Below, one piece after another: positions 1 to 64,000 of a stretch of 64,000 bases of DNA. Where the stretch lies: the IMG/VR virus record IMGVR_UViG_3300015262_000004, positions 560-64,559 of that record; one strand, written 5' to 3'. The notes below the pieces were generated by a model. That model made no database searches, had not been told where the DNA came from, and saw only the letters and a list, made by a program, of their open reading frames with translations. Numbering within the stretch: the first letter of the stretch is position 1; every line of letters begins with the position of its first letter. A program made the translations under genes and the position numbers. This stretch comes from a virus. Its lineage: Duplodnaviria; Caudoviricetes.

Positions 1-1000
1 CGTTGATGAACCGGTCTGCGTACACCAGGCAGTTCTTCAAGTTGTTGTAGTCAGCGCGCACGGCCAGCATGGTCATCACAGCGTACTGACTGGCCGCGTC
101 CTCCGGCATACGTGCCGACTGCGGATCAATCAGGATCTCGTTGACGTCAGGTATCGACGTCCAGACCTTGCGGAACCCCATGAAGCCAGCCGCCGGGCCT
201 TTGCCCAGGAAGCCACCCAGCAGAGCCAGGAACGTGACGTCGTCCATCGCCGGGTTGTTGACCATGAGGTCATGCACCGCTTCCCAGGAACGCTCGGTAG
301 TGAACGCGAATTCCTTGGACTTCGAGGCCACTTTCTCGGCGTGGTTGTTCAACTGGTCAGGGGCGAACCGAACATAGGCGACAATGCTGTGGTCGATGCC
401 GTGAGCAATCGCCCATTCCACAAAGCTGTCGAGGTTAGATTCCACGTCGATGTGACACATCCGGTCGGCCAACGCGTCAGGCATCTTGAAGTATTGCCCG
501 CCGTCAGTGACGCGGTTACCCGCTGCGAAGGTGCCCCACCCGGACTTGAGTTTGAAGTCTTCGATGATCCCGTCCAGGGTGATCTGGTACGCCGTGGTCT
601 GCACAGACAGCGGCGCTGACGGGAGTTCTTCCAGCAACAGGATGCCGTGATCGGGCAGATCGGGGCGGCCTTCGTGGGCAAACCAGCTGGGTGGCAGCTT
701 GTCCATCGAGTTGGTTTCTTTGTTCTCCCGGGGCAGACCACCCACCTCTACCGGATCCATCTGCGACAGACGCAGGTCGAACAAACCGAAAGCCTGTCTC
801 ATGTTGCCGCCGGCTTTACGAAACGCCGCGATCTCATGCCGCATCAGTACGGGGCCAGTCAAGCCGAGCGCTGCCTTAATAACTTCGGCGGCCAGGTGGA
901 ATGCTGAGGATTTACCGATACCGGGTGCACCCCAGAACATGCCAGTTCTATTGGCGTTGTACAGGGCGACAATGATCGGGGTTAAGTCATTAACTTTCAT
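1..1000 (-). CDS. MoxR-like AAA+ ATPase (3' end outside window)
   Basis: My translation from ATG 1000 (RBS GGAGAG): MKVNDLTP...GAPGIGKS (Walker A)...ILLLEE (Walker B)...AAGN...DRM; frame open to the window edge, so absent from the ORF track. Confidence 0.85.
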   Translation of the reverse strand, partial: MKVNDLTPIIVALYNANRTGMFWGAPGIGKSSAFHLAAEVIKAALGLTGPVLMRHEIAAFRKAGGNMRQAFGLFDLRLSQMDPVEVGGLPRENKETNSMDKLPPSWFAHEGRPDLPDHGILLLEELPSAPLSVQTTAYQITLDGIIEDFKLKSGWGTFAAGNRVTDGGQYFKMPDALADRMCHIDVESNLDSFVEWAIAHGIDHSIVAYVRFAPDQLNNHAEKVASKSKEFAFTTERSWEAVHDLMVNNPAMDDVTFLALLGGFLGKGPAAGFMGFRKVWTSIPDVNEILIDPQSARMPEDAASQYAVMTMLAVRADYNNLKNCLVYADRFIN

Positions 1001-1025
1001 GGTGGTTCTCTCCAAACAGTGGTCA

Positions 1026-1042
1026 GTCCCTACTGTAGGGAC
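1026..1042. repeat. 17-bp palindrome copy 1 (GTCCCTACTGTAGGGAC)
   Basis: Exact palindrome, extends to 1023-1045, directly upstream of the AAA gene RBS. Confidence 0.95.
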
Positions 1043-1110
1043 TGAGGGTAGTTGCAGCGGGCGTTGCGGTGAAGCGTTTTGTTTCGGTGGGGATTTGCTT
1101 ATGTATAGTA

Positions 1111-1140
1111 ACTATACACTACTCCACAACAAGTTGTCAA
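1111..1140 (-). promoter_or_regulatory. sigma70-type promoter with overlapping operator
   Basis: TTGACA-18-TATAGT on minus strand; palindrome TGTATAGTAACTATACA at 1102-1118 covers the -10. Confidence 0.75.
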
Positions 1141-1145
1141 GTAAC

Positions 1146-1397
1146 TCAAGGGTTTAGGTGCAGCCAAACATGGGCGGTAAAGGGATCGGGGAATCTCAGT
1201 GGCTCTTGCAGCTGGGTGCCTCGGACCATGGTGAATCTCCAGTCATCTGAGAAGTCATCCGGGGGGAACATCACCGTCTCGATGAACGTATCTCCCACGC
1301 CTGGGTGCTGCATCCAGTAATAACCCAGCGTCTCGAACTGCCAACCCAGAGCGAGGATGTCGGCCCGTGGGTGACCCCTCTCTTTGGGTGTGCTCAT
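1146..1397 (-). CDS. small hypothetical protein, divergent member of the paralogue family
   Basis: LALGWQF near N-terminus, FPDPFTAHVWLHL at C-terminus; ATGA coupling. Confidence 0.65.
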   Translation of the reverse strand: MSTPKERGHPRADILALGWQFETLGYYWMQHPGVGDTFIETVMFPPDDFSDDWRFTMVRGTQLQEPLRFPDPFTAHVWLHLNP

Positions 1398-1666
1398 GTC
1401 TTGTCCTCCAGTGCAAACCAGACCATCGCCCCCAACGCGTCGTCGAAGGCCATCGGGCTATACAACGTCCAGACGCTGCGACCAGATTCCAGTTGGCTGG
1501 CTGCCTTCTGCACTACCTCTACGTTGATCACGAACCCGCGAAGCTGGAAGTCGTAGCGCACCTCATAAACGGCGCGCTTGGTCTGCCGATACCACGTCTC
1601 GTTGACCTGCGCCCGTTGGTTGCCGAACGGGTTGGGGCCTGGCTTCCAGCCGTCAAGTGGCGTCAC
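1394..1666 (-). CDS. small hypothetical protein, divergent member of the paralogue family
   Basis: C-terminal FDDALGAMVWFAL. Confidence 0.6.
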   Translation of the reverse strand: MTPLDGWKPGPNPFGNQRAQVNETWYRQTKRAVYEVRYDFQLRGFVINVEVVQKAASQLESGRSVWTLYSPMAFDDALGAMVWFALEDKT

Positions 1667-1670
1667 TGAT

Positions 1671-1742
1671 GCAACTTACGCAAGTTACATACGTTGCGTA
1701 ACTGACTTAACTTACACAACTTACTTACCTTCCTTAACTTGC
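1671..1742. repeat. parS-like array of 9-bp tandem units downstream of the par operon
   Basis: gcaacttac gcaagttac atacgttgc gtaactgac ttaacttac acaacttac ... in 9-bp phase. Confidence 0.75.
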
Positions 1743-2062
1743 GTAACCTCATTGCCGCTGACCTCAGCCAGCAGCGCGATCACCTGGTCTGCGTCCATGC
1801 GTTGCAAGGCTCTGACACCGGCGCGCACCACGTCGCTACGGCATACCTTGAAGGTGCGCGGAGCCAGTACGAGCTGGTCGATCTCGGCGTTCATCTCATC
1901 AGTCAGAGAGAAGGTGGTGCGCTTGAACACCGCAACCGACGGCTTTGCACCGACCGCGTAGTTCGTCGCGGCACCGGACGCGAAGGCCTTTATTTGATCC
2001 TCGGTCGCGTGCTGCTGTACCGACTTACCACCGGGCGCCAAGCCCCCTAATGATGCTTTCAT
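1721..2062 (-). CDS. small partition adaptor (type Ib centromere-binding, ribbon-helix-helix-like)
   Basis: Coupled to parA by ATGA; FKRTTFSL...IDQL...RSDVVRAGVRAL resembles an RHH fold. Confidence 0.7.
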   Translation of the reverse strand: MKASLGGLAPGGKSVQQHATEDQIKAFASGAATNYAVGAKPSVAVFKRTTFSLTDEMNAEIDQLVLAPRTFKVCRSDVVRAGVRALQRMDADQVIALLAEVSGNEVTQVKEGK

Positions 2063-2751
2063 GCTTGTGCTCCAACGCGTTGTAGTGCTGCGTGTATCGA
2101 TGGTTCATTTGCCCACAGCTCATGCACCATGGCCGTGGCATCCTCGATCGCCTTCGGGTCGGTGAATTCCCACACGCTCGAACCGTCTTCGTCCGCATCG
2201 TCGTATGCCTGGCGGTCGAACAACACGTTGTCGAGCGTGGGTATGCCCCAGGCCCTGATGGTGTCCTTCGCCGTGAGGATCCGCGATACACGGTTCGGCA
2301 GACTCGGGCACTGGTTCACCAGCGCGCGGACTTTCAGCCCCGGGTTGAGTGCCTGAGCCAGGTTCACCACCTCGACCACCTTCGGCAACGTCTTGAGGTC
2401 GCGGCGCTTCGGACGGAACGGCAATACCATGTAGTCCGCCACGGCCATGGAATGGCGCAGGGCAACCGAGTCGGATGCACCGACGTCGATAATGATGTGG
2501 TCATAGCGCTTCTTGAAATCGTTGAGCGGAGTGCTGATCTCACCACGCAAGATGGCGCACGGTACCGACACGCCTTTGCCGCCGGCTTCGATGAACGACA
2601 CCCGCTCGGCTGCCCAGTCGCTGCTGGTCAGCTGTGGATCCGCGTCGATTAACAGGACGTCGAAGCCCAGCATTCTCAGTATGACGGCCAGCGTCTGGGC
2701 TACGGTGCTCTTGCCCGTGCCTCCCTTGATGTTCCCGACTAAGAGGATCAT
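2059..2751 (-). CDS. parA: ParA partition ATPase
   Basis: Deviant Walker A KGGTGKST, LLIDADPQ, IIIDVG; 230 aa with no N-terminal HTH. Confidence 0.92.
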   Translation of the reverse strand: MILLVGNIKGGTGKSTVAQTLAVILRMLGFDVLLIDADPQLTSSDWAAERVSFIEAGGKGVSVPCAILRGEISTPLNDFKKRYDHIIIDVGASDSVALRHSMAVADYMVLPFRPKRRDLKTLPKVVEVVNLAQALNPGLKVRALVNQCPSLPNRVSRILTAKDTIRAWGIPTLDNVLFDRQAYDDADEDGSSVWEFTDPKAIEDATAMVHELWANEPSIHAALQRVGAQA

Positions 2752-2755
2752 GTGC

Positions 2756-2862
2756 GTACCTTGTGTAAGTTGCGTCAGTTGTGTCAGTTACATAAGTTAC
2801 GCACGTTATGTAACTTATGGCTGTGCTGTAGCTATACAAGTTACCTCACTTACATAAGCTGT
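2756..2862. repeat. parS/operator-like array of 9-bp units upstream of parA
   Basis: gtaagttgc gtcagttgt gtcagttac ataagttac gcacgttat gtaacttat ... acaagttac ctcacttac. Confidence 0.8.
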
Positions 2863-2869
2863 GCAATTA

Positions 2870-3127
2870 CTATACACGACCCCAACTGTGCAACTCGGCG
2901 TACACGTAGGCCTCGACCGGTGTCGCGAACCCGACCGGCGATCGCCAGGCGTAGTCGTTCGGAAACAGAGTGCGGAACGGCCGCCAGTCTCCAGCCAGGT
3001 GCATTGCCTCACTACCTTCCTCAGTGATCCGCGTGGCGCAGACGTCCAGGATGTGAAAGCCCCTCGACACCAGGTATTCCCGGTGCTCGGCCAACTGCTC
3101 TTTCGCGCGCTTCATTTCATTGGTCAT
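2870..3127 (-). CDS. paralogue-family protein
   Basis: LVSRGF...FATPVEAYVYAELHSWGR; start moved to ATG 3127. Confidence 0.8.
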   Translation of the reverse strand: MTNEMKRAKEQLAEHREYLVSRGFHILDVCATRITEEGSEAMHLAGDWRPFRTLFPNDYAWRSPVGFATPVEAYVYAELHSWGRV

Positions 3128-3411
3128 GATCGCCCCCAATTCTCCAACTCTGCGCACAGGTAGGCTCCAACAGGATCGTCGAACTGATCTGTCGATTGCC
3201 AGGCGCGAACAGAGGTGTCGATGCCGTTATAGGTGAAGGCGACCCAGCGCCCGGTATCCATCTCGAAGCCGACCACGTCCCAGCGCATGTCGGTGGGATG
3301 TCCAGAGGAGGCCATCCGCATCACCGTCCAGCCTAGGGGTGTTTGGAACCCGCGTTCTTTGAAGTAATCCCGGGTCAGCTCTAGTTGTGCAGTAGGGCGG
3401 TCGTCGTTCAT
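3124..3411 (-). CDS. paralogue-family protein
   Basis: FKERGF...FDDPVGAYLCAELENWGR. Confidence 0.85.
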   Translation of the reverse strand: MNDDRPTAQLELTRDYFKERGFQTPLGWTVMRMASSGHPTDMRWDVVGFEMDTGRWVAFTYNGIDTSVRAWQSTDQFDDPVGAYLCAELENWGRS

Positions 3412-3683
3412 GACCGACCCCAGTTCGATAGCTCTGCATGCAGGTAGGCCTCAATAGGATCGTCGAATGGCTCCGTCGATTCCCAAGGCCGCGTGTTGCC
3501 AACGATGGTGTAGGCAGTCCAGCGCCCGGTGTCCATCTCGACCCCGATCCCGTCCCAGTGGCTACCGTTGGGTATGTCCGTCCGCATCCGCAGTGTGGTA
3601 AGTCCCACCGGCACCATGAACCCGCGTTCTTCCAAGTATTCTCGCGCCTGTTCCAGCTGATCGACGGGGTGGATAGTGTTCAT
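3408..3683 (-). CDS. paralogue-family protein
   Basis: LEERGF...FDDPIEAYLHAELSNWGR; close paralogue of 3124-3411. Confidence 0.85.
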   Translation of the reverse strand: MNTIHPVDQLEQAREYLEERGFMVPVGLTTLRMRTDIPNGSHWDGIGVEMDTGRWTAYTIVGNTRPWESTEPFDDPIEAYLHAELSNWGRS

Positions 3684-3976
3684 CGCCGCCCCCAGTTCGA
3701 CAGCTCGGCCTGTACATAGCAAAGCGTGGGTGTATCTCGGGGAGGCCCCACAATGACCGTGGCGACCTCATCATGCACGACGCTGTGGACTCGGGCTGCG
3801 TGCCACATGATCACAGCCCCTGGTGCGCCGTCGATGACCGCAGCGCCCATGTCATAGGGGTTAACGTAAACGGGGGTGATGTGCAGCCCAAGGGAAGTGT
3901 TGGCAAACGTGTTGCCAATCACAGCGAACCCTCGCGCCGTCAAGAACTCCCGGTCTTGAACAGAGGCGATTGCCAT
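3680..3976 (-). CDS. paralogue-family protein
   Basis: LTARGF...DTPTLCYVQAELSNWGR; RBS GGAGAG. Confidence 0.8.
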   Translation of the reverse strand: MAIASVQDREFLTARGFAVIGNTFANTSLGLHITPVYVNPYDMGAAVIDGAPGAVIMWHAARVHSVVHDEVATVIVGPPRDTPTLCYVQAELSNWGRR

Positions 3977-3997
3977 AGGTGTCTCTCCAAGTGCGCC

Positions 3998-4014
3998 GTC
4001 CCTACTGTAGGGAC
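3998..4014. repeat. 17-bp palindrome copy 2
   Basis: Extends to a 27-bp palindrome at 3993-4019, before the RBS of 3680-3976. Confidence 0.95.
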
Positions 4015-4023
4015 GGCGCTTGG

Positions 4024-4257
4024 CTACATGGTATGACTGACCTGGCTACTTCGCACGAACCCGGTGCTGCACACCAGGTGCACCACACGTTGCTGCGGGG
4101 TCAGATATTGGGCGATCCGGTCGACCTCATCCGAACACGTCCGATCGACCGCTTGCTCTCCTCCCCAGGTGCGCACGATGCGCGCCGGACAGTCGGAGTA
4201 GGGCGGTTGATGGTTCTCGTGGAGGCACACATACATCGTCAGTGTTGTCAGGATCAT
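4024..4257 (-). CDS. small Cys-containing hypothetical protein
   Basis: ATG 4257 preceded by GGAGG. Confidence 0.55.
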   Translation of the reverse strand: MILTTLTMYVCLHENHQPPYSDCPARIVRTWGGEQAVDRTCSDEVDRIAQYLTPQQRVVHLVCSTGFVRSSQVSHTM

Positions 4258-4283
4258 CCGTCTTCCTCCTCCCAACCCATTGC

Positions 4284-4709
4284 TTACTCGGCGGGCGCGG
4301 GCGTTCTCCACGATATAACGGTGTCTTTACCGTACTGGCCGATCCACTCCTTTACTTCTTTTTTCAGGATGTTCGCAGCGCGAACCACCTCACCCGTGTG
4401 CGGGTTCTTGAAGGCGTACCAGACAGTGTTCGGGCCAGCCTTCTTTGACTTGCCGGGGATCAGGTTGCCGTGTTCGTCTCTCGGCCGGGTGACAGCCTTC
4501 TTACCCCGCACGACGATCTGAAAGCTCGGGTCGACAGTCTGCACGGCTTCGTGAATGGTCTTGCCGTGGGTCTTCAACAGCTCACGCAACTCGGACTCAA
4601 AGGCCAGCTCAGCCTTGAGTTGTGGGTTGGCTTGCAGCTCTTGAATCTCTTGTTCGAAAGCCTTCATCTGCGCTTGCAGCTCGCGCATTTTTACTAGGGG
4701 GTTCGTCAT
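4284..4709 (-). CDS. MvaT/MvaU-family (H-NS-like) nucleoid protein
   Basis: N-terminal coiled coil with LKAELAFESELRELL; C-terminal FKNPHTGEVV...KEW...YG...V.SW typical of Pseudomonas MvaT. Confidence 0.88.
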   Translation of the reverse strand: MTNPLVKMRELQAQMKAFEQEIQELQANPQLKAELAFESELRELLKTHGKTIHEAVQTVDPSFQIVVRGKKAVTRPRDEHGNLIPGKSKKAGPNTVWYAFKNPHTGEVVRAANILKKEVKEWIGQYGKDTVISWRTPAPAE

Positions 4710-4733
4710 GTCTGTCCTTAATCCAAGGTCTAG

Positions 4734-5180
4734 TTAAGCGGTGCGATGCGCGCGTGCCCTTGCCAAAGCTTTCTCGGCGATAGAGAGGTGATAGGGGCGG
4801 GTCGCATCGGTTGAGTCGTTCTCGGCGCTGATCAGAAACATGACCTCTAGGCCATCCTCCCGCGCACGCTTTTCCGCCTCCATAACGGCGGTGAAGCGCA
4901 TGATTGATTCGGTCTTATAAGACTGGTGAAACGGAGTGTCGTAGAGGGATCGTCGAACTGAGAACGTGACTGTTAAGCCGGGCGTTATCTCTATTCGAGT
5001 GTTGATATGTTTATCCAACGGGTTGTTGACGATCGGTTTAGGAACTTCCAGCCCTAACGCTCTACCCATCTCTTGCATCATGTGCCATTCAGCTAACTTT
5101 TCGGTTTGAGCTTTGGTTAATCGTGCCGACTTTAGTGCGGTGCTTTTCTTGTACGCATCTGACTTCGCAGTATTAGCCAT
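4734..5180 (-). CDS. hypothetical protein (lower GC)
   Basis: 148-aa ORF on the operon strand. Confidence 0.65.
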   Translation of the reverse strand: MANTAKSDAYKKSTALKSARLTKAQTEKLAEWHMMQEMGRALGLEVPKPIVNNPLDKHINTRIEITPGLTVTFSVRRSLYDTPFHQSYKTESIMRFTAVMEAEKRAREDGLEVMFLISAENDSTDATRPYHLSIAEKALARARAHRTA

Positions 5181-5264
5181 TTAGGTTCGTCCCAAAATTC
5201 CATGTCGTTACGCGCCGTAGCACTATATAACAGATGCCCGGGGTGCGGGCATCCACGGTACTTG

Positions 5265-5423
5265 TTAGCGACGGGCGAGTGACCCGCGCAACATGCGATC
5301 AATAGCTTTGGTGGTGAGGTACGCAGCAGAACGCTTGTACTCAGGGTGATGAGGCGTCATCTGTTGAACAGATCCTGTCTCATCGACCCAACAAAGAGGT
5401 GCCCAAGGCTTTAGCGCATTCAT
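5265..5423 (-). CDS. small hypothetical protein (52 aa)
   Basis: MNALKPWAPLCW...LARR; GGAGG RBS; ATGA-coupled to 5420-5548; below the ORF-track cutoff. Confidence 0.5.
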   Translation of the reverse strand: MNALKPWAPLCWVDETGSVQQMTPHHPEYKRSAAYLTTKAIDRMLRGSLARR

Positions 5424-5548
5424 TGGTAAGCCCTCCCACTCGGAAGCCCACCATGTCCACGCCCCTCCACCGTCACTGTAGACACATTAGCATTTAAGCA
5501 CACAGAGTTGTCACCCCCTAGTGCACAGGGAATACAAAAATTACCCAT
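5420..5548 (-). CDS. small hypothetical protein (42 aa) directly after the ribozyme
   Basis: ATG 5548 with TTGGAGAG RBS; MGNFCIPCALGG. Confidence 0.5.
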   Translation of the reverse strand: MGNFCIPCALGGDNSVCLNANVSTVTVEGRGHGGLPSGRAYQ

Positions 5549-5569
5549 CGGTTTTCTCTCCAAACAGTG

Positions 5570-5644
5570 TTGGCCTGACTCATCAGCGCAGGTAGGCCAT
5601 TGCCTGCGGACTCGGTCCCTACAGTAGGGACGGAGTTTCGTCAG
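5570..5644 (-). ncRNA. type II hammerhead ribozyme with pseudoknot (HHR-B)
   Basis: Minus strand: CUGAC-GAAA-CUCCGUCCCUAC U GUAGGGACCGAG-UC / CGCAGG CAAUGGCCUA CCUGCG-CUGAUGA-GUC AGGCCA; all core nucleotides present; predicted cut 5609/5608. Confidence 0.9.
5615..5631. repeat. 17-bp palindrome copy 3 (stem III of HHR-B)
   Basis: GTCCCTACAGTAGGGAC. Confidence 0.95.
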
Positions 5645-5853
5645 TAGGGTGTAACACCCCGGTACAACGCCCGGTGGATATGGCTCAAGCACACTTCACA
5701 GGCAACCAACTGGTCGCCGTGCCTCCCGTTCAAGGCAGCGTGGTCAATGCTCGTAAACGCGAACTCAGGCCGTTCAACCCGGCGATCGCACCAGGTCAAC
5801 ACGCTGTCCTCCGGCTGCAGCACGCACTTAACCCACTCGGGGCGATCCATCAT
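5641..5853 (-). CDS. small Cys/His protein, possible Zn-binding
   Basis: MMDRPEWVKC...WC...H...CEVC; stop codon lies in ribozyme stem II. Confidence 0.6.
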   Translation of the reverse strand: MMDRPEWVKCVLQPEDSVLTWCDRRVERPEFAFTSIDHAALNGRHGDQLVACEVCLSHIHRALYRGVTPY

Positions 5854-6140
5854 GTCCGCTTCTCCAATAGTTGCACCAACGCGTTGCAGACGGCCTGCAT
5901 TTTCCTGTGGTATGTCCTGGTCGCGGGCACTGCGCTGTGATCCACGAACCGGGGTATCAGACCGCGCTTCGTCAGTGCGGTGATCGCATCGGTCCGCGTC
6001 CAGCCCAGGTACTCCTTTAAACCCGGCGTGGTGTGTACAACCCAGTCGCCCAGCGTCCACAGATCGGACTCCCTCGGCCCAAACTCAAAGGTCACCGCAC
6101 GGTTGCCCTTGTTCCAGTCGATTCGCCACCTCATCTGCAC
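5850..6140 (-). CDS. hypothetical protein
   Basis: Coupled ORF in the leftward operon. Confidence 0.55.
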   Translation of the reverse strand: MQMRWRIDWNKGNRAVTFEFGPRESDLWTLGDWVVHTTPGLKEYLGWTRTDAITALTKRGLIPRFVDHSAVPATRTYHRKMQAVCNALVQLLEKRT

Positions 6141-6349
6141 GCTCTCTTGGTCATACGTTCGACCAGTAGGTTTAGTAGGCTGCGCCGGCTTTCGTCGACA
6201 CTCAAAGCGATCACGTTGTTGTTTCGAGGGCCACAGCTGAATGGCAATCCCAGCTTGACCAGCTCCGTAGCCACCAGCTCGGCAACGCGGGGCGGCAACA
6301 GCGCCATCGCGGGGCGGGGTGTGGCTTCCTTGCGTACGACCGTATCCAT
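6131..6349 (-). CDS. hypothetical protein
   Basis: ATG 6349 after GAGGGA. Confidence 0.55.
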   Translation of the reverse strand: MDTVVRKEATPRPAMALLPPRVAELVATELVKLGLPFSCGPRNNNVIALSVDESRRSLLNLLVERMTKRACR

Positions 6350-6363
6350 ACTGCGTCCCTCAG

Positions 6364-6756
6364 TTAGATGGGCTCTCCGTTGACGATGTCCACGGTTCCC
6401 CGCCACTCGTACCCTTGGCGCCCAGCCCAAGCACGGGCCAGCGTCTCGGCGACGTCGTCGCGAAAGGTGCCAACTGTGTACCGGACCTCAAACAGCTCGC
6501 CCGTGCTGCCGTCGACCTTACGGCGCACGTTCATGATCACCACCCGGTCGTAACTGGGTGGCGGGTCCGGTTTGTACATCGGCCCACGGCGGGCCTTGTC
6601 CCGATTGAACTGCGTGCGCTGCTGCTTGCGGCGCTTCTTGTCGGCGAGCTTCTGCTGCGCCTCGAACAGCGCCTGCGCCCGTTGTTTTATCGACCGCTCC
6701 AAGTCCTTAAAGCTCACTATCCCACTCCCGTTGGGCACAACGCGTTGTCGTGTCAT
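6364..6756 (-). CDS. basic hypothetical protein
   Basis: 130-aa ORF; C-terminal half faintly resembles 4734-5180. Confidence 0.6.
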   Translation of the reverse strand: MTRQRVVPNGSGIVSFKDLERSIKQRAQALFEAQQKLADKKRRKQQRTQFNRDKARRGPMYKPDPPPSYDRVVIMNVRRKVDGSTGELFEVRYTVGTFRDDVAETLARAWAGRQGYEWRGTVDIVNGEPI

Positions 6757-6807
6757 CTTTTTAGCGGTAGACGTGCGCTTTGTCCACTATAGCGGTGACC
6801 GTGTGTC

Positions 6808-7032
6808 TTAGCCCTCGGCGATCAGTTTGAGTTGCGGCAGGGTGACGCGCTCCAGCCAGAGCGGCCCGAATTGGTTGCGCAGCTGCTGCAACAGGTGCCC
6901 GGTTGTTGGGTCGTCCGGGTAGCTGGCCATCGTCCAGTTCATGTGCAGTTTCGTTTTCCACTGCGGGCCTTCACGCTCGGCGAACTTCACCAAGGCGGCG
7001 GCCTGCTCGGGGGTTGGGTTGCGATTTGGCAT
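6808..7032 (-). CDS. hypothetical protein
   Basis: MPNRNPTPEQAAAL...WK.KL...W...LQQLRNQFGPLWL; AAGGA RBS. Confidence 0.65.
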   Translation of the reverse strand: MPNRNPTPEQAAALVKFAEREGPQWKTKLHMNWTMASYPDDPTTGHLLQQLRNQFGPLWLERVTLPQLKLIAEG

Positions 7033-7036
7033 GGTG

Positions 7037-7246
7037 TCAGTCCTTCTCGCGGGTTTTGAGGAAGGCCAGCAGCAGCGTTTCAGCGTTGGCCATCGCCTCC
7101 AGCACGGGATAAAGATCATCCATGTTGTCGTCGCCTTTGATCTCCATGGCGCTGTAGATCGCTAGCACTTGCGTACGCACGACGTCCTGAGATTCCGCGA
7201 TGGCTTCCAGTTGCCTGCGTTGGACTTGCTTCAATGATTTGCTCAT
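7037..7246 (-). CDS. hypothetical protein
   Basis: ATGA-coupled small ORF. Confidence 0.6.
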   Translation of the reverse strand: MSKSLKQVQRRQLEAIAESQDVVRTQVLAIYSAMEIKGDDNMDDLYPVLEAMANAETLLLAFLKTREKD

Positions 7247-7470
7247 GGCTTCGCCCCGTTGTTGTAGTTGTCTACCAACACACGCACAGCCTCGGCAAGG
7301 TCTATGACCTCATTGAACAGGGCGTTGTAGTCGTTGCCAGTCGGGCTTACCGCGTTGTCGCCGGCGTGTTTCTTGTCGTTGAGGGTTTCGTCATGGGCCA
7401 GTAACCGCGCTTCGAGGCCGGCTACCAGATCGGCCACGGCGGCCAGAGTCTCGCTTGCTGATTGGGTCAT
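7243..7470 (-). CDS. hypothetical protein
   Basis: ATGA-coupled small ORF, AGGAG RBS. Confidence 0.6.
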   Translation of the reverse strand: MTQSASETLAAVADLVAGLEARLLAHDETLNDKKHAGDNAVSPTGNDYNALFNEVIDLAEAVRVLVDNYNNGAKP

Positions 7471-7658
7471 GGGTTCGCTCCTACAGGTTGTTTGGCCAGG
7501 TGCTTGAGGATGCGTTTCTTGGCAGCGTCATAACGCGCCTGAATTTCGTCCTGATCTTCCAGCCGCGCCGAACCAATAAAGCCCAGGTCGATCGCGGCCG
7601 CCTCGAATTCCTCAAGCGCTTCGAGTGCGTACTTGGATACCTTTTTGTCTTCGCTCAC
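7467..7658 (-). CDS. hypothetical protein
   Basis: GTGA-coupled small ORF, GGAGG RBS. Confidence 0.6.
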   Translation of the reverse strand: MSEDKKVSKYALEALEEFEAAAIDLGFIGSARLEDQDEIQARYDAAKKRILKHLAKQPVGANP

Positions 7659-8038
7659 AGCTCCTCCTCGAAGGTGGCCAGACCGTCAACCACCGGGCCA
7701 TCCCGGTCAAAGGCCAGCCAGTCGCAACGGTGCTCCTCGGCAAACAGCATCAGCGTGGACAGCGGGTCGTCCAGCTCATGGTTGGCCATGAACAGCTTGG
7801 TGCTTTCCGGGGCAAGGCAGACCCGGTACCCGTATTCGCTGATAGGGTCGACGATCAGGTACGGACCGACTTCGCAGGCCTCGGGGTCGATCTCAGTCGG
7901 CAGCGACAGGTCGGGGAACGCCGGGTTACAGCGGTTCTGCGCTTGCAGCCACTCAAGGTAAAGGGGCGGCAGGTGCGCCGTGCTGAGCATCAGCGTGCGC
8001 TGGATTTCCAGCCCCGCGTCGGGGTCGCTAAAGGACAT
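7655..8038 (-). CDS. DUF5983-like hypothetical protein
   Basis: LSTAHL...YGY...CDWLAFDRDGPVVDGLATF pattern (family recalled from memory). Confidence 0.6.
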   Translation of the reverse strand: MSFSDPDAGLEIQRTLMLSTAHLPPLYLEWLQAQNRCNPAFPDLSLPTEIDPEACEVGPYLIVDPISEYGYRVCLAPESTKLFMANHELDDPLSTLMLFAEEHRCDWLAFDRDGPVVDGLATFEEEL

Positions 8039-8519
8039 GTTTCATCTCCTCATCATTCAAGTCTGTGATGCAAGCAACGCTGAAATCGCCGTAATACTTG
8101 CCGCCGTAAAACAGCATGTCCTCGGCGAACGGAACCACTTCGACAGTGCCGTCAGCTTTGAACAACTGGACGCAGTTGGCCACGGCCAACGTGTTCTCAG
8201 GGACGGCCTCTGGCAGCTTGTCGTCGGTGTTGATGACCACCAACTTGGCGCGGATCTTAGGGCCATCAAAACCCCAGTCCTCCATGTCCTGATCCTTGTT
8301 GTCGCGACCGTGGTACAGGTGCAGATAGACGTCGCCACCCAGCACGCTGCGGGCCAGAGTGGTGCCACTCTGGGTGCCGTCGAACAGGCTGTCATGATCG
8401 GTGTGGAACATCCGCAGGTGGGAACCGTAGGTGATCGACAGGGAACATTCAGGCAGTAAACGCATCTCGGATTTAGTCCCGAGGCGGTTGTAGATGTCGC
8501 ATTCATCACGAGCGTTCAT
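8028..8519 (-). CDS. hypothetical protein, first gene after HHR-A
   Basis: ATG 8519 after CTGGAGAG; YLHLYHGR...DWGFDGP...YYGDFSV. Confidence 0.7.
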   Translation of the reverse strand: MNARDECDIYNRLGTKSEMRLLPECSLSITYGSHLRMFHTDHDSLFDGTQSGTTLARSVLGGDVYLHLYHGRDNKDQDMEDWGFDGPKIRAKLVVINTDDKLPEAVPENTLAVANCVQLFKADGTVEVVPFAEDMLFYGGKYYGDFSVACITDLNDEEMKHVL

Positions 8520-8538
8520 GGTTTCTCTCCAGACAGTG

Positions 8539-8611
8539 TTGGCCAGTCTCATCAGTATGCTGTGGCCATGCAACATAGACGCCGTCCCTACTGTAGGGAC
8601 GGCGTTTCGAC
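8539..8611 (-). ncRNA. type II hammerhead ribozyme with pseudoknot (HHR-A)
   Basis: Minus strand: GUC-GAAA-CGCCGUCCCUAC A GUAGGGACGGCG-UC / UAUGUUG CAUGGCCA CAGCAUA-CUGAUGA-GAC UGGCCA; predicted cut 8578/8577. Confidence 0.92.
8584..8600. repeat. 17-bp palindrome copy 4 (stem III of HHR-A)
   Basis: GTCCCTACTGTAGGGAC. Confidence 0.95.
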
Positions 8612-8621
8612 AGTGTGTTCC

Positions 8622-8912
8622 CTACCAGCGTGCCCACTCGGGCAGCTCGTTGTAGATGGACTGGGCAATGCGCTCGTAATTGAGCGCCGTGTCGATGCCC
8701 CCAGCCACTCGGCATGATCTGGCAGTCAAGGCGTTCCACGCGTAGTGCGCCAGATCCTTGGCCGCTTCCTTGGCTTGCTTGCCGTCCGAGTCGAACAGCT
8801 CCGTGGCGTGATTCCCGCCGCTGTGGCGGGTGGCAAAGGCGCGCAGCTCATCGTCGTTCATGGCGTCCAGATTCGGGATGCCATCGGGGTCAACCGGGTG
8901 AATCAGGTTCAT
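8622..8912 (-). CDS. hypothetical protein
   Basis: ATG 8912 after GGAGAG; ends YERIAQSIYNELPEWARW. Confidence 0.7.
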   Translation of the reverse strand: MNLIHPVDPDGIPNLDAMNDDELRAFATRHSGGNHATELFDSDGKQAKEAAKDLAHYAWNALTARSCRVAGGIDTALNYERIAQSIYNELPEWARW

Positions 8913-8932
8913 AGTTTCTCTCCACAAGGTGT

Positions 8933-8963
8933 GTAAGTTGCGTAACGTATGTAAGTTACGCAA
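8933..8963. repeat. short array of par-type 9-bp units
   Basis: gtaagttgc gtaacgtat gtaagttac gcaac; same unit as the parA-flanking arrays. Confidence 0.65.
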
Positions 8964-8971
8964 CGGGTGTA

Positions 8972-9244
8972 TTAAGGACGGCCGACCAACAAATTCCACA
9001 CCTCGATCTGGGCCAGGGTCGCCGCTGGCAGCTGCACAACGTGTTCGCCGGCCTGCGGTGGTGTGGCTTGGGGAAAAGCGCGGCGTTGGTCCATGTACAG
9101 GGAGAACACCGTTTCGATTGCGTCCACGGCTTCACTGATGGCGTGCGGCAGGTCATCGCCGTAGCTGTTCAACTCCGGCAGGTCGCGGCACATCACCGCG
9201 ACACCCACAGCGTCCTGTTCAAAGCGGACCGCAAAGGCGTACAT
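8972..9244 (-). CDS. HicB-like antitoxin domain, no C-terminal DNA-binding domain
   Basis: AVMCRDLPELNSYGDDLPHAISEAVDAI...FPQATP matches the HicB N-terminal pattern. Confidence 0.8.
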   Translation of the reverse strand: MYAFAVRFEQDAVGVAVMCRDLPELNSYGDDLPHAISEAVDAIETVFSLYMDQRRAFPQATPPQAGEHVVQLPAATLAQIEVWNLLVGRP

Positions 9245-9510
9245 CAGCTGCCCAGCAACTTGATGATCAGGGCCATGATCCCGCCAATGGCAGCGAACAT
9301 GCCCGCCGCTGCGGCCATCGGGTACCAGAAGGTTTCGCGGGTAAACTTCCCGGCCTCGGCTATCAGTTTCGCCGCCTCGGAATTCAGCTTGGCCGTTTCC
9401 GCTTTAAACTTCCCCGACTCCTCATTGAGCTTCGTGGTTTCGGCCATCAGTTTGGCGATCTCCGCGTGGATCTTTTCCAGCTCAGTCGTCGACAGTCCCG
9501 CACTTTCCAT
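9244..9510 (-). CDS. small coiled-coil membrane protein
   Basis: Heptad AETxKL repeats, then RETFWYP and one C-terminal hydrophobic helix. Confidence 0.7.
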   Translation of the reverse strand: MESAGLSTTELEKIHAEIAKLMAETTKLNEESGKFKAETAKLNSEAAKLIAEAGKFTRETFWYPMAAAAGMFAAIGGIMALIIKLLGS

Positions 9511-9530
9511 GGTCACTCTCCAGACGGTGC

Positions 9531-9547
9531 GTCCCTACTGTAGGGAC
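9531..9547. repeat. 17-bp palindrome copy 5
   Basis: Exact copy upstream of CTGGAGAG RBS. Confidence 0.95.
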
Positions 9548-9571
9548 AGGGTGGTATAGGTACAGCATACC

Positions 9572-9862
9572 TCAGCTGCAAAATTCCGACTCGGCACCCA
9601 CGGTGCGCTGTATCGCCCCGATCAGCATGCGGGTGCCGTTGTGGCGCTCCACGATGATCAGGTGTTCCAGCCAGTCGCGGATCCGGGCGTTGACGTGGAT
9701 GATCACCGCCTTGACGTCTTCACCACTGGCAAAGCGCAGCGCTCGCTGGTAGGTGGCCACGAAGTGCGCCACGTCGTCGGCTGGACACTCCGACATGTTG
9801 TCCACGTAGCGCAACGTGATGTCGCACATATTAGTGGCCCCGAACGGTTTGTTCTGATGCAT
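9572..9862 (-). CDS. hypothetical protein
   Basis: ATG after TTGGAGAG. Confidence 0.65.
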   Translation of the reverse strand: MHQNKPFGATNMCDITLRYVDNMSECPADDVAHFVATYQRALRFASGEDVKAVIIHVNARIRDWLEHLIIVERHNGTRMLIGAIQRTVGAESEFCS

Positions 9863-9882
9863 GGGTTTCTCTCCAAAGGGTG

Positions 9883-9899
9883 GTCCCTACTGTAGGGAC
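9883..9899. repeat. 17-bp palindrome copy 6
   Basis: Exact copy between promoter and RBS. Confidence 0.95.
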
Positions 9900-9936
9900 G
9901 GTGGTTCGCTTCACACATATCTCTATGTGTATAACT

Positions 9937-9965
9937 ACTATACACCTATAGGCGCAAGTGGTCAA
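9937..9965 (-). promoter_or_regulatory. sigma70-type promoter of the ribozyme-containing operon, with operator
   Basis: TTGACC-17-TATAGT; TGTATAACTACTATACA at 9928-9944. Confidence 0.75.
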
Positions 9966-9999
9966 TGCAGGCTATCGCTACAACGCGTTGTGGTAAGGG

Positions 10000-10254
10000 T
10001 TATTGCAGGCTGGTGGTCTTGGCGTGCAGGCGCACCATCCAGCGTTCGCGGTACAGGTCCATGCTCTTGGCCATGCGGCCCAAGGCCCTAGCCACTGCGA
10101 GCGGTACGTGCTCGGAATGGTCGCCGGGGATGGCTGCCAGCAGCACCTCGATGTGGATCGATCTCGGGATACAGACATCCGGCAGCGCGTCGGCTTCCAG
10201 CAGTCCGTTCAATTCGTCCAGGGCGTCCAGCAGGGTCTTGAATTCTGGGGTCAT
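10000..10254 (-). CDS. hypothetical protein
   Basis: MTPEFKTLLDALDEL... Confidence 0.5.
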   Translation of the reverse strand: MTPEFKTLLDALDELNGLLEADALPDVCIPRSIHIEVLLAAIPGDHSEHVPLAVARALGRMAKSMDLYRERWMVRLHAKTTSLQ

Positions 10255-10319
10255 TCGGCAGCGTCCAACACGTTGTGGGAGGGAACGCCGCTGGCCCCGA
10301 TACTCTGGGGCTTCGCGGC

Positions 10320-10763
10320 TTACACTTTCGACCAGCCTGCGTCTGGTACAACCTCGGCCGCTGGCCGGGATCGTGGATACCAAGACAGCCTGAGACGCTC
10401 TACTGCGTCACGTACCTGGCCGTGGAACTGGGGCGGGATGTCGCGCAGCACCAACGTATGGTCGGGGTTGTGGAGGTACCACGCCGCGCCCAACATGCCG
10501 AACCGCTCCATTACTGCCTGACACGCACCACGCACCATCGCTTGCGTTTCACCGCAGGCAACAGCGGCCAGTTTGTACGACATCTTATCCACCAGCACCA
10601 TGCGTGCGGCTCGCTGGGTACGTGGTCGCACCGCAGGCTTGATCCCGGACATCAGGTTCACCCATTGCGATTGCGAGAACGTGCGTACTTCGCGACCCGG
10701 CACGAACGGCTCAAAGTCGTACGGCAGCGCTGGCGGATTGATCGGCGTCGTCTTCTGGCTCAT
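10320..10763 (-). CDS. TrfB/KorA-like HTH DNA-binding protein
   Basis: AARMVLVDKMSYKLAAVACGETQAMVRGA; AGGAG RBS. Confidence 0.6.
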   Translation of the reverse strand: MSQKTTPINPPALPYDFEPFVPGREVRTFSQSQWVNLMSGIKPAVRPRTQRAARMVLVDKMSYKLAAVACGETQAMVRGACQAVMERFGMLGAAWYLHNPDHTLVLRDIPPQFHGQVRDAVERLRLSWYPRSRPAAEVVPDAGWSKV

Positions 10764-10781
10764 GGCAATTAACTCCTATTG

Positions 10782-11306
10782 TTACGGGATCAAAACACGA
10801 CCTTGTGCGTCGTACATCTCCCCGGTGCCGCTGATATAGACCCGGTCCGCTGGTGGCGGTGGCCGGCCTATGTACTCTTGTCCAACCTGCACAGCCTGTG
10901 CCGGTTGTTGCTGGTGGTGCTGTGGTTGTAGTGCTGGTTGGTGGTTCGGCTGGCGTACCGCTGCCAGTGGTTGCTGCGTCCCTACAGTAGGGACACCACG
11001 GCGTGCCAGCTCAACGGCGGCCGCGTCCTGCACTTCCCAGATTCCCAGCTGGCGAGTGATCAAGCCGTGCAATGTCGCCGAGTGGTGACGTGGACAGGTA
11101 ACCGTCCAAGTATCCATGAGGGCATCTGTGTCGTGCTTGTGTGCCTGTGTCTTGAGCGCTTTGTAAACACCGGACCGACTAGCACCCGTCTTGCGCACTG
11201 CGTCGGTGATGGTGTAACCCTCTACAAGGTGCAGTTTTAGCGCCTGATAGATGTCGCTCGACCGCTGGCTATACGCAGCATTGAACTGTTCGAGGGTCAA
11301 TAGCAT
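10782..11306 (-). CDS. TrfB/KorA-like HTH DNA-binding protein with Q/P-rich tail
   Basis: LTLEQF...ALKLHLVEGYTITDAVRKTGASRSGVYKAL; GGAGG RBS. Confidence 0.65.
   Translation of the reverse strand: MLLTLEQFNAAYSQRSSDIYQALKLHLVEGYTITDAVRKTGASRSGVYKALKTQAHKHDTDALMDTWTVTCPRHHSATLHGLITRQLGIWEVQDAAAVELARRGVPTVGTQQPLAAVRQPNHQPALQPQHHQQQPAQAVQVGQEYIGRPPPPADRVYISGTGEMYDAQGRVLIP
10978..10994. repeat. 17-bp palindrome copy 7 (intragenic, read as VPTVGT)
   Basis: GTCCCTACAGTAGGGAC. Confidence 0.9.
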
Positions 11307-11498
11307 GGGTGAAACCTCCAAGGTTGTCGCGCGGGCATCATAAAGCCCGTTGCCAGTATAAGGCCGCTATGGTACGTCGTCCAATAGTGGACACAGTTGG
11401 ATCCAAGGGAGACATATTGCTTATCTGGCGCCAGTTTCCTAGCGCTAAACCACCTAGGCGCTAGGTTAGTGGGTGCTAATCGGCAACAGTTCCCGGCG

Positions 11499-11515
11499 AT
11501 CCCTACTGTAGGGAC
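11499..11515. repeat. 17-bp palindrome copy 8
   Basis: ATCCCTACTGTAGGGAC. Confidence 0.9.
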
Positions 11516-11759
11516 GCAGAACGCGCACTAAGATTTAGTGCGACACGGCGAACGCTAGGTTAGTGGTTAATTGTGACGCTTAACCCACTCGGGGAGACGT
11601 AAGCGAGCGCTTAACCGGTAGACATCAGTAGACAGTCTGCGCCTTACGCGGTGGACGTGTCTACTCCGTGTGTCAAGTGTACGCGTCTACTGTTTAGCGC
11701 TCTGGCTAGGCTGCGGGGTAAAGTGGGGTAATTTGTCCACTGTGCAAGGCCTTAAAGGT

Positions 11760-12062
11760 GCACAGATGTAAGGTGCTAGGCGGCGATATGTAAAGAGTGC
11801 GGCAACCTCTTACATCGGTTCTAGGCAATGAATACAGGGCTAAATGTAACGATGTAATAAATGTAAGAGTTGCCGAGGGTAGACGTATTAGGGAACGGGT
11901 TGGCTAGGGGGACTAAGCAGCTTAGCGGGCGCCGTTGCTTCGTGGCTGTGCACCGTTAAGCCTTATGTGTCTACTCTTTAAGGTTACATTTATTACATTT
12001 TAACATCTGGCCCCGTGTTTGCTGGGTGAAAGTCCATGTAAAGGCCTAATTGGCTTTACATA
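11760..12062. repeat. cluster of ATGTAA/TTACAT repeats, candidate lytic origin or packaging site
   Basis: About 10 copies; perfect 15-bp inverted pair at 11852-11866 and 11984-11998; lower GC, no ORF. Confidence 0.5.
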
Positions 12063-12159
12063 ATAGTGGCTTAACCCCCGGCCACGCTGGGCCAAACGTT
12101 ACAATGTCCACTTGTCCACCACGTACAGGGCTGCGCCGGGCCTAGTGGCGACGTTCGGT

Positions 12160-12176
12160 GTCCCTACTGTAGGGAT
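12160..12176. repeat. 17-bp palindrome copy 9
   Basis: GTCCCTACTGTAGGGAT. Confidence 0.9.
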
Positions 12177-12404
12177 CTTGGCCACTGGGCAACGCTGCAA
12201 CGCGTTGGGGCGACGTCGCGCCGTAGTGTGTGGGTCCGCACTGGGCAACGTGTTGATGTCGTCCCTAGGCCACGCAGAGCCCCGGCAACGCGTCGCTGCT
12301 GCGTCACCCTGTGCCGTCGTGGGTTCACCCCTGTGCAACGCGTTGCCCGCGCCCCAAGCCTGCGCAGCCACTAGGCAACGCGTTGCAGCGCGCTAGGCCC
12401 GCAG

Positions 12405-12435
12405 GAACGAAGAAGCCCGGCACTAGGCCGGGCTT
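12405..12435 (-). terminator. intrinsic terminator
   Basis: AAGCCCGGC-5-GCCGGGCTT followed by CUUCGUU on minus strand. Confidence 0.7.
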
Positions 12436-12453
12436 GGTACTCCGTGCAACGTG

Positions 12454-13122
12454 TTAGGCAGCGTCGGACTCTGGCACGTCGTCACCCAGCTCGGTTACCT
12501 CCTCGACTTCGTCGGCCAACGCGTTGGACAGTTCTTCGATCATGTCGGCCATGTTCGCGATGATCAGCAACACGTCGTCGGTGTGGTCGCCAGCCCGCAA
12601 CAGATTGAGGCTGGTTTGCATGGCAGCCAAAGCGCTGGCCACCGGGTCCGGTGCTACGTGCTCGCTCTGTGCACCGTCGCCGAGGTCGTCGCCACCTTCG
12701 CCACCGTCGTTGGCCGGGGCCACTGGCAACTTAGGCGCTTGTTCCACGCGGTTGGCTTTGCGGCACTCCGTGGCAGCGTGTTGCAGGTTCTTTGGCAGCG
12801 TGGCCGGCAAGGTCACAGCCTTGAAAATGGCCATGGCATCGGCCACCCGGTTCTTGACGGACTTGGCCGACTTGGCCTCTTCGAACGTGCAACCCTGCAA
12901 CGTGCTGTACGCAGTAGCAAAGGCATCTTGCACGGCTTCACGAGCCGTGTCGGGCTCGACTATGCCGCGTGCTTTCAGCATGAGTTCCAGAACACGTTGG
13001 GACGCAGACATCAGGTCACTGGCGGCCTCGGTTACATCGGCACGCCATGCCAGCACGGAGAACTGGTTAAGTGCGCGGTCTGCAACACGTTGGGCTTTAG
13101 CTGCTTTGTTGGTGGTGGTCAT
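12454..13122 (-). CDS. hypothetical protein with acidic C-terminus, monocistronic
   Basis: 222 aa with its own promoter, leader and terminator. Confidence 0.75.
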   Translation of the reverse strand: MTTTNKAAKAQRVADRALNQFSVLAWRADVTEAASDLMSASQRVLELMLKARGIVEPDTAREAVQDAFATAYSTLQGCTFEEAKSAKSVKNRVADAMAIFKAVTLPATLPKNLQHAATECRKANRVEQAPKLPVAPANDGGEGGDDLGDGAQSEHVAPDPVASALAAMQTSLNLLRAGDHTDDVLLIIANMADMIEELSNALADEVEEVTELGDDVPESDAA

Positions 13123-13201
13123 GGTCGTCTTCTCTCTACAAGGGGTTGGGCGAAGGTGCCCGGTTGGCCGTGGTGGCCGTCTGTCTCAATGACAGGACTC
13201 C

Positions 13202-13230
13202 AATGTATACCTTTGTGGTAGACGGTGCAG
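13202..13230 (-). promoter_or_regulatory. possible promoter
   Basis: CTGCAC-17-TACATT. Confidence 0.4.
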
Positions 13231-13246
13231 AGGACGTCCACCCGTT

Positions 13247-13263
13247 GTCCCTACCGTAGGGAC
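13247..13263. repeat. 17-bp palindrome copy 10
   Basis: GTCCCTACCGTAGGGAC, extends to 13244-13266. Confidence 0.9.
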
Positions 13264-13900
13264 AACCAAGCATTCTTTTCCGGTGCACAGAGGGGGCCAG
13301 GGGGCTGCGCCGGGCGCGCGCTGTTGCTTACCCCCGCTGCACATTTGGCGAAGCCCCGACGTAACTTGACACAAAATCCCCCGGTCGCTCCGTTAACCCC
13401 GCTCCCTGGCCTGCCCCGTAACACACTGTCTACTTGACACGGTAGACACAATTGCTTAGCACTCAAGTACCAGGTAACGCTCCACCAGCGTCCACCCGAA
13501 AAACTCCGTCAGAAAATTCCTACAATTTTTAACACCTGCCCTTGCCAGCCCCCTGGAACCTGCACTAACCTTTGCTCTGCCGCCTTCTCCCAAGATTACG
13601 CGAGCCCTCCGACCGTCACGGCTCGATCAGGTCACTCGGGTAAAACTGGGCGGAAGGTGGCACACAAGCCCACCAGTTTGTGTCGCCTCCAAGGCAAACC
13701 GCAGGGAAACAGTGTCGCTCCCCCGTCCGCTACTCCCACCCAGCGGACGGGGGATCTACATCAAACGTCCGCTAAATCCTGTCCCCCGCTCCCAAATGTC
13801 CGCCGTCGGCTACCATCAGCCGGACGGAACTGGCTACACTGTGTCCGCGTCATACCTGAATCGGCCTCCACTCGGTGGCCACGAATGGAGTGCGACCACC

Positions 13901-14419
13901 ATGGCTACCAAAAAATCTACCCCCCACGAATCCGCCGCGACAACCAGTGAATCCGCCGAAGTGCTGTCAAAGTCCGGTGCCGCACTGGAACAGCAAGCGT
14001 CGAGTTATGGTGAAACCCGTCCGACCCATGTCAACGGCAAGTACGTGGGTGACAAGCGCCTCAACGAGAAAACCGGTGAGTGGGAAGCCGACCCGGATGC
14101 TGTCGCAGCTGAGGGGGGTACGCGCCCCGAGGACATCTTTGACCGCATCGGCAACGCGTTTCCACATGAGGCTCAGCGCCTGGTGATCGAAGAGATCGCA
14201 CTGCGTGCCGGCATGACGGCCGAGTCGAGCCAGGATCTGCCAGACAACTACCCTACCGGCGGCAAGTCGACCGCTTCGTTGCGCTCCGACCTGACCCGCA
14301 GCGGCGGCGAAACCAGCGGCCCCGTGCCGGTACCACCGGGAGAAAACGGTGAGGCAGCGGACACCCCGGCGCCTGCGTCCACCGACGTCAATGGCGCACC
14401 GGCCCGCACCGGACTCTGA
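13901..14419 (+). CDS. hypothetical low-complexity protein
   Basis: ATG 13901 after GGAG; followed by terminator. Confidence 0.7.
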   Translation: MATKKSTPHESAATTSESAEVLSKSGAALEQQASSYGETRPTHVNGKYVGDKRLNEKTGEWEADPDAVAAEGGTRPEDIFDRIGNAFPHEAQRLVIEEIALRAGMTAESSQDLPDNYPTGGKSTASLRSDLTRSGGETSGPVPVPPGENGEAADTPAPASTDVNGAPARTGL

Positions 14420-14432
14420 TCGGTTGACCCTA

Positions 14433-14461
14433 GCCCCGACCCGCAAGGTCGGGGTTTCGTT
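14433..14461 (+). terminator. intrinsic terminator
   Basis: GCCCCGACC-CGCAA-GGTCGGGGT then TTCGTT. Confidence 0.7.
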
Positions 14462-14470
14462 GGAGGTGTT

Positions 14471-14659
14471 ATGGAGCCGCAACCACCAAGAATCGTCCGG
14501 TGCAACGGGGTGAACTACCGCGTGCTGGGGACCGCGAACCGCGCCCGGTCGGGCCGCAAAGCACCCCTGGTTGTGTACCAGGACATGGCCACCGGCTGGC
14601 TGTTCTACTGCACCCAGCAGGATTTCGACGAACACATGTTTCCAACGGGCGAGGTGTGA
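14471..14659 (+). CDS. small DUF1653-like protein
   Basis: YRVLGTA...LVVYQD...G.LF...F pattern; GGAGG RBS. Confidence 0.55.
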   Translation: MEPQPPRIVRCNGVNYRVLGTANRARSGRKAPLVVYQDMATGWLFYCTQQDFDEHMFPTGEV

Positions 14660-14660
14660 C

Positions 14661-14882
14661 ATGGGCAGGGGCATTGATTTGGCGCGGGAGTTGGGCAACC
14701 ACGAACATGCCGACGCGATCGACAACATGAAAGACCAGCTGCTGTTGGTGCTGATCAAGCGCCTGGGCAGCGACATCCGCATCCCCGCTGCTGAGATCGA
14801 CGCCACCGGCGGGTTGATCCTGGAGATGTCGATGGATCAGCTCACGCGTGAGTTTCACTTTGTGGTCAGCGGTAAGCACTGA
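14661..14882 (+). CDS. hypothetical protein
   Basis: ATG 14661 after GAGG. Confidence 0.6.
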   Translation: MGRGIDLARELGNHEHADAIDNMKDQLLLVLIKRLGSDIRIPAAEIDATGGLILEMSMDQLTREFHFVVSGKH

Positions 14883-15079
14883 TGACCCTGACGCTCGACA
14901 CGCTGCGGCCGCACCTCAAGAAAATGCTCCCGGTCGAGGCGCAGCAGCTGTACGTGGACGGGTACAACAAGGCGATCGCGGACGGGTACGAGGATGAGTG
15001 GGTCGAGGCGGCGGCGATGCAGGCCGTCATCGATCGGTACGAGCCCCCGCGCGGACCATGGGTAAAGAGACAAAGGTGA
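14882..15079 (+). CDS. ChaB-like protein
   Basis: LPVEAQQLYVDGYNKA...AAAMQAVIDRY...GPW matches the ChaB pattern. Confidence 0.65.
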   Translation: MTLTLDTLRPHLKKMLPVEAQQLYVDGYNKAIADGYEDEWVEAAAMQAVIDRYEPPRGPWVKRQR

Positions 15080-15118
15080 ACAGCGAGTGAACAATGTGTA
15101 CTTTGTCCGCCACCCGAG

Positions 15119-15147
15119 TTGACGTCCGTCTACTCTGCTGCGATAGT
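15119..15147 (+). promoter_or_regulatory. sigma70-type promoter of the tail-fibre operon
   Basis: TTGACG-17-GATAGT. Confidence 0.55.
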
Positions 15148-15178
15148 TCGGTGAACACGTCCGTCCCGGAGACGAACC

Positions 15179-15490
15179 ATGGACTTTACCGGACTCACCT
15201 ACCGCTTCCGCACCCAAGACACCAAAGCCAGCCGCGCTCGCAAACTGAATAAGTTGCTGGCCACCCCGCTGCCTGCGGCCGATTACTTCCGCGAAGTACC
15301 CCAAACCCCGATGCAGTGGCAGCTGATGTTGAACGCCGCCGTGCGCGACCTGGTGGCTGACGGGTACGCCTTCGATGGGCAACCGCTGCTTGATGGCGGA
15401 CCGCTGGTGTTCCGCACCCGGGACTCGGGGCCGGCGCGCACTCGCAAGCTCAACGTGTTGTCGGCCGTGATTGACGCGGGCAACGCCTAA
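15179..15490 (+). CDS. hypothetical protein with internal duplication
   Basis: FRTQDTKASRARKLNKL and FRTRDSGPARTRKLNVL. Confidence 0.65.
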   Translation: MDFTGLTYRFRTQDTKASRARKLNKLLATPLPAADYFREVPQTPMQWQLMLNAAVRDLVADGYAFDGQPLLDGGPLVFRTRDSGPARTRKLNVLSAVIDAGNA

Positions 15491-15504
15491 GTCCGAGGTG
15501 CCCT

Positions 15505-16281
15505 ATGCTCGGCGACGTTGATCCGCAACAGCTCAGAATCATTGCCTGGCGGCCGGTGGTCTACACCGGTCACGACAACCTCACGGCCGTGAAAATCACC
15601 CAGTTTGACGCGGAGCTGCGCCGTGACGTCCCCCTGAATTTCACCGCCCTGACCCGCCTGGTCCTGACGTTCCCCGAGGTAACCCCGCCGATCAGCTTCG
15701 ACAGTGCTGTGTTACCTGACAACACGTTGGACTGGCTGCAGGGCGACGGCGTGCTGGCGTTCAACCTGACGGAATACGACATCCCCGAGGGCACCTACAA
15801 CGCCGAGCTGGTGGCGTACGACGCCGAGCACGATCGCGGTCAAGTGATCGCCACGCTGCAGAGTCCGCGCCCCGGGTTGGCCCTCACCTTCGACCAGGTC
15901 AGCGGCGACGGCGCCCTGCCGCCTCCCGTCCCGGTCGGGGGCGGTCAGTCGGTACGGGTTGCCGGCGAAGTTATCTCGGCGCTGCGCGTGGTGTACGAGT
16001 CCGGCGATCGGGTGTTCAAGCTCGATCAGACCTCGAACAACGTCCAGGGCCTGCTGGGCATCAGTGTGACGGCCGCGCAAGAAGGCGGCTCGATCAAGAT
16101 CCAGCGGGACGGGACGATTGAAACCCCGGGTTGGACGTGGGCTGAGGGCCTGGTGTTCCTGGGCATGGACGGCCTGCTGACGCAGGTAGTACCCACAACG
16201 GGTTGGGAGGTTGTCGTGGGGTATGCCCCCTCGCCTACGCGCCTGAACCTGGACTTTGATGAGCCGGTTTTACTGGCGTAG
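15505..16281 (+). CDS. putative virion/fibre-associated protein
   Basis: Two-domain ORF; C-terminal AGEVISALRVVY...GLLT pattern. Confidence 0.65.
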   Translation: MLGDVDPQQLRIIAWRPVVYTGHDNLTAVKITQFDAELRRDVPLNFTALTRLVLTFPEVTPPISFDSAVLPDNTLDWLQGDGVLAFNLTEYDIPEGTYNAELVAYDAEHDRGQVIATLQSPRPGLALTFDQVSGDGALPPPVPVGGGQSVRVAGEVISALRVVYESGDRVFKLDQTSNNVQGLLGISVTAAQEGGSIKIQRDGTIETPGWTWAEGLVFLGMDGLLTQVVPTTGWEVVVGYAPSPTRLNLDFDEPVLLA

Positions 16282-16290
16282 GAGATGGTC

Positions 16291-16806
16291 ATGGTGGACA
16301 AAGTTTTACAACGGGTGGCCGGGAAATTACAACAGTACACTCCCGTGACAACTTCGGCCGGCGCCGCTGATTCGGGAAAGATCCCAGCACTTGGCCCTGA
16401 CGGCAAGTTCGATAGTTCGATGTATAACGCCGGTTCGGGGGTGCAAACGCAACCCGTTCTCGCTTCGGAGGCGATCGGCGCCGGGAAATTCGTCAACCTG
16501 TACGCGAACGCCGGGGTAATCAACTGCCGCCTGGCCGACAACTCGAACAGCCGGCCGGCCCACGGGTTCGTTTTAGCCGCGGTGGCCAGCGCTGCGGTCG
16601 CGGCCGTTCACGACCTGGACGCCATGAACACCGGGATGACGGGGCTGACGGTGGGTGCTGATTACTACCTGGGCACTGCAGGCGGTGTGATCACCCCTGC
16701 GCTGGATGCGACCACGGCTACCGCTGGGACGATCGATCAGAAGCTGGGGTACGCCAAGAGCGCGACCGAACTCGACACCGACGACTACGACTACGTGGTG
16801 CTGTAA
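16291..16806 (+). CDS. putative virion/fibre-associated protein
   Basis: Gly/Ala/Thr-rich; GKIPALGPDGKFD. Confidence 0.65.
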   Translation: MVDKVLQRVAGKLQQYTPVTTSAGAADSGKIPALGPDGKFDSSMYNAGSGVQTQPVLASEAIGAGKFVNLYANAGVINCRLADNSNSRPAHGFVLAAVASAAVAAVHDLDAMNTGMTGLTVGADYYLGTAGGVITPALDATTATAGTIDQKLGYAKSATELDTDDYDYVVL

Positions 16807-17678
16807 TGGCAAACCGACTGCCGCTGATTCGCACCGGGGGCAAGACCCGGCAGCTGCAGGTGGGCGACAACCTGCAGCTGCCAGGGGCGCTGAACGACCC
16901 GACCATGGTCGTGGTAACGGCGAGCAACGGCATGGACCTGATGAACCGGGGGTCGACAACCCTGCGGCTCGACAGGACGTCGTTTACGCAGATCGACAAC
17001 TTTGGCACGGGCACCGCCGGCACCCGCCGGACGCTGTTCTTCAACACCGGGTTGATCGCGCTGATGTCGAACGCGAACACGAAACTGCCGGGGAACGTGC
17101 AGATCAGCCCGGAAGTCGGCGACGTCGGAGAGTTCCTGTGCGAGGGCGGCATTGTGTGGCGCTGCCTGTGGTACCACCGCGCCGGGTACCTGACCACCGA
17201 GAAACTGCCCTTGGCCGGCGGCCGGATGACCGGCGCGATCGAGTACGCCGGGTACCTGTCGATCACTGCGGCTACCGGAATGAACATCGGCGCGGTCAAC
17301 TCCAACACCGTGCGGGTCGACAGCGCCGGTGCGGTCACGGTCAACAGCTTCGGTAGCGGTACCAACGGCACCCGGCGGATTCTGTTCTTCAACACCGCGT
17401 TGGTCACCCTGGTCCATAACAGTTCGTTAACGATCCTGCCTGGTAACGCGAACATCGTTGCGGGTCTGGGTGACCATGCGGAATTTGCGTGTGAAGGCGG
17501 CAGCACTTGGCGGTGCATGTGGTACCAGCGCCGTAACGGCAGAGCCTTGGTCGAATCGGCGGCTGCGATCAGCACTGACGCAGACAACCGATTGATCGCC
17601 GGTACCGACGGAAAACTGTTCGTGTCCGACACGTTGAACCCCGACCCCCTCATGTACTACATCCTTGCTCGGAGCTGA
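16806..17678 (+). CDS. tail fibre protein 1
   Basis: Two copies of the LPGN...GD..EF.CEGG..WRC.WY module; KLPLAGGRMTG fibre motif. Confidence 0.75.
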   Translation: MANRLPLIRTGGKTRQLQVGDNLQLPGALNDPTMVVVTASNGMDLMNRGSTTLRLDRTSFTQIDNFGTGTAGTRRTLFFNTGLIALMSNANTKLPGNVQISPEVGDVGEFLCEGGIVWRCLWYHRAGYLTTEKLPLAGGRMTGAIEYAGYLSITAATGMNIGAVNSNTVRVDSAGAVTVNSFGSGTNGTRRILFFNTALVTLVHNSSLTILPGNANIVAGLGDHAEFACEGGSTWRCMWYQRRNGRALVESAAAISTDADNRLIAGTDGKLFVSDTLNPDPLMYYILARS

Positions 17679-17680
17679 AA

Positions 17681-18967
17681 ATGACTATCGAAGCCAAACT
17701 GATTTCACTCGCACAAGCAGTCGGCGCCGATGTCAAAGCGCTGAAATTGGCCGACGGTGACCTCACGTCCCTGTCGACCACCGCCAAGGACAACCTGGTC
17801 GCGGCCCTCAACGAGGTGTTCGACCTGGTCGCAGCCGGTGGCGAAGACCCGACCAAACTCCCGCTGGAAGGCGGCAACATGACGGGGCCGATCAACGATG
17901 CCCCGGCGGTTGATTTGAACTTCACATCGAACAAGGATATTGGGGCGGCGGATTCCAATTACGTCACCGCCACTACGTCCACAACGACCACGATCGCGAC
18001 GTTCCCGGCGAGCGTGACCGGCGCGGTGCGCTACGTTGATTTCCAGACCCCCGAGCTGACGCTGCAGCACAACTCACGGCTCCTCCTGCCAGGCTCGGCG
18101 AACATCCTCACGACCGTTGGTGATAAAGCGAAGTTCCGGTGCGCAGGTGGGGACTTCTGGGTGTGCGATTGGTACCGCCGCGCGAACGGCCAGGCCGTGG
18201 TCGCTTCACCGGACGCGACGAAACTGCCGCTGGCCGGCGGGCGAATGACCGGTCCGATTGAGTACGTCGGGTACGGTGCGATCAACGCAGCCGACAACCT
18301 GAATCTCGCATCGGTCAACGCCAATACCGTGCGGATCGACAACCCTGGCAACGGCGCGATCACGATCAACAACATTGCCTCGGGCACCAGTGGCACCCGC
18401 CGGATTGTGTTCTTCAACGGTGCGGGCGTCACCCTGGTCCATAACAGTGGGCTCACGATCCTACCCGGGAACGCGAACATCGTGGCGGCCCCCGGCGACC
18501 ATGCGGAATTTGCGTGTGAAGGCGGCGCGACCTGGCGCTGCATGTGGTACATGCGCCGAGATGGTACGGCCTTGGTTTCCAGTGGCGGCGGCGCGGCGAT
18601 CGATGACACCGCCGGCACCGGCGACACCGATGTCACCTGGTCAGCCGACAAGAGCGTGACGTTTATCACCGACGCGGTGGCCACGCTCGAAGCCAGTTTG
18701 ATGGGCGGCGCGGGTTCGGCTTACGACACGTTCAAAGAGCTGCAGGATTTGATCATCGCCGATCAGTCCGGCCTGGCAGCGCTCGCTGCAGACATTGCCA
18801 ACCGCGTGCGTTTTGACGCGGCGCAAACCCTCGACACCACGCAGAAAACTCAAGCCCGTACGAATATCGGCGCGGTGTCTCAGGCCGATGTTGACGCAAC
18901 GATTGTCGCCACCGTCGGCGACGTAGCCCACGATTTTGTTGCCGACTATGTCGCGGCCAAGGCGTAA
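17681..18967 (+). CDS. tail fibre protein 2
   Basis: Same module twice; KLPLxGGxMTG twice; coiled-coil ends. Confidence 0.78.
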   Translation: MTIEAKLISLAQAVGADVKALKLADGDLTSLSTTAKDNLVAALNEVFDLVAAGGEDPTKLPLEGGNMTGPINDAPAVDLNFTSNKDIGAADSNYVTATTSTTTTIATFPASVTGAVRYVDFQTPELTLQHNSRLLLPGSANILTTVGDKAKFRCAGGDFWVCDWYRRANGQAVVASPDATKLPLAGGRMTGPIEYVGYGAINAADNLNLASVNANTVRIDNPGNGAITINNIASGTSGTRRIVFFNGAGVTLVHNSGLTILPGNANIVAAPGDHAEFACEGGATWRCMWYMRRDGTALVSSGGGAAIDDTAGTGDTDVTWSADKSVTFITDAVATLEASLMGGAGSAYDTFKELQDLIIADQSGLAALAADIANRVRFDAAQTLDTTQKTQARTNIGAVSQADVDATIVATVGDVAHDFVADYVAAKA

Positions 18968-18970
18968 ATC

Positions 18971-20116
18971 ATGCCCACTCAAACGGAAGAAATCATTGCG
19001 TTAGCCCAGAGCATTGCGGCCGACATCAAGCTGTTGGCGAACAGCAAAGTCGACCAGGTCGAGGGCAAAGAGTTGTCGACCGAGGACTACACCACCGCCG
19101 AGAAAACCAAACTCGGCGGCCTGGCCAACTTCGACCCGGCAACGCTGGATAGCCAGTTCGCCGCCAAGCAAGACAAGGTGACGGGCAAAGGGCTGTCGAC
19201 CGAGGACTACACGACGCCCGAGAAAACGAAGTTGGCAGGGCTGGTCCCGTCGGATTTCCCCACCTTGGCAATCGCCGCGACGATGGATATCGGCGCGATC
19301 AACTCGCGGACAATCAGCGTTACTGCCTTTGGCGGCGGCGTGGCCATCACGTCGTTGGGCACCGCCCCGGCGGGGGTTACCAGAACCCTGGTGTTCACTG
19401 CCCTCGGCGCCGGCGCAAAATCGATGACACACAACGCCACGTCGCTGATTTTGCCGGGCGCGATAAACCTGACTTTGACGGTGGGCACCGTGGTCGAAGT
19501 GGTGTCGCTCGGCGGTGGTAACTGGCGCGCAACGAGCGTCACCAAGTCCAACGGTCAAGCCGTGGCCGCTACCCCCTTCGCAGGGGGCACGCTGACGGCG
19601 GCATTGAACGAAGCGCCGATGCAGAACATCACGGCCGCCGAAACCATGAATATTGCCGCGACCACTGCGAACACCTGGATTATCAACGCCGGCACCGAAG
19701 GCACAGAGATCGTCAACCTCGGGACCATAGCGGCGGGCGCTAGACGAACCGTAGTCAACCTAGCCAGCCAGATGGTGTTTAAAAACACGAACCTGGCGCT
19801 ACCGAACGGCTTAGACCTGGTTTTCCCTTATGGCGACGTTGTCGAGTTTTTGAGCCAGGGCAACGGCGCTTGGATGTGCGTGGGGTATCTGGCCGCCAGT
19901 GGAATGCTACGGGCCGGGGCGATTCAGGTCAGTCAGTCCGGCGTGCTTGGCGGCCTGGTGGATATTGGCCCCGGGTCCAGCGGGTCCGGCTCGGCGCCGA
20001 TAAAACTACATGCCGGGACTGTCATGGCGACCCCGGAAACCGGCGCCTTTGAGTTCGACGGGAGCGACCTGTTTTTCACCATAGCCGGCCAACGCAAGAA
20101 ATTCACCCTCACGTAA
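18971..20116 (+). CDS. tail fibre protein 3
   Basis: GKxLSTEDYTTxEKTKL twice plus two divergent copies of the module. Confidence 0.78.
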   Translation: MPTQTEEIIALAQSIAADIKLLANSKVDQVEGKELSTEDYTTAEKTKLGGLANFDPATLDSQFAAKQDKVTGKGLSTEDYTTPEKTKLAGLVPSDFPTLAIAATMDIGAINSRTISVTAFGGGVAITSLGTAPAGVTRTLVFTALGAGAKSMTHNATSLILPGAINLTLTVGTVVEVVSLGGGNWRATSVTKSNGQAVAATPFAGGTLTAALNEAPMQNITAAETMNIAATTANTWIINAGTEGTEIVNLGTIAAGARRTVVNLASQMVFKNTNLALPNGLDLVFPYGDVVEFLSQGNGAWMCVGYLAASGMLRAGAIQVSQSGVLGGLVDIGPGSSGSGSAPIKLHAGTVMATPETGAFEFDGSDLFFTIAGQRKKFTLT

Positions 20117-20133
20117 CAAGGGCAAAGCCTGGG

Positions 20134-20150
20134 ATCCCTACTGTAGGGAT
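20134..20150. repeat. 17-bp palindrome copy 11
   Basis: ATCCCTACTGTAGGGAT (compensated outer pair) just after the fibre 3 stop. Confidence 0.9.
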
Positions 20151-20744
20151 TCCGTGGCTTCACCCACTCCCCGGGGTAAGGAGGTATGTGTGCCCGAGGG
20201 GCGGGGCTGGAAAAGGAGGAAGCCAAACAACGGCTTCGCTGAATGGCCTTGTCCTACGCTACGCTACGGAACGGCCGGGATAATGTTTTCGCCTAACGGC
20301 TCAGCCCTTTAGGCAGTCCCTACGGGCCTGCAAAACAATAAGGTTGCGCTTGACAGCGCGCTTGTTTTAGAGCCTTTCCGGCATAGCCGGCCCCGGTAAA
20401 TCGGCCTAAAAAAATAGGCAAATTCACCCGACATTTCCTGCAGCGAGAAAGCACCTGTCTCAGCCTTTCCGCCCAACGCCATTCAACACTTTGCGGGGTT
20501 GGTTACATCGGCGCCCCGGCCCTCCTGGTGTGTTGCGATGGTGGGTTTTGAGACAGTTGCGGTGCCCGTGGTTGGGTTTTAGCTCCGCCCTGCCATTGCC
20601 TTCTCGACCCTCATAGAGGGTTCGCACCTATCGGCCTTGCCAGTCGCCCTGGGAGACCCCCTTGATGGACGACTAATACGTTCCCGCGCCCAAAGCATCT
20701 TGATTCCAAGCGTCGGAAAGAGGTATCGGGAGAGAGAAGGAAGC

Positions 20745-20773
20745 TAGACAAACGACACGAATGCCGCCAGAAT
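20745..20773 (+). promoter_or_regulatory. promoter of the small antisense RNA
   Basis: TAGACA-17-CAGAAT. Confidence 0.65.
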
Positions 20774-20779
20774 TGGCTT

Positions 20780-20892
20780 ACCTGGTCTCGATCCCTGCCC
20801 GCTAAAGCTGAGATTTCCCGAGACCTAGGCTAGAGCGCTTGCCGGCGCCGCTAGCCCGAATGGAACCCCGCCAAGTGCGGGGTTTCTTCGTT
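20780..20892 (+). ncRNA. ~110-nt three-stem-loop RNA (RNA I-like)
   Basis: Stems GGTCTCG/CGAGACC, GGCTAG/CTAGCC, GGAACCCCGC/GCGGGGTTTC plus T-rich tail, just after a promoter. Confidence 0.65.
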
Positions 20893-21028
20893 CTGGGGCA
20901 TCCAAAATGCCACCAGCACGATTTGCAAAAACTTGAATAAAATCTAGCACCTACATCGCATTGGTGCCCCGACAAGATAAGCCGTTTGTCCGACGATCGC
21001 AAATGGATTTTGTGCGGTGGTCAACAAG

Positions 21029-21058
21029 TTGACGGCAAGTTGTTGGCTTAGTTATTGT
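21029..21058 (+). promoter_or_regulatory. possible promoter of the packaging operon
   Basis: TTGACG-18-TATTGT. Confidence 0.5.
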
Positions 21059-21130
21059 CCACTCCGTACACCCATGTGCACTTGCTGTCCACTTGCACAC
21101 AAGCTACCCTCTGCCCAAAGCGAGGTAGCT

Positions 21131-21583
21131 ATGGGCACAGACCTGAATCTTCTATCCCCGGCAGGGCCAGAGCTGCGTCCCGAGTGGTCGATGCGGCTGG
21201 TGATCGACGTTGTGTTGGGTGCCAGTAACGAATCGATCCTGCAATGCCACGACCTGCAGCACCACCAATTCGACCAGATTTGCAAGAATCCGGTGTTCAT
21301 GTCCGCTTGCGACAACATGCGCAAAAGCCTGGACAAGGAAGGCGCGACCTTCCGCCTCAAAGCCCAGCTGCAGGCTGACCATTACCTAACCCGCGTGCAT
21401 GAGATGATCATGGATCCCGAGATGGATCCGCGTGTTACGGCCAAGTTGATCGGCGACGTGGTGCGTTGGGGCGGGCTGGACACGCCACCCCCAGTGGCCG
21501 GCGGCGGGATGGGTTCGTTCTCTATCTCGATCAACTTCCCCGAGAAGGTCCGCCACGGCGTGACCATCGAGGGCGGCCAATGA
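21131..21583 (+). CDS. probable terminase small subunit
   Basis: 150 aa, GAGG RBS, ATGA-coupled to the large subunit. Confidence 0.65.
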   Translation: MGTDLNLLSPAGPELRPEWSMRLVIDVVLGASNESILQCHDLQHHQFDQICKNPVFMSACDNMRKSLDKEGATFRLKAQLQADHYLTRVHEMIMDPEMDPRVTAKLIGDVVRWGGLDTPPPVAGGGMGSFSISINFPEKVRHGVTIEGGQ

Positions 21584-22992
21584 CCGCCTACAACCCGAGC
21601 GTCACGGTGGCGGACTTTATCCTGGACGATCGGGAGTGGACGTACATCGTCGGCCCCGTGGGTTCGGGTAAGTCGGTCGGCATCCTGATGAAAATCCTGC
21701 ACCGCGCCAAGCTGCAGGCGCCGTCGCCGATCGATGGGATCCGGCACACCCGGTGGGTGATCGTGCGGAACACCATGGTGCAGCTCAAAGACACTACCCT
21801 CAAGTCCTGGTTTAGCTGGTTTCCCGACGGCGTTGCCGGCAAGTGGGTGTCCGGTACCAGCACGTTCTGGATGCGCTTCGATGACATTGAGGTCGAGGTG
21901 ATGTTTCGTCCCCTCGATACCCCGGACGACGTGCGCCGAGTGCTGTCCCTGGAAGTGACCGGGGCGATCGTTGACGAATTTGTCGAGATCCCCAAAGAGA
22001 TCGTCGAAGCCCTGTCCGGCCGGTGCGGCCGCTACCCGTCGAAGAAAGACGGCGGCGCCACCTGGTGGGGAATGTGGGGTGCGACCAACCCGGGCAACGA
22101 GGACAACTGGTGGTACGACTGGCTATACAGCGACTGGGAGGATGACCCGGACGGCGCGTTGAAGCGGATGAAACTGGGGTACTACGAACAGCCCAGCGGT
22201 TTCAGTCAGCACGCGGACAACCTGGAGAACCTGCCAGGCGGGAGCAACTACTACCACAACTTGGCCATCGGCCGATCGGACGCCTGGTGCAAACAGTTCA
22301 TCGAAGTGCGCTGGGGTTACAGCCTCAAAGGCAAGCCGGTGTATCGCGCGTTCGTCCCGGATCTGCACGTTGCCAAGCGCCCTATTCCGTACAACCCACA
22401 CCTGCCGTTGTTGGTCGGCTTCGACGCCGGCCTCACCCCGTCCGCGATCTTTGGCCAGCTCTGGCCCGATGGCCGCTTGTGCATCCTGGCCGAACTGACC
22501 ACGGAGAACATGGGCGCGGTGCGGTTTTGTCGTGAAAAATTCAAGCCCCTGGTGGCGATGAGATTTCCCAAACCGCTGCTGCAGTTCGCCGGTGACCCGG
22601 CGATCGTCCAGCGTGCCCAGACCGATGAACGATCGGTGAAAGAGGCCCTGGAAAAAGAGCTGGGCATTCGGGTCTATCCGGCTTCCAGCAACACGTTGTC
22701 CGATCGCCTCGGCGCGGTCGAGCACTTCATGTGCATGTTGACCGAGCACGGGCCGGCACTGCTGATCGACCCGTCGTGCGTCCAGCTCATCCGTGGGTTC
22801 AAGTCGGGTTACCGCTATGCGGTGAGCAACAAGGGCCTGGCCGCCGAGTCGCCAGAAAAGAACGCATTCAGTCACCCGCACGACGCCATGCAGTACCTGG
22901 CCATGGAAGCAAAGGGTGGGCAGATCCGTGACGCCCGACGCAGGACCAGTGCATCTGTCCGGTTCGGCCCTTCCACTAACGCATATTCCTAG
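21580..22992 (+). CDS. terL: terminase large subunit
   Basis: GPVGSGKS, VIVRNT, AIVDE, ATNP, GFDAG, SHPHDAMQY. Confidence 0.92.
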   Translation: MTAYNPSVTVADFILDDREWTYIVGPVGSGKSVGILMKILHRAKLQAPSPIDGIRHTRWVIVRNTMVQLKDTTLKSWFSWFPDGVAGKWVSGTSTFWMRFDDIEVEVMFRPLDTPDDVRRVLSLEVTGAIVDEFVEIPKEIVEALSGRCGRYPSKKDGGATWWGMWGATNPGNEDNWWYDWLYSDWEDDPDGALKRMKLGYYEQPSGFSQHADNLENLPGGSNYYHNLAIGRSDAWCKQFIEVRWGYSLKGKPVYRAFVPDLHVAKRPIPYNPHLPLLVGFDAGLTPSAIFGQLWPDGRLCILAELTTENMGAVRFCREKFKPLVAMRFPKPLLQFAGDPAIVQRAQTDERSVKEALEKELGIRVYPASSNTLSDRLGAVEHFMCMLTEHGPALLIDPSCVQLIRGFKSGYRYAVSNKGLAAESPEKNAFSHPHDAMQYLAMEAKGGQIRDARRRTSASVRFGPSTNAYS

Positions 22993-22999
22993 GTGACCC

Positions 23000-25132
23000 A
23001 TGGTTGACGAATTTGACACGCCGGTCGAAGAGGCCCGCGACATCAACACCACCGAGGGCAAGCGCAAGCTCGGCCGCCACCTGCAGAACAAATTCACCCA
23101 GTACAAGACAGATCGCCAGTCGATCGAGCAGCAGTGGCTGACCAACCTGATGCAGTACCTGGGCAAATACGACGCTGAGTTTGAACAACGCATGGTGGCG
23201 AACACCAGCCGCGCGTATCCGAAGCTGACCCGCGTCAAGTGCGTCAGCGTGGAAGCGCGGCTGATGTCCCTGACGTTCCCGGCCAGCGAAAAGAACTGGT
23301 CGATCGAGGCGTCACCGGTGCCGAGCCTTAGCGCGGACACCCTGACCAGGGCGCTGCAGAACTGGTACGAAGCCAACCAGGGGCAGCAACCGACACAGGT
23401 ACAGCTCGATGGGATGGTGCAGGACGTTGCCACCGGCGTGGCTGACCTGCTGGCGGTCACGATCGATGACCAGCTCAAAGACGTCGACCCGTACGCCAGC
23501 CGCGACTATGAGGCGTTGGTGAAAAAGGTGGTCGGCTCGGCCGTGAAGTACGGCCCCGGGGTGGTTAAGGGTCCAATGGCGGTACAGCAGGACGTGGCCA
23601 GCTTCGAGCTGGACGCCAACGGCGTGCCCACCGTGGTGGAAACCGAGGCGTTCCGCCCGTACCTGGAGTTCGTTCCGTGTTGGCAGTACTACCCCGACCT
23701 CAGCGCGTCGTCGTTCGCGCAGATGGAAGGCGAGTTTCAGCGTCATGTGTTCTCGAAGCACCAATTCAGCCTGATGGCTGAACGGCCAGACTTCGACGGT
23801 GACGCGATCCGCTCATTCATGGCGGGCAACCGCGACGGCAATTACACCGAGCTGGGTTATGAGGGCACGTTGCGCAACCTGGGCACCAACGGGGCCAGCG
23901 CCGTACCGAAGGGCAGCAAGTTCGAGGTGTTGGAGTACTGGGGTTCCGGTTCGGCCAAGCACCTACGCGAGGCCGGGGCAGACATCCCCGCTGACGCCAA
24001 AGACAACAGGCAGTTCCGGTACAACGCGTGGGTGGTGGGTGAGTTCGTTATCAAGATAGCCCTCAATCCGTTGCCAGAAGGCACCAACATTTTCCACAAG
24101 TTCGTGTTCGAGGAAGACGAGATCAGCCTGGTGGGCTCGGGCTTGCCGCCGATCATGCGCGACAGCCAGCTGGGGGTGTCGAACTTCACCCGGATGCTGG
24201 TCGACAACGCGGCCACGGTCTGCGGTCCGAGCGTCGAGGTGGATACCTCGATCATCGACCCGAACCAGACCGACCTGGGTATCAAGGCGTTCCAGGTGTG
24301 GCGCCGCGACGGTGGTACTGCTGGCCAGCGTGCGGTGATGCCGATCACCTTCGACTCCCACATTAGCGAGCTGCTGCAGGGCATCAACACGTTCATGGGC
24401 TTTGCGGACAAAGAGACGTTCGTGAGCCCGGCCGCCGGTGGTGACGTCGAGGGTGTATCGGGTGAGGCCCTGCGTACCAGCAGTGGCGCCTCGATGATCT
24501 ACGGCAACGCCGCCCTGCCCTTCAAAGACATTGTGCGCAACTTCGACCAGTTCACCGTGAGCGTGATCCACGCCCTGGTGGAGTGGAACCGCATTTTCAG
24601 CCCCGACCGCGACCGCCTGATGGGTGACGTGCGCCCGATCGCGCGTGGGGCGACCAGCCTCATGGCTAAAGAAATGCGCTCCTATGCCCTGGACAACCTG
24701 GCGCAGACCCTCACCGAGGAGGAACGCCAGTGGATCAAACCGAAAGCGCTGCTGGTCGAGCGGTTGAAGGTCCGCGACCTCCCGGTCAAAGAGCTGCTGG
24801 AAGACGACGCAGTGGTGGAGCAACGCCAGGCGCAGCAGTCGCAGCAGATGCAGGACCAGATGCGTCAGCAGATGCAGATGTTCATGGCACAGCTGGAGAA
24901 CCTGCAGGCCGACACCATGAAAGCCCTGACCCAAGGGCAGAAGAACTTGGACAACGCGGATGTCGTTGTTTTCAAAGCACTTTTGGAGGCGCTAAAGAAT
25001 GGATCAAGCCCCGAGCAAATCGCAGCAATTGCAGGCCGACTTACAGCGGGCCGCCAAAGCGGCCAACGACAGCCCGCTGGCCAAGACCCTGCAGCGGTAC
25101 CTGGAGGAAACACGCCAATCAGTATTCAGTGA
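23000..25132 (+). CDS. portal protein
   Basis: 710 aa directly after terL, with a Q-rich C-terminal helical extension typical of podovirus portals. Confidence 0.85.
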   Translation: MVDEFDTPVEEARDINTTEGKRKLGRHLQNKFTQYKTDRQSIEQQWLTNLMQYLGKYDAEFEQRMVANTSRAYPKLTRVKCVSVEARLMSLTFPASEKNWSIEASPVPSLSADTLTRALQNWYEANQGQQPTQVQLDGMVQDVATGVADLLAVTIDDQLKDVDPYASRDYEALVKKVVGSAVKYGPGVVKGPMAVQQDVASFELDANGVPTVVETEAFRPYLEFVPCWQYYPDLSASSFAQMEGEFQRHVFSKHQFSLMAERPDFDGDAIRSFMAGNRDGNYTELGYEGTLRNLGTNGASAVPKGSKFEVLEYWGSGSAKHLREAGADIPADAKDNRQFRYNAWVVGEFVIKIALNPLPEGTNIFHKFVFEEDEISLVGSGLPPIMRDSQLGVSNFTRMLVDNAATVCGPSVEVDTSIIDPNQTDLGIKAFQVWRRDGGTAGQRAVMPITFDSHISELLQGINTFMGFADKETFVSPAAGGDVEGVSGEALRTSSGASMIYGNAALPFKDIVRNFDQFTVSVIHALVEWNRIFSPDRDRLMGDVRPIARGATSLMAKEMRSYALDNLAQTLTEEERQWIKPKALLVERLKVRDLPVKELLEDDAVVEQRQAQQSQQMQDQMRQQMQMFMAQLENLQADTMKALTQGQKNLDNADVVVFKALLEALKNGSSPEQIAAIAGRLTAGRQSGQRQPAGQDPAAVPGGNTPISIQ

Positions 25133-25220
25133 CCTGGCCAAGGTAGCGGACATGAGGGAAATCTACATGCTCCAAGGCCGGCTTGAACAAATTCGTCTAC
25201 TTGAGCGTCTACTTTGCTGA
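24999..25220 (+). CDS. small protein overlapping the portal 3' end
   Basis: GGAGG RBS; ends IYMLQGRLEQIRLL like small post-portal proteins. Confidence 0.6.
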   Translation: MDQAPSKSQQLQADLQRAAKAANDSPLAKTLQRYLEETRQSVFSDLAKVADMREIYMLQGRLEQIRLLERLLC

Positions 25221-25267
25221 CAGTAGTCTACCTTGACAACTAGGGTACACCGGAGTACATACCGACC

Positions 25268-26308
25268 ATGGACAATACTGACGATTTCGACAGCGCATTC
25301 GACGAGGCTGCGGCCGATTCAGCACCTGCCGCTGCACCTGCAGCCGTGGCCGAGGTGGATTCCGGCACGCCCGAAGGTGCACAAAAACCTGCGGAAAGTG
25401 TACAGAAAGATACCGCCGAGCCGTCTACTGACGTGTCCACTACGGCAGCCGATCCTGCACCTGCAGCTGACCCGGCGAAACCTGCGGTCGACCCGGCGAA
25501 ACCAGCAGCGGCTGCCAAGCCTGCAGCTGACCCGGCGAAACCAGCGGCTGACCCCGTGGTCGACCCTGTCGACACACCGGCTAAGCCGCTGCCAAAGCCT
25601 GTGGAGCACCCGCAACACCAGCCGCTTGATCCGAAGTACCTGGCTCAGGCCATTGCTGAGGCGCAGCGGTTGAACACCGAGGCGCAGCAGCCGCAGAAGC
25701 CTGCCGCGCCGGTGAAGAAAACACAGGCCGACTACCTGACTGCCGAGCAAAACGCGGCAATCGATCGGTTCAAGCAAGACTGGCCAGATGAGTACAGCGC
25801 GCTGATGCCGCTGTTCAATGCCCAGGTGCAATCGGAGTTGAGCAACTACCGCACTGACCTTACTGCGGAACTGAATCAGATTCTGGCGCCGTTGTTCCGA
25901 ACCGTTGGAACAGTGGAGGTGAACAGCCACCGCAACACGTTGCTGGCAGCCCACCCAGACATCGACAGCCTGGACACGGAGAAGGTGCGCGAGTGGATTG
26001 ACACTCAACCATCCATGTTCCGTCCCACCATGCTGGCGGCGTTTGAGAAGGGTACGACCAAAGACGTGGTTGAGTTGCTGAACATGTACAAACAGTCAAC
26101 CGGTGTAACGAGTGCAGCGCCAGCCACACCAGCCTCGTTGGCCCAGACAAAACCCACTGCTGTCCCCGCCGCGCCTAAGCAACCAGTTGATCCTGCCGCG
26201 AAAGCAGCACTGGCCGCCGTACCCGCAGCGCAAAGACAGCAACCCTCGGCACGACCTGGCGATGACGACTTTGATGCCGCCTTCGCCGAAGCCGTGGGGC
26301 AGGGATAA
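25268..26308 (+). CDS. scaffolding protein
   Basis: Acidic, Ala/Pro-rich ADPAKP repeats; DDFDxAF at both termini; precedes the capsid gene. Confidence 0.75.
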   Translation: MDNTDDFDSAFDEAAADSAPAAAPAAVAEVDSGTPEGAQKPAESVQKDTAEPSTDVSTTAADPAPAADPAKPAVDPAKPAAAAKPAADPAKPAADPVVDPVDTPAKPLPKPVEHPQHQPLDPKYLAQAIAEAQRLNTEAQQPQKPAAPVKKTQADYLTAEQNAAIDRFKQDWPDEYSALMPLFNAQVQSELSNYRTDLTAELNQILAPLFRTVGTVEVNSHRNTLLAAHPDIDSLDTEKVREWIDTQPSMFRPTMLAAFEKGTTKDVVELLNMYKQSTGVTSAAPATPASLAQTKPTAVPAAPKQPVDPAAKAALAAVPAAQRQQPSARPGDDDFDAAFAEAVGQG

Positions 26309-26338
26309 ATCTCGACCAACTGATCAAGGAGCAGGACC

Positions 26339-27385
26339 ATGGCTTATACCGGCACCGCCTACGGCGACATCACTCCACGCCAAGCTGCGTACTCGATGGC
26401 TGGCTTTCTGAAACGTGCTATCGCGCTGATGACTATCGAGCGCTTTGGGCAAACCTACCAAGTCCCGGCGAACAACACCGCGACTGCCAAGTTCCGTCGG
26501 TACTTCCTGGCTGGGGCCGGTGGTTCCGCTGGCCCGGGTACCGGCGATTTCAACGTGCCGGTGGCTACCACTGCGCTGACCGAGGGTGTAACCCCGGCCG
26601 GTCGTAAGCTGTCCAGCAAAGACTACACCGTCACCCTGCAGCAGTATGGCGATTACGTCGAGTTCTCGGACGTGATCCAGGACATCCACGAAGACTACCC
26701 GGGCTTGCTCAAGGAGATGATGGATCTGCTGGGTGAATCGGCGGCCATGACCGTGGAAACGCTGCGCTTCAACATCCTGAAAGCAGGCACCAACGTGTTC
26801 TACGCCAACGGCGCAAGCCGCGCGGCCGTGAACAGCACCCTGACCCTGGCCTTGCAGCGCAGCATCACCAAGTCGATGAAACGCCAGAACGCCAACACCA
26901 TCAGCTCGGTGCTGAGTTCGTCCGCGAACTACAACACCCAGCCGATCGAGGCGGCGTTTATCTGCCTGATTCACACCGACCTGGAAAACGACGTCCGCGA
27001 CATGGACGGTTTCATCGGTACCAAACACTACGCGAGCACCCAGCCCTTCCCGGGTGAAGTGGGTTCGGTTGAGGACGTGCGTTACATCCGTTCGACCGTG
27101 TTCGTACCGTGGGAGGACGCCGGTGGTCTTGCGGCTACCAACGACGTGATGTCGACCACTGGCGTCAACGCCGATGTGTACCCGGCGATTTACCTGGCCA
27201 AGGATGCTTTCGGCACCGTGGCGCTGCGCGGTAAGTCGGTGGCCAACATCATGGTGGTAATGCCAAAGGCTTCCTCGGGTGACCCGCTGGGTCAACGTGG
27301 TACCGCAGGCTGGAAGCTCTGGAACGGCACTGTGATTCTGCAGGATGCGTTCCTGGTTCGTGCGGAAGTGGCTGCCTCGGCGTAA
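26339..27385 (+). CDS. major capsid protein, N4-gp56 family
   Basis: LTEGVTP, LQQYG, GEVGSVEDVRYI, DVYP, DPLGQRGTAGWK; AAGGAG RBS. Confidence 0.92.
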   Translation: MAYTGTAYGDITPRQAAYSMAGFLKRAIALMTIERFGQTYQVPANNTATAKFRRYFLAGAGGSAGPGTGDFNVPVATTALTEGVTPAGRKLSSKDYTVTLQQYGDYVEFSDVIQDIHEDYPGLLKEMMDLLGESAAMTVETLRFNILKAGTNVFYANGASRAAVNSTLTLALQRSITKSMKRQNANTISSVLSSSANYNTQPIEAAFICLIHTDLENDVRDMDGFIGTKHYASTQPFPGEVGSVEDVRYIRSTVFVPWEDAGGLAATNDVMSTTGVNADVYPAIYLAKDAFGTVALRGKSVANIMVVMPKASSGDPLGQRGTAGWKLWNGTVILQDAFLVRAEVAASA

Positions 27386-27405
27386 GCCGGGCCGGCTGAT
27401 TGGAG

Positions 27406-27435
27406 ACAAACCCCGTCCAGTACGGGGTTTGTTTT
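27406..27435 (+). terminator. intrinsic terminator after capsid gene
   Basis: ACAAACCCCGT-5-ACGGGGTTTGT-TTT. Confidence 0.8.
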
Positions 27436-27723
27436 ATGAACGAACCGATCGGAGTCGCCATGACCACATGTGTGCGCATCGAAATCCTGGACAACGGGTA
27501 CACGCTGAGTTTCGACGACCCAGAGATCCGGGCACAAAACCGCAAATCCACCAGTAATGGCTGGACGGACCCATCACGCACGCGGGTGTATTCCACCATC
27601 GAGGCGATGAAGACCGAACTCGACACCCTACTGCCCCTCCTACAACCCGAGCCGATGACTCAGGTCGCTGAGTACGAGACGGCAATTCAAGAAGCGTTCG
27701 CAAAGGATGACACCCATGAGTGA
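27436..27723 (+). CDS. hypothetical protein
   Basis: VRIEILDNGYTL... Confidence 0.6.
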   Translation: MNEPIGVAMTTCVRIEILDNGYTLSFDDPEIRAQNRKSTSNGWTDPSRTRVYSTIEAMKTELDTLLPLLQPEPMTQVAEYETAIQEAFAKDDTHE

Positions 27724-28114
27724 AGAAACCAAACCGGGCGGACACCCAATGAGTGCCGAACAGGCGATCAGCATGCCAACCCCTGAGCAGGCTGGGAAGC
27801 GTTCGCGCCCGAGCCGTGCCAAGGCCAAGGCAGCGCCGCCGGCCGATGGTAAGCCACGTCTGCGCAATGGCTTGAGTGGTGACCGCGTCGACATCACCCT
27901 GCACGACTCCGACCGCATCCCACCAGGTGGTCAGTTCATCGCCATCAACGGTGTGCAGTTCATGCTCAAACCGAGCATGCGCGCCTCGGTACCGGTGGAG
28001 CTGTTGGAGATCCTGGACAACTGCATTCAGACCGAACCGGTTCTGGACGACAAGCTGCGCGTGCAGGGCTATCGCAACGTGCCGCGACTGACCTACCACC
28101 TGCACAGGGACTAA
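27716..28114 (+). CDS. hypothetical virion-assembly protein
   Basis: QFIAINGVQF...VPVELLEILDN. Confidence 0.65.
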   Translation: MSEETKPGGHPMSAEQAISMPTPEQAGKRSRPSRAKAKAAPPADGKPRLRNGLSGDRVDITLHDSDRIPPGGQFIAINGVQFMLKPSMRASVPVELLEILDNCIQTEPVLDDKLRVQGYRNVPRLTYHLHRD

Positions 28115-28117
28115 GTC

Positions 28118-28831
28118 ATGAAACTGCAAGAGCTGGTCGATGAGCTTCGCGAGAACGTGCTGCGTGATATTTCCGACGCCGTGAACACGGATGCCGACAG
28201 CTACTTGCTCAGTGACAAGTCGTTGGTGCGGTACCTCAATGAGGCGCAGGAACGATTCGCCGACAAGACCCAGTGTCTTCGCGACGAATCGACGCCAGCG
28301 GTAACCCGGATCACATTGGTCCACGGAGTCGACAGTTACGCCTTAGATCCGCGTGTGGTGGCTGTGCTCGGGGCTCGCACCCGGCAGCGGCACCTGCGGC
28401 TGCGGCCGTACGGGTCGATCGTTACAACCCGGGGCAACTTCAACACGGGTTACCCGCTCGATACGTCCGTGTCTGACGGCTCCCCGACCTATTACTACAC
28501 CGACCGGGAGACGGGAAAGATCGGCTTATGGCCCGCGCCAAACCCCGACTTTGCCCTCAACGAGTTGGTGTTACGCGTAGCCAGGCTACCGATCAAGTCG
28601 CTGGTGGTTGAGGACTTGAGCGCCGTGCCGGAAATCCCCTCGCAGTACCACATGTCCCTTGTGGATTGGGCGGCCTACCGCTGCCTGACCAACAGCGACA
28701 TCGAGCTGCAAGATCAGATCAAGGCGAACAGTCGCAAGAACCGTTTCAACGAAACCGTCGAGGAGCTGAAAAAAGACGCCAAGCGTCTGATGCTCAACGA
28801 GATTGCGTTTGACGTCACCAGCTGGAGATAA
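28118..28831 (+). CDS. head-tail adaptor
   Basis: YLNEAQ...LWPAP...PEIPSQYHMSLVDWAAYR adaptor pattern. Confidence 0.75.
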   Translation: MKLQELVDELRENVLRDISDAVNTDADSYLLSDKSLVRYLNEAQERFADKTQCLRDESTPAVTRITLVHGVDSYALDPRVVAVLGARTRQRHLRLRPYGSIVTTRGNFNTGYPLDTSVSDGSPTYYYTDRETGKIGLWPAPNPDFALNELVLRVARLPIKSLVVEDLSAVPEIPSQYHMSLVDWAAYRCLTNSDIELQDQIKANSRKNRFNETVEELKKDAKRLMLNEIAFDVTSWR

Positions 28832-28835
28832 CCCC

Positions 28836-30089
28836 ATGGCAATGGTCTACAACCCGGCTACCGGCAAATACGAAGACAACGGCTTAGGCATCGGTGCCGC
28901 CCTCAAGCAGTCAGCCAATGACCTGGGCACGATCGTGCGCGGTGGTCTGCAGGGCGTAGGCAACGCTGTGGGTGGGGCCGTGGTAGCGCCGTTAGACCTG
29001 GCCCGCTCCTTCGCTGCGGAAAGCCTCGGCGGCGACCCAAACAACCTGTCCGGCGGCCCCCTCACTGACCAGGCCTTTGGTCTGATGGATCAAGGGTTCG
29101 CCGATGCCGGCGCAGCGGCGAACCGTTTCGGTACCGGCTTGCGCAATACCGCCATGGGCCTTGTGGGAGCGGTGAACGCCCCGCCGGTGGTTGCCCCGCC
29201 GCCTGCCCCTGCCCTGGTGAAGCCGCCCGCTCCCGCAGTAGCGCCGGCAAATCCGCAAACACCAGTGGGTGTACCAGACCCCGCGACCGGTGTTGCACCG
29301 CTTACCGCCCGGGATCTGGCCCCTGCCAACGTGGCGATCGCAAACGGCCTGGCTCAAATGCAGGCCCCAGCGCGTGACGGTGTAGCGGGTGCGCCAGGCA
29401 CCGATGGGGTCAACTTCGGCTTTGGGGTCAACGGTCAACCGAGCGCCCGCGAAGTGCTGGCCCACTACGCACAACAGGACGCGCAGGCCAGGCTGAACCA
29501 GAACACCCAGATGGATCGAGCACAGATTGGTTCACTGATGTCCGCGTTCAATGACCCATTCGCTAAGACCCAGGACAAGAAATTCATCATGCAGCAGCTG
29601 GGCTTGGCCACGGGCATGGCTCAGAGGTCGGCCGCGCTGTCGCAGGGCAACAACTTGGGCACGATGGATCTGACAGGCCGACAAGTGACGGCCCAAGCGG
29701 CGCTGGCTAACCAGCGTGCGATCGCGACCGAGCGCACACAGGCCGCGCTGCAGGCGGCCAACCTCACCGGAAACTACGGATTGGCGGCCGCGCAGATAAA
29801 AGCGGACGCGACGAAGGCCACCGCTAAATCGACGGAGGGCACGCAGCGCCTGGCGAACCAGAAGGCGGACGCGCAGCAGTCGATCAACACCATCGTCGCC
29901 GACAAGGTTGCACGGGGCGAGATCACCGCACTGGAAGGTGCGCGGATTCTGGCCAACAGCTACGACCACCCGGCGGTAGACCTGATGACTGGGGCGTACA
30001 TCCCGCAGGAGAACCAGGCGCTGCTGCAGGAAAAAGCGAGGCTGGCGGCCGAGGAAGACCTGGCAAGACAACGGGCCAAAAACAAATAA
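28836..30089 (+). CDS. internal virion (ejection) protein
   Basis: Ala/Gly/Gln-rich; position before the giant virion protein. Confidence 0.65.
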   Translation: MAMVYNPATGKYEDNGLGIGAALKQSANDLGTIVRGGLQGVGNAVGGAVVAPLDLARSFAAESLGGDPNNLSGGPLTDQAFGLMDQGFADAGAAANRFGTGLRNTAMGLVGAVNAPPVVAPPPAPALVKPPAPAVAPANPQTPVGVPDPATGVAPLTARDLAPANVAIANGLAQMQAPARDGVAGAPGTDGVNFGFGVNGQPSAREVLAHYAQQDAQARLNQNTQMDRAQIGSLMSAFNDPFAKTQDKKFIMQQLGLATGMAQRSAALSQGNNLGTMDLTGRQVTAQAALANQRAIATERTQAALQAANLTGNYGLAAAQIKADATKATAKSTEGTQRLANQKADAQQSINTIVADKVARGEITALEGARILANSYDHPAVDLMTGAYIPQENQALLQEKARLAAEEDLARQRAKNK

Positions 30090-30104
30090 AATGGCGGGTC
30101 TTGT

Positions 30105-32357
30105 ATGCCGGTAATTACGAAAGAACTACTCGATCGTGCCAACGAGCTGCAGTTGGCAGCGCAGCAAAAGATCGCCGGCGAACGTGAGGCGGCTGCAGCT
30201 GAGGCTGAGGCCAGCCGGTCGAACACCTGGGGGGAAGCCCTTGGCAACCTTGGCCCGCAGGCACTGTCGGGGGCGGTGAGCGTGGCGCAGGCAGGCTACG
30301 GCCTCGCTAACCTGGCCTCGCTTGGGTTGCTCGATCGCGCCACGGGGTTCTCTCAGAACTTCGACGAAACGCAACAGATCCTGGGGGGCATGCAGTCGGC
30401 CCCGACCCAGCGTGCAGCGCAGAACGTTAGCAAGTCGTTCAAGGATGACGGCATCCTGGCAGGCTTGGGAACCGCGATCACCAGCCCGGCGTTCCTGCAG
30501 CAGCAGGTCGTTCAAACGATCCCGTCGATGATCCCTGTGGGAGCGGCCGCACGCTTTGCCGGCGGTATCGCTGCTGAGGCGGGCGTTGCGCGCGGGCTCG
30601 GTCTGGCGGCTGCGCGACAGGAAGCGGCACACGCCGCAGAAAAGGCGGTGCTGTTGACCACCGGTGGCCAGATCGGTGGCCAGACCAACGTCGACGCGAT
30701 CAACGCCATTCGCCAGGCCGGCGGCAGTGAGAACCAGCAGCAGCTGGGTGGTCTGGGTGCGGGCGTGGCTTCGGGCTTAGCCGGTGCGGTGCTTGGCAAG
30801 TTGACCGGCGCAGCGCGGTTAGAAAGCGCCGCTGCCAACGCGTTGCCAGGTGGTGTGCCGGCGGCCGCAGTGAACTACGGCCTGGTACCAACCATAGTGG
30901 GCGGTGCCGCACGGGAACTGACTGAGGAATCGGCGCAGTCCGCGACCCAGCAGCTGGCTACGAACGCCGTCACCCCGGGCAAGGATCTGTTTGACGGTGT
31001 TGGGCAACAGGCTGCGGTGGGTGGTTTGCTCGGTGGCCTCATGGGCGGCGCGATGGGCGGCGTCATCTCGGCCAGTACCCCACGTTCGAGCGATGCCACC
31101 CCTCTGGGGCAACGGCTGCGCGCCATGATGGGCAAGAAGAACAGCGAGTTGGACGAACCGCTGCAGCCGAATGCGATCGGGCCGGCCCCTACAGCCGACG
31201 TCGAGGAGATGGCCCCCGAGGAAATCAACCTGGCAGACACGCCGTTGCCTGGTGGTTTGCCCGCAGACGCCCCGCTGCCCCGCCGTACGCTCTACGACAT
31301 CACCGGTCGATCGCCGACGCAGGGCCTACGGCCGCCTGTTGGTGGCTACGACGTCGAGGAAGTGCCACCCGCCACGCGTACTGGTTTGCTCGGCGTGCTC
31401 GATCTGCAGCGCAACAAGGGCGTTCTGGGTGGTGGTGACCTGGCTGGTGGCGAGCTGGATTGGCAGGGTGCTTTCCCTGCCCCGCTCCCACAGGTGCCCC
31501 GGGCTGCAGACGCCCCGTCTGAGGTGGACCAGCAGCAAGGTGCGCTCGACTTCAACGCGCCGATCCCGACGTGGAAACAGTTTCTGGCAAAAGACCTGGA
31601 TGTTAAGCCGGGCGCCCTCACCCGCAACAACAAGGTGTGGGGACAGTTCCTGGACGCCGCTGAGAAGGCCGGGGTCACGCCTGGCAGTACCGACGGTGAG
31701 GCGTTCATGCGCCAGATCGCGCCGTCGTTGGTTACCAACCCGGCCACCGCGCCGCTGTTCGCTGCGCGCATGGCCGAAAAGTACGGTCCACAAGTTACGC
31801 CAGTTACGCCAGTTGCATCAGTTACGCCAGTTACGCCAGTTGCATCAGTTACGCCAGTTGCGCCAGTTGCGCCAGTTGCACCAGTTACACCAGTTACACC
31901 AGTTACGCCAGTTACACCAGTTACGCCAGTTACACCAGTTACGCCAGTTACGCCAGAGGCCCAACGCACTCCGCAGCAAAAGGCTGCGTATGTGACTGCG
32001 CTGCGTGAACAGTTGACCGAGGCGCAGGGGCAGGTACAGGCCACCCGCCAGGCCCGCGACCTGGATTCGTCCAGGGAGTGGCGCCTGCAGGAACTGATGA
32101 CCCAGCGTGAACTGCGGGCGGCCACAGGGCGGCCAACGGCGGGGATGGATAAGCTCATCGCCAAGCAGCGCATCTACATAGATGACATCGCGGCCGGCCG
32201 TGCGGCGATCGCGCAGGCGCAAGCCACGCCGGCACCGGTGCAACCGGCTACACCAGGTTCGCCGGCCGTTGGCCAAGTGACACCCGCGACTTTGGCGGGC
32301 GTGGATAAACAGATCGCCAGCAACATGCGGTTCGACCCAAGCATCAGCCGTGCGTAA
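30105..32357 (+). CDS. large internal virion protein, N-terminal part
   Basis: Gly/Ala-rich hydrophobic segments, ELTEESAQ; ends at a TAA in frame with the next ORF. Confidence 0.7.
31790..31951. repeat. 18 x 9-bp tandem array (RYMAGTTRC) encoding (VTP/VAP/VAS)n
   Basis: Counted unit by unit; unit matches the parA-flanking repeats. Confidence 0.9.
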
Positions 32358-32384
32358 GCGGCGGCTGATGCGTACACCGAGACA

Positions 32385-35300
32385 ATGATGGATGCGCTGG
32401 ATTCCGATGCGCTTGATCAGACCTTTATCGACATCAAGTCGCACCCGGACTGGGCAAAGCTGAGCAAGCCGCAGCAGGACCAGGTGGTTCAAGACTTCGA
32501 AGCCCGCTACGACGCCCTGGAATCGCCGGGCAAATTCGACCGGGCTACCGAGGAGGTGGCCAAGCCGATCCACATCACCGACTTCCACCAGGGTATCGCG
32601 GCGGCAAACCGCAACCGTGGGGCCGGTGACGCGCAGGTGATCGGCCTTGAAGACGTGGCGGAATTTGAGAACTTGACCCAACAGGCGGCACCGCCCGATG
32701 CCCGGGGCGTGTTCACCGACGGCAAAATCTACTTGATCCGCGAAAACCTCAGCAGCCCTGAGCAGATGGCAATCACCCTGGCGCACGAACGTGGTCACCA
32801 TGGGTTGGCCGCGCTGCTGGGTGATCGTATGCCGGCCGTGCTCAACAGGTTGTGGACCAACCCGGCGACCCGTACCCGGATCAAGGCCAAGATGGTTGCC
32901 TTGCAGGCGGGTGAGGTCGACGTGGAGAACGGCAGCCTGCGTAAGTTGGCCGCTGAGGAAGTGTTGGCCGACATGTTCGCCGCTGGTGAGAAGGTCAACG
33001 GCGATATTCTCACCAAGGCCCGCAACGCTATCGAGCAGACGTTTGCCACGCTGCTGGGGGTGGGCAAACTGCGCATGAACAACAATGACGTGGATTCGAT
33101 CCTGCGTGACGTCTCGGCGGTGCTCAAGGGCACCAGTGCTGGGGTGCTGCGCCAGGGCGAACCAATCGCGCGTGATCTGCCTGGCATGATGGCCGACCCG
33201 ACGCCCTGGACAACGGGCGATGCTCGATTCAGCAGGGCGATCGCGGACACCGACGAAATCATTCGGGCGGCCACGGCCGAGCAAGACGGTACCCGCCGTA
33301 ACCTGGCTGACGTCATGGTCGATGTGGGTAAAGCCAGCATGGCCAAGGTGCGGGGGCTGGGCACGGCCACCGTTCGGGACAAGGTCGCCTCGGGACTGCT
33401 TAACGCGGTGCCGTTGAACCAGCTGGCCAGCTTGTACGACAAGCTGATGGAAGGCCGGTTGGGGAACTTTGCCCGTCTGAAACGTGCGCAAGAGTCGATG
33501 CACAACAAGTTGCTGACGCAGGAAAAGGATCTGCAGCTGGGTGACAAAACCTACAAGGTGTCGCCGCAGTCACTGTCAAAACAATGGGTGAGTTTTGCCC
33601 ACCGCAACGAGGCCAAGGCCGCCGCGCTGAGTCAGCTGCAGCAGGAAGCGACCATGTACCGCCTCTGGCCGGGCCGTAAGTTCGAGGCGCAGAGCAAGGT
33701 CGGGTACGAGGCGGCCAGCTTTACCGAGGATGAACGCCGCGCGGCATCAGAGCGTGTCAACAAGTTGTGGGATGCCATGGGTACCGAAGCCCAGGAGATT
33801 TTCAACAAGTCCCAGGCCCTGTACGACCGCGCCTGGAACACCCGGTTCGAGACGCTGCGCAAGGTGCTGGCTGAGAAAAGCAAGCCGGGCGACATGACCA
33901 TGGATGAGTACGCCAAAACGCCCGCCTTCAAGCAGGCCTTTGGCAACATGATCGACACCGCGCTTGCCAAAATGCGCCAAGGCCCGTACTCGCCACTACA
34001 ACGGTACGGCGACTACATGCTGACGGTGCGGGATAAGGCGGGTCAAGTCGCGTACTTCCATGGTTTCGACACCATCGAGGAACGGAACCTGGCCGAGCGG
34101 GATCTGCGCCAGGGCGAGTTCGCCGGCACGGATTATGTGATCGCTCCCACTAAGCGCATGGAAACCACCTGGAGCCAGATGGGGCTCAACCAGCAGGCGA
34201 TCGATCAGCTTGAGAACGTCGCGACCACCCTGTTTCCGTCTACTAACTCCGAGTCAGGGGAGACGAAGACGGCGCGGGATCTGCGCCAGGCCCTGGTCGA
34301 GGCTTACCTGCAGTCGCTCCCGCAGCATTCATTCATGCAGCACGCGAACCAGCGCAAGAACATCAAGGGTGGTTCGATCGATGCGATGCGCGGGTTCAAC
34401 GACTACATGGGCAAGTCGAGCCGCAACATCGCCGGCCTGGAATACAACCACCAGATCAGCGAGGCGTTGACCGGCCTCAGCACGTTCGTGACAGAGAAGG
34501 CCCAAGGCAAACTCGGCGAAGTGGACGGCGACACGTTGACCAAGATGAACCGGGTGGTCAACGCCGTCAGGGCGCAGCACGAAGCGTCGATCAAGTATGA
34601 GCGCTCGCCCGTGGCTGACATGATCAGTAGCGCAGGCTTTCTGATGTTCATGTCCTCACCCAGCCAGCTGTTCGTCAACGCCATGCAGGTACCGATGGTG
34701 ACCCTGCCGCGCTTGGCCGGTGCCTACGGCAACACGTCGTCGATTCAGGCGCTCAGGGGCGCGTTGGGTGCCTTCGCGAAATCCCGGGGCGACCTGCGTG
34801 GCGACAAGTCGGTACTGGCACCAGGCAGCTGGGAACGCCGCGTGCTCGATACGCTGTACGAGCGGGGCATCCTGGACTTTACCCTGGCGCACGACATGAA
34901 CGGGCTGGCCAATGGCGAGGGGTCGGCCATGTCCGGCCACTGGCGCAAGGTCATGGAAGCGGCCGGGTTCTTTATGCACCGCTCCGAAGTGTTCAACCGT
35001 CAGGTCACAGCCTTGGCAGCGGCCCGCCTGGAAGCGCAAAAGAGCGGTGTCAACACCGGGGCAATGACACAGGAGCAGGTCGACAGGCTGGCCGATTCCG
35101 TCGAAGACTCGGTGATCAGCACCCAGTTCGACTACAGCCAATCGAACAAGGCCAAGCTGATGCAAGGCCCGTGGCGCAAGGTGATTTTCCAGTTCCAACA
35201 GTACCGCGTAAACATGTTGGCCATGATGGCCAAGGACGTCCGCGACAGCTTCACCGGTACCAAGGAGGAGAAGCAGACCGCCCGCCGTGCGTTGTCCTGG

Positions 35301-36110
35301 ATGTTGGGGATGCAGCTGGCCCTCACCGGCGCGGCCGGCACCGTGTTAGCTCCGATCGCCTTCGGCATCGCGGATCTGTTCCGTGACGATGATGACCTGT
35401 TGGATAGCCGCAGTGAATTCGTCCGGTCGGTACCGCAGTGGCTGGCCCACGGTGTGTTGTCCGGGGTACTGGATACGACCCGGATTGGCGCCGATGGACT
35501 GTTGTCAGCCGGCGGTGCTTATGCGCCCAAGGACGCGACGGCCAAGGAGAAGTTCCAGTATTACCTGCTGGCCAACATCGGCCCGTGGGCCGGCCTGGGT
35601 GCCAACGCTGCCACCGGCCTGGAGAAAGCCATGCAGGGCGACCACGTTGGGGCGGTCAAGAACCTGGCCCCGGCCGGCGTACGCGACGTTTACCGCGCTT
35701 TGTTCGAGAGCCAGCAGGGGGCGAAGGACACTAGACAGGTTGTCTACTTCGAGCCTAACCTTTGGGACACAATGTCCACCGCGATGGGCCTAAAAAGTGG
35801 ACGCCGTCGCGATGCCGAGGAGCTGCGTGGGGCTGCGTTCGAAGCGAACTTGCATACCCAGACACTCAAAGGCCGCAAGGTCGGTCGCCTGGCCCTTGGC
35901 TTCGCGACCGGTGATCCTGAAATGATCGCCACCGCACAGGATGAGATACGCGAATGGAACAGCCGATACCCAGATATGGCTATTTCCGGCACCGCCGTAC
36001 GACAAGCCACCTTGAACCGCGTGCGATCGCAGATGAACGCCGACCAGACCGGCGTGGCGTCTTCGCGGCCGCTCGGCCCATCCACTCGGGATGCCATAGG
36101 TCTGGATTGA
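32385..36110 (+). CDS. large internal virion protein, C-terminal part (polyvalent-protein-like, zincin motif)
   Basis: TLAHERGHHG...AEEVLAD; QFDYS...FQFQQY; same frame as 30105-32357. Confidence 0.75.
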   Translation: MMDALDSDALDQTFIDIKSHPDWAKLSKPQQDQVVQDFEARYDALESPGKFDRATEEVAKPIHITDFHQGIAAANRNRGAGDAQVIGLEDVAEFENLTQQAAPPDARGVFTDGKIYLIRENLSSPEQMAITLAHERGHHGLAALLGDRMPAVLNRLWTNPATRTRIKAKMVALQAGEVDVENGSLRKLAAEEVLADMFAAGEKVNGDILTKARNAIEQTFATLLGVGKLRMNNNDVDSILRDVSAVLKGTSAGVLRQGEPIARDLPGMMADPTPWTTGDARFSRAIADTDEIIRAATAEQDGTRRNLADVMVDVGKASMAKVRGLGTATVRDKVASGLLNAVPLNQLASLYDKLMEGRLGNFARLKRAQESMHNKLLTQEKDLQLGDKTYKVSPQSLSKQWVSFAHRNEAKAAALSQLQQEATMYRLWPGRKFEAQSKVGYEAASFTEDERRAASERVNKLWDAMGTEAQEIFNKSQALYDRAWNTRFETLRKVLAEKSKPGDMTMDEYAKTPAFKQAFGNMIDTALAKMRQGPYSPLQRYGDYMLTVRDKAGQVAYFHGFDTIEERNLAERDLRQGEFAGTDYVIAPTKRMETTWSQMGLNQQAIDQLENVATTLFPSTNSESGETKTARDLRQALVEAYLQSLPQHSFMQHANQRKNIKGGSIDAMRGFNDYMGKSSRNIAGLEYNHQISEALTGLSTFVTEKAQGKLGEVDGDTLTKMNRVVNAVRAQHEASIKYERSPVADMISSAGFLMFMSSPSQLFVNAMQVPMVTLPRLAGAYGNTSSIQALRGALGAFAKSRGDLRGDKSVLAPGSWERRVLDTLYERGILDFTLAHDMNGLANGEGSAMSGHWRKVMEAAGFFMHRSEVFNRQVTALAAARLEAQKSGVNTGAMTQEQVDRLADSVEDSVISTQFDYSQSNKAKLMQGPWRKVIFQFQQYRVNMLAMMAKDVRDSFTGTKEEKQTARRALSWMLGMQLALTGAAGTVLAPIAFGIADLFRDDDDLLDSRSEFVRSVPQWLAHGVLSGVLDTTRIGADGLLSAGGAYAPKDATAKEKFQYYLLANIGPWAGLGANAATGLEKAMQGDHVGAVKNLAPAGVRDVYRALFESQQGAKDTRQVVYFEPNLWDTMSTAMGLKSGRRRDAEELRGAAFEANLHTQTLKGRKVGRLALGFATGDPEMIATAQDEIREWNSRYPDMAISGTAVRQATLNRVRSQMNADQTGVASSRPLGPSTRDAIGLD

Positions 36111-36140
36111 TACGGGCCTGCGGGCCGCTGGAGGACTGCG

Positions 36141-36458
36141 ATGGAGGCGTTTGTGGCTGAGTTAACTGCGTGGCTTCGCCTAGGTGTCCTCGCTGCGTTC
36201 GGCGGGGCGGCCAGTTACATCTATCTGATGATTACCAAGAACCGCCCGTTTCGGTGGATCACCTTCTTGGCCAACCTGTTCATCGCCTTCTTTGTGGGCA
36301 AGGCCATGGGCGGATTCGTACCCGAGGACACCAAGAACTTTTCCGGCGTGGTGATGCTTATGGGGTTCTGCGCGTACCCGGTACTAGGGATAGTCGAGGA
36401 GAAAATTGTCTCCTATATCAACAAGCGGATCGCTGCCGCTGGGGAGAACGCACCATGA
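36141..36458 (+). CDS. holin
   Basis: 105 aa, three hydrophobic segments, first gene of the lysis cluster. Confidence 0.7.
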   Translation: MEAFVAELTAWLRLGVLAAFGGAASYIYLMITKNRPFRWITFLANLFIAFFVGKAMGGFVPEDTKNFSGVVMLMGFCAYPVLGIVEEKIVSYINKRIAAAGENAP

Positions 36459-36787
36459 TTTTTGTCGCTGCAGCAACGGTGCTTTGCCACCTGTGGGTGA
36501 TCATCAAAGGGATCCTATTCTTTCGGCATCGAGGTCGCGGACGTGAACGGGACAAGTCCATCGTGGCCACCCTGTCGTTCCTGAGTTTCATGTACATCGT
36601 GATGCTGGTTATGGGCTGGTTCGAGGTGCCGTGGCGCACGGTGTCGCAGACCATAGGCCTGACCATGATGATTGGTTTCACCTTCGCTAACTCGTTCTTT
36701 TACCTGGGGTTAATCACCACCCTGACGGAGAACAAAGAATGGGACTACTTGAGAAAGCAGCAATCGCGGCCATCGTCGCCGCTCTGA
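36455..36787 (+). CDS. second small membrane protein (holin/antiholin candidate)
   Basis: ATG 36455 after GGAG; three hydrophobic segments. Confidence 0.6.
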   Translation: MIFVAAATVLCHLWVIIKGILFFRHRGRGRERDKSIVATLSFLSFMYIVMLVMGWFEVPWRTVSQTIGLTMMIGFTFANSFFYLGLITTLTENKEWDYLRKQQSRPSSPL

Positions 36788-37116
36788 TATTCGGCGCCGG
36801 CTGGAAGTCCCGGGGCGTCCTGGCTGACAACGAGATGTACGCCTACAAAGAGGCGCAGCAGCAGGGCAACGATAAGCAGCAGGATCAAGTGGACGCCGTG
36901 GTAAAGGCCGACACCAAGAACACCGAGGCGTCCACCGATCGGGTAGACACGCAGGAGCAGACCCGCCAGGTCGAGGTGAAATATGTTGACCGGGAAGTTA
37001 TTAAATATCGCGATCGTCCTGTTGCTGGTAAGTGTGTTCTGCCTGCTGAATGGCTGCAGCTCTACAACCGCGCCGGCCGCACGCCCTCGAAGCTGCCCAC
37101 CCCCGGCCCAACCTGA
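36739..37116 (+). CDS. i-spanin (Rz-like)
   Basis: N-terminal TM, coiled coil, REVIKY...C. Confidence 0.75.
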   Translation: MGLLEKAAIAAIVAALIFGAGWKSRGVLADNEMYAYKEAQQQGNDKQQDQVDAVVKADTKNTEASTDRVDTQEQTRQVEVKYVDREVIKYRDRPVAGKCVLPAEWLQLYNRAGRTPSKLPTPGPT

Positions 37117-37279
37117 CCCCCGCCTGATGGAAGCCCCCATACCTTTCGAGGAAGCGCCGGAAACGGCTACCTCTGATTCCGACATCCTCCCCATCGTGGT
37201 TGGTAACAACCAGGCCTGCCTGCAGAACTTCGAACGGTACGGGGAGCTTCAACAGTGGATCAGGGGGCGGCAACCATGA
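36983..37279 (+). CDS. o-spanin (Rz1-like lipoprotein)
   Basis: Overlaps Rz in another frame; lipobox LNGC; Pro-rich. Confidence 0.75.
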   Translation: MLTGKLLNIAIVLLLVSVFCLLNGCSSTTAPAARPRSCPPPAQPDPRLMEAPIPFEEAPETATSDSDILPIVVGNNQACLQNFERYGELQQWIRGRQP

Positions 37280-37821
37280 ACAAAATCGAACAGATCATCG
37301 ACACCACCATTGGCAAAGAAGGGGGGTATGCAAACCACCCGGATGACAAGGGTGGCGAGACGATGTGGGGGATCACCAAGGTCGTAGCCAGGCGCAACGG
37401 TTACTACGGTGAGATGCGCAGCATGCCCCGGCCGACGGCCGTCGACATCTACACGCGTGAGTTTTTCACCGGTCCTCAGTTCGACAAGGTGCTGCAGCGC
37501 TCTATCCCGCTTGCGGAGGAGCTGTTTGATACCGGCGTGCTCTCAGGGCCAGGCACAGCCAGCCGCTTCCTACAGGTGGCACTCAACGGGTTCAACAACC
37601 AGGGCAAGTTGTACGGCGATATCGCCACAGACGGTGCAATCGGCAAGGGCACACTGGCAGCCCTGGACGCGTATCTGGACAAGCGTGGTGCCTCGGCCGT
37701 GGTGGTCATGATGCGTGCACTCAACTCCCAACAGGGGGCCTATTTCCTGGACATCAGCCAGACGCGTGAGGCCAACGAGTCGTTCACCTTTGGCTGGTTC
37801 CTCAATCGAGTGGTGATTTAG
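37276..37821 (+). CDS. endolysin, GH108 with peptidoglycan-binding domain
   Basis: EGGYANHPDDKGGETMWGIT; DGAIGKGTL; GWFLNR. Confidence 0.92.
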   Translation: MNKIEQIIDTTIGKEGGYANHPDDKGGETMWGITKVVARRNGYYGEMRSMPRPTAVDIYTREFFTGPQFDKVLQRSIPLAEELFDTGVLSGPGTASRFLQVALNGFNNQGKLYGDIATDGAIGKGTLAALDAYLDKRGASAVVVMMRALNSQQGAYFLDISQTREANESFTFGWFLNRVVI

Positions 37822-39036
37822 ATGGTCGACTCCGTACACCGCGCCGGTTGGTTGAATGGCATTAACAACCGGACGAATGCCAAGGGCCTGGCGCAGGGCG
37901 AAGTCCGCGACTCGGTCAACCTGGACGCGCTACCCGGGGGTCAGTTCGGCCTTCGATCGGGGTTTGTCCAGGTGGCCGGCGGTGCGGATGTACGGGGCGC
38001 GCTGGCCGTGGGTACCACGGTGCTACTCGCTGACGGTACCAACCTGCGGGCGTACGACGCGCTAACGAACAGTGAGTACACACTGTCTACCAACATTGCG
38101 CCGGCCGGCCGCTTCGCCGGTGCGGTGTGGAACGAGGAGCTGTTTTTCTGCACCGAAAATGCCAGCTTCCGTTACAAGGAGGGGGTTCTGCGTGACTGGG
38201 GAGTAACCACTGTCTCCAGTCAACCGGTGCCCTCGGTGGTGGGTGGTGGGTTGTCACTCGGGGACTACCAGGCGGCGGTTACCTTCGTCGACGCGTACGG
38301 CGATGAGGGGGGCACCGTCAACCCGATCGTGGTCACCGTACCGGATGGCTCGGGGCTGGTGTTCCACATGCCAACCCCGCCGGCTGGGGGTTCGGTCCGT
38401 CTTTACGTGGGTTCGGTACAAGGAGGCACGTTGTACCGCCAGTACCAGGGGGCCGGCGGCGGTGACGTCTATGTCAGTGCGATCGCGGATCAGTCGGCCC
38501 GTTTGACGACCCTCAATCGGCGCGCGCCGGCACCGGGTGATTTCATCTGTGAACACAACGGTGTCCTCGCCACGGCAGACGACAAGGTGTTGTGGCTCAG
38601 CGACCCGTTCCGTCCTCACCTGCGCAGCATGGGCAAGCGCTTTTTCAGCTTCGCGGCCCCCATCGGCGGGGTAGTTTCGGCCCATGGCGGCCTGTTCATC
38701 CTGGCGGACAAGACCTACTATCTCAGCAAGGTGGAGACACAGGAGCCAGATTTGTCCACCGTGCTCCCTTATTCTGGTGTACACGGAACAATGATGGTGA
38801 CACCGGATAACAAAGCGGTGTGGATGACCAAGTACGGCCTCGCCAGAAGCACTGGCCCTGGCCAGGCTGAGCTACTGAGTGCTCTGCGGTTTCTCCCGCA
38901 GCAGGCAACCCGGGGTCAGTCAGGCCTGATCGAGCACAACGGCAACCAGCTGCTGGTAACCACCATGCACCGGGCCGAGGACAACAACCCCCTGCGGGCC
39001 AGTGACTACTACGAAGCGGAGATAGTGACCCCATGA
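37822..39036 (+). CDS. tail/nozzle-associated structural protein
   Basis: Beta-rich 404 aa in the late operon. Confidence 0.6.
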   Translation: MVDSVHRAGWLNGINNRTNAKGLAQGEVRDSVNLDALPGGQFGLRSGFVQVAGGADVRGALAVGTTVLLADGTNLRAYDALTNSEYTLSTNIAPAGRFAGAVWNEELFFCTENASFRYKEGVLRDWGVTTVSSQPVPSVVGGGLSLGDYQAAVTFVDAYGDEGGTVNPIVVTVPDGSGLVFHMPTPPAGGSVRLYVGSVQGGTLYRQYQGAGGGDVYVSAIADQSARLTTLNRRAPAPGDFICEHNGVLATADDKVLWLSDPFRPHLRSMGKRFFSFAAPIGGVVSAHGGLFILADKTYYLSKVETQEPDLSTVLPYSGVHGTMMVTPDNKAVWMTKYGLARSTGPGQAELLSALRFLPQQATRGQSGLIEHNGNQLLVTTMHRAEDNNPLRASDYYEAEIVTP

Positions 39037-39548
39037 ATACCAGAGTGATGCAAGAAAACCTCGCCAAGCTGGGGTTTATCTATACCGGTGAGGTCGTCGA
39101 CCGTTTCGGCAACGTGTTGCAGCGTGGTGAAGACCACAACCTGCTGCCGGTGGAATCCCTCAGTTACCTGGCCAACTTGATTCTGGGGGTCGGCAACGTC
39201 CAGGCGCCCTGGTACGTCGGCGTGTTCGCCGGCAACTACACACCGACCTCAGCCACCAAGGCCACGGACCTACCCGGGTCGGTCGTTGAGTCGGTGTTGT
39301 ACAGCCAGGTATCCCGGCCGCAGTGGGCCGGCGTGCACAACGGCACCGGCCTGATCACCAACGCGGCCGATCGCGCCGAGTTCACCTTTACCGCAGACGC
39401 CACCTTGTACGGCGGCTTCCTGGTGTCGGACAACAACAAGGGCAGTGGTAGCGGGATCCTGTTGTCGATCGCGCGCTTCGCCACACCGTACGCCGTACCA
39501 AGCGGTTCTACTTTCAAGCTGGGCGTGGCGATCTCGCTGGTGTCCTAA
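39033..39548 (+). CDS. structural protein
   Basis: HNL...WYVGVF...YGGFL...LLS pattern. Confidence 0.6.
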   Translation: MNTRVMQENLAKLGFIYTGEVVDRFGNVLQRGEDHNLLPVESLSYLANLILGVGNVQAPWYVGVFAGNYTPTSATKATDLPGSVVESVLYSQVSRPQWAGVHNGTGLITNAADRAEFTFTADATLYGGFLVSDNNKGSGSGILLSIARFATPYAVPSGSTFKLGVAISLVS

Positions 39549-39572
39549 ACCCACTGCCACAGGGGCGCCGGT

Positions 39573-40706
39573 ATGACGAACAAGCTGGTAAAGCAGGCTA
39601 CCGGTACCCCGGCGTGGGATGCCGGCGCTGTCAGCGTGGCCGCGCTCGGCGGTGACGTGCAGGCGTCTTTCATCCTGGTGGGTGGGAGCAGCGGGGTCGC
39701 CGTGGGCCTGGCTTCGGTTGGCGCGGCCCTATCCCTAGGTGGTATCAGCCATGGGGTAAGGGCGCTCGCTGGCCAGCCCATCGAGGTCATCGAGGACGGA
39801 GCAGTAGTTGCGACCTCCACCGTTTCGTTCACGCCAGACGTCACTGTCCAGCTACGTCGCGTGGGGGCCATGGTCACTTACACCATCGGCAGTTGGACCT
39901 ATACCAGCCTGGCGCCGTCGGTGGGCATCGTCGAGCTGATGGCCGTCCTGTTCGCTGCGGGTGACGCGGTCGACACGCCGGTGCTGGTCCTCTATGAGGA
40001 AGTGGTAGATGGCGGCAAGCAGATCAACGAGGTGATGGTTTTCTCGGACAGCCTGTTGTACGACGCGTTCGTGTACGGCTGGCTCTCGGACGGGGTACAG
40101 CTCACCACTACCATGGCCGGCGACATCGAGCTGATCGGCACGCTCGCTGACTGGCTGGTGTTCGTAAACGAATACGCCCCGCAGGCCACCTACGAGGCGA
40201 TGTTGGCCAACCTGCTACGCATCCGCGACAGCGCGTCGGTAACGAATCAGGAGCTGCTGCAGTACGCCACGAACCTGATCACCGGTGCCGTCGGCCGATA
40301 CGCCGGCTTCGACTTCGAGGGGTTCACCCGCGTGGGTATGAGCACCTACGGCTGGAAGCGCGACGGCCTGTATCGGATTGAGGACGGCGACGACAACGGC
40401 GACCCTATCAGTGCGATCGTTGAGTTCGCATCGGAGGCCTTCGCCAATCAGATGAAAACCCGCATCGTTGCCTTGTTCTTCGGCCTCTCCACCGATGGCC
40501 AGGTGTTCGTGCGCCTGATTGACGACAACGCTCGGGAGGTGCTGTACCGCGCCAAGCGACAACAGGCCGAGTACCGCAGCAACCCGTATCAGGGCAACCA
40601 GGCCAAGCGCTGGGGGCTGCGCCTGGAAATCGTCGACGCGACCTCGGTCGTGCTCGATTCCGTCGAGTGGGTCGTGGGTTCGACCAACCGCCGCACAACA
40701 ACTTGA
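39573..40706 (+). CDS. tail structural protein
   Basis: 377 aa in the late operon. Confidence 0.6.
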   Translation: MTNKLVKQATGTPAWDAGAVSVAALGGDVQASFILVGGSSGVAVGLASVGAALSLGGISHGVRALAGQPIEVIEDGAVVATSTVSFTPDVTVQLRRVGAMVTYTIGSWTYTSLAPSVGIVELMAVLFAAGDAVDTPVLVLYEEVVDGGKQINEVMVFSDSLLYDAFVYGWLSDGVQLTTTMAGDIELIGTLADWLVFVNEYAPQATYEAMLANLLRIRDSASVTNQELLQYATNLITGAVGRYAGFDFEGFTRVGMSTYGWKRDGLYRIEDGDDNGDPISAIVEFASEAFANQMKTRIVALFFGLSTDGQVFVRLIDDNAREVLYRAKRQQAEYRSNPYQGNQAKRWGLRLEIVDATSVVLDSVEWVVGSTNRRTTT

Positions 40707-40718
40707 GGAGGCGCACCC

Positions 40719-41669
40719 ATGGCCACGTCTGAATATTCCGCCACGACCAGTCAGCTGTTCTCGAACGCGAGCACGGCCATAAGCTATGCCTCGGGTTCGG
40801 CCGGCCGGATCGGAGCGAACAACAAACCGACCTTGCTTAACCCGTCCCTGGATTACAGCGTCGGCGCCAAAAACTTCGGCCAGGCCCCGAAGTTCAGCGA
40901 CATTTTCGACGGTGCCGATAACACTGACGCGCACGTCGCGGGGTTGAACGACAAGGTGGATGCGTGGCTGGCCAAGTATTTCCCATCGATCAACGCCGGG
41001 TTCAAGAACGTGCCCGACGATTACCTGGTGGGTGTGATCAGCGGGGTCAAACCGTTCGGCATCTATGAGAGCGTATTCGACCTGGTCTGGCAACAAGCCC
41101 GCGATCGGGTCTATCGCACCGTCAACTCAGAACAGCGCACCCTTGAGGATTCGTTCTCAGCCCGGGGGTTTACCCTGCCGCCAGGTGCGCTGGTCGACTT
41201 GCTCGCTGAGGCGGAACGCAAGGGCACTGGCGACATCCTCAACGTGGTGCGGGAACAGGCCATCAAGAACGCGGACATCAAGGCCGACATCCTCAAACAC
41301 GCCGTGGGTATCGCGGCGCAGCTCAAGATGGGGATCCTCAACACCAGCGCCGAGTTCTTCAAGGCCTATTACAACGTGTACAACCTGGGCAACGAGACGG
41401 CGCGGATCCGCGCGCAGGCGTATCAGTCCTACTACAACGCGTTGGGTGATTACTACAACGTCGAGGTCAACTGGGAAAGCCTGCGCCTGCGGGCCGCAAC
41501 AGAGAAGGCGAACGTGGGGCTGGGCACCGACCGGAACAAGGTCGGTCTGTATGGCGGCGGTGACGGCGTGGCCCAAGCGCATGCCCAGGCAGCCCGTGGT
41601 TTCGCTGACGTGGCTGCGATGGCCAACAACGCCGCCGGCTCGTTGACTGCGCAGATCGAGACGATCTGA
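40719..41669 (+). CDS. virion protein
   Basis: FSARGFTLPPGAL motif; GAGGAGG RBS. Confidence 0.65.
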   Translation: MATSEYSATTSQLFSNASTAISYASGSAGRIGANNKPTLLNPSLDYSVGAKNFGQAPKFSDIFDGADNTDAHVAGLNDKVDAWLAKYFPSINAGFKNVPDDYLVGVISGVKPFGIYESVFDLVWQQARDRVYRTVNSEQRTLEDSFSARGFTLPPGALVDLLAEAERKGTGDILNVVREQAIKNADIKADILKHAVGIAAQLKMGILNTSAEFFKAYYNVYNLGNETARIRAQAYQSYYNALGDYYNVEVNWESLRLRAATEKANVGLGTDRNKVGLYGGGDGVAQAHAQAARGFADVAAMANNAAGSLTAQIETI

Positions 41670-43786
41670 TGAAAAAACCGGTCACCGTCAAGTTGCTGGC
41701 CAAGTCCGGTATGGGGGTGACCGGCTTCGCCAAGCGCTTGGGCAATCGCTGCAGCACGTCGGAGGCCCCGTCCGGGTACCAGATACACGACGGCTACATC
41801 CTCAAGGCACAGCGCAACATCAAGGGATACACCGTCCTGGTGATGGATACCCCGCTGTTCCTGATGCTCAGTGGGGACACCCGAACCAACACCGTTACGC
41901 CCAACCCCTCGGTCGCCGTCGGTGCCCGGGACGCCTTCTTGCCCTCGACCGAGCCTGCGGTTGTGCCTCCGACCACAACCTATACGGGGGTGGGTAAGGA
42001 GAGCAATTTCTACGTGCCGCCGGCACAGCCCAAGGATCCGGTGTCTGGTGTTTCTGACCTGCGGCTATGGGCGCCGGTGCAGTGGCGTGGCCCGGTGTTC
42101 TGCCTCGGTACCAAGCGACTGCCGTTCTTGGCTACCTCGGGTTTCAACGCGAAGTATGACAACCCGGACGCCTTCCCTTTCAGTCAGACCGTCACCCTCA
42201 CTGGCAAGATGGCCAGCTTCATGGCTTGCGCCCTACCGACGGGTACCGTCAACCAGTTGCGGAACACCTACCTGGGGCTGGCTCACTTCAATGTCAGCGA
42301 GGACGATCTGCCAGGCGACTGGACGCATCACCCGCGCCGTATGGTGGCCGGCCCCATTTACACGTCCGTGGCCGATCCGTGGCGTCTCACTCGGGATGCT
42401 GCAGCGATGTGGCAGTTCGGCGTGGCCTGGTCACCTGCAGGCGAGATGGAACCGGGGGCTGACCACTTCTGCCTGGTCAGTGAAATCTACAACCAGGTGC
42501 GCACGACGTGGACGCGGCACGACGGCGAAAGCTACAACCCGCCGTACTATGACCGTGAAGGGATGCACGCACTGGGTGTGTTCTTCGGTCGCCTGGCCCG
42601 CGACCAGTACAACCCCGACGACGCCCAGCCGATCTATGCCGAGCTGGTCGACCAGTTCATGGTCACCGCGCAGGATCTGCCGGTACCGGATCTGCGACCT
42701 TACCCACCCATGTTGGGCGGGGACTGGGATGGCGGCCCGCTGCGGCCGAACTTCGGCTACTTCGTAGACCCGTTGGTACTGCGCACGACCGAGGGGTTCA
42801 CCGCGTTCTGCAAGTACGAGCAGCAGCGCACGAACCAACCCGGGTTCAAAGTCCGCGCCATGCTGGTGGTCACACCCGATCGGACAACGCACACACTCAA
42901 GGCGGACGCCACGGGGATGGCTGCGGACTGGCCCAGCGGCGATGCCCATTACCTGACCTTGCCCGACTACGACCCGATGCAGCCCGTACGCTGCAACCCG
43001 TGGTTGGTGGGTGGGTTCACCGTCGACGGCGTCAACCCAGACGGCGACATCACGCACACCGCCTTCGCCCTGGTGTATGAGCATGACGACAGCGTGGCTG
43101 CAGAACAGCTGACGGAGTTCCCGTTGCCGTGGGTCAACATCGGGCAAAGCAAATGGGCACTCTACACCGTGGAGTCTGGGGCACCGACGCGCACCGTCCT
43201 CACCGAGGCCACGCCCAGCGCTTCCCCGGTGGCCACACTACTGACCAAGAACCTCGGTTACCCCATGATCCAGGTTAACGGCAGCATCTCGTTCTGGGGA
43301 GCCATGGGGTTCGACCTGGCCAAGCAGCAGCGACTGTGCAACTTCGCCAATGCCGGCAACGGGTTGGCCGTGACGGCCTCGATCGACAAGCCGTTTCCCA
43401 TGACCCTCACCGGTGGTACCACCGAGGATGGATCGGCGTTGCCGGCGCACGATGTCAAATGTGCGGTGGTCAACCTGTTGGACGGAACGATCGAGCAACG
43501 CGGGACGATCTTTGTCCGCGACCGGATCTACACATGGTGCTTCATTACCGTGGCGCAGCCCTACGACCCGGGCGACCCGGACCAGGGCATCCCTGAGACA
43601 CCCCCGACGTTGGTCGCTAGCACCCATGAGACGACGAACATCCCCGGCCCATCGGGGAAGACCTGGCTGTCTCGGGACGGTGGATGGACCTGGTCGGAAT
43701 ACGTCACCGACGTGGGGGCTCAAATGGGGGCACACCTGGTCGGCAACAGGCTATTCGAGTACGACCCCCTGAAACCATTCCTTTGA
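41669..43786 (+). CDS. tail-associated protein (Asp-box SRDGGWTW near C-terminus)
   Basis: 705-aa coupled ORF. Confidence 0.6.
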   Translation: MKKPVTVKLLAKSGMGVTGFAKRLGNRCSTSEAPSGYQIHDGYILKAQRNIKGYTVLVMDTPLFLMLSGDTRTNTVTPNPSVAVGARDAFLPSTEPAVVPPTTTYTGVGKESNFYVPPAQPKDPVSGVSDLRLWAPVQWRGPVFCLGTKRLPFLATSGFNAKYDNPDAFPFSQTVTLTGKMASFMACALPTGTVNQLRNTYLGLAHFNVSEDDLPGDWTHHPRRMVAGPIYTSVADPWRLTRDAAAMWQFGVAWSPAGEMEPGADHFCLVSEIYNQVRTTWTRHDGESYNPPYYDREGMHALGVFFGRLARDQYNPDDAQPIYAELVDQFMVTAQDLPVPDLRPYPPMLGGDWDGGPLRPNFGYFVDPLVLRTTEGFTAFCKYEQQRTNQPGFKVRAMLVVTPDRTTHTLKADATGMAADWPSGDAHYLTLPDYDPMQPVRCNPWLVGGFTVDGVNPDGDITHTAFALVYEHDDSVAAEQLTEFPLPWVNIGQSKWALYTVESGAPTRTVLTEATPSASPVATLLTKNLGYPMIQVNGSISFWGAMGFDLAKQQRLCNFANAGNGLAVTASIDKPFPMTLTGGTTEDGSALPAHDVKCAVVNLLDGTIEQRGTIFVRDRIYTWCFITVAQPYDPGDPDQGIPETPPTLVASTHETTNIPGPSGKTWLSRDGGWTWSEYVTDVGAQMGAHLVGNRLFEYDPLKPFL

Positions 43787-43795
43787 GGTGATTTG

Positions 43796-44440
43796 ATGAG
43801 CAGCCATTTAGTCATGATTGCCCGGACGGGCGGCGGATTGCAGAGCTACGGGCTGATCGCCATGGAACCGACGACGCAGGCAGTCTTGTGGGCTGAGCCC
43901 TGGAACCGGAACTTGCGCTATGACGTCAACGAAGCGATTGAGGACGCCATGGCCGCCCGCTACGGTACGGACAACACCCGGCTGTACAGTATCAACCAGT
44001 TGCTGGGGGCTACCCCGGACCATAAGGCGGTGCTCCTCATCGGCGCCATGGGGACGGTGTGGACAGGCACCCCAACCACCGTGTCCTTGACGCTCAAGCT
44101 GGTGACGATCGACCCGCCAGTGGGCGAAGTGTGGGGCGCGGTCACTGAAATATCCACGCTGACCCGCATCGAAGACCCGATCAACACAACCACCGGCGCG
44201 TTCATAGCCTTGCTCGGCACGGAAGGTACCACGGCCTACGTCTTGGCCCCGGACCCGGACCCAACGAAAGGTAGCGTGGTCTACAAGTTCAGCCTCGACG
44301 GCACCATAGAAATGGCGGTGTGCCCCACCACCGTGGTGAACCCGTCGGGTACTCAAGGCGAGGGGGAAATTGCGGGCATGTTGGTTAGTGTCGGCGGTGT
44401 CCACGGCCTCGCGTTCGGCAGGTTCTTGGCGACTGGTTAA
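43796..44440 (+). CDS. hypothetical protein
   Basis: GAGG RBS. Confidence 0.55.
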   Translation: MSSHLVMIARTGGGLQSYGLIAMEPTTQAVLWAEPWNRNLRYDVNEAIEDAMAARYGTDNTRLYSINQLLGATPDHKAVLLIGAMGTVWTGTPTTVSLTLKLVTIDPPVGEVWGAVTEISTLTRIEDPINTTTGAFIALLGTEGTTAYVLAPDPDPTKGSVVYKFSLDGTIEMAVCPTTVVNPSGTQGEGEIAGMLVSVGGVHGLAFGRFLATG

Positions 44441-44449
44441 GGAGGCACT

Positions 44450-44872
44450 ATGCACGGTTTCTACTGGACGAAGGTTGGCGCGGAATGGGTGCAGCTGGCT
44501 GCCGATACATCACAACCCTTTAATGGATACGTCTATACGCCCCCACCAATAAGCGTGGCGGTCAACTTGGCGGCCTTGGCCGGCGTATCGCCGAGTTACT
44601 ACTACGGCTACACGATCATCTCCAACCTGTTCCCCCAGTACAAAGAGGGCTCGGCGGCCTACTGGCTCGATGTGTGGGAGCATGATTTGTACGACACGAA
44701 CACCGGGGTAGCGGTTAGTCTCACCACGATCCTGACGGATACGCTGGCCAGCCTCCCCACCTATACCGGGGGGACCGCCCAGGAAATCACGGACGCGGTG
44801 TTCCACCCCCTTGTGGTGGTTCCACCACCGGCGTTCTGGCGGGATCTGGTCGACTGCACCGAGACGCCATAG
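44450..44872 (+). CDS. hypothetical protein
   Basis: AAGGAGG RBS. Confidence 0.6.
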   Translation: MHGFYWTKVGAEWVQLAADTSQPFNGYVYTPPPISVAVNLAALAGVSPSYYYGYTIISNLFPQYKEGSAAYWLDVWEHDLYDTNTGVAVSLTTILTDTLASLPTYTGGTAQEITDAVFHPLVVVPPPAFWRDLVDCTETP

Positions 44873-44882
44873 TCGGGATTCA

Positions 44883-44910
44883 CCCACGGCCGCGCTAAGG
44901 TGGCCGTGGG
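44883..44910. terminator. hairpin between convergent operons
   Basis: CCCACGGCCGC-6-GTGGCCGTGGG; no clear U tract. Confidence 0.5.
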
Positions 44911-44919
44911 GGTGACGAT

Positions 44920-47900
44920 CTAAGGCGTGGGCTGGGCGTTGGCTACAGCCGCCGTCTGCGTGTCCTCAGCGCTGTACAGTTCGCCGAGGCTGAGCATGTC
45001 CGGGTGTCGGTTGTTCAATACCCACACGTACTCTGGCGGCGTCTTGATGTTGGTCCCCTTGCCCATCGACTCCCGCTTGTTGTGCTGAATCAGAATCCCG
45101 CGCCGCTGCAGCTCACGCTGCACAGTGCCGGCGTCGAACTTCTGCGCACCACAGAACCGGCGGAACTGCACGCGGTGTATCAGCATGCGACCGGTGTGCA
45201 TCTCGACCCGCGTCAACAGCCTGTCAGATGCCGGCTCACGTAGCACCTGGCACATCCCGCCCGTGCGCGACTCACCCGAAATGACCAGCAAACTGCGCAG
45301 GTTCTGCGACACAAACTGCGCGATCAGATCCACTGGGCCGCTGGTGTAGTCGGTGATGTTGCTGCGCATGTTGTCCATGCACTGCAGGGCGAAATCCAAT
45401 TGCCGCTGGATGTTGACGTTGGTCAGCCGGCACTGATTCGACAGCTCGAACCCAGTCAGAACGCAGGCCACGGCGGCCGACCAGAACCGGTTTTCCGATT
45501 TGAGGTTGGCCATCTTGTCGACCTGGTTAACCCAGAACGCAACGCGTTCCTTTGCCCAGTCCAGGTTGTTCATCAGGAACCGAATGTAGATTTCCCCGGC
45601 CATGCCGTAGTGATCCAACAGCACGCCGCCGGTACCCCACACGCCGTCGGCTTCGGCCTTGGTCAACGTGTATTGCTCCACATGGAATTCGAACACGCGA
45701 TAGGACTCGGCCGATGCGTCGGCCTTCACCCGTGCCAGGCGTTCGACCAAGCTGGCGTTACCCGACACCAACAGCATCAGCTGCCAGTTGCCGTGGTTCT
45801 CGGCAGCTTCCCCGGTACGCTCCAACCTGTTGCGGCCTTGGCCCTTGCTGATCCGGTAGGCCAGCTCGGATACCTGGTCGTCTGGCAGGTTGGTGTGTTC
45901 GTCGTACGTCGCCGGCAAGTGGTGCAGCACCCCGAGCTTGGCGATGAACGAGTTCATGGTGTCGTTCTGAGCGTCAGCCCAACCCATCTTAGGGTGGCCG
46001 TAAATCGAGTTGGCAGACAGCGCGGCTGAGGACTTACCCCCGCCGGACTTACCCACCAGTGACACCAACACCCCCTCATAACTCGTTAGGACAAACAGGG
46101 GCGAGCCGAACCCGACGCCGAACCCGAACTGCAGACCTTCCAGCCCGTCGCGTTCGTAGATCGCCATGGCCTGGCACCAGGTGGCCAGGTCGCCCTTGGC
46201 TTCCTTGTACTTGAGGTGACGCGTGATGTTGCGGCTCGGGTTGATCACCTCGACGCCGCCGGCTGTGATGATCCGATCAGGCAGCACGAACTGATCCATC
46301 TTGTCGTTCCACCCGAGCTGGGCATATTGACGATGGGCCTTCACGGCTTTCTGCAGATCCATGAGGTAGCCAAGCATATAGCTCACCATGTAATCGATGT
46401 TGTTCATGTCGACGAACACGCCCATGTTCCCCAGCATCGAGGACCATTTGCGTTTGTCGTACAGGGCGCCGCCGGGGATCTCGAATTCCTGCCAGCCGTC
46501 TTGCGGCAGGTAGCTACGGATCACCGCCGAATACGTGCGGGTGCGTTCATCGAATATCAGCATCGACGGATAGATGTCGTTGCCGTAGATGAGTTCGTCC
46601 CACGTCGCGCCGTCCTTGTCGGTCTTGGTTGCGTAGACGCTGTGGGTTCCCGTCGCGGCGTTGAGCATGCGCTTGAACCCGTTGGGCGGCGGCACAAGCT
46701 GTTGGGTTACGACGGCGCCCGTTGGGCTCACCAGCTGCATCACCGGCGGCGGCGCGGCTTCGACTTCGCGAACGATCTGCAGCGGGGTTTTGATCTTGCC
46801 CTTGTACGGGCAACCGTCACACCCACCAGGGCGTTTGCTCTCGAAGGTCGTGCACAGAGTCGCGCCGGTGTTGTTGTCTTCGTGCTGTTGGATCTTGCGC
46901 AGCATCACCGAGGAGTCGTACTGCGGGTGGCTGCGCGACATGAAGTGACAGGCCTTGATTCCGTCCTGTGCGTGGCGCAAGCAGCCCAGCATCGCGTACC
47001 AACTATCCTCGGGAACGTAGGCCTGGTTCGCCGCCTGCCATGCCAGCTGTTTGCACATCGGGACGATCTTGCGGGCGTCCGCTTTCAGGTAGCTGACGCC
47101 ATTCAGCGCAGCCTGGTTCAACCCGCTGACGTCGGCTTCGACGTTCGGGCGCATGCCTGGCAGCAGCGGGGAATTACCAGTGAGGAGGATTTGCGAATGG
47201 TGTTGCTGGATGGGCTGGATGTCCAGCGATTCGGCACGGTGTGCCAACGCGTTGAGGAACGCGTCTGTGGGGATGACCCCGCCCTGCAGGAGCAAGCTGA
47301 CTTCACGCTGTACCGTGGGCTTGTAGTTCCAGGTACCGAGGGGACGCAGCACCGAGGCGCGGTCCGCTGTGCGGGTCGGGTCAGCGCGTAGCCCCCAACT
47401 GATCGTCAGCTGCTTGAGGATGTTCGCGTAGTGCTGCCACTTCTCCGGGTCGATCGCCTCGGTCAGTGGCCAGTAAACGTGTAACCCACCGCCGCTGGAA
47501 ACGACCGTGGGTTTGGGGAACTGCATCGCCGTGTTGAACCTGCGCAAGGCTTCGCAGGCTTCGTTGAGCGTGGCGTATGCCTGGGGTGACGGCTTGACAT
47601 CGATGTCGATCCAAAACGCTTTGATCAGATCGGTGTTGTCGTAGCCGCGCTTGTGTTTGCCCCGTACTTTGACACCCATTTTCTCCCGCTCGGGGGCCTT
47701 GATCTGGGTGTAATCCTGTTTGACGGTAGCCAGGGCGAAATAGGTCTGAGCTGGTTCGCGTTGGTCGTAGGCTAATCGCAGGGCGTGTTCGGCCGCTGCC
47801 TCAATTGTCGGGTGACAGAAGTGTCTGAAACTGGTCTTAGGTACGCCCGATTCTCGATCCACCCAATGCGTTGGTATCAGCACCAGGTACAGCCCACTCG

Positions 47901-47937
47901 ATGGCCAGATCAGTCTGAGAAATTCGACTGTTGTCAC
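44920..47937 (-). CDS. primase-helicase (AEP-type primase, DUF927-type helicase region)
   Basis: FWIDID, SGGGLHVYW, LRPLGTWN, Cys cluster CDGCP, GKSGGGKS, TYDE. Confidence 0.88.
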   Translation of the reverse strand: MTTVEFLRLIWPSSGLYLVLIPTHWVDRESGVPKTSFRHFCHPTIEAAAEHALRLAYDQREPAQTYFALATVKQDYTQIKAPEREKMGVKVRGKHKRGYDNTDLIKAFWIDIDVKPSPQAYATLNEACEALRRFNTAMQFPKPTVVSSGGGLHVYWPLTEAIDPEKWQHYANILKQLTISWGLRADPTRTADRASVLRPLGTWNYKPTVQREVSLLLQGGVIPTDAFLNALAHRAESLDIQPIQQHHSQILLTGNSPLLPGMRPNVEADVSGLNQAALNGVSYLKADARKIVPMCKQLAWQAANQAYVPEDSWYAMLGCLRHAQDGIKACHFMSRSHPQYDSSVMLRKIQQHEDNNTGATLCTTFESKRPGGCDGCPYKGKIKTPLQIVREVEAAPPPVMQLVSPTGAVVTQQLVPPPNGFKRMLNAATGTHSVYATKTDKDGATWDELIYGNDIYPSMLIFDERTRTYSAVIRSYLPQDGWQEFEIPGGALYDKRKWSSMLGNMGVFVDMNNIDYMVSYMLGYLMDLQKAVKAHRQYAQLGWNDKMDQFVLPDRIITAGGVEVINPSRNITRHLKYKEAKGDLATWCQAMAIYERDGLEGLQFGFGVGFGSPLFVLTSYEGVLVSLVGKSGGGKSSAALSANSIYGHPKMGWADAQNDTMNSFIAKLGVLHHLPATYDEHTNLPDDQVSELAYRISKGQGRNRLERTGEAAENHGNWQLMLLVSGNASLVERLARVKADASAESYRVFEFHVEQYTLTKAEADGVWGTGGVLLDHYGMAGEIYIRFLMNNLDWAKERVAFWVNQVDKMANLKSENRFWSAAVACVLTGFELSNQCRLTNVNIQRQLDFALQCMDNMRSNITDYTSGPVDLIAQFVSQNLRSLLVISGESRTGGMCQVLREPASDRLLTRVEMHTGRMLIHRVQFRRFCGAQKFDAGTVQRELQRRGILIQHNKRESMGKGTNIKTPPEYVWVLNNRHPDMLSLGELYSAEDTQTAAVANAQPTP

Positions 47938-47969
47938 GGCGCCTCCATACTTATTATTCGGCGGGCAGG

Positions 47970-48296
47970 TTAGGCCCGTGGATCCATTGCCGTGTGAAGC
48001 GCGCGCAGCTTATCCGAAGGGCTCAGGTTGATGATATTTGCGTACGTGTCCTGCGTAGCATCGAGGGCATTTAGGCGGTTGATCTTGTTGATCGCTTGGG
48101 CAGCCTGGTAGCGGTACACCGAATGTGATGGTGTGTTCCCAGTGGCCAGCACGTCACGTGCGGCCGCAAGCCAGCGACAAATTGTCTTCTTGGATATACC
48201 CAGCAGCACGCCGGTATTCGTGGCCGACAAAGCAACCGCGTCGTTAAACGCGGCCAGCAGGCGCAGGAATTCCAGCAGTTCTTTTTCGTTAAGCAT
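47970..48296 (-). CDS. possible HTH protein
   Basis: TGVLLGISKKTICRW; GGAG RBS. Confidence 0.55.
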   Translation of the reverse strand: MLNEKELLEFLRLLAAFNDAVALSATNTGVLLGISKKTICRWLAAARDVLATGNTPSHSVYRYQAAQAINKINRLNALDATQDTYANIINLSPSDKLRALHTAMDPRA

Positions 48297-48349
48297 TTGC
48301 CCCACTCCAGTCAGCGCGGGGCCGAAGCCCCGCCAAGTCCCTTGCTTAC

Positions 48350-49975
48350 TCAGTCATCCCAGCCGGCGAATGCCAGCGCCGGATCGGCCAAGTGAGGTTG
48401 GTTCGGTGCGCCAGTGGGTTGTGCGTCTGGCTGTGGGCCATTCGTCCAACCATCACCGCCGGCCGGCTGCTGTACAACAGGTTGCTGTTGAGCAACAGGT
48501 TGCTGGGTTTGCTGCGGCTGTTGCTGAGGCTGCGGCTGTTGGCCACCTTGAGCACGCTGCTTGTCAGCTTCGTCCAGGCGTTCGTCCTCCTGGATTTCCT
48601 CCTTGGTCCGGCGCTGCTTACCTGCCGAGGGCCGACCACGTTCGCGGCCACCTTCTGGTGCCAACGGGGCTTGCTGCTGCGGCGGCTGCTGGTTGTGCGC
48701 AGTGCCCTCCTCACCTGGCCACCCACCGGCGCCGACGTTGGCTGCTGGCTGATGGTTCTGCTGCGGCTGGTTGTTCACAACAGGTTGGGCTTGCTCACCC
48801 CAGCCCGCATTGGCAACAGGTTGCTGTGGGTCTTCACCCCAGCCCGCGCCGGCCGCTGGTTGTGGCCGCTGCTGGTTGGCTGGGTTGGTGGTAGCGCCGG
48901 CCCCGCTCCAGGTTTCGTGCGAAGCCGATTGCGGCATGCGCTCAACCGGTTGCGGCTGTTGCTGCGGCTGGTTAACAGGGCGCACTTGCTCACCCCAGCC
49001 CGCGTCGGCCGGCAGGTATTCTTGCTGCGGCTGTTGCTGCTGATGGTTCTGCTGCGGCTGGTTGTTCACAACAGGTTGGGCTTGCTCACCCCACCCAGCG
49101 TCGGACGGTGCCGGCCGTTGCTGCGGCTGCTGCTGGTGGGTCTGCTGCGGCTGCTGGTAGTTCTGCTGGGGCTGTTGCTGATGGTTCTGCGGCTGCTGCG
49201 GCTGTTGGTTGTACTGCGACTGCGGCGCTTGCAGCACGCCTTGAGCTTCGGCCAGGCCACACACGCGCTTGGCTTCTTCGTCATCGTAACGACCGTTCAC
49301 CGCTTCGTATTCGTCCATGTCCAGCCAGCGTCTGGCTTTAAACAACAGCTTGGGGAAACTGACGGTGGTGTCAAACGACAGGGTCGCGACGATCATGTTG
49401 TACGCGGCCGGTGGGGTGTTCGCACCCAGCCCGCTGATGAACCCACGGAAGTCCTTGAGCGAAGCCGGCGGCACAGCCACCTGGTACAGGTCGCCCTTGT
49501 ACGCGAAGCTACCACCCTGACCCGGGGCCATGATCGCCATACGCTTGGTGTCTTGGCAGGCTTTGCCCTTGGCGCCCGTGGTTGGGTTCACGTAGGAACC
49601 CCACTGATTTTTCGGGCACTCGGCGCAGTTGACGTGCTGCTTGGCTGGTGAGTCAACGCGGGGTGCCACGCCGTCATCGCTTGAGCAATCCGGCTGGGTG
49701 GTGTCGTCGTTCGGGTTCCAGTCCTTGAGGTAGAACGTCTTGTTGATACCGTCGTTGATGCGGACGATGGCAACGTCCAGGTCGAAGGCCTGGATCGGCT
49801 GGATACTGCCGCCGATTACGCGGGAAAAGCGGCACTGTTTCAGGCTGATGCGGTTGACACCACCGACACCAGTGCCGACAACGGCACCGGCGTTCATCAG
49901 GCGAGCGCGGTCGGTTTGATTCTGGACATAGGCCGGGGCTTGACCCTGGCCAAAGGGAATTAGATTGCTCATCAC
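48350..49975 (-). CDS. probable ssDNA-binding protein with long Q/P-rich repeat tail
   Basis: PDCSS...CAECPKNQWGS...KAC...VPPASL core; acidic/aromatic terminus AGWDD; replication-module position. Confidence 0.6.
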   Translation of the reverse strand: MMSNLIPFGQGQAPAYVQNQTDRARLMNAGAVVGTGVGGVNRISLKQCRFSRVIGGSIQPIQAFDLDVAIVRINDGINKTFYLKDWNPNDDTTQPDCSSDDGVAPRVDSPAKQHVNCAECPKNQWGSYVNPTTGAKGKACQDTKRMAIMAPGQGGSFAYKGDLYQVAVPPASLKDFRGFISGLGANTPPAAYNMIVATLSFDTTVSFPKLLFKARRWLDMDEYEAVNGRYDDEEAKRVCGLAEAQGVLQAPQSQYNQQPQQPQNHQQQPQQNYQQPQQTHQQQPQQRPAPSDAGWGEQAQPVVNNQPQQNHQQQQPQQEYLPADAGWGEQVRPVNQPQQQPQPVERMPQSASHETWSGAGATTNPANQQRPQPAAGAGWGEDPQQPVANAGWGEQAQPVVNNQPQQNHQPAANVGAGGWPGEEGTAHNQQPPQQQAPLAPEGGRERGRPSAGKQRRTKEEIQEDERLDEADKQRAQGGQQPQPQQQPQQTQQPVAQQQPVVQQPAGGDGWTNGPQPDAQPTGAPNQPHLADPALAFAGWDD

Positions 49976-49994
49976 GGCTTATCCTTGGATTGGT

Positions 49995-50558
49995 TTATTT
50001 GCGACGAATGCGAACTTCGCGAACGTAGTCAATTTTCACGCCGGGGATGTGTTCCCCGGGGTGGGCCTCCATCCACGCCTTCACGTTGGTAGAACTGATC
50101 CGAGTCTGTAACAGGTCCACATCACCGTGTGTACGGATGTGCTCCGTTAAAGCCCCTTTGTCTCCTATTGCACACCTGAAAGCAGTTTGTGTGTACGCGG
50201 TGCCAAGGTTTGTACTCACGGAGTCCATATTGTGTGCATTCAGGAACCCGAGCAAGCCCCCTTCGCACCGGGCTAACTCCGCTTGTGGCACTTCCAGCTC
50301 TTTCGCATGGCGCGCTTTGATCTTCTCGATCTCATCGCGCACTGTGATCGTCCGAGCCATGAGTTCATCCACCTGGGCGTTTGCTGCCGGGGCTGCGGGT
50401 TGCGGCCCCTGCGAATTCAGGAACTGAATGAATTTGTTCACCTTGGTGTACGCCAAGGCCTGGTCAACATAAGGACCGAACCGGGACAGCAGGTCGGGTG
50501 TGTAGAAGTACCACTGTCCATCGGAATCCATATGGACGGGGTCGGCTTTGTAGTACAT
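49995..50558 (-). CDS. hypothetical replication-module protein
   Basis: Coiled coil, GTAY, DLLQTRIS, IPGV. Confidence 0.65.
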   Translation of the reverse strand: MYYKADPVHMDSDGQWYFYTPDLLSRFGPYVDQALAYTKVNKFIQFLNSQGPQPAAPAANAQVDELMARTITVRDEIEKIKARHAKELEVPQAELARCEGGLLGFLNAHNMDSVSTNLGTAYTQTAFRCAIGDKGALTEHIRTHGDVDLLQTRISSTNVKAWMEAHPGEHIPGVKIDYVREVRIRRK

Positions 50559-50595
50559 GGCGGCGACTCGCTCTGTTGCTGTGTGTATAGTTCCT

Positions 50596-50624
50596 ATACT
50601 AGATGACACGATCTACCCCGTCAA
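50596..50624 (-). promoter_or_regulatory. sigma70-type promoter with operator
   Basis: TTGACG-17-TAGTAT; TGTATAGTTCCTATACT at 50584-50600. Confidence 0.6.
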
Positions 50625-52193
50625 CTATTGCAACCCAAGTTCCCCGAGGAACAGATTTAACACCGACCCTTGCACGTCCTTCTTGCTGCGCAAGGCCCTG
50701 TAAATGTTCTCTTCCAGCTTGGTCGCCGCGATCGTAGCCACAGTCATATTGCGGGTTTGACCCGGCCGGTTCATGCGGTTGTTCGCTTGCTCGAAAACTT
50801 CCAGGCTGCTGATAGGTGCGTACCAAACGGTGGTGTCCGCTTCGGTCAAGGTCAGGCCGTGGGCTGTGGTGCCTGGGTGCGCGACGATGATCCGAGGTTC
50901 GACCTGTTGCTGGAAGTCGGAGAATATCTTTTTGCGCTGCGTGTCCGATGTCCTCCCGTCCACTTTTGCCACTGTCCACCTTTTTGCCAGATGTGCGGCC
51001 ACAGCGTCGAGCGCCTGGGTGAAGGGCACGAAAACGATCACCTTGTGTGCACTCTGTTCCACAACCTGTTCGCACAACTGCAGTCTCTCCTTGGTGTCGA
51101 CGCGGTGGCTGGCCCCGAACTCGTCGTACAGGGAACCCACGCATATCTGTAGCAACTTGGTCATCTTGACCGCCGCGTTCGCGGCTGTGATCGTCACGCC
51201 CCGGATCTCGGTGGCCATGGTGGTGATCATTGAGCGGTACGCGGCCTGTTGTTCCGGTGTCAGACCACAGGTCAGCGAAACGAAACTCACCGGCGGCAGG
51301 TCAATGCAGTCCTCTTTCTTGAAGCGGATCCCCGGTTGCATGATCGCGTACGCCTGAGTGTACGCGTCCGGTTTGGGTACCCACTTGTACTGGGTCAATT
51401 GCAGCATAGTCTGATCACGGAAGGCCGTGAAGTACGCCGGTCTTACCCGGTTTCCATGCATCAGCTTAGCCAATCCCCACGCATCCGTCGGAGCTTCTGG
51501 GCACGGCGTGCCGGTCATCAGCCACATCCAGTCGGTGCCGCGTACCAGGCTGGCCAGCAGCGCATGCCGCTTGGACGCCGGGTTACGGAACGCGCCGGCT
51601 TCGTCGATGATCCACAGGTTGATGTCTGTCCTACCCCGCAATTCCTTCTCGACCACCTTGAGCCCGTCGTGATTGATGATGTAGATGTCGGCCGGGTCGT
51701 TGAGAATTTTCTGCCTGCGCTTGCGATCGCCGTACACCACGTTGACCTTGAGCCGCGACAGGAAGTGGTTGCGAATCTCATCCTCCCACACGCTAAACAG
51801 CGTGGACTTAGGACACACGACGATCGCGCGCTGGATGATCCCCAGCGATTTCATGTAGTCGAACGACCACAACGCGCTGAGGGTTTTGCCCGTGCCCATG
51901 TCGTTGAGGCAGATGCTGCGGTTGTAGAGGGTGAAGAATTCGGAGGTGGTGACCTGGTGGTCGAAGGGCTTGAACGGTGGCTTGATGGGGAAGTCGTAGA
52001 AATACCTGATGGGTGACGGCGCCGCGATGCCGAGGTTGCGCAGTACCCTGGCCTCATCGAGGCCGAACCGAACTTGGGTCAGCATTCCCTGCTCGGGGTC
52101 GTTAACCAGCCGTGACTTGGGAATGTTGAGCAAGACCCGGTCGGGCTCGCGCAACTTGAGCACCAGGCTCTGGCTTTCCTTGTGTACTAGCAT
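50625..52193 (-). CDS. SNF2-type SF2 helicase
   Basis: DMGTGKT, IIDEA, MTGTP, HGLTL, QANNRMNRPGQ. Confidence 0.92.
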   Translation of the reverse strand: MLVHKESQSLVLKLREPDRVLLNIPKSRLVNDPEQGMLTQVRFGLDEARVLRNLGIAAPSPIRYFYDFPIKPPFKPFDHQVTTSEFFTLYNRSICLNDMGTGKTLSALWSFDYMKSLGIIQRAIVVCPKSTLFSVWEDEIRNHFLSRLKVNVVYGDRKRRQKILNDPADIYIINHDGLKVVEKELRGRTDINLWIIDEAGAFRNPASKRHALLASLVRGTDWMWLMTGTPCPEAPTDAWGLAKLMHGNRVRPAYFTAFRDQTMLQLTQYKWVPKPDAYTQAYAIMQPGIRFKKEDCIDLPPVSFVSLTCGLTPEQQAAYRSMITTMATEIRGVTITAANAAVKMTKLLQICVGSLYDEFGASHRVDTKERLQLCEQVVEQSAHKVIVFVPFTQALDAVAAHLAKRWTVAKVDGRTSDTQRKKIFSDFQQQVEPRIIVAHPGTTAHGLTLTEADTTVWYAPISSLEVFEQANNRMNRPGQTRNMTVATIAATKLEENIYRALRSKKDVQGSVLNLFLGELGLQ

Positions 52194-52638
52194 GGCTCAC
52201 CGTCGTTTGCTTGGGCCGGCGCGGGGCCGCGCTGCCCTTTTCAAAAGGTATGAACACCTCGGCATAGCCGTGGCATCGAGCAACGTGCCCAACGCAGGTG
52301 TTCTTGGTTCTCTCGGTATCACCGAACAACGCGTTGATGCGCCATCCCGGTTTCTTCAACCACTTTTCCAGCAAGCCAAGGTTGTCGCGGTTGATCACCA
52401 GGCTGCTGCCATTGCAGGCCATGACCCGGTTCAACCACAGCCGTTGCAGCACGGATACCCGCTTGATGTTGCCGGCCTTGTACTCGACCCCGCCGAAGTG
52501 CCCATCACTGCGACACACGACGTCATCGGCACGGCCGTTCTGGCCCATGCCGTTCATAACGGTACGGTCATACATTGCGCCGTGCAGCTTGATCAGCTGC
52601 TTGGCCTTGTCCTTAACCTTGCCCTCGGGTGTGGCCAT
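52102..52638 (-). CDS. VRR-NUC nuclease
   Basis: MATPEGKVK...GRADD...GVEYKA...LQ. Confidence 0.8.
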   Translation of the reverse strand: MATPEGKVKDKAKQLIKLHGAMYDRTVMNGMGQNGRADDVVCRSDGHFGGVEYKAGNIKRVSVLQRLWLNRVMACNGSSLVINRDNLGLLEKWLKKPGWRINALFGDTERTKNTCVGHVARCHGYAEVFIPFEKGSAAPRRPKQTTVSHASTQGKPEPGAQVARARPGLAQHSQVTAG

Positions 52639-52955
52639 CAGGCGATCCCTACTGTAGGGACACTGCTGCGCTTCCACTGCGACAGCTCGGCATGCGCGAA
52701 CGCTGCCAGCACGCTGTCGAACGGGGGCGACGTATAGAACCCCCGGTTGGCTTGCCACACAAAACGATCCTGCTCTAAGTCGTACGCGGCGTAAAGGAAG
52801 TGCGTCCAGTCCCACACTGCATCCCGTGCCAACGTGACGTGCTCGCCATAGTCCGGGGTCGGCACAACGCGTGGTGCGAACCCGGCTGCCTTGAGTGTAG
52901 CCACGGCCTCACGGCCTGCCTGCTGCAGCGCCAGGCTAAAACCTTGTCGGTTCAT
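52638..52955 (-). CDS. paralogue-family protein
   Basis: LKAAGF...FDSVLAAFAHAELSQWKR. Confidence 0.75.
   Translation of the reverse strand: MNRQGFSLALQQAGREAVATLKAAGFAPRVVPTPDYGEHVTLARDAVWDWTHFLYAAYDLEQDRFVWQANRGFYTSPPFDSVLAAFAHAELSQWKRSSVPTVGIA
52645..52661. repeat. 17-bp palindrome copy 12
   Basis: ATCCCTACTGTAGGGAC, just before the VRR-NUC ATG. Confidence 0.9.
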
Positions 52956-53431
52956 CGGCCGTCCTCCCAGCAGCTGGGGTCGGACGCCTGTGTTTCTGGG
53001 TTGCCTGGGTGGGTGCACCAGGGGCAATCGTTGTTGGCCAGGCCATAGGCGTCGTCGGCTGGCGACCGGGCGCAGGTGCACCCCTCACGGAGCAACCCCC
53101 GGTCGACAAATTCCCGCCGATCGTCCGAGGCCTCCCGCGTCAACCGCCTGCGGCTGCCGCGTCCCCAGTCATCGAGACTGGCGTACACCACAGCATGTTG
53201 CACTTCACCGAAACCAATGTGGTGGTAGGCCGGTTCATGCCCACCAGGCACGTACACCAACACTGACCAGCTCAGCGGCCGGCCATCCTCACGGACGGCG
53301 TCGATCACTTCCATATCGTCGTCATGCCACCGGTACCACCGGCGACCCGGGTCGTATTCGTAAAACCCTACGTCCCGCAGAAACTCCGCGTCTACCGCGT
53401 CTACCGCCGTGGCGGTGTGCTGCTCATCCAT
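52952..53431 (-). CDS. paralogue-family protein with Cys-rich C-terminal extension
   Basis: LRDVGF...FGEVQHAVVYASLDDWGR, then CTC...CPWC. Confidence 0.65.
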   Translation of the reverse strand: MDEQHTATAVDAVDAEFLRDVGFYEYDPGRRWYRWHDDDMEVIDAVREDGRPLSWSVLVYVPGGHEPAYHHIGFGEVQHAVVYASLDDWGRGSRRRLTREASDDRREFVDRGLLREGCTCARSPADDAYGLANNDCPWCTHPGNPETQASDPSCWEDGR

Positions 53432-53442
53432 GCAAACATTCC

Positions 53443-53781
53443 TCAGCGATCCCACCCGCCAAGACTCTCAAAAACATACGCGGCCGCAGCCGATTCAAAC
53501 TCTAACGTGTAATTCTCCAAGGCCCACCACCAACGCTTACCATCGTACCTCGCTTGCAATATCGGACGTCGGTTCCACGGGCGCTCTGGTGGCTCCCGGT
53601 TTGTAAATGTCAACGTCCCCCATGTCACATAGGTGCACGGGAAGGCCGCTGTCAGCGTGAACCCCAGCGCGTCGGCCTCATCCACAAACGCCTCGAAACC
53701 TGGCATCGATTCCAGCGCCTGATCCATATCAAGCGCCCGATCCCGCCGGGTTTCCACTATTACATCGGCGGTAGTGGCCAT
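53443..53781 (-). CDS. paralogue-family protein
   Basis: DALGF...FESAAAAYVFESLGGWDR. Confidence 0.7.
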   Translation of the reverse strand: MATTADVIVETRRDRALDMDQALESMPGFEAFVDEADALGFTLTAAFPCTYVTWGTLTFTNREPPERPWNRRPILQARYDGKRWWWALENYTLEFESAAAAYVFESLGGWDR

Positions 53782-54077
53782 CCGATTGACTCCCGATCTG
53801 GGTCACCGTTCGGGCGACACCGGTTTGTTTCAACGTGCTTCTTCCAGCCTTCTGGATCCTTGTCGCGGCCCGGCTCAAAGCTCAGGAACGCGTTGTAGCA
53901 AACGTCCATGTGGTCGTAGCAATAGTTGTCGCCGATGCCGCTGTAGGTCAGGTCGATCGACAGCCGCCAGTTGTAGCCCATCCGGTGCATGCCGATCCAA
54001 CTGCCGTCCCCGCACCGCCTGACGAACTGGTACTGCGTGGCCAGGAACTCACCCAGCTCTTTCTCACCTGTGTCCAT
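53760..54077 (-). CDS. hypothetical protein
   Basis: YCY...DPEGWKKH...RCRP. Confidence 0.65.
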   Translation of the reverse strand: MDTGEKELGEFLATQYQFVRRCGDGSWIGMHRMGYNWRLSIDLTYSGIGDNYCYDHMDVCYNAFLSFEPGRDKDPEGWKKHVETNRCRPNGDPDRESIGWPLPPM

Positions 54078-55187
54078 CTACCCCGCCCTTTTACCGTTGT
54101 GTTCGCAGCTCATCACGTCACACCAGGCTTTACACAACCCGTTGGGGCGCTTCGGCCAAGCCTGCCTGGTGTACGCGTCCTGCAGCTGCGCGTATTTGTG
54201 GTCGAACTCCGACCACACAGACTGTACGTTGCTGCGTGCAATGATAACCGGCGGCGTGATCTGCTTGTGTTCTAACCAGATGTAACCCGAAGCCACCTCA
54301 TCGATGTCCGGGTAATCCGCCAGGGTGAACCCGTCGTACAGTTTCAACTGGCCCGCGTCGTTGCGGATCTTGCCGGTCTTCCAGTCGAACACCTCAGCCT
54401 TGCGTTCCTGTGGGTACAGGATTGTGATGTCGACCTTGCCCCGGATCCATGCGTCCTTAGACTTGTAGCCAGTTTGCGTGCGGTCGCGGGTGACTGCCGC
54501 TTGCCGCTCGGCCATCACGATCCCGCCGCGTCTTGCGGCCCGCTCCAACACCCAGTCACCGTAGGGTGCGTAGTGCATCATGTTCCCCGGCATACCGCTA
54601 CTGCCTTGGGTTATCACGTACTTCTCCAACCCGTTGTGGGCATCGTCGCCCCACTTGGCGTCGGCACTTTGAACGTACTTCACTTCCTTGGTGATGTACT
54701 TGGCGTGGTACTGGTAGGCACAGGTGTCGAACACACCCAGCGATGAATACGACTGCGGGAAAATGTAGGGTGTCGGTGGCGCAACGTCCGCTGCCTTCAC
54801 CGTGGCGTTAGGGTAGACCACCTCAACGCGGAGGCCGTAAGTTTTGGCCACCTCGATCATCTGCGCGGTGCCCCGGCTCGACCCATCCCACATCGCTACC
54901 AACACGCTGTCAGGAACTTCACTGGCGTATACCGCCATATCACCGTTGCGAATGAAGCCGGCCCCTTTGTTGGTGCTGCCGTCTGGGTTCTGCCAGGCGG
55001 GGATGAACTGGCGCACAGGGATGCCGAACATGCCGGCGATCTCCTCACCCCACTGGTCCGGCCCCATCGCGTGACCACTGATGATTTCAGTGGGCTTGCT
55101 GGTACACACCCGCTTCACCGTCTCAAGCAAGCGCTCGAAGTTCCCGACGCGGGTGATGTCCCGGGAACCCGCAATGATCAGTCTCAT
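54078..55187 (-). CDS. SLOG (YspA/DUF2493-like) domain fused to Cas4-like PD-(D/E)XK exonuclease
   Basis: N: IIAGSR, ISGHAMGPD, AGFIRN, WDGSSRGT; C: SYSS...C, RGKVD, DWKTGK, C...C...C. Confidence 0.82.
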   Translation of the reverse strand: MRLIIAGSRDITRVGNFERLLETVKRVCTSKPTEIISGHAMGPDQWGEEIAGMFGIPVRQFIPAWQNPDGSTNKGAGFIRNGDMAVYASEVPDSVLVAMWDGSSRGTAQMIEVAKTYGLRVEVVYPNATVKAADVAPPTPYIFPQSYSSLGVFDTCAYQYHAKYITKEVKYVQSADAKWGDDAHNGLEKYVITQGSSGMPGNMMHYAPYGDWVLERAARRGGIVMAERQAAVTRDRTQTGYKSKDAWIRGKVDITILYPQERKAEVFDWKTGKIRNDAGQLKLYDGFTLADYPDIDEVASGYIWLEHKQITPPVIIARSNVQSVWSEFDHKYAQLQDAYTRQAWPKRPNGLCKAWCDVMSCEHNGKRAG

Positions 55188-55483
55188 GGTTCAACCTCGC
55201 CATTCAGTCCATGTCGACAACCTGTTGTCGCAAGGTCGCCGCCTTCTGTTCCAGCCGTTCCCGCCTCGCTGGGTCTTTTACCGTGGCAGCCAGCAACGCC
55301 GCCGTCTCTGTTGCCTTGATCAGTACCGCCTTCAATCGCTGCTTGTTCATGCTTACCCACCCTTGGCTTGTTCGTTACCATTCCGAAGTCTTCCCGGAGT
55401 TTTTCTATCCGGGTGCAGTCGATGCACTCGCGTGTGCCGATGCTGTGGAAATAAACCCAGCAGTGCTTGCGCGGCTTTCTCAT
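55184..55483 (-). CDS. hypothetical protein
   Basis: Coupled to the polymerase stop; second half overlaps an alternative ORF. Confidence 0.4.
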   Translation of the reverse strand: MRKPRKHCWVYFHSIGTRECIDCTRIEKLREDFGMVTNKPRVGKHEQAAIEGGTDQGNRDGGVAGCHGKRPSEAGTAGTEGGDLATTGCRHGLNGEVEP

Positions 55484-57603
55484 TACTTACACTCGCTGTA
55501 CCGGATGCCGTGGCCACCCTCGGCCGCAAGCGGCAGCTGTGGCCACCAGGTAGGCGACTGACTCATGACGCCGAGCATAAAGGCCAGGCAGTCATCCGCT
55601 TTTTCCTCCTTCACCACGGCAACCACTTCGTCGTGCACTGTCAGGGCCACGCCTTCCAGTGGGTCAGGGCTGCGGTACTTGTGCTGCACTTCCAGCATCT
55701 GATCGAACACCGCGTTACGAGCAAGCCACTGGCTGACGTTCTCCGTCACCGACCCGCCGTAAATCTTTTTCATGTGACGCTTTTCTTTGTCGTCGTAGAC
55801 CCATTGCATCTCCAGGTCGCCGTCGAAATTCTCCAGCAGTTCCTGCCGTAGGTTGTGGTACACGATCGGGTTACGGCCTGGCTGGCTGATCTGGCCATCG
55901 TCGATCTTGCACAGCCCCCACTGGTCGATGTACCCGCCGCCACCCCGGGCCATCCGTGGGATCGCGTTCTGGCAGCTGCGCCACAGCTTCGGTATCTCTG
56001 AGAACCTGCTGCGGTACACGGTCACGGTGCCTTGCGATTCATCCTCGCTGAGCCGGATGCCGCCCATGGTTCGAGCCGCGTTCCTGAATGACTTCCATCC
56101 CGACTGGTACTGCAGCTGCAGCATGCCGACCTTGCCGTGTTGCCGCTCGGTGTAGTCCGCCTTGGTGATCGTCCTGTTGTACAACGTGCTGGCAAAGGAT
56201 GAGTACACGTCGACGCCGGCCCGCAGCTCGGCGATCGTGTCCATCTGACCAGCCAGCAGGTGGCACACCCGCAGCTCGATCTGCGCCGAGTCAGCCACCA
56301 CGATTCGATACCCCGGCGGCGCCTCGATCGCGTCACGCAAACCGACAACGTGGCACGACTGCTGCCGCTCGTTGCTGTACACCGCGCCGTTCGCACACTT
56401 CACCTGGCCTGTGACCAGGTGGTAATCCAGCAGCCTGTCAGGCCCGTGCGGGGTCATGATCAGGGTACCCAGCGGCGTTTTCTTGCTGACCTTTCTGGTA
56501 CCGGTCAGGTTCTGCATGTTGATCTTCTGCCCACCGGCCAGGCGGTGGGTGTGAACCTTGCCGTACACCATCGGCACGGGCAGCCGGCCCCGCCCTGCGA
56601 TGTTGATAAACCGTTCTACCCGTGACTCGTTGATGGTTGATTTAACGCTGAGTCGAGCGGCGGCCAGTGCCTGTATATCCTCGGCCCCCTGCGGATCTGA
56701 TTCGTCTTCGTAGTCCAGCAGCGCAACCATCGGCTCATCGGTTTTCGCAAACGCGTACACCACCATCGGCGAACCGTCGGGGTTCTTTTTCTTGGGGCTC
56801 AACTTGGTCGGTGGGTCGATGTCGTAGTGCTGCTTGAACACGTCGGCCAGTACGGCGTCCTTCCTCAACAGCCGCTGGACTTCCAGCGTCCGGGTCAGTG
56901 CATCCGTACCCGCCGGCACGCCCATGATGTCGGCCACCCGCATCATCAGCTTGCCCTTTCGTATCTCCATATCCTGCGCCATGGTGCACAGAAGTGCACG
57001 GTTTAGGACCAGCTTGGGTTCGGCAAACATCGAGGTGGACAGACTGGCCAACCACAACTCGTTGACGGGCATCTGTGGCACGAACAAGTTGAACAATTCA
57101 AAGCAGCGATCGCTGTCGTCGCAGCAATAATCGCCGTAGTCCTGCAGTTCCCACGGGGTGAAGTCCGCGCGGCGTTTGTTCACGTACGTTTTGACCTGGG
57201 TGCCCTTGGCCTTCAACCCGTACAGCTCACACATCGCAGCCAGGGACTTCGCCTGCTTGCCACCGTGTAGCGACCGTGCCATCTGCAACGTGCAGCCATA
57301 GCCGGCCGGTCTGACGCCGATGATCTCGGTCAGGATGAACGCGTCGAACTCGGAATTGTTGTGCCCTATGCAGAAAATGCGGTGCCACGGCAGGGCTCTC
57401 AGGATCCCGCGCAGATACTCCAACGTGCCCGAGTACCAACGTGCCGGCGCCCGGCCCTTCTTGATGCTGAATCCAATGATCTCGAACCGAGGATCCCTAA
57501 CGTATTCCTCGGTCGTCATGTAGGTCAGGGAGTACCCGCCCTGGTCCTTGGTGGTGTAGAACGTTTCGAAGTCGAGGGTCAACTGCAGCAACGGTTCGTT
57601 CAT
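55483..57603 (-). CDS. DNA polymerase family A with 3'-5' exonuclease
   Basis: LDFET, HN..FD, YC..D; NMQN, DSAQIELR, RQHGK...LQY, TVHDEV; GGAGG RBS at ATG 57603. Confidence 0.93.
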   Translation of the reverse strand: MNEPLLQLTLDFETFYTTKDQGGYSLTYMTTEEYVRDPRFEIIGFSIKKGRAPARWYSGTLEYLRGILRALPWHRIFCIGHNNSEFDAFILTEIIGVRPAGYGCTLQMARSLHGGKQAKSLAAMCELYGLKAKGTQVKTYVNKRRADFTPWELQDYGDYCCDDSDRCFELFNLFVPQMPVNELWLASLSTSMFAEPKLVLNRALLCTMAQDMEIRKGKLMMRVADIMGVPAGTDALTRTLEVQRLLRKDAVLADVFKQHYDIDPPTKLSPKKKNPDGSPMVVYAFAKTDEPMVALLDYEDESDPQGAEDIQALAAARLSVKSTINESRVERFINIAGRGRLPVPMVYGKVHTHRLAGGQKINMQNLTGTRKVSKKTPLGTLIMTPHGPDRLLDYHLVTGQVKCANGAVYSNERQQSCHVVGLRDAIEAPPGYRIVVADSAQIELRVCHLLAGQMDTIAELRAGVDVYSSFASTLYNRTITKADYTERQHGKVGMLQLQYQSGWKSFRNAARTMGGIRLSEDESQGTVTVYRSRFSEIPKLWRSCQNAIPRMARGGGGYIDQWGLCKIDDGQISQPGRNPIVYHNLRQELLENFDGDLEMQWVYDDKEKRHMKKIYGGSVTENVSQWLARNAVFDQMLEVQHKYRSPDPLEGVALTVHDEVVAVVKEEKADDCLAFMLGVMSQSPTWWPQLPLAAEGGHGIRYSECK

Positions 57604-57635
57604 CCAGCCTCCGAAACCGAGCGCGACCCTCGATC

Positions 57636-57866
57636 TCAATCCATGGGGTTATCCTTGGGTAGGTCGGCCTCGACTTTGCGCAGTTCCGCTAAGACGACTT
57701 CGCCCCCCGCGTGGCCTGGCTCGAACACGAACGGATACGTTCCGTTGCGCACGTTGCACACCACAGCCCGGGTTTTGTTACACAACTTCCCGATCTGGCT
57801 GTCGGTGTATCCAGCGTTGGCCAAGGTCTTAAACACTTTTTGCCAATCGGTCATGGGTGGCCTCAT
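57636..57866 (-). CDS. small Cro-like HTH regulator
   Basis: GYTDSQIGKLCNKTRAVVCNVRNG. Confidence 0.65.
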   Translation of the reverse strand: MRPPMTDWQKVFKTLANAGYTDSQIGKLCNKTRAVVCNVRNGTYPFVFEPGHAGGEVVLAELRKVEADLPKDNPMD

Positions 57867-57876
57867 CTCATAGGGG

Positions 57877-57915
57877 TGTGCTGTAAGTATACAGCACACC
57901 CCCGAACGCGGTCAC
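57877..57915 (-). promoter_or_regulatory. promoter with inverted-repeat operator
   Basis: GTGACC-18-TATACT; TGTGCTGTA-4-TACAGCACA covers the -10. Confidence 0.55.
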
Positions 57916-57934
57916 CCCAACCTACAACCCGTTG

Positions 57935-58840
57935 TCACACGGACTGATGCTCTACCTCGGGCAATTCCAGCTCCTCTTGGGCGCCGCGTTGGATCGCTTG
58001 CCCGGTCATCTCTTCCAGTTCCCAATCGGCCAGGGCCTTGCGGCTGCGCTCCAGGTGATCAACCACCAACTCACCCGGCATGATGCCGGCGAAGGCCTGG
58101 TGCATCTTGGTCAGGTTGGTGTCGATGTCTTCGTAATTGAACAGCTGGCTGGCGTGGATCTCCATGTTGTCCATGGCTTCGCCGATCGTTTCCAACCCGC
58201 AGAAATAGGCCATGGCCAACGTGTCTTGGCGGGCGTGCTCCAGATCCCAGGATTCACGGCCTTGCTCGTAGATCGGTGCCAACACCGGCCCGAGGATCGC
58301 GAACGCTTGAATCAGGTGGCCAGCCTGGCCCATCGCATCGGGCAGAGCGCCGTGCGACTGCCAGTTTTTAGCGAAGTACCCGTGCGGGAACAGTTCGCGG
58401 ATGGTGCGCTGGTCCTTCCACTGCCAATACTTCCACGGATGAACCAGCCCCGTGCCCTTGTAAGCCGACTCCAACCACACACGGTCGCGGTCGCCGCACT
58501 GCCACAATCGAACCTTGGGATACTCACCCTCGGGCAACTCATCGGTGAACCCCAACCACTCGCTGAATTCCACCAGCGCCTGCATCAGCGGCACACGGTT
58601 GACGTCCAGGCCAAAGATCAGAGCCTGCGTCTCGGGCTTCTGTCGCATCCACCAGGCCACGGTGCTGGCGTCGATCACGCCGCCGCCTGGCTGCTCGATG
58701 TCGACCACCCGGGAAAAGGTATCGCCGAGGGTGCCGTCATGGATGTCGAACTTGACCGCGCCGATCGACAGGATGCACGCCTCATCCTTTAGGGACAGGG
58801 TTTCGCAGTCGACGGAAACATCTTGTACTTTCGTGCTCAT
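57935..58840 (-). CDS. DEDDh 3'-5' exonuclease (Rv2179c/DUF5051-like) with C-terminal extension
   Basis: VDCETL, ILSIGAV, WW..Q, DQRT, HGALPDA. Confidence 0.82.
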   Translation of the reverse strand: MSTKVQDVSVDCETLSLKDEACILSIGAVKFDIHDGTLGDTFSRVVDIEQPGGGVIDASTVAWWMRQKPETQALIFGLDVNRVPLMQALVEFSEWLGFTDELPEGEYPKVRLWQCGDRDRVWLESAYKGTGLVHPWKYWQWKDQRTIRELFPHGYFAKNWQSHGALPDAMGQAGHLIQAFAILGPVLAPIYEQGRESWDLEHARQDTLAMAYFCGLETIGEAMDNMEIHASQLFNYEDIDTNLTKMHQAFAGIMPGELVVDHLERSRKALADWELEEMTGQAIQRGAQEELELPEVEHQSV

Positions 58841-58865
58841 CCGTGGTTCTCCAAGCTGTTGTGGT

Positions 58866-59291
58866 TCATTCGCCCCAGTTGTCCAGGTACGCAGCCGTTA
58901 ACGCGGCAAGCGGGTCGGCGCATTCAATGCCCCGGTAGAAACCGAACGTCTGGGCGGCCGGGTCACGTTCCCATTGCACCGCTGCCCACTGCCCCGGTTC
59001 CAACCGGCGGATCTCGCGCTTCCCGCAGGGGCTGACGAAGCCGTGTGACTTCCACCGCCAGCCCATCTTGCGCATCCGCCTCCAGGTGGACAATCGTACA
59101 CCCGGACCGACTGTCTGGTACAAGGCATAGACCATGATGACCACCGCTGTCCACGTTAGTACACTACCAATCCACCAAATAGTTGCACGCGTCCACTCTG
59201 GCAACCATTGCGAAACCACCTGCAGCAAGGCGCCGGCCGTAGTCATGGCTAAGAACCCGCCACCTCGGGTCATTCGGTCGTGCCAGTTCAT
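58866..59291 (-). CDS. membrane-anchored paralogue-family protein
   Basis: Two hydrophobic helices, then RKMGW...ADPLAALTAAYLDNWGE. Confidence 0.65.
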   Translation of the reverse strand: MNWHDRMTRGGGFLAMTTAGALLQVVSQWLPEWTRATIWWIGSVLTWTAVVIMVYALYQTVGPGVRLSTWRRMRKMGWRWKSHGFVSPCGKREIRRLEPGQWAAVQWERDPAAQTFGFYRGIECADPLAALTAAYLDNWGE

Positions 59292-60238
59292 CCCATATCT
59301 CTAAGGTCACGGAACCCTTCCCACACGGGGAACCGGGGCTTGTCTTTCTCACCGATCGGAAAGCGCTTGAACTTGGCGATGCGGCCCACCAGCTGGTCGC
59401 GGATAGCCCACAGTTGCCGGCGCTGGTCGGCAGTAAACCCGTTGCCAATGTTGAACTCAGCACCGGCCAGGTTCTTGCAGACCAGCGCGCCGAGGGTGCC
59501 CTTGCCTACCATCCCACCGGCGTGGCTCGACCGCTTGGTGTAGCCCAACTCGTTGATGGTGGCTTCGTTGGTGTTGTGCATCTCCTCGATGTAACCAATC
59601 ACCAGCGCCTCATCGCTCACGAACCGCTTGAACTTGTACAGCCAGCCCTCTAGAACGGTCGATCGGCCGTGTTTGTACGGGCCTGTCGGGTCGCGGCCCA
59701 TCAGTCCCTCGAACCCCAGGTTGATCGCGTTCTGCTCGGCCCGCAGCAGCTGCTCGATGTTGTGCACCATGATGTGCCGCAACACTTTTATCCACGGGGC
59801 GTGCCGCTCGATCTCATCGGCGTACTGCGTCAGGCGGTTGTACCTGCCCTGGAACACATGACGCTGCACCTCGCTGATCGGCACGTAGTCGAACACGTAC
59901 CAAGTAAAGGCCGGCGCTTCGTCCCGGGACATCACACCGCTGGTGGTGCGGTTGAACACACCCTCACCGGTGGCACTACCCACCACCAGCTCACCGTCGA
60001 AGGGTGCCGGTAGGTTGGCTGCGTAGGAAAGGGACTGGATGTGTTTGTTTGGGATCAGCTTGAGTGAACGTGAGTACAGCCGTCCACCCCAACGTGTTGC
60101 CCGTATACCGTCCACCTTGGGGCTGACCAGATACGGGAACCGCAGCTGGTCAGGCGGGGGTGCATCGGCAGCCAGCATCGGACGCTTCGGCGCAACCGTG
60201 GGTAAAAAGGGCAGCTCAGCCTCGGGGCTCAGGTCCAT
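59288..60238 (-). CDS. ATP-dependent DNA ligase
   Basis: PMLA, KVDGIR, FDGEL, FEGLM, YKFK, GNGFT, PRFP. Confidence 0.93.
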   Translation of the reverse strand: MDLSPEAELPFLPTVAPKRPMLAADAPPPDQLRFPYLVSPKVDGIRATRWGGRLYSRSLKLIPNKHIQSLSYAANLPAPFDGELVVGSATGEGVFNRTTSGVMSRDEAPAFTWYVFDYVPISEVQRHVFQGRYNRLTQYADEIERHAPWIKVLRHIMVHNIEQLLRAEQNAINLGFEGLMGRDPTGPYKHGRSTVLEGWLYKFKRFVSDEALVIGYIEEMHNTNEATINELGYTKRSSHAGGMVGKGTLGALVCKNLAGAEFNIGNGFTADQRRQLWAIRDQLVGRIAKFKRFPIGEKDKPRFPVWEGFRDLRDMG

Positions 60239-60262
60239 CTATGCACCTATGTTCGGGGTGCC

Positions 60263-60279
60263 GTCCCTACAATAGGGAC
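60263..60279. repeat. 17-bp palindrome copy 13 (one mismatch)
   Basis: GCC-GTCCCTACAATAGGGAC-GGC upstream of the ligase. Confidence 0.85.
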
Positions 60280-60291
60280 GGCCCGGGTCCA

Positions 60292-60681
60292 TCAGTGTGT
60301 GGTGTCGCCCTTGCCGGCGCTGACCTTCTCGGCGTACATGTTGCGGGTGCTGTCATTGATGTACTTGAGGCCCACCAGCAGGGCCAGCTCAGGTGCGTTC
60401 GTCAGCTGCTCCGGTGGTACGCCGGCCTCGCCAGAGCTAAGCCGTTCGGTACCGATCGCAGTCAACATGCACACCACGAAAGACTCCATCGCGTGGACCG
60501 ACGCCATGCTGACAATGGATACCTCGCGATCGTCGGTGGTCTTGAGCAACACGAACTCCGAAGGGTCGTCGAGCAACTTGTGCACGTCCTTCAACGCGTT
60601 GTCATAGAACCCCAGGAACTCAGCCCGGGCGGCCGCCTCCTCGGCGTCCACCACAGGAATCCCGTTGTTGTTATCGCTCAT
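60292..60681 (-). CDS. hypothetical protein
   Basis: ATG 60681 after AAGGA. Confidence 0.6.
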   Translation of the reverse strand: MSDNNNGIPVVDAEEAAARAEFLGFYDNALKDVHKLLDDPSEFVLLKTTDDREVSIVSMASVHAMESFVVCMLTAIGTERLSSGEAGVPPEQLTNAPELALLVGLKYINDSTRNMYAEKVSAGKGDTTH

Positions 60682-60682
60682 G

Positions 60683-61030
60683 TCATCCTTCCTTTTGCAT
60701 GCCGTGGATGGTGATTTCACCCCACTTGTGGTTGAGCACGACGATCTCCACCGTGCCGCCTTTACTGCCCACACCCAGCACTGCCACGCGGCTGATCTCG
60801 GCCAGCGTGATGTGCGGGTTGGTCACATAGACCGTGCCCTTTTCGTACACCGCCACCGGCTCGCCCGCACTGGGTGGCTCGACGATCGGCAGCAACCCGA
60901 GGGATCGCATCATGTTGGTGGTGCGGATCTCGACCCGTTTCATCCGATCCAGAATCTCCGGCACGGCGGCCAGGTTCTGGATCTCATGGGTCAGCGCGCG
61001 CACCAACTTGTTGTGGGTTTCATCGTTCAT
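60683..61030 (-). CDS. hypothetical protein
   Basis: ATGA-coupled. Confidence 0.6.
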   Translation of the reverse strand: MNDETHNKLVRALTHEIQNLAAVPEILDRMKRVEIRTTNMMRSLGLLPIVEPPSAGEPVAVYEKGTVYVTNPHITLAEISRVAVLGVGSKGGTVEIVVLNHKWGEITIHGMQKEG

Positions 61031-61914
61031 TGCATCTCCCCGCTAAAGAAATCCATGATGTCCTTGTGCATTGACTTGGCCGCCATGAACGTCTCTTGCC
61101 GCGATAGTGGGTCTTCACGCAACACGCTTGGCTCATGGGCGCAGAGCTTGTCGCGGAGACTGTCGGCCAGGTCGGCCAACAGTGGGTTGTTGATGATGTT
61201 CAACGCCGGCAACAGGTCGGCCAGCTCACGGGCATTATCCACCAGGCTGTCACGAAACTTGTTGTCCGGGTTGCCCAGGCGTTCGATGTAGCTGTTGACG
61301 ACCTTCTCTACCCGCTCGAACGCATCGCGCTGTGCTTGTTGCAGAGCGAGCGCTGTGCCTTGGCTGATCTCCTCGCGAATGCGGTCGACCTCCTCGACAC
61401 CCAGGTCACAACGGAAGTCCTCACCCATCGGCAGCGGGGAAACGCTCACCTTGAAATTGAACTTGCAGTGGACCGCGCCGACGGTTGGGTAGTCGTTGTC
61501 TTCGAACAGCGCCCCCAGCAGGCGCCGTGCTTCCTGGCGCATCAGTGGGTATTCCTGCAGAAACACGTTGACCAACGAATCGAACTGATCGGCGTAGCCG
61601 TTCATCTTGGTGATGTAATCCATGTACCCGAAGTTAGACAGGATGCGCGGGCCATTGTCCGACCATGGCAGGGTGCGCTTGTAGTGCTCGGCACGGGCTG
61701 TGTTGACCAGCGCCTTGATGTCATCGAGCGCCCCGCCTTCGACCAGCGACTTATAGTAGGCACCTTGGGTCGACACCACCTGGTTGCTGGTGTTGACGTC
61801 CTTGGTGGCTTTGCGGTCGGTCTTGCGGGCGGTCCACTGGCTGACGTTGAGGTTCACCAGCATGGCACGGGCATGGATGCGGACAGGTTCGATCTGTTGG
61901 GTCATAGCGTTCAT
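61027..61914 (-). CDS. DUF3150-like conserved phage protein
   Basis: LNVSQWTARK, TLPW, DYP; family name recalled from memory. Confidence 0.65.
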   Translation of the reverse strand: MNAMTQQIEPVRIHARAMLVNLNVSQWTARKTDRKATKDVNTSNQVVSTQGAYYKSLVEGGALDDIKALVNTARAEHYKRTLPWSDNGPRILSNFGYMDYITKMNGYADQFDSLVNVFLQEYPLMRQEARRLLGALFEDNDYPTVGAVHCKFNFKVSVSPLPMGEDFRCDLGVEEVDRIREEISQGTALALQQAQRDAFERVEKVVNSYIERLGNPDNKFRDSLVDNARELADLLPALNIINNPLLADLADSLRDKLCAHEPSVLREDPLSRQETFMAAKSMHKDIMDFFSGEMQ

Positions 61915-61980
61915 CTTCTTCACTCCAAAAAGGTATAGCGTAGGTTGTTACAACGTGTTGGTGTATCGGTTTGTGTAGTT

Positions 61981-62010
61981 ACTATATAGCCCAGAGTAAA
62001 CAGTTGTCCA
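61981..62010 (-). promoter_or_regulatory. promoter with operator
   Basis: TGGACA-18-TATAGT; TGTGTAGTTACTATATA at 61972-61988. Confidence 0.65.
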
Positions 62011-62016
62011 CTCGGG

Positions 62017-62316
62017 CTATCGGTTTTCTACCGCGAACAGCTTCGGATATTCCACTGAAAGGTAGACGGTCATTGCTTGGGGTGCCAGCCAGGGTGTGTC
62101 CACCCCGTCCAGCGTGAACTTTAGGTGGTACTCACCCGGCCCGACAGACGAATGTTGCACGAACAGCCGGGGCTTGCTGCCCAAGGGGTCGCCAAACGTG
62201 GGCTTGTTGCGCAGCTCGACGCCGTTGACCATCAGGCGCGGGATCAACAGACCCAGCAACTGACGGCTGTCCGGGTGAAAGCAGCTCGCAACCGTGACCC
62301 ACGGACCGGCGGCCAT
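62017..62316 (-). CDS. hypothetical protein
   Basis: TGATG-coupled. Confidence 0.5.
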   Translation of the reverse strand: MAAGPWVTVASCFHPDSRQLLGLLIPRLMVNGVELRNKPTFGDPLGSKPRLFVQHSSVGPGEYHLKFTLDGVDTPWLAPQAMTVYLSVEYPKLFAVENR

Positions 62317-62513
62317 CAGTCTTCGAACTGCAGTTTCATGATCAGGTCGTCGACGTCCGCCTCATCCAGCGAGGTCAGGGTGTCGTCATCGGTGGCCACC
62401 GCCTGCAGCTCATCGCTGCGGTTGGCCGGCTCGCACATGCCTTGTTCCTGCCAGTAACGCAGGGCGGCAATGATCGTGGCCAGGTCTTCGTTCGGTCCGT
62501 TAAACAGGCTCAT
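62316..62513 (-). CDS. hypothetical protein
   Basis: LATIIAALRYWQ; GGAG RBS. Confidence 0.6.
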   Translation of the reverse strand: MSLFNGPNEDLATIIAALRYWQEQGMCEPANRSDELQAVATDDDTLTSLDEADVDDLIMKLQFED

Positions 62514-62540
62514 CTTGTCTACTCCACAACGGGTTGTCAG

Positions 62541-62813
62541 TTATAGCAGCCCTTCCAGGCGGCCCCACACCAGCACCTCATCGAGGTCTGGGCTTTGGAA
62601 TACGTTAGTCGGCCCGACCAATAGTCTCCACCCTGGTGGGGTCGTGTCCAGATGCGTCCACTCTGACAGCTGGACGCTCACCATTTGATACGGCGTGCCC
62701 TGGTACATCACCGGCGCGACCCGAACATAGGTGACCTCACTGAATACCGACTGAGTCAGGCCGTACGATTCCAGTCGCGCGGCCTGGTCAGCGGTCAGCT
62801 GATAGTTACTCAC
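62541..62813 (-). CDS. hypothetical protein, possible distant paralogue-family member
   Basis: LESYGL...FQSPDLDEVLVWGRL. Confidence 0.55.
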   Translation of the reverse strand: MSNYQLTADQAARLESYGLTQSVFSEVTYVRVAPVMYQGTPYQMVSVQLSEWTHLDTTPPGWRLLVGPTNVFQSPDLDEVLVWGRLEGLL

Positions 62814-63981
62814 CGTCTTTCAGGTCGATGTGAATTGTCGTTCCCCACGGCGCCGTGATGGTGCGGTTGGTGATAGCCCACAGCACCGGGAATGGGTAGT
62901 CCTCCTCGCTACCCCAAGGGGTTTCGCCGTCGGTGTAAACAATGACCGCCTTGACGTTCGGCCGGTTGCGGGCGAACCACTTCAAACCGTTGGGCATTGA
63001 GGTACCACCCTGCCCGTGGCGCAGGAACGACTCGGCCACCACGGCCTCGCTCGGTTCGTCGAACACGTCGTGGTGCTGCACCTTGCTGTCACAGTAGGCC
63101 ACCACCAGGCGCTTGGGTGACACGGCCGTGACCGCTCCTACCACCTCGCTCAACCCCTGCGTCAGTTCGGCCATGGTGATGGAACAGGACGTGTCGAGCA
63201 TGGTGCCCAGCTCGGCCATCGAGTCATAGCCGTACTGCGTCGGCAGGAACATCGGGTTGTCGCCCGTCATGAACCGGCGGTTTGGCCGCTTGTAACTGTA
63301 GTCACACGGCGACGTCTCCGTCAGCCACTCCCGCAGCTGCGAACGCCAGTCCACTTGTGGGGCCATCAGCGCATCTACCAGCGACTTGATGTACTCCGGC
63401 AGCTTGCCTTGGGCCTTGGCCACGTTCGCCGCCTGGGCAATCATCGCCTTAGCTTTCTCTACCCCGGCCTCGCTCTTGTCCTTCGCCGGCAACACGTCGT
63501 CACCCAGTGGGTTGGACTTGTCGCCCGCTTTGCCCGGCCCCTGCCCTTGCCCGCCCTTATTGGGTGGCTGTGGTGGCAACGCGTTGTAGATTTGCTCGGC
63601 GCTCTGGCCCTTCCACGGGGTGCCATCGAGCACACCATCAGGCAGCTCGCCGCCCTCATCGATGATGATTGGGTTGATCGAGAAGTCGGTTGCGGAGTTC
63701 CAGCGCTGCAACTCTTTGCCACTCCCCCGCCACGGGTGGAGCATGGCGATGTGCATTACCTCATGCTTGAGCGTGCCCTTACCCTTGGCGACACTCAGCT
63801 GGTTGAAGTTGTCGGAGTTGATGAACAGGTCGGTCCCGTTCGTTGCCGCCAGCCACAGGTCGCGGCCGTCGGGGAGGTTCTTGGTTTCGACCAGGTTCAA
63901 GTTGAGGAGGATCGTTGCGAAAAACGGTTCCTCCAAAACCAGCTTGACCTTAGCGCGGTCATATATTGTTGGGGTTGCCAT
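62806..63981 (-). CDS. DUF2201-type metallopeptidase plus VWA protein
   Basis: HEVMH zincin motif; MIDAS DTSCS, GGT, YTDG. Confidence 0.85.
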   Translation of the reverse strand: MATPTIYDRAKVKLVLEEPFFATILLNLNLVETKNLPDGRDLWLAATNGTDLFINSDNFNQLSVAKGKGTLKHEVMHIAMLHPWRGSGKELQRWNSATDFSINPIIIDEGGELPDGVLDGTPWKGQSAEQIYNALPPQPPNKGGQGQGPGKAGDKSNPLGDDVLPAKDKSEAGVEKAKAMIAQAANVAKAQGKLPEYIKSLVDALMAPQVDWRSQLREWLTETSPCDYSYKRPNRRFMTGDNPMFLPTQYGYDSMAELGTMLDTSCSITMAELTQGLSEVVGAVTAVSPKRLVVAYCDSKVQHHDVFDEPSEAVVAESFLRHGQGGTSMPNGLKWFARNRPNVKAVIVYTDGETPWGSEEDYPFPVLWAITNRTITAPWGTTIHIDLKDGE

Positions 63982-64000
63982 TGGCTTTCTCCAGGATCAA

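What the first reader, a model, noticed from the sequence alone, without database searches (positions are those of the whole stretch)
5570..8611. Two pseudoknotted type II hammerhead ribozymes punctuate an early operon, built on the phage's own dispersed palindrome
Seen: on the minus (mRNA) strand, 8539-8611 and 5570-5644 each contain CUGAUGA, GAAA and a GUC cleavage triplet with stems I-III. The two copies covary in every helix. Stem I is UAUGUUG/CAGCAUA versus CGCAGG/CCUGCG, stem II is GAC/GUC versus GUC/GAC, and the loop I to 3'-tail pseudoknot is UGGCCA/UGGCCA versus UGGCCU/AGGCCA. Each begins at or just after an upstream stop and ends about 10 nt before the shared ACACUGUYUGGAGAG RBS of the next gene. 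Stem III of both is the 17-bp palindrome found at 11 other sites. Known: intergenic type II hammerheads with this pseudoknot occur in bacteria and phages, mostly with unknown function. Inferred: the mRNA processes itself, leaving the upstream piece with a 3' palindrome hairpin and the downstream piece with a structured 5'-OH end next to its RBS. A factor binding the palindrome could couple to cleavage.
Basis: partly seen in the sequence, partly recalled or inferred. Interest (0 to 1): 0.92.

Follow-up and report, generated by a model that had tools for sequence, protein, structure and literature searches.

The report
Two hammerhead ribozymes between phage genes
Two small self-cutting RNA motifs (type II hammerhead ribozymes) lie between small genes of an uncultured soil phage and probably cut its long message into pieces; this kind of element is already well known in phages, and the only unusual point is that one of their stems is a palindrome the phage also uses elsewhere.

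Summary
On the minus strand, 8538-8612 and 5569-5643 are complete type II hammerheads. Each has an intact core, a short stem II and a 6-bp loop I/3'-tail pseudoknot. Predicted cuts are C8578|U8577 and C5609|C5608. Rfam Hammerhead_II matches both full length at 34.6 and 33.1 bits, just under its 37-bit cut-off. A model built only from 91 other phage hammerheads scores them 65.5 and 66.9 bits. The two copies differ by 9 compensatory pair changes.

It is not new in kind. A loose motif scan found at least 119 IMG/VR contigs with the same pseudoknotted subclass. In 65 of 85 distinct copies it sits between a stop codon and the next ribosome-binding site. Perreault et al. 2011 described such clusters in prophages. 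This scan has noted phage hammerheads 432 times on other DNA.

The one local peculiarity is real. Stem III is the phage's 17-bp palindrome, present in 13 copies against 0.08 expected. A 72%-identical relative keeps it. Four copies stand alone before the same ribosome-binding site.

Cleavage, transcription and any palindrome-binding factor are untested. Verdict: a new member of a known kind, of low to moderate interest.

The parts
8538..8612 (-). Hammerhead 1 (type II). Stem II 8611-8609 with 8548-8546; GAAA 8608-8605; stem III (12 bp, contains the palindrome) 8605-8579; cleavage after C8578; stem I hairpin 8577-8556; CUGAUGA 8555-8549; pseudoknot 8568-8563 with 8545-8540.
   Evidence: RF02276, 34.6 bits, full length; R2, 65.5 bits, E 5e-16
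5569..5643 (-). Hammerhead 2 (type II). Stem II 5642-5640 with 5579-5577; GAAA 5639-5636; stem III 5636-5610 (one C-C mismatch); cleavage after C5609; stem I hairpin 5608-5587; CUGAUGA 5586-5580; pseudoknot 5599-5594 with 5576-5571.
   Evidence: RF02276, 33.1 bits, full length; R2, 66.9 bits, E 1.9e-16
8622..8912 (-). Gene upstream of hammerhead 1 (96 aa from the ATG with a GGAGAG site; the open frame reaches 8999). Stop TAG at 8624-8622.
   Evidence: no family found
8028..8519 (-). Gene downstream of hammerhead 1 (163 aa). GGAGAG at 8530-8525, ATG at 8519-8517.
   Evidence: Homologues of the same length and start, 70-100% identical. No family found.
5641..6060 (-). Gene upstream of hammerhead 2 (139 aa). 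Its stop TGA at 5643-5641 overlaps stem II.
   Evidence: weak phrog_4090 match
5420..5548 (-). Small gene downstream of hammerhead 2 (42 aa). GGAGAG at 5561-5556, ATG at 5548-5546.
   Evidence: no family found
9883..9899 (-). Stand-alone palindrome directly before a GGAGAG site and ATG 9862, with no ribozyme core. It lies downstream of a sigma-70-like site at 9965-9937.
   Evidence: kept in relative L013
9531..9547 (-). Stand-alone palindrome directly before a GGAGAG site and ATG 9510.
3998..4014 (-). Stand-alone palindrome directly before a GGAGAG site and ATG 3976.
1026..1042 (-). Stand-alone palindrome directly before a GGAGAG site and an ATG. It lies downstream of a sigma-70-like site at 1140-1111.
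   Evidence: kept in relative L020
9937..9965 (-). Sigma-70-like promoter site (TTGACC-17-TATAGT, 10 of 12). Candidate start of the transcript that carries both ribozymes.
   Evidence: A consensus match only: such sites are not enriched over shuffles.

Best explanation
Both elements are genuine cis-acting type II hammerhead ribozymes of the pseudoknotted subclass that is common in phages. They are transcribed as part of a long leftward (minus-strand) message for small accessory genes.

Once the 3' strand (CUGAUGA, stem II strand, tail) has been made, each folds. The loop I/tail pseudoknot holds stems I and II side by side, and the RNA cuts itself after the GUC, at C8578|U8577 and C5609|C5608.

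The cut gives two pieces:
- The upstream piece ends in the 12-bp palindrome hairpin with a 2',3'-cyclic phosphate.
- The downstream piece starts with a 5'-OH at the base of stem I, about 45 nt before its GGAGAG site.

The likely result is that one transcript becomes separately stable and separately translated units, here a block of about 3 kb and its neighbours.

Shown here: motif, fold, covariation, position, and family membership by model score. Inferred: transcription, cleavage, and any effect on stability or translation.

Stem III carries the phage's own palindrome because that sequence is under a separate constraint. Stem III of a hammerhead is free to take any pairing sequence.
For: - Core and pairs: read directly, all core positions and the closing pairs A15.1-U16.1, G10.1-C11.1 and N1.1-N2.1 are present.
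- Rfam: RF02276 matches over the full length. These are the only two hits in the 64.5-kb genome, and 0 of 14 control genomes ring.
- Covariation: 28 pairs are 96.4% paired. 9 pairs changed on both sides (6 in stem I and 1 each in stems II, III and the pseudoknot), against 0-2 when the partners are slid.
- Independent model: R2, built from 91 IMG/VR hammerheads, gives 66.9 and 65.5 bits. The next best window hit is 14.8 bits.
- Those relatives are true RF02276 members: 25 hits above the cut-off in 14 loci.
- Layout: of 85 distinct relatives, 69 follow a stop within 15 nt, 80 precede a Shine-Dalgarno site plus start within 60 nt, and 65 do both.
- Natural variation: in run X7, 5614 G>C turns the only stem III mismatch of hammerhead 2 into a C-G pair.
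- Literature: clustered prophage hammerheads cleave in vitro and were proposed to process long phage transcripts (PMC3088659, passages). Three type II hammerheads next to phage-like genes cleave in vivo (PMC8782182, passages).
Against: - Both scores lie under Rfam's 37-bit cut-off (34.6 and 33.1).
- There is no RNA evidence, so neither transcription nor cleavage is shown.
- Nested folding alone prefers the pseudoknot helix to stem I in hammerhead 1 (-32.6 against -28.7 kcal/mol). The program cannot model both helices together.
- The covariation rests on two sequences.
- Promoter-like sites are no more frequent than in shuffles.
- The only hammerhead-like element in the one related complete phage found (G001) has a changed core, CUGAGGU. 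Copies can therefore decay.
- The closest isolate, Pseudomonas phage Rollin, has none.
Confidence: 0.8

Rival explanations
1. The palindrome is the primary functional element. It would be a sequence-specific RNA hairpin or DNA site read by a phage or host factor at 13 places. The two ribozymes are wired to it, so that binding gates cleavage, or the ribozyme makes in cis the cut that a protein makes at the other copies.
For: - There are 13 copies against 0.08 expected.
- The exact sequence, not merely a hairpin, is kept at matching places in L013, which is only about 72% identical.
- Four copies stand alone directly before the same GGAGAG site.
- In other multi-hammerhead phages, stem III is no more alike between copies than stem I (identity 0.59 against 0.61 over 40 within-locus pairs). 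The near-identity here therefore has its own cause.
Against: - No candidate binding protein was found.
- The stand-alone copies have no GAAA or GUH around them, so they are not half-ribozymes.
- Some copies lie in a coding region or in non-coding DNA with no ribosome-binding site.
- The imperfect copies do not settle the strand: G-U pairing fits the minus-strand RNA at 11499 and 52645 but the plus strand at 12160.
- Recombination between cassettes could also spread one sequence.
Confidence: 0.12
2. The ribozymes are passengers of mobile gene-start cassettes (ribozyme plus ribosome-binding site plus gene) that are shuffled by recombination. They mark mosaic joints and bring little or no benefit to expression.
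For: - In run X7, two contigs stop matching at 5644 and 8619, the 5' edges of the two ribozymes, while ribozyme and downstream gene match on.
- In the same run, the first 36 nt of hammerhead 1 are also found 15 nt after position 6386, a place with no ribozyme here.
- An 8-nt direct repeat, ACACUGUC, flanks hammerhead 1 exactly.
- Perreault et al. note that the flanked genes are not constant (PMC3088659).
Against: - The cores are intact and there are 9 compensatory changes, which argues for selection on the fold.
- The fixed stop-ribozyme-start layout in 65 of 85 relatives points to a role in expression.
- The mosaic evidence is three contigs of one run, and the difference tables were cut (76 rows not shown).
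Confidence: 0.06
3. The 2,969-nt piece between the two cuts is joined end to end into a circular polycistronic RNA.
For: The piece would carry a 5'-OH and a 2',3'-cyclic phosphate, the ends that RtcB-type ligases join (established knowledge, recalled).
Against: - A hybrid ribozyme at the joint would have an A-A mismatch in the middle of its 3-bp stem II: GAC from copy 2 against GAC from copy 1 (read).
- The phage shows no RtcB, RNA_ligase or 2_5_RNA_ligase2 domain.
- Perreault et al. looked for circular or spliced products and found none (PMC3088659).
Confidence: 0.02

Closest known systems
Type II hammerhead ribozymes of bacteria and prophages (Rfam RF02276; Perreault et al. 2011, PMC3088659)
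   Same: Same core, same open-stem-II topology, a short stem II and a loop I/3'-tail pseudoknot. They lie between genes of phage operons, several per transcript. The proposed role is also the same: cutting long phage transcripts into gene-length or operon-length mRNAs.
   Different: Both copies score 2.4-3.9 bits under Rfam's cut-off, in an alignment with an 8-nt insertion in stem III and one inserted base after CUGAUGA. Stem III is a 12-bp hairpin made of a 17-bp palindrome that the phage also carries at 11 other places. None of the 52 distinct relatives tested showed a stand-alone copy of its stem III: 5 had a second copy, and in the 3 cases where that copy could be read it was another hammerhead.
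The three type II hammerheads of Desulfovibrio vulgaris, shown active in vivo by cyPhyRNA-seq (PMC8782182)
   Same: Type II hammerheads near hypothetical and phage-like genes, two of them close together. Their cleavage ends were mapped in cells (passages).
   Different: Those are chromosomal loci with experimental proof. Here there is an uncultured phage genome and no RNA data.
Protein-made intercistronic cuts and protective hairpins in polycistronic mRNAs, such as RNase III sites in T7 early mRNA and REP hairpins (recalled, not tested here)
   Same: It works in the same way: an internal cut next to a stable hairpin leaves the upstream message with a 3' hairpin and frees the downstream cistron.
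   Different: The cut is made by the RNA itself, and the ends are 2',3'-cyclic phosphate and 5'-OH. It is not a member of those systems.

Membership tests
Hammerhead ribozyme, type II (RF02276) | Conserved catalytic core: CUGAUGA, GAAA and a UH cleavage triplet | tested here: met
   Both copies read CUGAUGA, GAAA and GUC with no change.
Hammerhead ribozyme, type II (RF02276) | Type II topology: stems I and III closed by loops, stem II open, in the order stem II strand, GAAA, stem III, UH, stem I, CUGAUGA, stem II strand | tested here: met
   The Rfam alignment covers model positions 1-66 of 66 for both. The helices were counted.
Hammerhead ribozyme, type II (RF02276) | Pairs next to the core (A15.1-U16.1, N10.1-N11.1, N1.1-N2.1), used as acceptance criteria by Perreault et al. 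(PMC3088659) | tested here: met
   A-U, G-C and U-A in copy 1; A-U, G-C and C-G in copy 2.
Hammerhead ribozyme, type II (RF02276) | Pseudoknot of 4 or more pairs between loop I and the tail 3' of stem II | tested here: met
   6 pairs in both copies, one of them changed on both sides (A-U to U-A).
Hammerhead ribozyme, type II (RF02276) | Score at or above Rfam's curated gathering cut-off of 37 bits (an annotation threshold, not a structural feature) | tested here: not met
   34.6 and 33.1 bits. In the alignment stem III carries an 8-nt insertion and there is one inserted base after CUGAUGA. An independent model of 91 phage members gives 65.5 and 66.9 bits. 25 hammerheads in 14 of the loci from which those sequences came pass the Rfam cut-off. 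I file the two as members on structure and on that model, and note that Rfam's automatic annotation would miss them.
Hammerhead ribozyme, type II (RF02276) | Mg2+-dependent self-cleavage at the predicted bond | not testable with these tools
   No experiment was possible, and no RNA run was listed for this DNA.
Clustered phage/prophage hammerheads flanking genes (Perreault et al. 2011) | Two or more hammerheads on the coding strand of one gene run, each between a stop codon and the next start | tested here: met
   Stops are at 8624-8622 and 5643-5641; starts are at 8519 and 5548, each with GGAGAG. The same layout holds in 65 of 85 IMG/VR relatives.

The most novel reading that the evidence does not exclude
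The 17-nt palindrome is the recognition hairpin of a still unidentified phage or host factor that acts at 13 places. At two of them it doubles as stem III of a hammerhead, so RNA self-cleavage is switched or timed by that factor. This would be a natural protein-gated hammerhead. The four ribozyme-free cassettes in the same region would serve as built-in controls.
Probability: 0.1. Interest if true: 0.7.

Novelty: new member of a known kind. Interest (0 to 1): 0.3.

Why it matters
The biological role of phage hammerheads is still open. The 2019 review says that additional work is needed (PMC6765202). This phage adds two more members.

It also offers a modest natural comparison. Along one stretch of minus-strand genes the same hairpin-plus-RBS gene start occurs with a ribozyme (2 sites) and without one (4 sites). 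Reporter tests could therefore ask directly what the self-cut adds to stability or translation.

It also shows that Rfam's cut-off misses members with a long stem III.

Tried and rejected
Searches for relatives gave little.
- Megablast of 5000-9500 against phage records found no match.
- Blastn found only an 88-nt coding match in two Brevundimonas phages.
- The palindrome has 0 hits in IMG/VR.
- It has 34 metagenome and 5 genome loci, of which only L013 and L020 are relatives. The rest are single chance copies with no cassette.
- A terminase-based locus search found none.
- The closest isolate, Pseudomonas phage Rollin (TerL 57% identical), has no hammerhead.
Orthologous copies of hammerhead 1 could therefore not be aligned.

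RNA evidence: no RNA holder is listed for this DNA.

Other negative or limited results:
- The second weak Rfam hit in G001 (L046) lacks the core and was dropped as spurious.
- The stand-alone palindromes are not decayed or half hammerheads. Model R1, run with filters off, matches only their stem III part, and no GAAA or GUH flanks them.
- 'Stem III is generally the conserved part in multi-hammerhead phages' is rejected: identity 0.59 against 0.61 over 40 pairs.
- 'Other phages also reuse stem III as a free hairpin' is not supported. 5 of 52 have a second copy of stem III. The second copy was seen for 3 of them (L088, L108, L123) and is another hammerhead. For the other two (L060, L057) the 12-mer check showed only the hammerhead itself.
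- No RtcB, RNA ligase or 2',5'-ligase domains are present in the phage.
- The read laying tables were cut (76 difference rows not shown). For X7 record 22, only 7 of 9 differences are listed, so I cannot say that 5614 is the only change inside hammerhead 2. I saw no differences listed inside hammerhead 1.
- Supplements of PMC3088659 (alignments, Figures S1-S8) are closed. They may already hold similar sequences.
- Print check for 'stem III equals a dispersed phage palindrome': full-text searches found nothing. The only near mention is palindromic stem III/loop III in eukaryotic hammerheads that may dimerise (legend of Figure S8).
- Script error, fixed. A search term was too short, corrected.


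Full report
**What is there.** The window is an IMG/VR virus record of 64,559 bp with direct terminal repeats.

**Is it more than chance?**
- At Rfam's gathering thresholds the window shows only a PAGEV RNA at 20477-20715.
- With an E-value threshold on 5400-8800, RF02276 (Hammerhead_II) matches both sites over the whole model. The scores are 34.6 and 33.1 bits against a cut-off of 37, with E = 1.6e-4 and 3.9e-4.
- Over the whole genome these are the only two hits (E = 7e-7 and 1.7e-6), and 0 of 14 control genomes ring.
- In the Rfam alignment stem III carries an 8-nt insertion and there is one extra base after CUGAUGA.
- To test membership without leaning on the window, I scanned IMG/VR for a loose motif of the 3' part. 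Of 86 matches, 71 have CGAAA upstream.
- A model of the two window copies (R1) found 91 hammerheads in those 80 loci.
- A second model built only from those 91 (R2) scores the window copies 66.9 and 65.5 bits (E about 1e-16). The next window hit scores 14.8 bits.
- In 14 of those loci Rfam itself Hammerhead_II matches above its cut-off. The sequences behind R2 are therefore ordinary family members.

**Covariation.** The two copies align without gaps over 85 columns. Of the 28 pairs in stems I-III and the pseudoknot, 96.4% of cells pair. Nine pairs differ on both sides while staying paired: six in stem I and one each in stem II, stem III and the pseudoknot. With the partners slid by 1-3 columns, only 0-2 such pairs remain and 29-38% of cells pair. 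Two sequences make a small sample, but almost every difference inside the motif is either compensatory or in a loop. A relative in run X7 reads C for G at 5614, which turns the single C-C mismatch of stem III in copy 2 into a C-G pair. The difference table was cut, so other changes may exist.

**Context.**
- The flanking genes are on the minus strand. A 96-aa gene ends at TAG 8624-8622, and a 163-aa gene starts at ATG 8519 behind GGAGAG. A 139-aa gene ends at TGA 5643-5641, inside stem II, and a 42-aa gene starts at ATG 5548 behind GGAGAG.
- The start of the 163-aa gene is confirmed by homologues of the same length.
- Nearly all neighbours have no known family. Exceptions are a DUF5983 protein, an MvaT-like protein and a ParA-type ATPase.
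- I found DNA polymerase A, a DUF927 protein, an SNF2 helicase and a ligase, but no RNA polymerase among the ten large minus-strand frames scanned.
- A sigma-70-like site at 9965-9937 could start the transcript. Such sites are no commoner than in shuffles, so 'early operon' is an inference.
- The host is unknown. The hints are the closest isolate, Pseudomonas phage Rollin (TerL 57% identical), the MvaT domain, and the soil and rhizosphere runs that hold the DNA.

**How ordinary is it?**
- Of 85 distinct IMG/VR relatives, 69 follow the stop of an ORF of at least 40 codons within 15 nt. In 41 of them the stop ends exactly 2 nt before GAAA, so it overlaps stem II as in copy 2.
- 80 of the 85 are followed by a Shine-Dalgarno site and a start within 60 nt, and 65 show both features.
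- Loci carry up to six copies.
- Perreault et al. 2011 described type II hammerheads, the loop I/tail pseudoknot, and clusters that flank single genes or short gene blocks in prophages. They proposed processing of long phage transcripts and looked in vain for circular products (PMC3088659, passages).
- In vivo cleavage of type II hammerheads beside phage-like genes is shown for Desulfovibrio (PMC8782182, passages).
- The 2019 review still calls the purpose open (PMC6765202, passage).
- This scan has 432 earlier notes on phage hammerheads, in at least 382 genomes.

**The palindrome.**
- The 17-mer occurs 13 times against 0.08 expected.
- Four copies (1026, 3998, 9531, 9883) sit directly before the same (AC)UGUYUGGAGAG leader with no ribozyme parts. 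Two copies are stem III of the ribozymes. The others lie in a coding linker, between genes on the minus strand, or in non-coding DNA.
- L013, a metagenome contig collinear with 9866-14295 at about 72% identity, keeps the palindrome at or near the places matching 9883, 10978, 12160 and 13247. L020 keeps the copy at 1026. The sequence itself is therefore conserved.
- In other phages, copies of one locus are no more alike in stem III than in stem I (0.59 against 0.61). None of the 52 distinct relatives tested showed a free-standing copy of its stem III.
- The overlap of palindrome and ribozyme is thus a local peculiarity. My reading is that a hammerhead's stem III can take any pairing sequence, so it could absorb an element that is selected for another reason. 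What that reason is remains open. The position before ribosome-binding sites favours an RNA hairpin. The imperfect copies do not settle the strand.

**Mosaic joints.** In run X7 (about 90% identical), one contig matches 5402-5644 and another 8355-8619. Both become unlike the window just past the 5' edge of the ribozyme. A third contig carries the first 36 nt of copy 1, unchanged, 15 nt after position 6386, where the window has no ribozyme. This suggests that ribozyme, ribosome-binding site and downstream gene move as one cassette. It rests on three contigs of one run. An 8-nt direct repeat flanks copy 1 exactly.

**Mechanism.**
- Shown: the motif, its fold by covariation, its place between cistrons, and its family.
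- Inferred from the family's tested members: self-cleavage after GUC.
- Inferred from general knowledge of RNA decay (recalled): the 3' hairpin with a cyclic phosphate and the structured 5'-OH end should slow exonucleases and 5'-end-dependent decay. The pieces could then differ in stability and translation.
- Also inferred: a ribosome terminating at the overlapping or nearby stop would cover stem II and the GAAA strand, so folding must wait for ribosome clearance.

**Rivals.**
- A factor-gated ribozyme built on the palindrome is possible but without evidence.
- A mere passenger of mobile cassettes fits the mosaic joints less well than selection on the fold.
- A circular 2,969-nt RNA is unlikely. 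The hybrid stem II would have an A-A mismatch, the phage has no RtcB or RNA ligase domains, and Perreault et al. found no circles.

**Verdict.** These are new members of a well-known kind, and the scan has found this kind of element before on other DNA. Interest is 0.3, owed to the palindrome overlap and the built-in comparison of cassettes with and without a ribozyme.

Noticed in passing
window 20477-20715 (-): PAGEV RNA (RF03037), 89.5 bits against a cut-off of 61.1. It is the only Rfam match of the window above a gathering score.
   Followed up: no
window 8616-8609 and 8539-8532 (-): An exact 8-nt direct repeat, ACACUGUC, flanks hammerhead 1. The flanks of hammerhead 2 share only ACUG. It may be a trace of how the cassette arose, or a side effect of the shared leader.
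   Followed up: partly
L045 1501-1572 (= G001:C1:21380-21451, +): A distantly related 82.7-kb IMG/VR phage has one hammerhead-like element with the same tail and pseudoknot and a stop TAG overlapping stem II. Its core reads CUGAGGU, and stem III has two U-U mismatches and is not the palindrome. It may be decayed or a variant.
   Followed up: partly
L047-L126 (IMG/VR loci): In 41 of 85 distinct phage type II hammerheads, the upstream gene's stop codon ends exactly 2 nt before GAAA and so forms part of stem II. This fixed overlap suggests that translation termination and ribozyme folding are coupled. I did not see it discussed in the passages I read.
   Followed up: partly
L062, L065, L057, L058, L123: Some IMG/VR loci mix ribozyme classes: two twister-sister plus one hammerhead in L062, and a twister-P5 plus a hammerhead in L065. 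Others hold many hammerheads: 5 in L058 and 4 each in L057 and L123 above Rfam's cut-off, and 6 in L057 by model R1.
   Followed up: no
window 2059-2751 (-), 4284-4709 (-), 7655-8038 (-): A ParA-type ATPase, a protein with an MvaT DNA-binding domain and a DUF5983 protein lie among the small minus-strand genes. The first two are plasmid-like or silencer-like accessory genes and hint at a Pseudomonas-type host.
   Followed up: no
window 52645-52661 (-): This palindrome copy ends 4 nt before a TGATG stop/start overlap. Its 3' arm (AGGGA) lies 7 nt before the ATG and could double as that gene's Shine-Dalgarno site, which the hairpin would hide.
   Followed up: no
window 5644, 8619, 6386 (run X7): Contigs of a relative about 90% identical stop matching at the 5' edges of both ribozymes, and carry the 5' half of hammerhead 1 after a different gene. 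The ribozyme cassettes seem to be mosaic joints.
   Followed up: partly

Follow-up and report, generated by a model that had tools for sequence, protein, structure and literature searches.

A candidate protein-free, RNA-primed plasmid replicon of the PAGEV/MRB kind in a Pseudomonas-type tailed phage

A 1015-bp gap (20117-21130) separates a tail-fibre-like gene from the terminase genes in a tailed, Pseudomonas-type phage, and we propose, with a probability of about 0.55, that a protein-free plasmid replicon (PAGEV/MRB kind) was captured in this gap and serves plasmid-like persistence. All positions are those of the window, the whole 64,000-nucleotide stretch of IMG/VR record IMGVR_UViG_3300015262_000004 that was analysed. 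Our reading is based on a PAGEV RNA that scores above its cut-off, on homology to Pseudomonas plasmids, and on the MRB-like layout of Vibrio loci that carry the same RNA. It is also based on the fold and the compensatory changes of a short antisense RNA (RNA I), on the gap of only 150 bp in phage Rollin, and on the retention of the module in contigs of three runs from other studies (X3, X4 and X5). Moreover, the phage has a ParA without an integrase, for which the accessible part of a study of parABS mycobacteriophages (PMC7157519) offers a precedent.

RESULTS

The module is an insertion between fibre and terminase genes

The phage has a circular genome of 64.5 kb; the record ends in terminal repeats and has a completeness rating of 100%. 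Its tailed-phage gene set is complete, including TerL and fibre families, and the structural and replication genes are syntenic with those of phage Rollin (features are listed in Table 1). Identity to Rollin was 57% for the large terminase, 49% for PolA and 45% for the DUF927 protein. The ORF at the right border of the gap, for which no Pfam or PHROG family was found, is 49% identical to the Rollin ORF at the matching position. The junction between the fibre side and the terminase genes measures 150 bp in Rollin versus 1015 bp here, and by this comparison the RNA module is an insertion relative to its nearest described relative. No ORF of the gap is conserved in relatives, which bears out the ORF-poor gap of ∼1 kb reported in the initial annotation of this DNA. 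GC skew was uninformative about an origin.

Table 1. Positions of the features discussed, in window coordinates
Feature	Position	Strand	Basis
113-aa ORF, possible ParB/ParG-like partner, overlaps parA stop by 4 bases	1721..2062	-	position only
ParA-like partition ATPase	2059..2751	-	Pfam AAA_31/CbiA/MipZ; phrog_164, E 1.5e-40
Last tail-fibre-like gene, left border of gap	18971..20116	+	PHROG tail and tail-fibre families
Non-coding DNA following PAGEV in RNA II sense; candidate RNA-DNA transition/origin zone and terminators	20137..20471		role inferred
Predicted RNA II/pre-primer, ∼500 nt	20400..20897	-	layout common to Vibrio MRB-type loci and PMC3035462 (accessible part)
Plasmid-homologous block (RNA I, promoter, PAGEV)	20472..20895		blastn
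PAGEV RNA (RF03037), conserved core of predicted RNA II	20477..20715	-	covariance model
Sigma-70-like promoter of antisense RNA, TAGACA-17-CAGAAT	20745..20773	+	promoter scan, 9/12 consensus matches
RNA I-like antisense RNA, ∼115 nt, three hairpins	20780..20894	+	fold; 5′ end inferred from promoter
Candidate extended -10 for RNA II, TGGCATTTT, weak	20904..20912	-	sequence present
Conserved phage gene just before TerL, in small-terminase position; borders gap on the right	21131..21583	+	position
Large terminase	21466..22992	+	phrog_2, E 1.5e-19
DUF927 protein, 1005 aa, primase-helicase-like	44920..47937	-	PF06048, E 1.9e-24
Family A DNA polymerase (PolA)	55483..57639	-	PF00476, E 1.4e-14

A predicted short antisense RNA with promoter and terminator

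The plus-strand promoter TAGACA-17-CAGAAT, which the initial annotation had proposed, was found at its claimed place. It is one of two promoter-like sites in the gap, compared with a mean of 0.5 in shuffled sequences, and among 11 distinct sequences its second hexamer CAGAAT is invariant and its first is either TAGACA or TGGACA. The RNA of ∼110 nt with three stem-loops ascribed to this promoter also stood up, at a predicted length of ∼115 nt. Its minimum free energy was -52 kcal/mol (z -4.5), a value that none of 200 shuffles reached, and its last hairpin (stem 20862-20886, followed by a T-rich tail) resembles an intrinsic terminator. When 10 distinct alleles were aligned, compensatory changes, in which both sides differ and the pair is kept, were seen at 5 of the 35 predicted pairs; these fall in hairpin 2 and in the terminator. 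The loops vary between alleles, and those of the phage are unlike every plasmid allele seen.

PAGEV forms the core of a predicted long RNA on the opposite strand

On the minus strand, 20715-20477 matched PAGEV over the full model (1-185 of 185) with 89.5 bits (E 2.4e-20), the gathering score being 61.1 bits. In the accessible part of Weinberg et al. (2017, PMC5737381), PAGEV is a plasmid-associated motif of Gammaproteobacteria which is described without a mechanism and is considered possibly to act in trans or in replication; one of its seed examples falls inside the predicted origin of a P. syringae plasmid. Here the motif differs from the family as described in that it occurs in a tailed phage and is paired with a three-hairpin antisense RNA.

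By analogy with the Vibrio loci, a leftward RNA II would run from the complement of RNA I through PAGEV and stop at 20420-20405, where there is a hairpin with a T-run. The whole-length fold of the 498-nt candidate was no better than that of shuffles (z -0.09). No minus-strand promoter in the gap passed the promoter scan, the TGGCATTTT site included, thus the start of RNA II is a weak candidate only; the stretch with this site also lacks conservation with plasmids. We counted both the empty scan and the ordinary fold against the captured-replicon reading. Among the public sequencing runs listed for this stretch, none was an RNA run. The minus-strand words quoted in the initial annotation were all at their claimed sites, namely TGGCATTTT (20912-20904), TTGGAATCAAGA (20709-20698), the G5 run (20661-20657), GGAAAGGCTGAGACAGGT (20470-20453), TGTCGGGT (20433-20426) and GTAGCGTAGCGTAGG.

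The stretch 20137-20471, downstream of PAGEV in the sense of RNA II, showed no blastn conservation with plasmids, and its likeness in MAFFT alignments was patchy, comprising a T-run, GCCGAT and a GC-rich hairpin. That the expected origin stretch is so little conserved with plasmids was also counted against the captured-replicon reading. Among phage contigs the stretch is kept in X3 and X4 (from 20137) and in X5 (from 20198).

The same block occurs on small Pseudomonas plasmids

With blastn, the block 20472-20895 (∼430 bp) aligned at full length and 77-78% identity with 8 plasmids, and in part with 4 more. All 12 PLSDB matches to the gap were Pseudomonas plasmids, the matched DNA being gene-free or unannotated, and several of these plasmids are 4.5 kb long and without an annotated Rep. 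Among the genome_contigs matches, 10 of 11 were small Pseudomonas contigs, one of them 2179 bp long, whose title gives its assembly coverage as 4565. All 15 plasmid or contig loci match the block, and the homology stops just past the antisense-RNA terminator. PAGEV was above cut-off in each of the four plasmid loci tested (104.7 bits in pPMA4326D) and was found in 4 of 151 Pseudomonas-genus genomes sampled. Because the module is present on at least 12 PLSDB Pseudomonas plasmids, the earlier impression that such a replicon would be new to Pseudomonas does not hold.

In pLz4W, pA22BJ2/pA4J1 and the P. fragi 4.5-kb plasmids, the RNA I and PAGEV block is 77-78% identical to that of the phage and alike in order and spacing, but these plasmids have a gene for a 139-aa HTH protein beside it which the phage lacks. 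This gene adjoins the module in 13 of the 15 Pseudomonas plasmid loci, pPMA4326D being without it, and no homologue of the protein was found in the phage by tblastn (best E 5.9). If the HTH protein is needed, the phage copy of the module could not act alone, and its absence was counted against the captured-replicon reading. A terminase-like gene common to plasmids and phage was considered and dropped, the HTH protein and ORF 21131-21583 being unrelated. The plasmid pAM10.6 is not Rep-less, as it has a RepA. In the accessible part of Romaniuk et al. (2019, PMC6896180), the replication modules of the Antarctic ones among the small plasmids with the block are treated as Rep/iteron systems.

Phage variants from other studies keep the module

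Contigs of X3, X4 and X5 carry the module joined to terminase genes. A 14-kb contig of X5 is unbroken from 20198 to 26000, and the contigs of X3 and X4 cover 20137-20714 and 20137-20367, respectively. In a contig of X5, 1224 other letters stand in place of the last tail-fibre-like gene. The changes 20791 A>T (X3, X5) and 20814 T>A (X3, X4, X5) keep a predicted pair. Within IMG/VR, a 20-base motif of the PAGEV loop matched no viral contig, an 18-base motif matched two contigs, neither of which has PAGEV, and a 14-base motif gave chance-level matches only; hence comparison among phages lends no support. No TerL relatives were found in IMG/VR, PAGEV was present in none of five other ParA-bearing viral records, and a blastn search of 50,697 phage records came back empty. 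The five records without PAGEV and the loop motif without IMG/VR companions were counted against the captured-replicon reading. In a search of the openly readable literature, we found no paper on the module in a phage or on a three-hairpin Pseudomonas form.

Replication and partition genes of the phage

The phage encodes PolA, the DUF927 protein, which we take to be a primase-helicase, an SNF2 helicase, a nuclease, an exonuclease and a ligase, so that the lack of Rep genes stated in the initial annotation was overstated. Its statements on ParA and on the integrase are supported. A ParA is present by Pfam and PHROG matches, and the proteins 50-56% identical to it bear Pseudomonas names, a ParA of P. 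syringae pv. maculicola among them; its closest relatives are encoded on contigs of 65 kb and 77-86 kb. The neighbouring 113-aa ORF, which has no Pfam family, may encode its partner. No integrase or resolvase was found, since the tyrosine (PF00589) and serine (PF00239) recombinase models had no matches in the phage and the controls matched. Of the features of a phage-plasmid, the phage has a ParA and a replicon that is plasmid-type by homology, without an integrase. Its early region, which is rich in ORFans, yielded no recognisable repressor. Because the replication gene set is full and a recognised repressor is lacking, a temperate or plasmid-like existence can only be suggested, and we counted these two observations against the captured-replicon reading.

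DISCUSSION

A model for replication from the module

If the gap is a captured replicon, host RNA polymerase would make a leftward RNA II of ∼500 nt with PAGEV as its conserved core, and this RNA would, by analogy with MRB and ColE1, become the primer or R-loop for leading-strand synthesis within 20137-20470. The rightward 115-nt RNA I would bind the 5′ part of RNA II by loop-loop contacts and limit initiation, and this control would set copy number and incompatibility. With ParA at its side, the module would enable the circular genome of 64.5 kb to be copied and passed on as a low-copy plasmid, so that no integrase would be required, and phage PolA and the primase-helicase would provide lytic replication.

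A further-reaching version of this model is, in our judgement, possible but doubtful. In it, a phage with its own complete replisome became a phage-plasmid by capturing a 430-bp RNA replicon from small host plasmids alongside ParA, and it would switch between host-driven plasmid replication limited by RNA I and lytic replication driven by PolA. The three-hairpin RNA I and PAGEV-type RNA II of Pseudomonas would then constitute a lineage not described before, one that links the ColE1 and MRB families, which had been proposed to be convergent.

Other explanations of the module

The foremost alternative, which we nevertheless consider unlikely, is that the module is an origin or control element for the phage's own lytic or carrier-state replication, or serves in conflict with plasmids. 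Phage PolA would extend an RNA II R-loop and so start phage replication, or RNA I would act in trans on resident PAGEV-type plasmids, which may carry defences, and cause incompatibility or exclusion. It is in keeping with this that the phage has PolA and a primase-helicase-like protein with no recognised initiator, and that the closest relatives of the module are on small, apparently high-copy plasmids of the likely host species, and these Pseudomonas plasmids carry toxin-antitoxin genes. However, the RNA I loops of the phage differ from all plasmid alleles, and in the accessible part of Le Roux, Davis and Waldor (PMC3035462) loop differences abolish cross-repression in both MRB and ColE1. Moreover, PAGEV is retained whole and not RNA I alone, and phage Rollin has the same replication genes without the module. 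Less likely again is a neutral passenger, i.e. a 430-bp plasmid fragment that entered at a module junction by illegitimate recombination and lost its function. The plasmid homology limited to RNA I and PAGEV, the missing HTH gene of 13 of 15 plasmid loci, the unconserved downstream part and the absence of an RNA II promoter in the scan would all suit a passenger, but the promoter, the three hairpins, the terminator and the full-length PAGEV are intact despite ∼22% divergence from the nearest plasmids. The module is also retained in phage variants from other studies in which the neighbouring fibre gene has been replaced, and one double change in these variants keeps a pair. As for the HTH gene, Vibrio origins of the MRB kind need no plasmid protein according to the accessible part of PMC3035462, and pPMA4326D likewise does without it.

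That the two RNAs have nothing to do with replication and form a type I toxin-antitoxin system or another sRNA pair is very unlikely, even though the module has the outline of such a system, with an antisense pair and a strong small RNA, and a match to istR was obtained at 20860-20961 (19.9 bits, E 0.29). None of the 12 small ORFs of the gap has a hydrophobic segment, the highest 19-residue Kyte-Doolittle mean being 0.99. For those ORFs whose tblastn alignment prints the full plasmid translation, stops occur in the plasmid homologues of ORFs 20460-20627, 20491-20616 and 20637-20747, and none was shown intact. The initial annotation had named a small toxin ORF as what would overturn its proposal, and these results speak against one. 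PAGEV is, in addition, tied to plasmid origins in the accessible parts of PMC5737381 and PMC3035462. An assembly chimera, in which a plasmid fragment was joined to the phage contig, is conceivable for a metagenomic record when the module's relatives are on high-copy plasmids, but is barely credible given the unbroken 14-kb contig of X5 across 20198-26000 and the contigs of X3 and X4 from other studies.

Implications

Origins that are RNA-primed and independent of Rep have been described before in ColE1-type and MRB plasmids and, at the level of function, in the plasmid prophages of mycobacteriophages. What is added here is PAGEV, a curated RNA family without a known mechanism, as a naked insertion in a Pseudomonas-type phage. 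If the module is functional, half a kilobase of non-coding DNA would suffice for a plasmid lifestyle of a phage, PAGEV could be assigned a definite function, that of the RNA II core, and a compact, protein-free Pseudomonas origin would be at hand whose compatibility could be tuned via the RNA I loops. Small Pseudomonas plasmids that are typed as untypeable or as ‘Rep/iteron’ may be RNA-primed.

Comparison with known RNA-based origins

In layout the module resembles the MRB origins of Vibrio. In the accessible part of PMC3035462, an ORF-free 488-bp segment replicates autonomously with no Rep protein and is repressed by RNA I, an RNA of 68 nt with two hairpins; RNA II has at least 465 nt and covers RNA I entirely, and the family, e.g. 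pB1067, is reported as restricted to Vibrionaceae. PAGEV was above cut-off in V. campbellii plasmids and in pSIO1 (122 bits). In Vibrio it lies 50 nt downstream of the promoter of a 68-71-nt two-hairpin RNA with an A-run, a terminator and a U-run, and is placed immediately 3′ of the antisense RNA I. The Vibrio block was present on 61 plasmids of Vibrio or Photobacterium, of which some have just 1.8-2.3 kb. From this layout, and from the fit of these plasmids to the published description, PAGEV is probably the core of MRB RNA II. The phage module shares with MRB an ORF-free origin of ∼0.5 kb (its homologous block is 424 bp, and the ORFs of the gap are without shown conservation of an intact frame) and a short RNA I which has a promoter and a terminator to itself and is antisense to the predicted 5′ part of RNA II. 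It also shares PAGEV as the RNA II core of the Vibrio plasmids examined, and loop variation that is expected to set compatibility. In contrast, its RNA I has ∼115 nt and three hairpins in a Pseudomonas setting, and it has neither nucleotide homology to the Vibrio type nor a Vibrionaceae host: blastn of the gap gave Pseudomonas plasmids only, and blastn of the Vibrio block Vibrio and Photobacterium only, the two being connected through the PAGEV model alone.

The Vibrio type is grouped with ColE1-like plasmids in the accessible part of Ares-Arroyo et al. (2021, PMC8683028). ColE1/pMB1, which works with an RNA II pre-primer, RNA I, RNase H and Pol I, shares the logic of the phage module, with an antisense RNA of ∼110 nt and three hairpins. 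In the phage this RNA would lie at the 5′ end of the long RNA, as in ColE1, if RNA II starts where predicted. Matches of the Rfam RNAI model (RF00106) sit exactly at the antisense RNA in the phage and in three of the four plasmid loci. All are sub-threshold, with 22.4 bits in the phage (E 0.17, scaled to 1401 bases × 4227 families) and 26.6-27.4 bits in the plasmid alleles, compared with a cut-off of 47 and with 73.8 bits for ColE1's own RNAI, thus the Rfam check that had been proposed came out negative. For the long RNA, homology to ColE1 was rejected. A search of ColE1 for PAGEV stayed empty as far as E 10, and when a covariance model built from the 5′ domain of PAGEV was applied to ColE1 without filters, it gave no match at the ColE1 hairpin. 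Local alignments with ColE1 RNA II had z from -0.4 to 2.3 (where z was ∼2, the score was reached by 2-7 of 150 shuffles), and the collinear chain of shared words was reached by 157, 55 and 218 of 300 shuffles at k = 6, 7 and 8. The word TTGGANTCAAGA, which ColE1 also has, turns up by chance in 30 of 200 shuffles. Hence the order of ColE1 RNA II motifs read in the initial annotation is no better than chance. Of its ColE1-like replicon, the plasmid-type, ORF-free layout with a long RNA opposed by an antisense RNA of ∼110 nt stands and the sequence likeness falls. As far as these comparisons go, the likeness to ColE1 is functional only.

RNA-based origins in phages have a precedent as well, which the initial annotation did not know of: in the accessible part of Wetzel et al. 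(2020, PMC7157519), parABS mycobacteriophages without an integrase have prophages that use a non-coding RNA region for their replication and are present in 1-2 copies per cell. These phages are actinobacterial, so that no relation in sequence would be expected, their origin lies beside parABS and its function was demonstrated by experiment, whereas the module described here lies 18 kb from parA and is known from sequence. Both they and the present phage are tailed, carry partition genes and have no integrase.

Short RNA and PAGEV motif in the fibre-terminase gap

The window spans positions 560-64559 of an IMG/VR virus record (64,559 bp, with terminal repeats) that has a completeness rating of 100%, and the gap between its last tail-fibre-like gene and the terminase side is 1015 bp long; none of the small ORFs of this gap is shown intact as a reading frame in relatives. 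The elements that the initial annotation had listed here, namely a plus-strand promoter, a short three-hairpin RNA, its terminator and a series of minus-strand words, were all recovered where it had placed them (see table). The three-hairpin fold of this 115-nt RNA (RNA I) has a z of -4.5, and none of 200 shuffles was equally stable. For the predicted opposing long RNA (RNA II), the promoter scan of the gap reported no promoter, and the fold of the whole 498-nt candidate was no more stable than those of shuffles.

A search of the whole window with Rfam at gathering thresholds gave a single match, which is PAGEV (RF03037) on the minus strand, covering the full model (89.5 bits, cut-off 61.1, E 2.4e-20). 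Weinberg et al. (2017, PMC5737381) list PAGEV with two other motifs that are associated with plasmids; one of its examples is on a P. syringae plasmid, at a predicted origin similar to a replicon that is defined experimentally but whose mechanism is unknown. Downstream of PAGEV there is a sub-threshold match to the Pseudomon-groES RNA (25.6 bits, cut-off 50, E 0.042), which is probably just hairpins.

Features of the window and of related loci
Feature	Position or identifier	Remark
MvaT-like protein	4284-4709 (-)	141 aa
Last tail-fibre-like gene	18971-20116	left border of gap
Pseudomon-groES match	20309-20419 (+)	sub-threshold
PAGEV (RF03037)	20715-20477 (-)	
Promoter of RNA I, TAGACA-17-CAGAAT	20745-20773	promoter scan
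RNA I	20780-20894 (+)	115 nt
Terminator hairpin of RNA I	20862-20886	same scan as promoter
Conserved phage gene preceding large terminase	21131-21583	right border of gap
TerL, large terminase	21466-22992	
391-aa protein	62806-63981 (-)	
Plasmid HTH gene, examples	L002:2032-2451 (-), L005:945-1352 (+)	plus 11 further loci
ParA-relative proteins on the contigs with the closest ParA relatives	P0003, P0005, P0007, P0009, P0013, P0014, P0044	

Relatives of the module on Pseudomonas plasmids

When the gap was compared by blastn with 72,556 plasmids, 12 records matched, all from Pseudomonas, and eight of them span window positions 20472-20895 at 77-78% identity, in unannotated DNA every time. Several of the matching plasmids are only 4.5 kb long (pLz4W and P. 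fragi plasmids) and carry no annotated Rep gene. PAGEV exceeded its cut-off in all four plasmid loci tested and in 4 of 151 sampled genomes of the genus Pseudomonas. Among GTDB species genomes, a 20-base PAGEV loop motif matched 11 contigs, ten of them from Pseudomonas of the fragi/lundensis/helleri/saxonica kind and most of them small; one contig is 2179 bp long, with a coverage of 4565 in its title. In the alignment with plasmids, homology runs from the 3′ end of PAGEV to just past the RNA I terminator, and in the DNA beyond PAGEV the likeness is patchy. Approximately 220 bp beyond the terminator, 13 of 15 Pseudomonas plasmid loci have a gene for an HTH protein of 135-139 aa, with weak PHROG matches to phrog_22784 and the small-terminase phrog_57 (E 0.004-0.007); no copy of this gene (139 aa) was found in the phage, and pPMA4326D also lacks it. 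A 6.2-kb contig filed as Pedobacter (JBCLAL010000017.1) has this HTH gene as well as the module in its Pseudomonas-type form, and is either a contaminated assembly or a plasmid outside Pseudomonas.

From the RNA I region 11 distinct sequences were recovered, and the ten taken into the alignment have a consensus fold of three hairpins, in which 5 of 35 pairs show two-sided, pairing-preserving changes (in hairpin 2 and the terminator) and the tips of hairpins 1 and 2 vary between alleles. Conserved stems with variable loops are described for incompatibility-setting RNAs in the ColE1 literature and by Le Roux et al. (PMC3035462).

The module within the phage

The large terminase shares 57% identity with that of Pseudomonas phage Rollin, and synteny with Rollin extends over structural and replication genes at 25-58% identity, with no counterpart there for window positions 1-15,400. 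The fibre-terminase junction of Rollin is 150 bp, so that compared with Rollin the phage has the module as an insertion. An assembly chimera was considered and ruled out, since Logan contigs from sequencing runs of other studies (X3, X4 and X5) cover the stretch: a 14-kb X5 contig is unbroken over 20198-26000 at ~95% identity, and contigs of X3 and X4 span 20137-20714 and 20137-20367, both diverging left of 20137. In the X5 contig the last fibre gene is swapped for 1224 other letters (window positions 18979-20197) and the module and terminase side are retained; a fibre-swap hotspot is directly beside the module, and the contigs suggest that this phage lineage carries the module stably. The differences listed include 20791 A>T (X3, X5) and 20814 T>A (X3, X4, X5), which are the two sides of one pair in the predicted first hairpin of RNA I. 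No RNA run that holds this stretch was listed among the public runs, and no other phage with the module was found among 50,697 phage records searched by blastn, in IMG/VR by motifs and TerL relatives, or in five ParA-bearing viral records.

A ParA gene is present and tyrosine and serine recombinase models gave no match in the phage, as had been proposed. The accompanying claim of 'no Rep genes' holds solely insofar as a plasmid initiator was not seen, because the phage encodes replication proteins of its own, namely a family A DNA polymerase, a 1005-aa DUF927 protein, an SNF2 helicase, an exonuclease, a PD-(D/E)XK nuclease and an ATP-dependent ligase. Of the ORFans of the phage, none was recognised as a repressor. 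The ParA relatives with 50-56% identity belong to Pseudomonas. The contigs with the closest relatives, of 65 kb (75% identity) and 77-86 kb (50-56%, several from named Pseudomonas), may be further phage-plasmid-like elements. The MvaT-like protein, which has the MvaT C-terminal DNA-binding domain (E 3.8e-08), is a phage-borne Pseudomonas-type xenogeneic silencer and fits a Pseudomonas host. In the early/replication arm, the 391-aa protein combines DUF2201_N metallopeptidase and VWA-like domains.

Comparison with ColE1 and Vibrio origins

The initial annotation had proposed a candidate ColE1-like replicon here. On paper the working scheme would be the same; family membership, however, is not borne out by the sequence tests. 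At the place and strand of RNA I, the Rfam RNAI model scored 22.4 bits in the window and 26.6-27.4 bits in three plasmids, all far below the 47-bit cut-off, against 73.8 bits for the real ColE1 sequence. PAGEV was not found in ColE1 at E up to 10, a model of its 5′ domain had no match at the ColE1 hairpin containing TTGGACTCAAGA, and local alignments with ColE1 gave z of -0.4 to 2.3. The ColE1 words of the initial annotation do occur in ColE1 in that order, but the agreement is at chance level: 157, 55 and 218 out of 300 shuffles at k = 6, 7 and 8 had a collinear shared-word chain at least as good. We read the module as related, by way of PAGEV, to the 'marine RNA-based' (MRB) Rep-less origins of Vibrio and not as a shown member of the ColE1 family. 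The interpretation was nevertheless right in kind, the module being a predicted plasmid origin that would work through RNA, without Rep and under antisense control, in a phage with ParA and without integrase; its family and some supporting claims were wrong.

The link to a mechanism comes from a V. campbellii plasmid (NZ_CP026317.1), which Ares-Arroyo et al. (2021, PMC8683028) name as a bearer of a Vibrio-type ColE1-like origin, and which has two PAGEV matches over the cut-off. Within 20 kb of this 195-kb plasmid there are PAGEV matches of 113 and 78 bits and a weak third of 18.5 bits. At one locus an opposite-strand promoter just 5′ of PAGEV has as predicted product an RNA of 68-71 nt that forms two hairpins, of which the second is a terminator between an A-run and a U-run, in agreement with MRB RNA I as described by Le Roux et al. 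(PMC3035462). These authors also report that an ORF-free 488 bp replicates autonomously in Vibrio with no plasmid protein required, that RNA II has a length of at least 465 nt and spans RNA I, and that RNA I represses its cognate replicon. Because the V. campbellii locus fits this description, we read PAGEV as the putative conserved core of an MRB-type RNA II, on the basis of layout. The Vibrio block of RNA I and PAGEV is on 61 Vibrio or Photobacterium plasmids, some as small as 1.8-2.3 kb; those of 1826-2285 bp are close to minimal replicons. In pSIO1 (NC_006860.1) PAGEV scores 122 bits within a 1-kb non-coding stretch. The order in the window is that of the Vibrio MRB-type loci, with the RNA II start region, the RNA I complement, PAGEV and ~100-300 nt more of non-coding DNA. 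In function, the parABS mycobacteriophages with their RNA-based origin offer the nearest precedent (PMC7157519).

Follow-up and report, generated by a model that had tools for sequence, protein, structure and literature searches.

A virion gene in a phage genome carries a tandem array of 18 nine-base units that encodes a repetitive peptide of Val, Thr or Ala, and Pro or Ser, and that resembles, as DNA, the short repeats on either side of the genome's own par operon. This raises the question of whether the array is a centromere placed inside a coding sequence, with the peptide as its by-product, as the initial annotation had proposed, or a protein linker whose DNA has no role of its own. We analyzed the array, the par locus and their counterparts in related phages and plasmids, and consider it probable that the array is a young Pro-rich linker generated by slippage, that is, a coding VNTR, without a DNA-level role.

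The window analyzed here (alias G000) comprises 64,000 bases of a 64,559-base virus record that carries a terminal direct repeat of 123 bases and is classified as complete. The genome looks podovirus-like: in addition to the structural genes listed in Table 1, it encodes predicted lysis genes and its own family-A DNA polymerase, primase-helicase and ligase. Integrase and repressor families were not detected in it. Comparison of the 750-aa gene that carries the array and of the par region with a phage collection by megablast and tblastn gave no match, and single-protein scans gave no relatives of the 750-aa protein, whether in the viral or in the genome collection, and none of the par adaptor in the viral collection. 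The adaptor scan of genome contigs returned one weak actinobacterial match, and the ParA scan of the viral collection returned one match with 24% identity. Relatives of the phage were reached via the capsid protein, at approximately 74% identity.

Table 1. Features of the window discussed in the text, with positions counted from its first base.
Feature	Position	Strand	Remarks
Par-downstream array	1671..1745	-	9-bp phased units GTAAGTTGC, GTAAGTTGT, GTAAGTTAA, GTCAGTTAC
Adaptor P0001, 113 aa	1721..2062	-	N-terminal tail and C-terminal RHH-like domain (residues ~48-95)
Small Walker-type ParA, 230 aa	2059..2751	-	Pfam AAA_31/CbiA/MipZ/ParA; PHROG ParA-like
Par-upstream array	2761..2823	+	9-bp phased units GTAAGTTGC, GTCAGTTGT, GTCAGTTAC, ATAAGTTAC and others
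Third par-type site	8925..8970	+	GTAAGTTGC, GTAAGTTAC; 18-bp period; 6 kb from par operon
Terminase	21466-22992
Portal	23000-25132
Major capsid	26339-27385
SU10-type adaptor	28118-28831
750-aa ORF, N-terminal part of large polyvalent virion protein	30105..32357	+	phrog_2206, phrog_30335; stop TAA 32355-32357
Coding array, 18 x 9-bp tandem units	31790..31951	+	RYMAGTTRC; codons GTT-RCR-YCA; encodes (V-T/A-P/S)18
1241-aa ORF, continuation of polyvalent protein	32385..36110	+	LPD39; DarB-like PHROG

The ParA of this genome is of the small Walker type without an N-terminal HTH domain. It matched Pfam AAA_31 (2.2e-18), CbiA, MipZ and ParA as well as the ParA-like PHROG (1.5e-40), and it is 48–55% identical to the ParAs adjoining related adaptors. 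The adaptor (P0001) is encoded just downstream of it. With this small Walker ParA and a small RHH-like adaptor, the operon at 1721–2751 looks like a type Ib partition locus flanked by repeat arrays, in agreement with the initial annotation, and GTAAGTTRC at 9-bp spacing is the predicted cognate unit to which the adaptor would bind. The flanking units cited in that annotation were all found in place: GCAAGTTAC at 1680, GTCAGTTAC at 2783 and at 1698 (minus strand), ATAAGTTAC at 2792, and ACAAGTTAC at 2836. The two par-side arrays are oriented opposite to each other and each contains an inverted unit, the upstream array terminating in the inverted pair TAAGTTAC-N9-GTAACTTA. The third par-type site lies directly upstream of the RBS of the gene at 8622–8912 (minus strand) and faces the gene at 9041–9559 (plus strand); it is likely an operator. 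Promoter scans gave a sigma-70-like site only at 1140–1111 (minus strand) and found no promoter at this third site.

For comparison, PMC3074162 describes a system whose cognate sites consist of non-palindromic units in uninterrupted 9-bp phase. The phage resembles the system described there in its small Walker ParA and, as modelled, in its small adaptor with a C-terminal RHH-like domain. It differs from that description in having an array on either side of the operon, the two oppositely oriented, and in combining direct with inverted units within them.

The adaptor belongs to a family with 71 cluster representatives, in which the N-terminal MGLKGL tail and the C-terminal RxTFSLT...RSDVVKAG domain are conserved; in the family alignment, a conserved strand-like RxTFSLT motif is followed by two helices. 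An AF2 model of the adaptor (pLDDT 81) was compared with known structures using VIA-align, and the matches were mostly RHH proteins (TraM, PutA, NikR, Arc, Mnt and pCXC100 ParB), with a best Z of only 5.5; the match to pCXC100 ParB (3no7) had a Z of 2.7. Pfam RHH_1 matched weakly in four of 38 family members. A Foldseek search of the model against the PDB gave no match at E<=0.001, and a profile search of the adaptor against PDB sequences gave no RHH match and no detectable sequence relationship. Since Z is at most 5.5, the C-terminal domain as modelled is called RHH-like only, and not a proven RHH.

Matches to the adaptor were found by tblastn on 125 plasmid records, of which 103 are from Pseudomonas, and in both plasmids examined the adaptor gene follows a gene for an AAA-family ATPase. 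GTAAGTT units in 9-bp phase stand beside related adaptors at five loci in two plasmids and in Pseudomonas genomes (L284, L290, L291, L292 and L293); examples of the units are GTAAGTTGC, GTAACTTGG and TTAAGTTGC at L284, and ACGTAAGTT and GCTTAAGTT at L290 and L291. Beside more distant adaptors (L273 and L275), the 9-bp period is kept and the units differ, for example CGTAAAGTG in 5.7 copies. A short-repeat array thus accompanies the adaptor across related loci, as in a type Ib system. The plasmids of P. mendocina (NZ_CP115818.1) and P. syringae (NC_019328.1) are similar to the phage in this respect: their adaptors are 41–50% and their ParAs 48–52% identical to those of the phage, and GTAAGTT/AACTTAC units in 9-bp phase lie both upstream and downstream of the operon. 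Unlike the phage, neither plasmid has a long remote array or a coding array of the unit. The same holds for a wider set, since none of five whole records with related adaptors has a long remote array of its cognate unit (G006 and G007, which are near-identical to each other, G008, and the plasmids W01 and W02); the phased pairs of the local unit found there either lie no more than about 3 kb from the par operon or are isolated ones at a near-chance level. Comparison across relatives, which the initial annotation had suggested, therefore showed that the unit and its phase travel with the adaptor, but the remote array does not: compared with these five records, it is unique to the phage of the window. 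The comparison also defines an unnamed, widespread adaptor family of Pseudomonas plasmids and phages, in which 9-bp GTAAGTTRC repeats flank the operon on both sides.

The structure of the coding array was as first described. RYMAGTTRC occurs at 18 successive starts from 31790 to 31943, spaced exactly 9 bases apart, so that MAGTT-N4-MAGTT pairs follow one another 17 times. Tandem Repeats Finder placed the array at 31793–31956 (period 9, 18.2 copies, 87% matches, no indels, score 230), by far the strongest tandem array in the window. Among the 18 units, position 1 is A in 8 and G in 10, position 2 is C in 16 and T in 2, position 3 is C in 17 and A in 1, and position 8 is A in 13 and G in 5; positions 4–7 (AGTT) and position 9 (C) are the same in all units. 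The array lies 29,465 bp from parA, which is 0.46 of the genome and corresponds to the half-genome distance that had been pointed out.

The period is a multiple of three, and the array is in frame with ORF 30105–32357. Val is always encoded by GTT (18/18), as the initial annotation had noted; the preceding codon is CCA in 15 units, TCA in two and CAA in one. Neither GTT nor CCA is common: in the long ORFs of the genome, Val is encoded by GTT in 13.3% of cases and Pro by CCA in 17.1%. The synonymous sites within AGTT, that is, the third bases of the Pro and Val codons, are invariant in the array, and the third base of the Thr/Ala codon varies. We set this invariance aside as evidence, because the repeat at the same place in a par-less relative (G001, described below) likewise varies only at a non-synonymous site. 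Moreover, as it would represent few independent events, the invariance is a weak sign of DNA-level selection.

To quantify the likeness between coding and par units, a matrix was built from 11 units of the par arrays and the third site, which were chosen for their AGTT core and therefore bias it. On this matrix the 18 coding units scored 8.1–11.7 bits (mean 9.8), lower than the units from which the matrix was made (11.4–16.1). A random 9-mer tandem unit, taken in all rotations and on both strands, reaches 9.8 bits with p = 0.0024. GTTACGCCA is the best-scoring of the 64 synonymous V-T-P codings, and the codon-usage-weighted probability of scoring as well is 0.0064. Both values are nominal, given the AGTT-biased matrix and the fact that the array was picked for its likeness. 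Genome-wide, 98 matches of at least 7.5 bits were found versus 66 +/- 9 in shuffled sequences, the excess consisting of the par arrays, the site at 8925–8970 and the coding array. At face value, the likeness of the coding unit to the par repeat thus appears to exceed chance.

Coding and par units share the 9-bp period and the invariant AGTT core, and positions 1, 2 and 8 vary in both. They differ upstream of the core: position 2 is C in 16 of the 18 coding units versus T in 10 of the 11 par units, and positions 2–3 are CC in 15 coding units versus T[A/C] in par units, while RC at the end of the unit is kept. A GCCAGTTAT unit is included in the par-downstream array of the P. mendocina plasmid, so CC at positions 2–3 does occur in a genuine array. 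Inverted units are absent from the coding array, whereas every par-side array and the site at 8925–8970 mix direct and inverted units. Scattered chance matches score like single coding units, for example GCCAGTTAC at 36210 and at 19518 (minus strand). The coding unit consequently resembles the par arrays in its core, its period and a nominally better-than-chance fit, and departs from them in score and at positions 2–3. The identity of one coding 9-mer, ACAAGTTAC, with the unit at 2836 exists as reported but is at chance level (128,000 positions / 4^9, approximately 0.5). In addition, a 10-mer, TCAGTTACGC, is present in both the par-downstream array and the coding array.

Next to these DNA features stand those of the protein. 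Giant virion-protein PHROGs are matched by the 750-aa ORF in their N-terminal part and by the 1241-aa ORF in their C-terminal part. Both ORFs share one reading frame, interrupted only by the TAA at 32355–32357, and in relatives both parts are fused in open frames of 2020 and 2038 aa. The polyvalent protein is probably internal or ejected. Homologues of the 750-aa gene have 44–53% identity. The relative G001, whose genome is complete (58.7 kb) and has direct terminal repeats, shows synteny with the window genome, and 39 of the 79 window ORF translations match it, none of them from the ORFs between 1146 and 12454, which include par. ParA was not found in G001, the adaptor gave no match there either, and it has only four AGTTAC sites, scattered and not forming an array.

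The 750-aa protein was aligned with its homologues from G001 and G003. The alignment showed that the VTP array and a repeat of G001 occupy the same columns, directly after a conserved ...AEKY. The G001 repeat is (P[VA]PAVE)x8, made of an 18-bp unit, CCTGYCCCTGCGGTCGAG. All of its synonymous sites are identical across units, and the sole variation is a non-synonymous T/C (V/A); the unit contains CCT twice, a codon that accounts for 16% of G001 Pro codons. A Pro-rich low-complexity stretch is present at the junction in all six distinct homologues (from eight loci), and VTP in none of the six, so that the refuting case named in the initial annotation, VTP kept in varied codons, did not arise among them. 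One further homologue has a tandem repeat there, (PAAVE)x3 with a 15-bp unit (L279), and the junctions at L277/L278, L280, L281/L283 and L282 are Pro/Ala/Glu-rich and not tandem. Past the junction, the relatives differ from one another in a module that has been swapped. Within this group, par and a VT-type unit were each seen only in the phage of the window.

The array also varies over short distances. Near-identical phages were recovered as contigs from three metagenome runs of three studies (X1–X3), in which the flanks of the array show 0–1 differences over more than 400 bp. In X3, one 9-bp unit is missing, at 31793, and A/G swaps occur at 31887, 31889, 31896 and 31907, which are unit positions 8 and 1; a minor variant contig in X1 shows the A/G swaps of X3. 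As the sequences are contigs, a lack of variants elsewhere carries no weight. Unit number and unit order thus differ among near-identical phages, and the coding array is a VNTR, as slippage would give.

These observations bear on four explanations. The one we favor holds that the array sits at a module junction of a polyvalent virion protein of approximately 2000 aa, where a flexible Pro-rich spacer would be tolerated or needed and the array would for that reason persist. Replication slippage would have amplified a single founder unit, which would account for the uniform rare codons, and the likeness to the GTAAGTTRC repeats, although real in the DNA, would not be a selected function. As all six homologues are Pro-rich at the junction, the protein-level linker came first; as a relative without par has its own codon-homogeneous repeat, invariant rare codons are simply the look of a young slippage array. 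For the same two reasons, and because that repeat expanded independently, there is no support for the proposal that a centromere gave rise to the peptide as its by-product. The linker reading accounts for why the repeat is present, where it lies, its period and its uniform codons; what it leaves over is how well the founder unit fits the resident par repeat, which is nominally improbable. It is this remainder that a dual use would explain, in which an already existing Pro-rich linker would have been turned into 18 phased sites for the adaptor and, without ceasing to encode a linker, would act as an additional centromere or operator. A PAVE-type peptide would have been recoded to a PVT type with an AGTT core every 9 bp; adaptor dimers would coat the array cooperatively, recruit ParA and might modulate late transcription, and a podovirus-like phage would gain another partition locus, roughly half a genome away from parA. 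We regard this as unlikely, though it has several observations in its favor: the first rank of GTTACGCCA among synonymous codings and the low nominal p for a random 9-mer, a phase equal to that of the cognate arrays here and beside related adaptors, a third par-type site that already lies off the operon, and the coincidence of par and the VT-type unit in a single member of the group. A phage-plasmid with several centromere sites is also on record, since PMC7205306 mentions more than one partition site, IR1-4, for N15. Against these stand the sub-optimal scores of the coding units, their lack of the GTA at positions 1–3 that is common to the sites of G000, L284, L290/L291 and L293, the absence of inverted units, the absence of a remote array from the five whole records with related adaptors, and the presence of a like repeat at a like place in par-less G001. 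Plasmid upkeep of the phage is likewise unsupported, no integrase or repressor family having been found, and G001 has direct terminal repeats and its own DNA polymerase.

The same likeness could have consequences without having been selected. The adaptor might occupy the 18 phased AGTT cores fortuitously, with a neutral or mildly costly outcome, for example through titration of the adaptor or as a roadblock. Here the fit to the par matrix would matter less for single units, which score like chance matches, than for their number and phasing, which would drive occupancy; the coding units differ, however, where cognate sites are conserved, and judged from the sequences we hold such binding to be improbable. 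Least probable by far is descent at the DNA level, by which a fragment from a par array would have entered the gene at the linker junction, slippage then multiplying it. The junction does border the central module that is swapped in relatives, and TCAGTTACGC is common to the par-downstream and coding arrays, but this shared stretch is only 10 bases long, the flanks contain no trace of par-array sequence, and a local ancestral motif such as PAVEP or PQVTP could have seeded the repeat alone. A young slippage-derived linker therefore remains the explanation that we prefer.

Among known systems, N15 offers a comparison for the idea of a dual use. The centromere sites of its SopAB system spread into late-gene regions, and the Sop system reportedly facilitates late gene expression. 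Unlike the phage described here, N15 is proven to be a plasmid prophage; its ParB is of the type Ia HTH kind, and its sites are single palindromes and no peptide-coding tandem array. Pro-rich coding VNTRs of multidomain phage and bacterial proteins offer the other comparison: they share with the array an in-frame, short-period repeat of Pro, Val, Thr and Ala at a domain junction, a unit and length that differ between relatives, and a polymorphic copy number. Relative to them, the only oddity of the array is the likeness of its DNA unit to the resident par repeats. If the linker reading is true, the locus is a clean example of Pro-rich repeat turnover at the module junctions of giant virion proteins, and it cautions that uniform rare codons in a repeat are no sign of DNA-level selection. 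If dual use is true, it would be a rare stretch of DNA on which selection has acted at two levels, for a protein linker and for a partition or regulatory element with multiple sites.

The occurrence of similar repeats elsewhere was also surveyed. Three successive copies of CCAGTTRCR were found in at least 124 bacterial loci; since their reading frames are mixed, we dropped them as an argument in either direction. Among the loci listed, the longest frame was antisense (G-x-T, collagen-like) in 73 of 124 and P-V-T/A in 26. At the protein level, and in favor of the linker reading, VTP peptide repeats form at least 293 arrays in at least 127 loci of viral contigs, and among the matches listed, 28 arrays have 10 or more units, of which three are codon-homogeneous.

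An array with a close likeness to the one at window 1694-1745 was found at the par locus of the Pseudomonas mendocina plasmid NZ_CP115818.1, which carries a related adaptor. In the plasmid, this par-downstream array (GTAACTGAC TTCACTTAC TTAAGTTGC GCCAGTTAT) lies ~25-70 bases 3' of the adaptor gene, and one of its units, GCCAGTT, resembles those of the window's coding repeat. A third copy of par-type units lies between two genes: it is immediately upstream of the ribosome-binding site of 8622-8912 (-), and on its other side it faces gene 9041-9559 (+). By analogy with omega on pSM19035, reportedly a partition adaptor that also regulates another operon, the par adaptor may additionally regulate another early operon via this third site. 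An AGTTAC motif near par need not be part of an array, as the -10 region of a near-consensus sigma-70-like promoter overlaps one such motif.

Features of the phage genome and a par-less relative (window positions unless stated)
Feature	Location	Strand	Details
Sigma-70-like promoter	1111-1140	-	TTGACA-18-TATAGT, 11/12; for leftward ATPase gene
141-aa protein with C-terminal MvaT DNA-binding domain	4284-4709	-	Pfam PF22055, 3.8e-08
Third copy of par-type units	8925-8970		GTAAGTTGC ... GTAAGTTAC, 18-bp period
21-27-bp repeats	49119-49227		in gene 48350-49975 (-)
21-bp repeat, 10 copies, QQNWNQP-like	23661-23928 of relative G001		in homologue of gene 48350-49975

The 141-aa MvaT-type protein represents the xenogeneic silencer type of Pseudomonas in a copy carried by the phage. 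Both this protein and the relatives that the par module has in Pseudomonas point to Pseudomonas as the host.

The large virion protein is encoded in one reading frame that a single TAA (window 32355-32357), falling within a conserved stretch, splits into ORFs of 750 and 1241 aa. Base 32355 was C in all three metagenome runs covering the site (X1, X2, and X3), which gives CAA (Gln) and a protein of ~2001 aa, a length like that in relatives; the TAA may have arisen by mutation in this genome or through an error in sequencing. The genome record, whose classification is direct-terminal-repeat with 100% completeness, has a direct repeat of 123 bases at record positions 1-123 and 64437-64559 that may represent either a true terminal repeat or an overlap from circular assembly.

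A second coding-repeat hot spot, in gene 48350-49975 and its homologue, is common to this genome and the complete 58.7-kb relative G001; coding VNTRs are thus a recurrent trait in this group of phages.

At the end of the 18-unit coding array, GTG (Val) replaces GAG (Glu) after the last CCA in run X3 (window 31957), and the V-x-P pattern is thereby longer by one Val, with a different codon.
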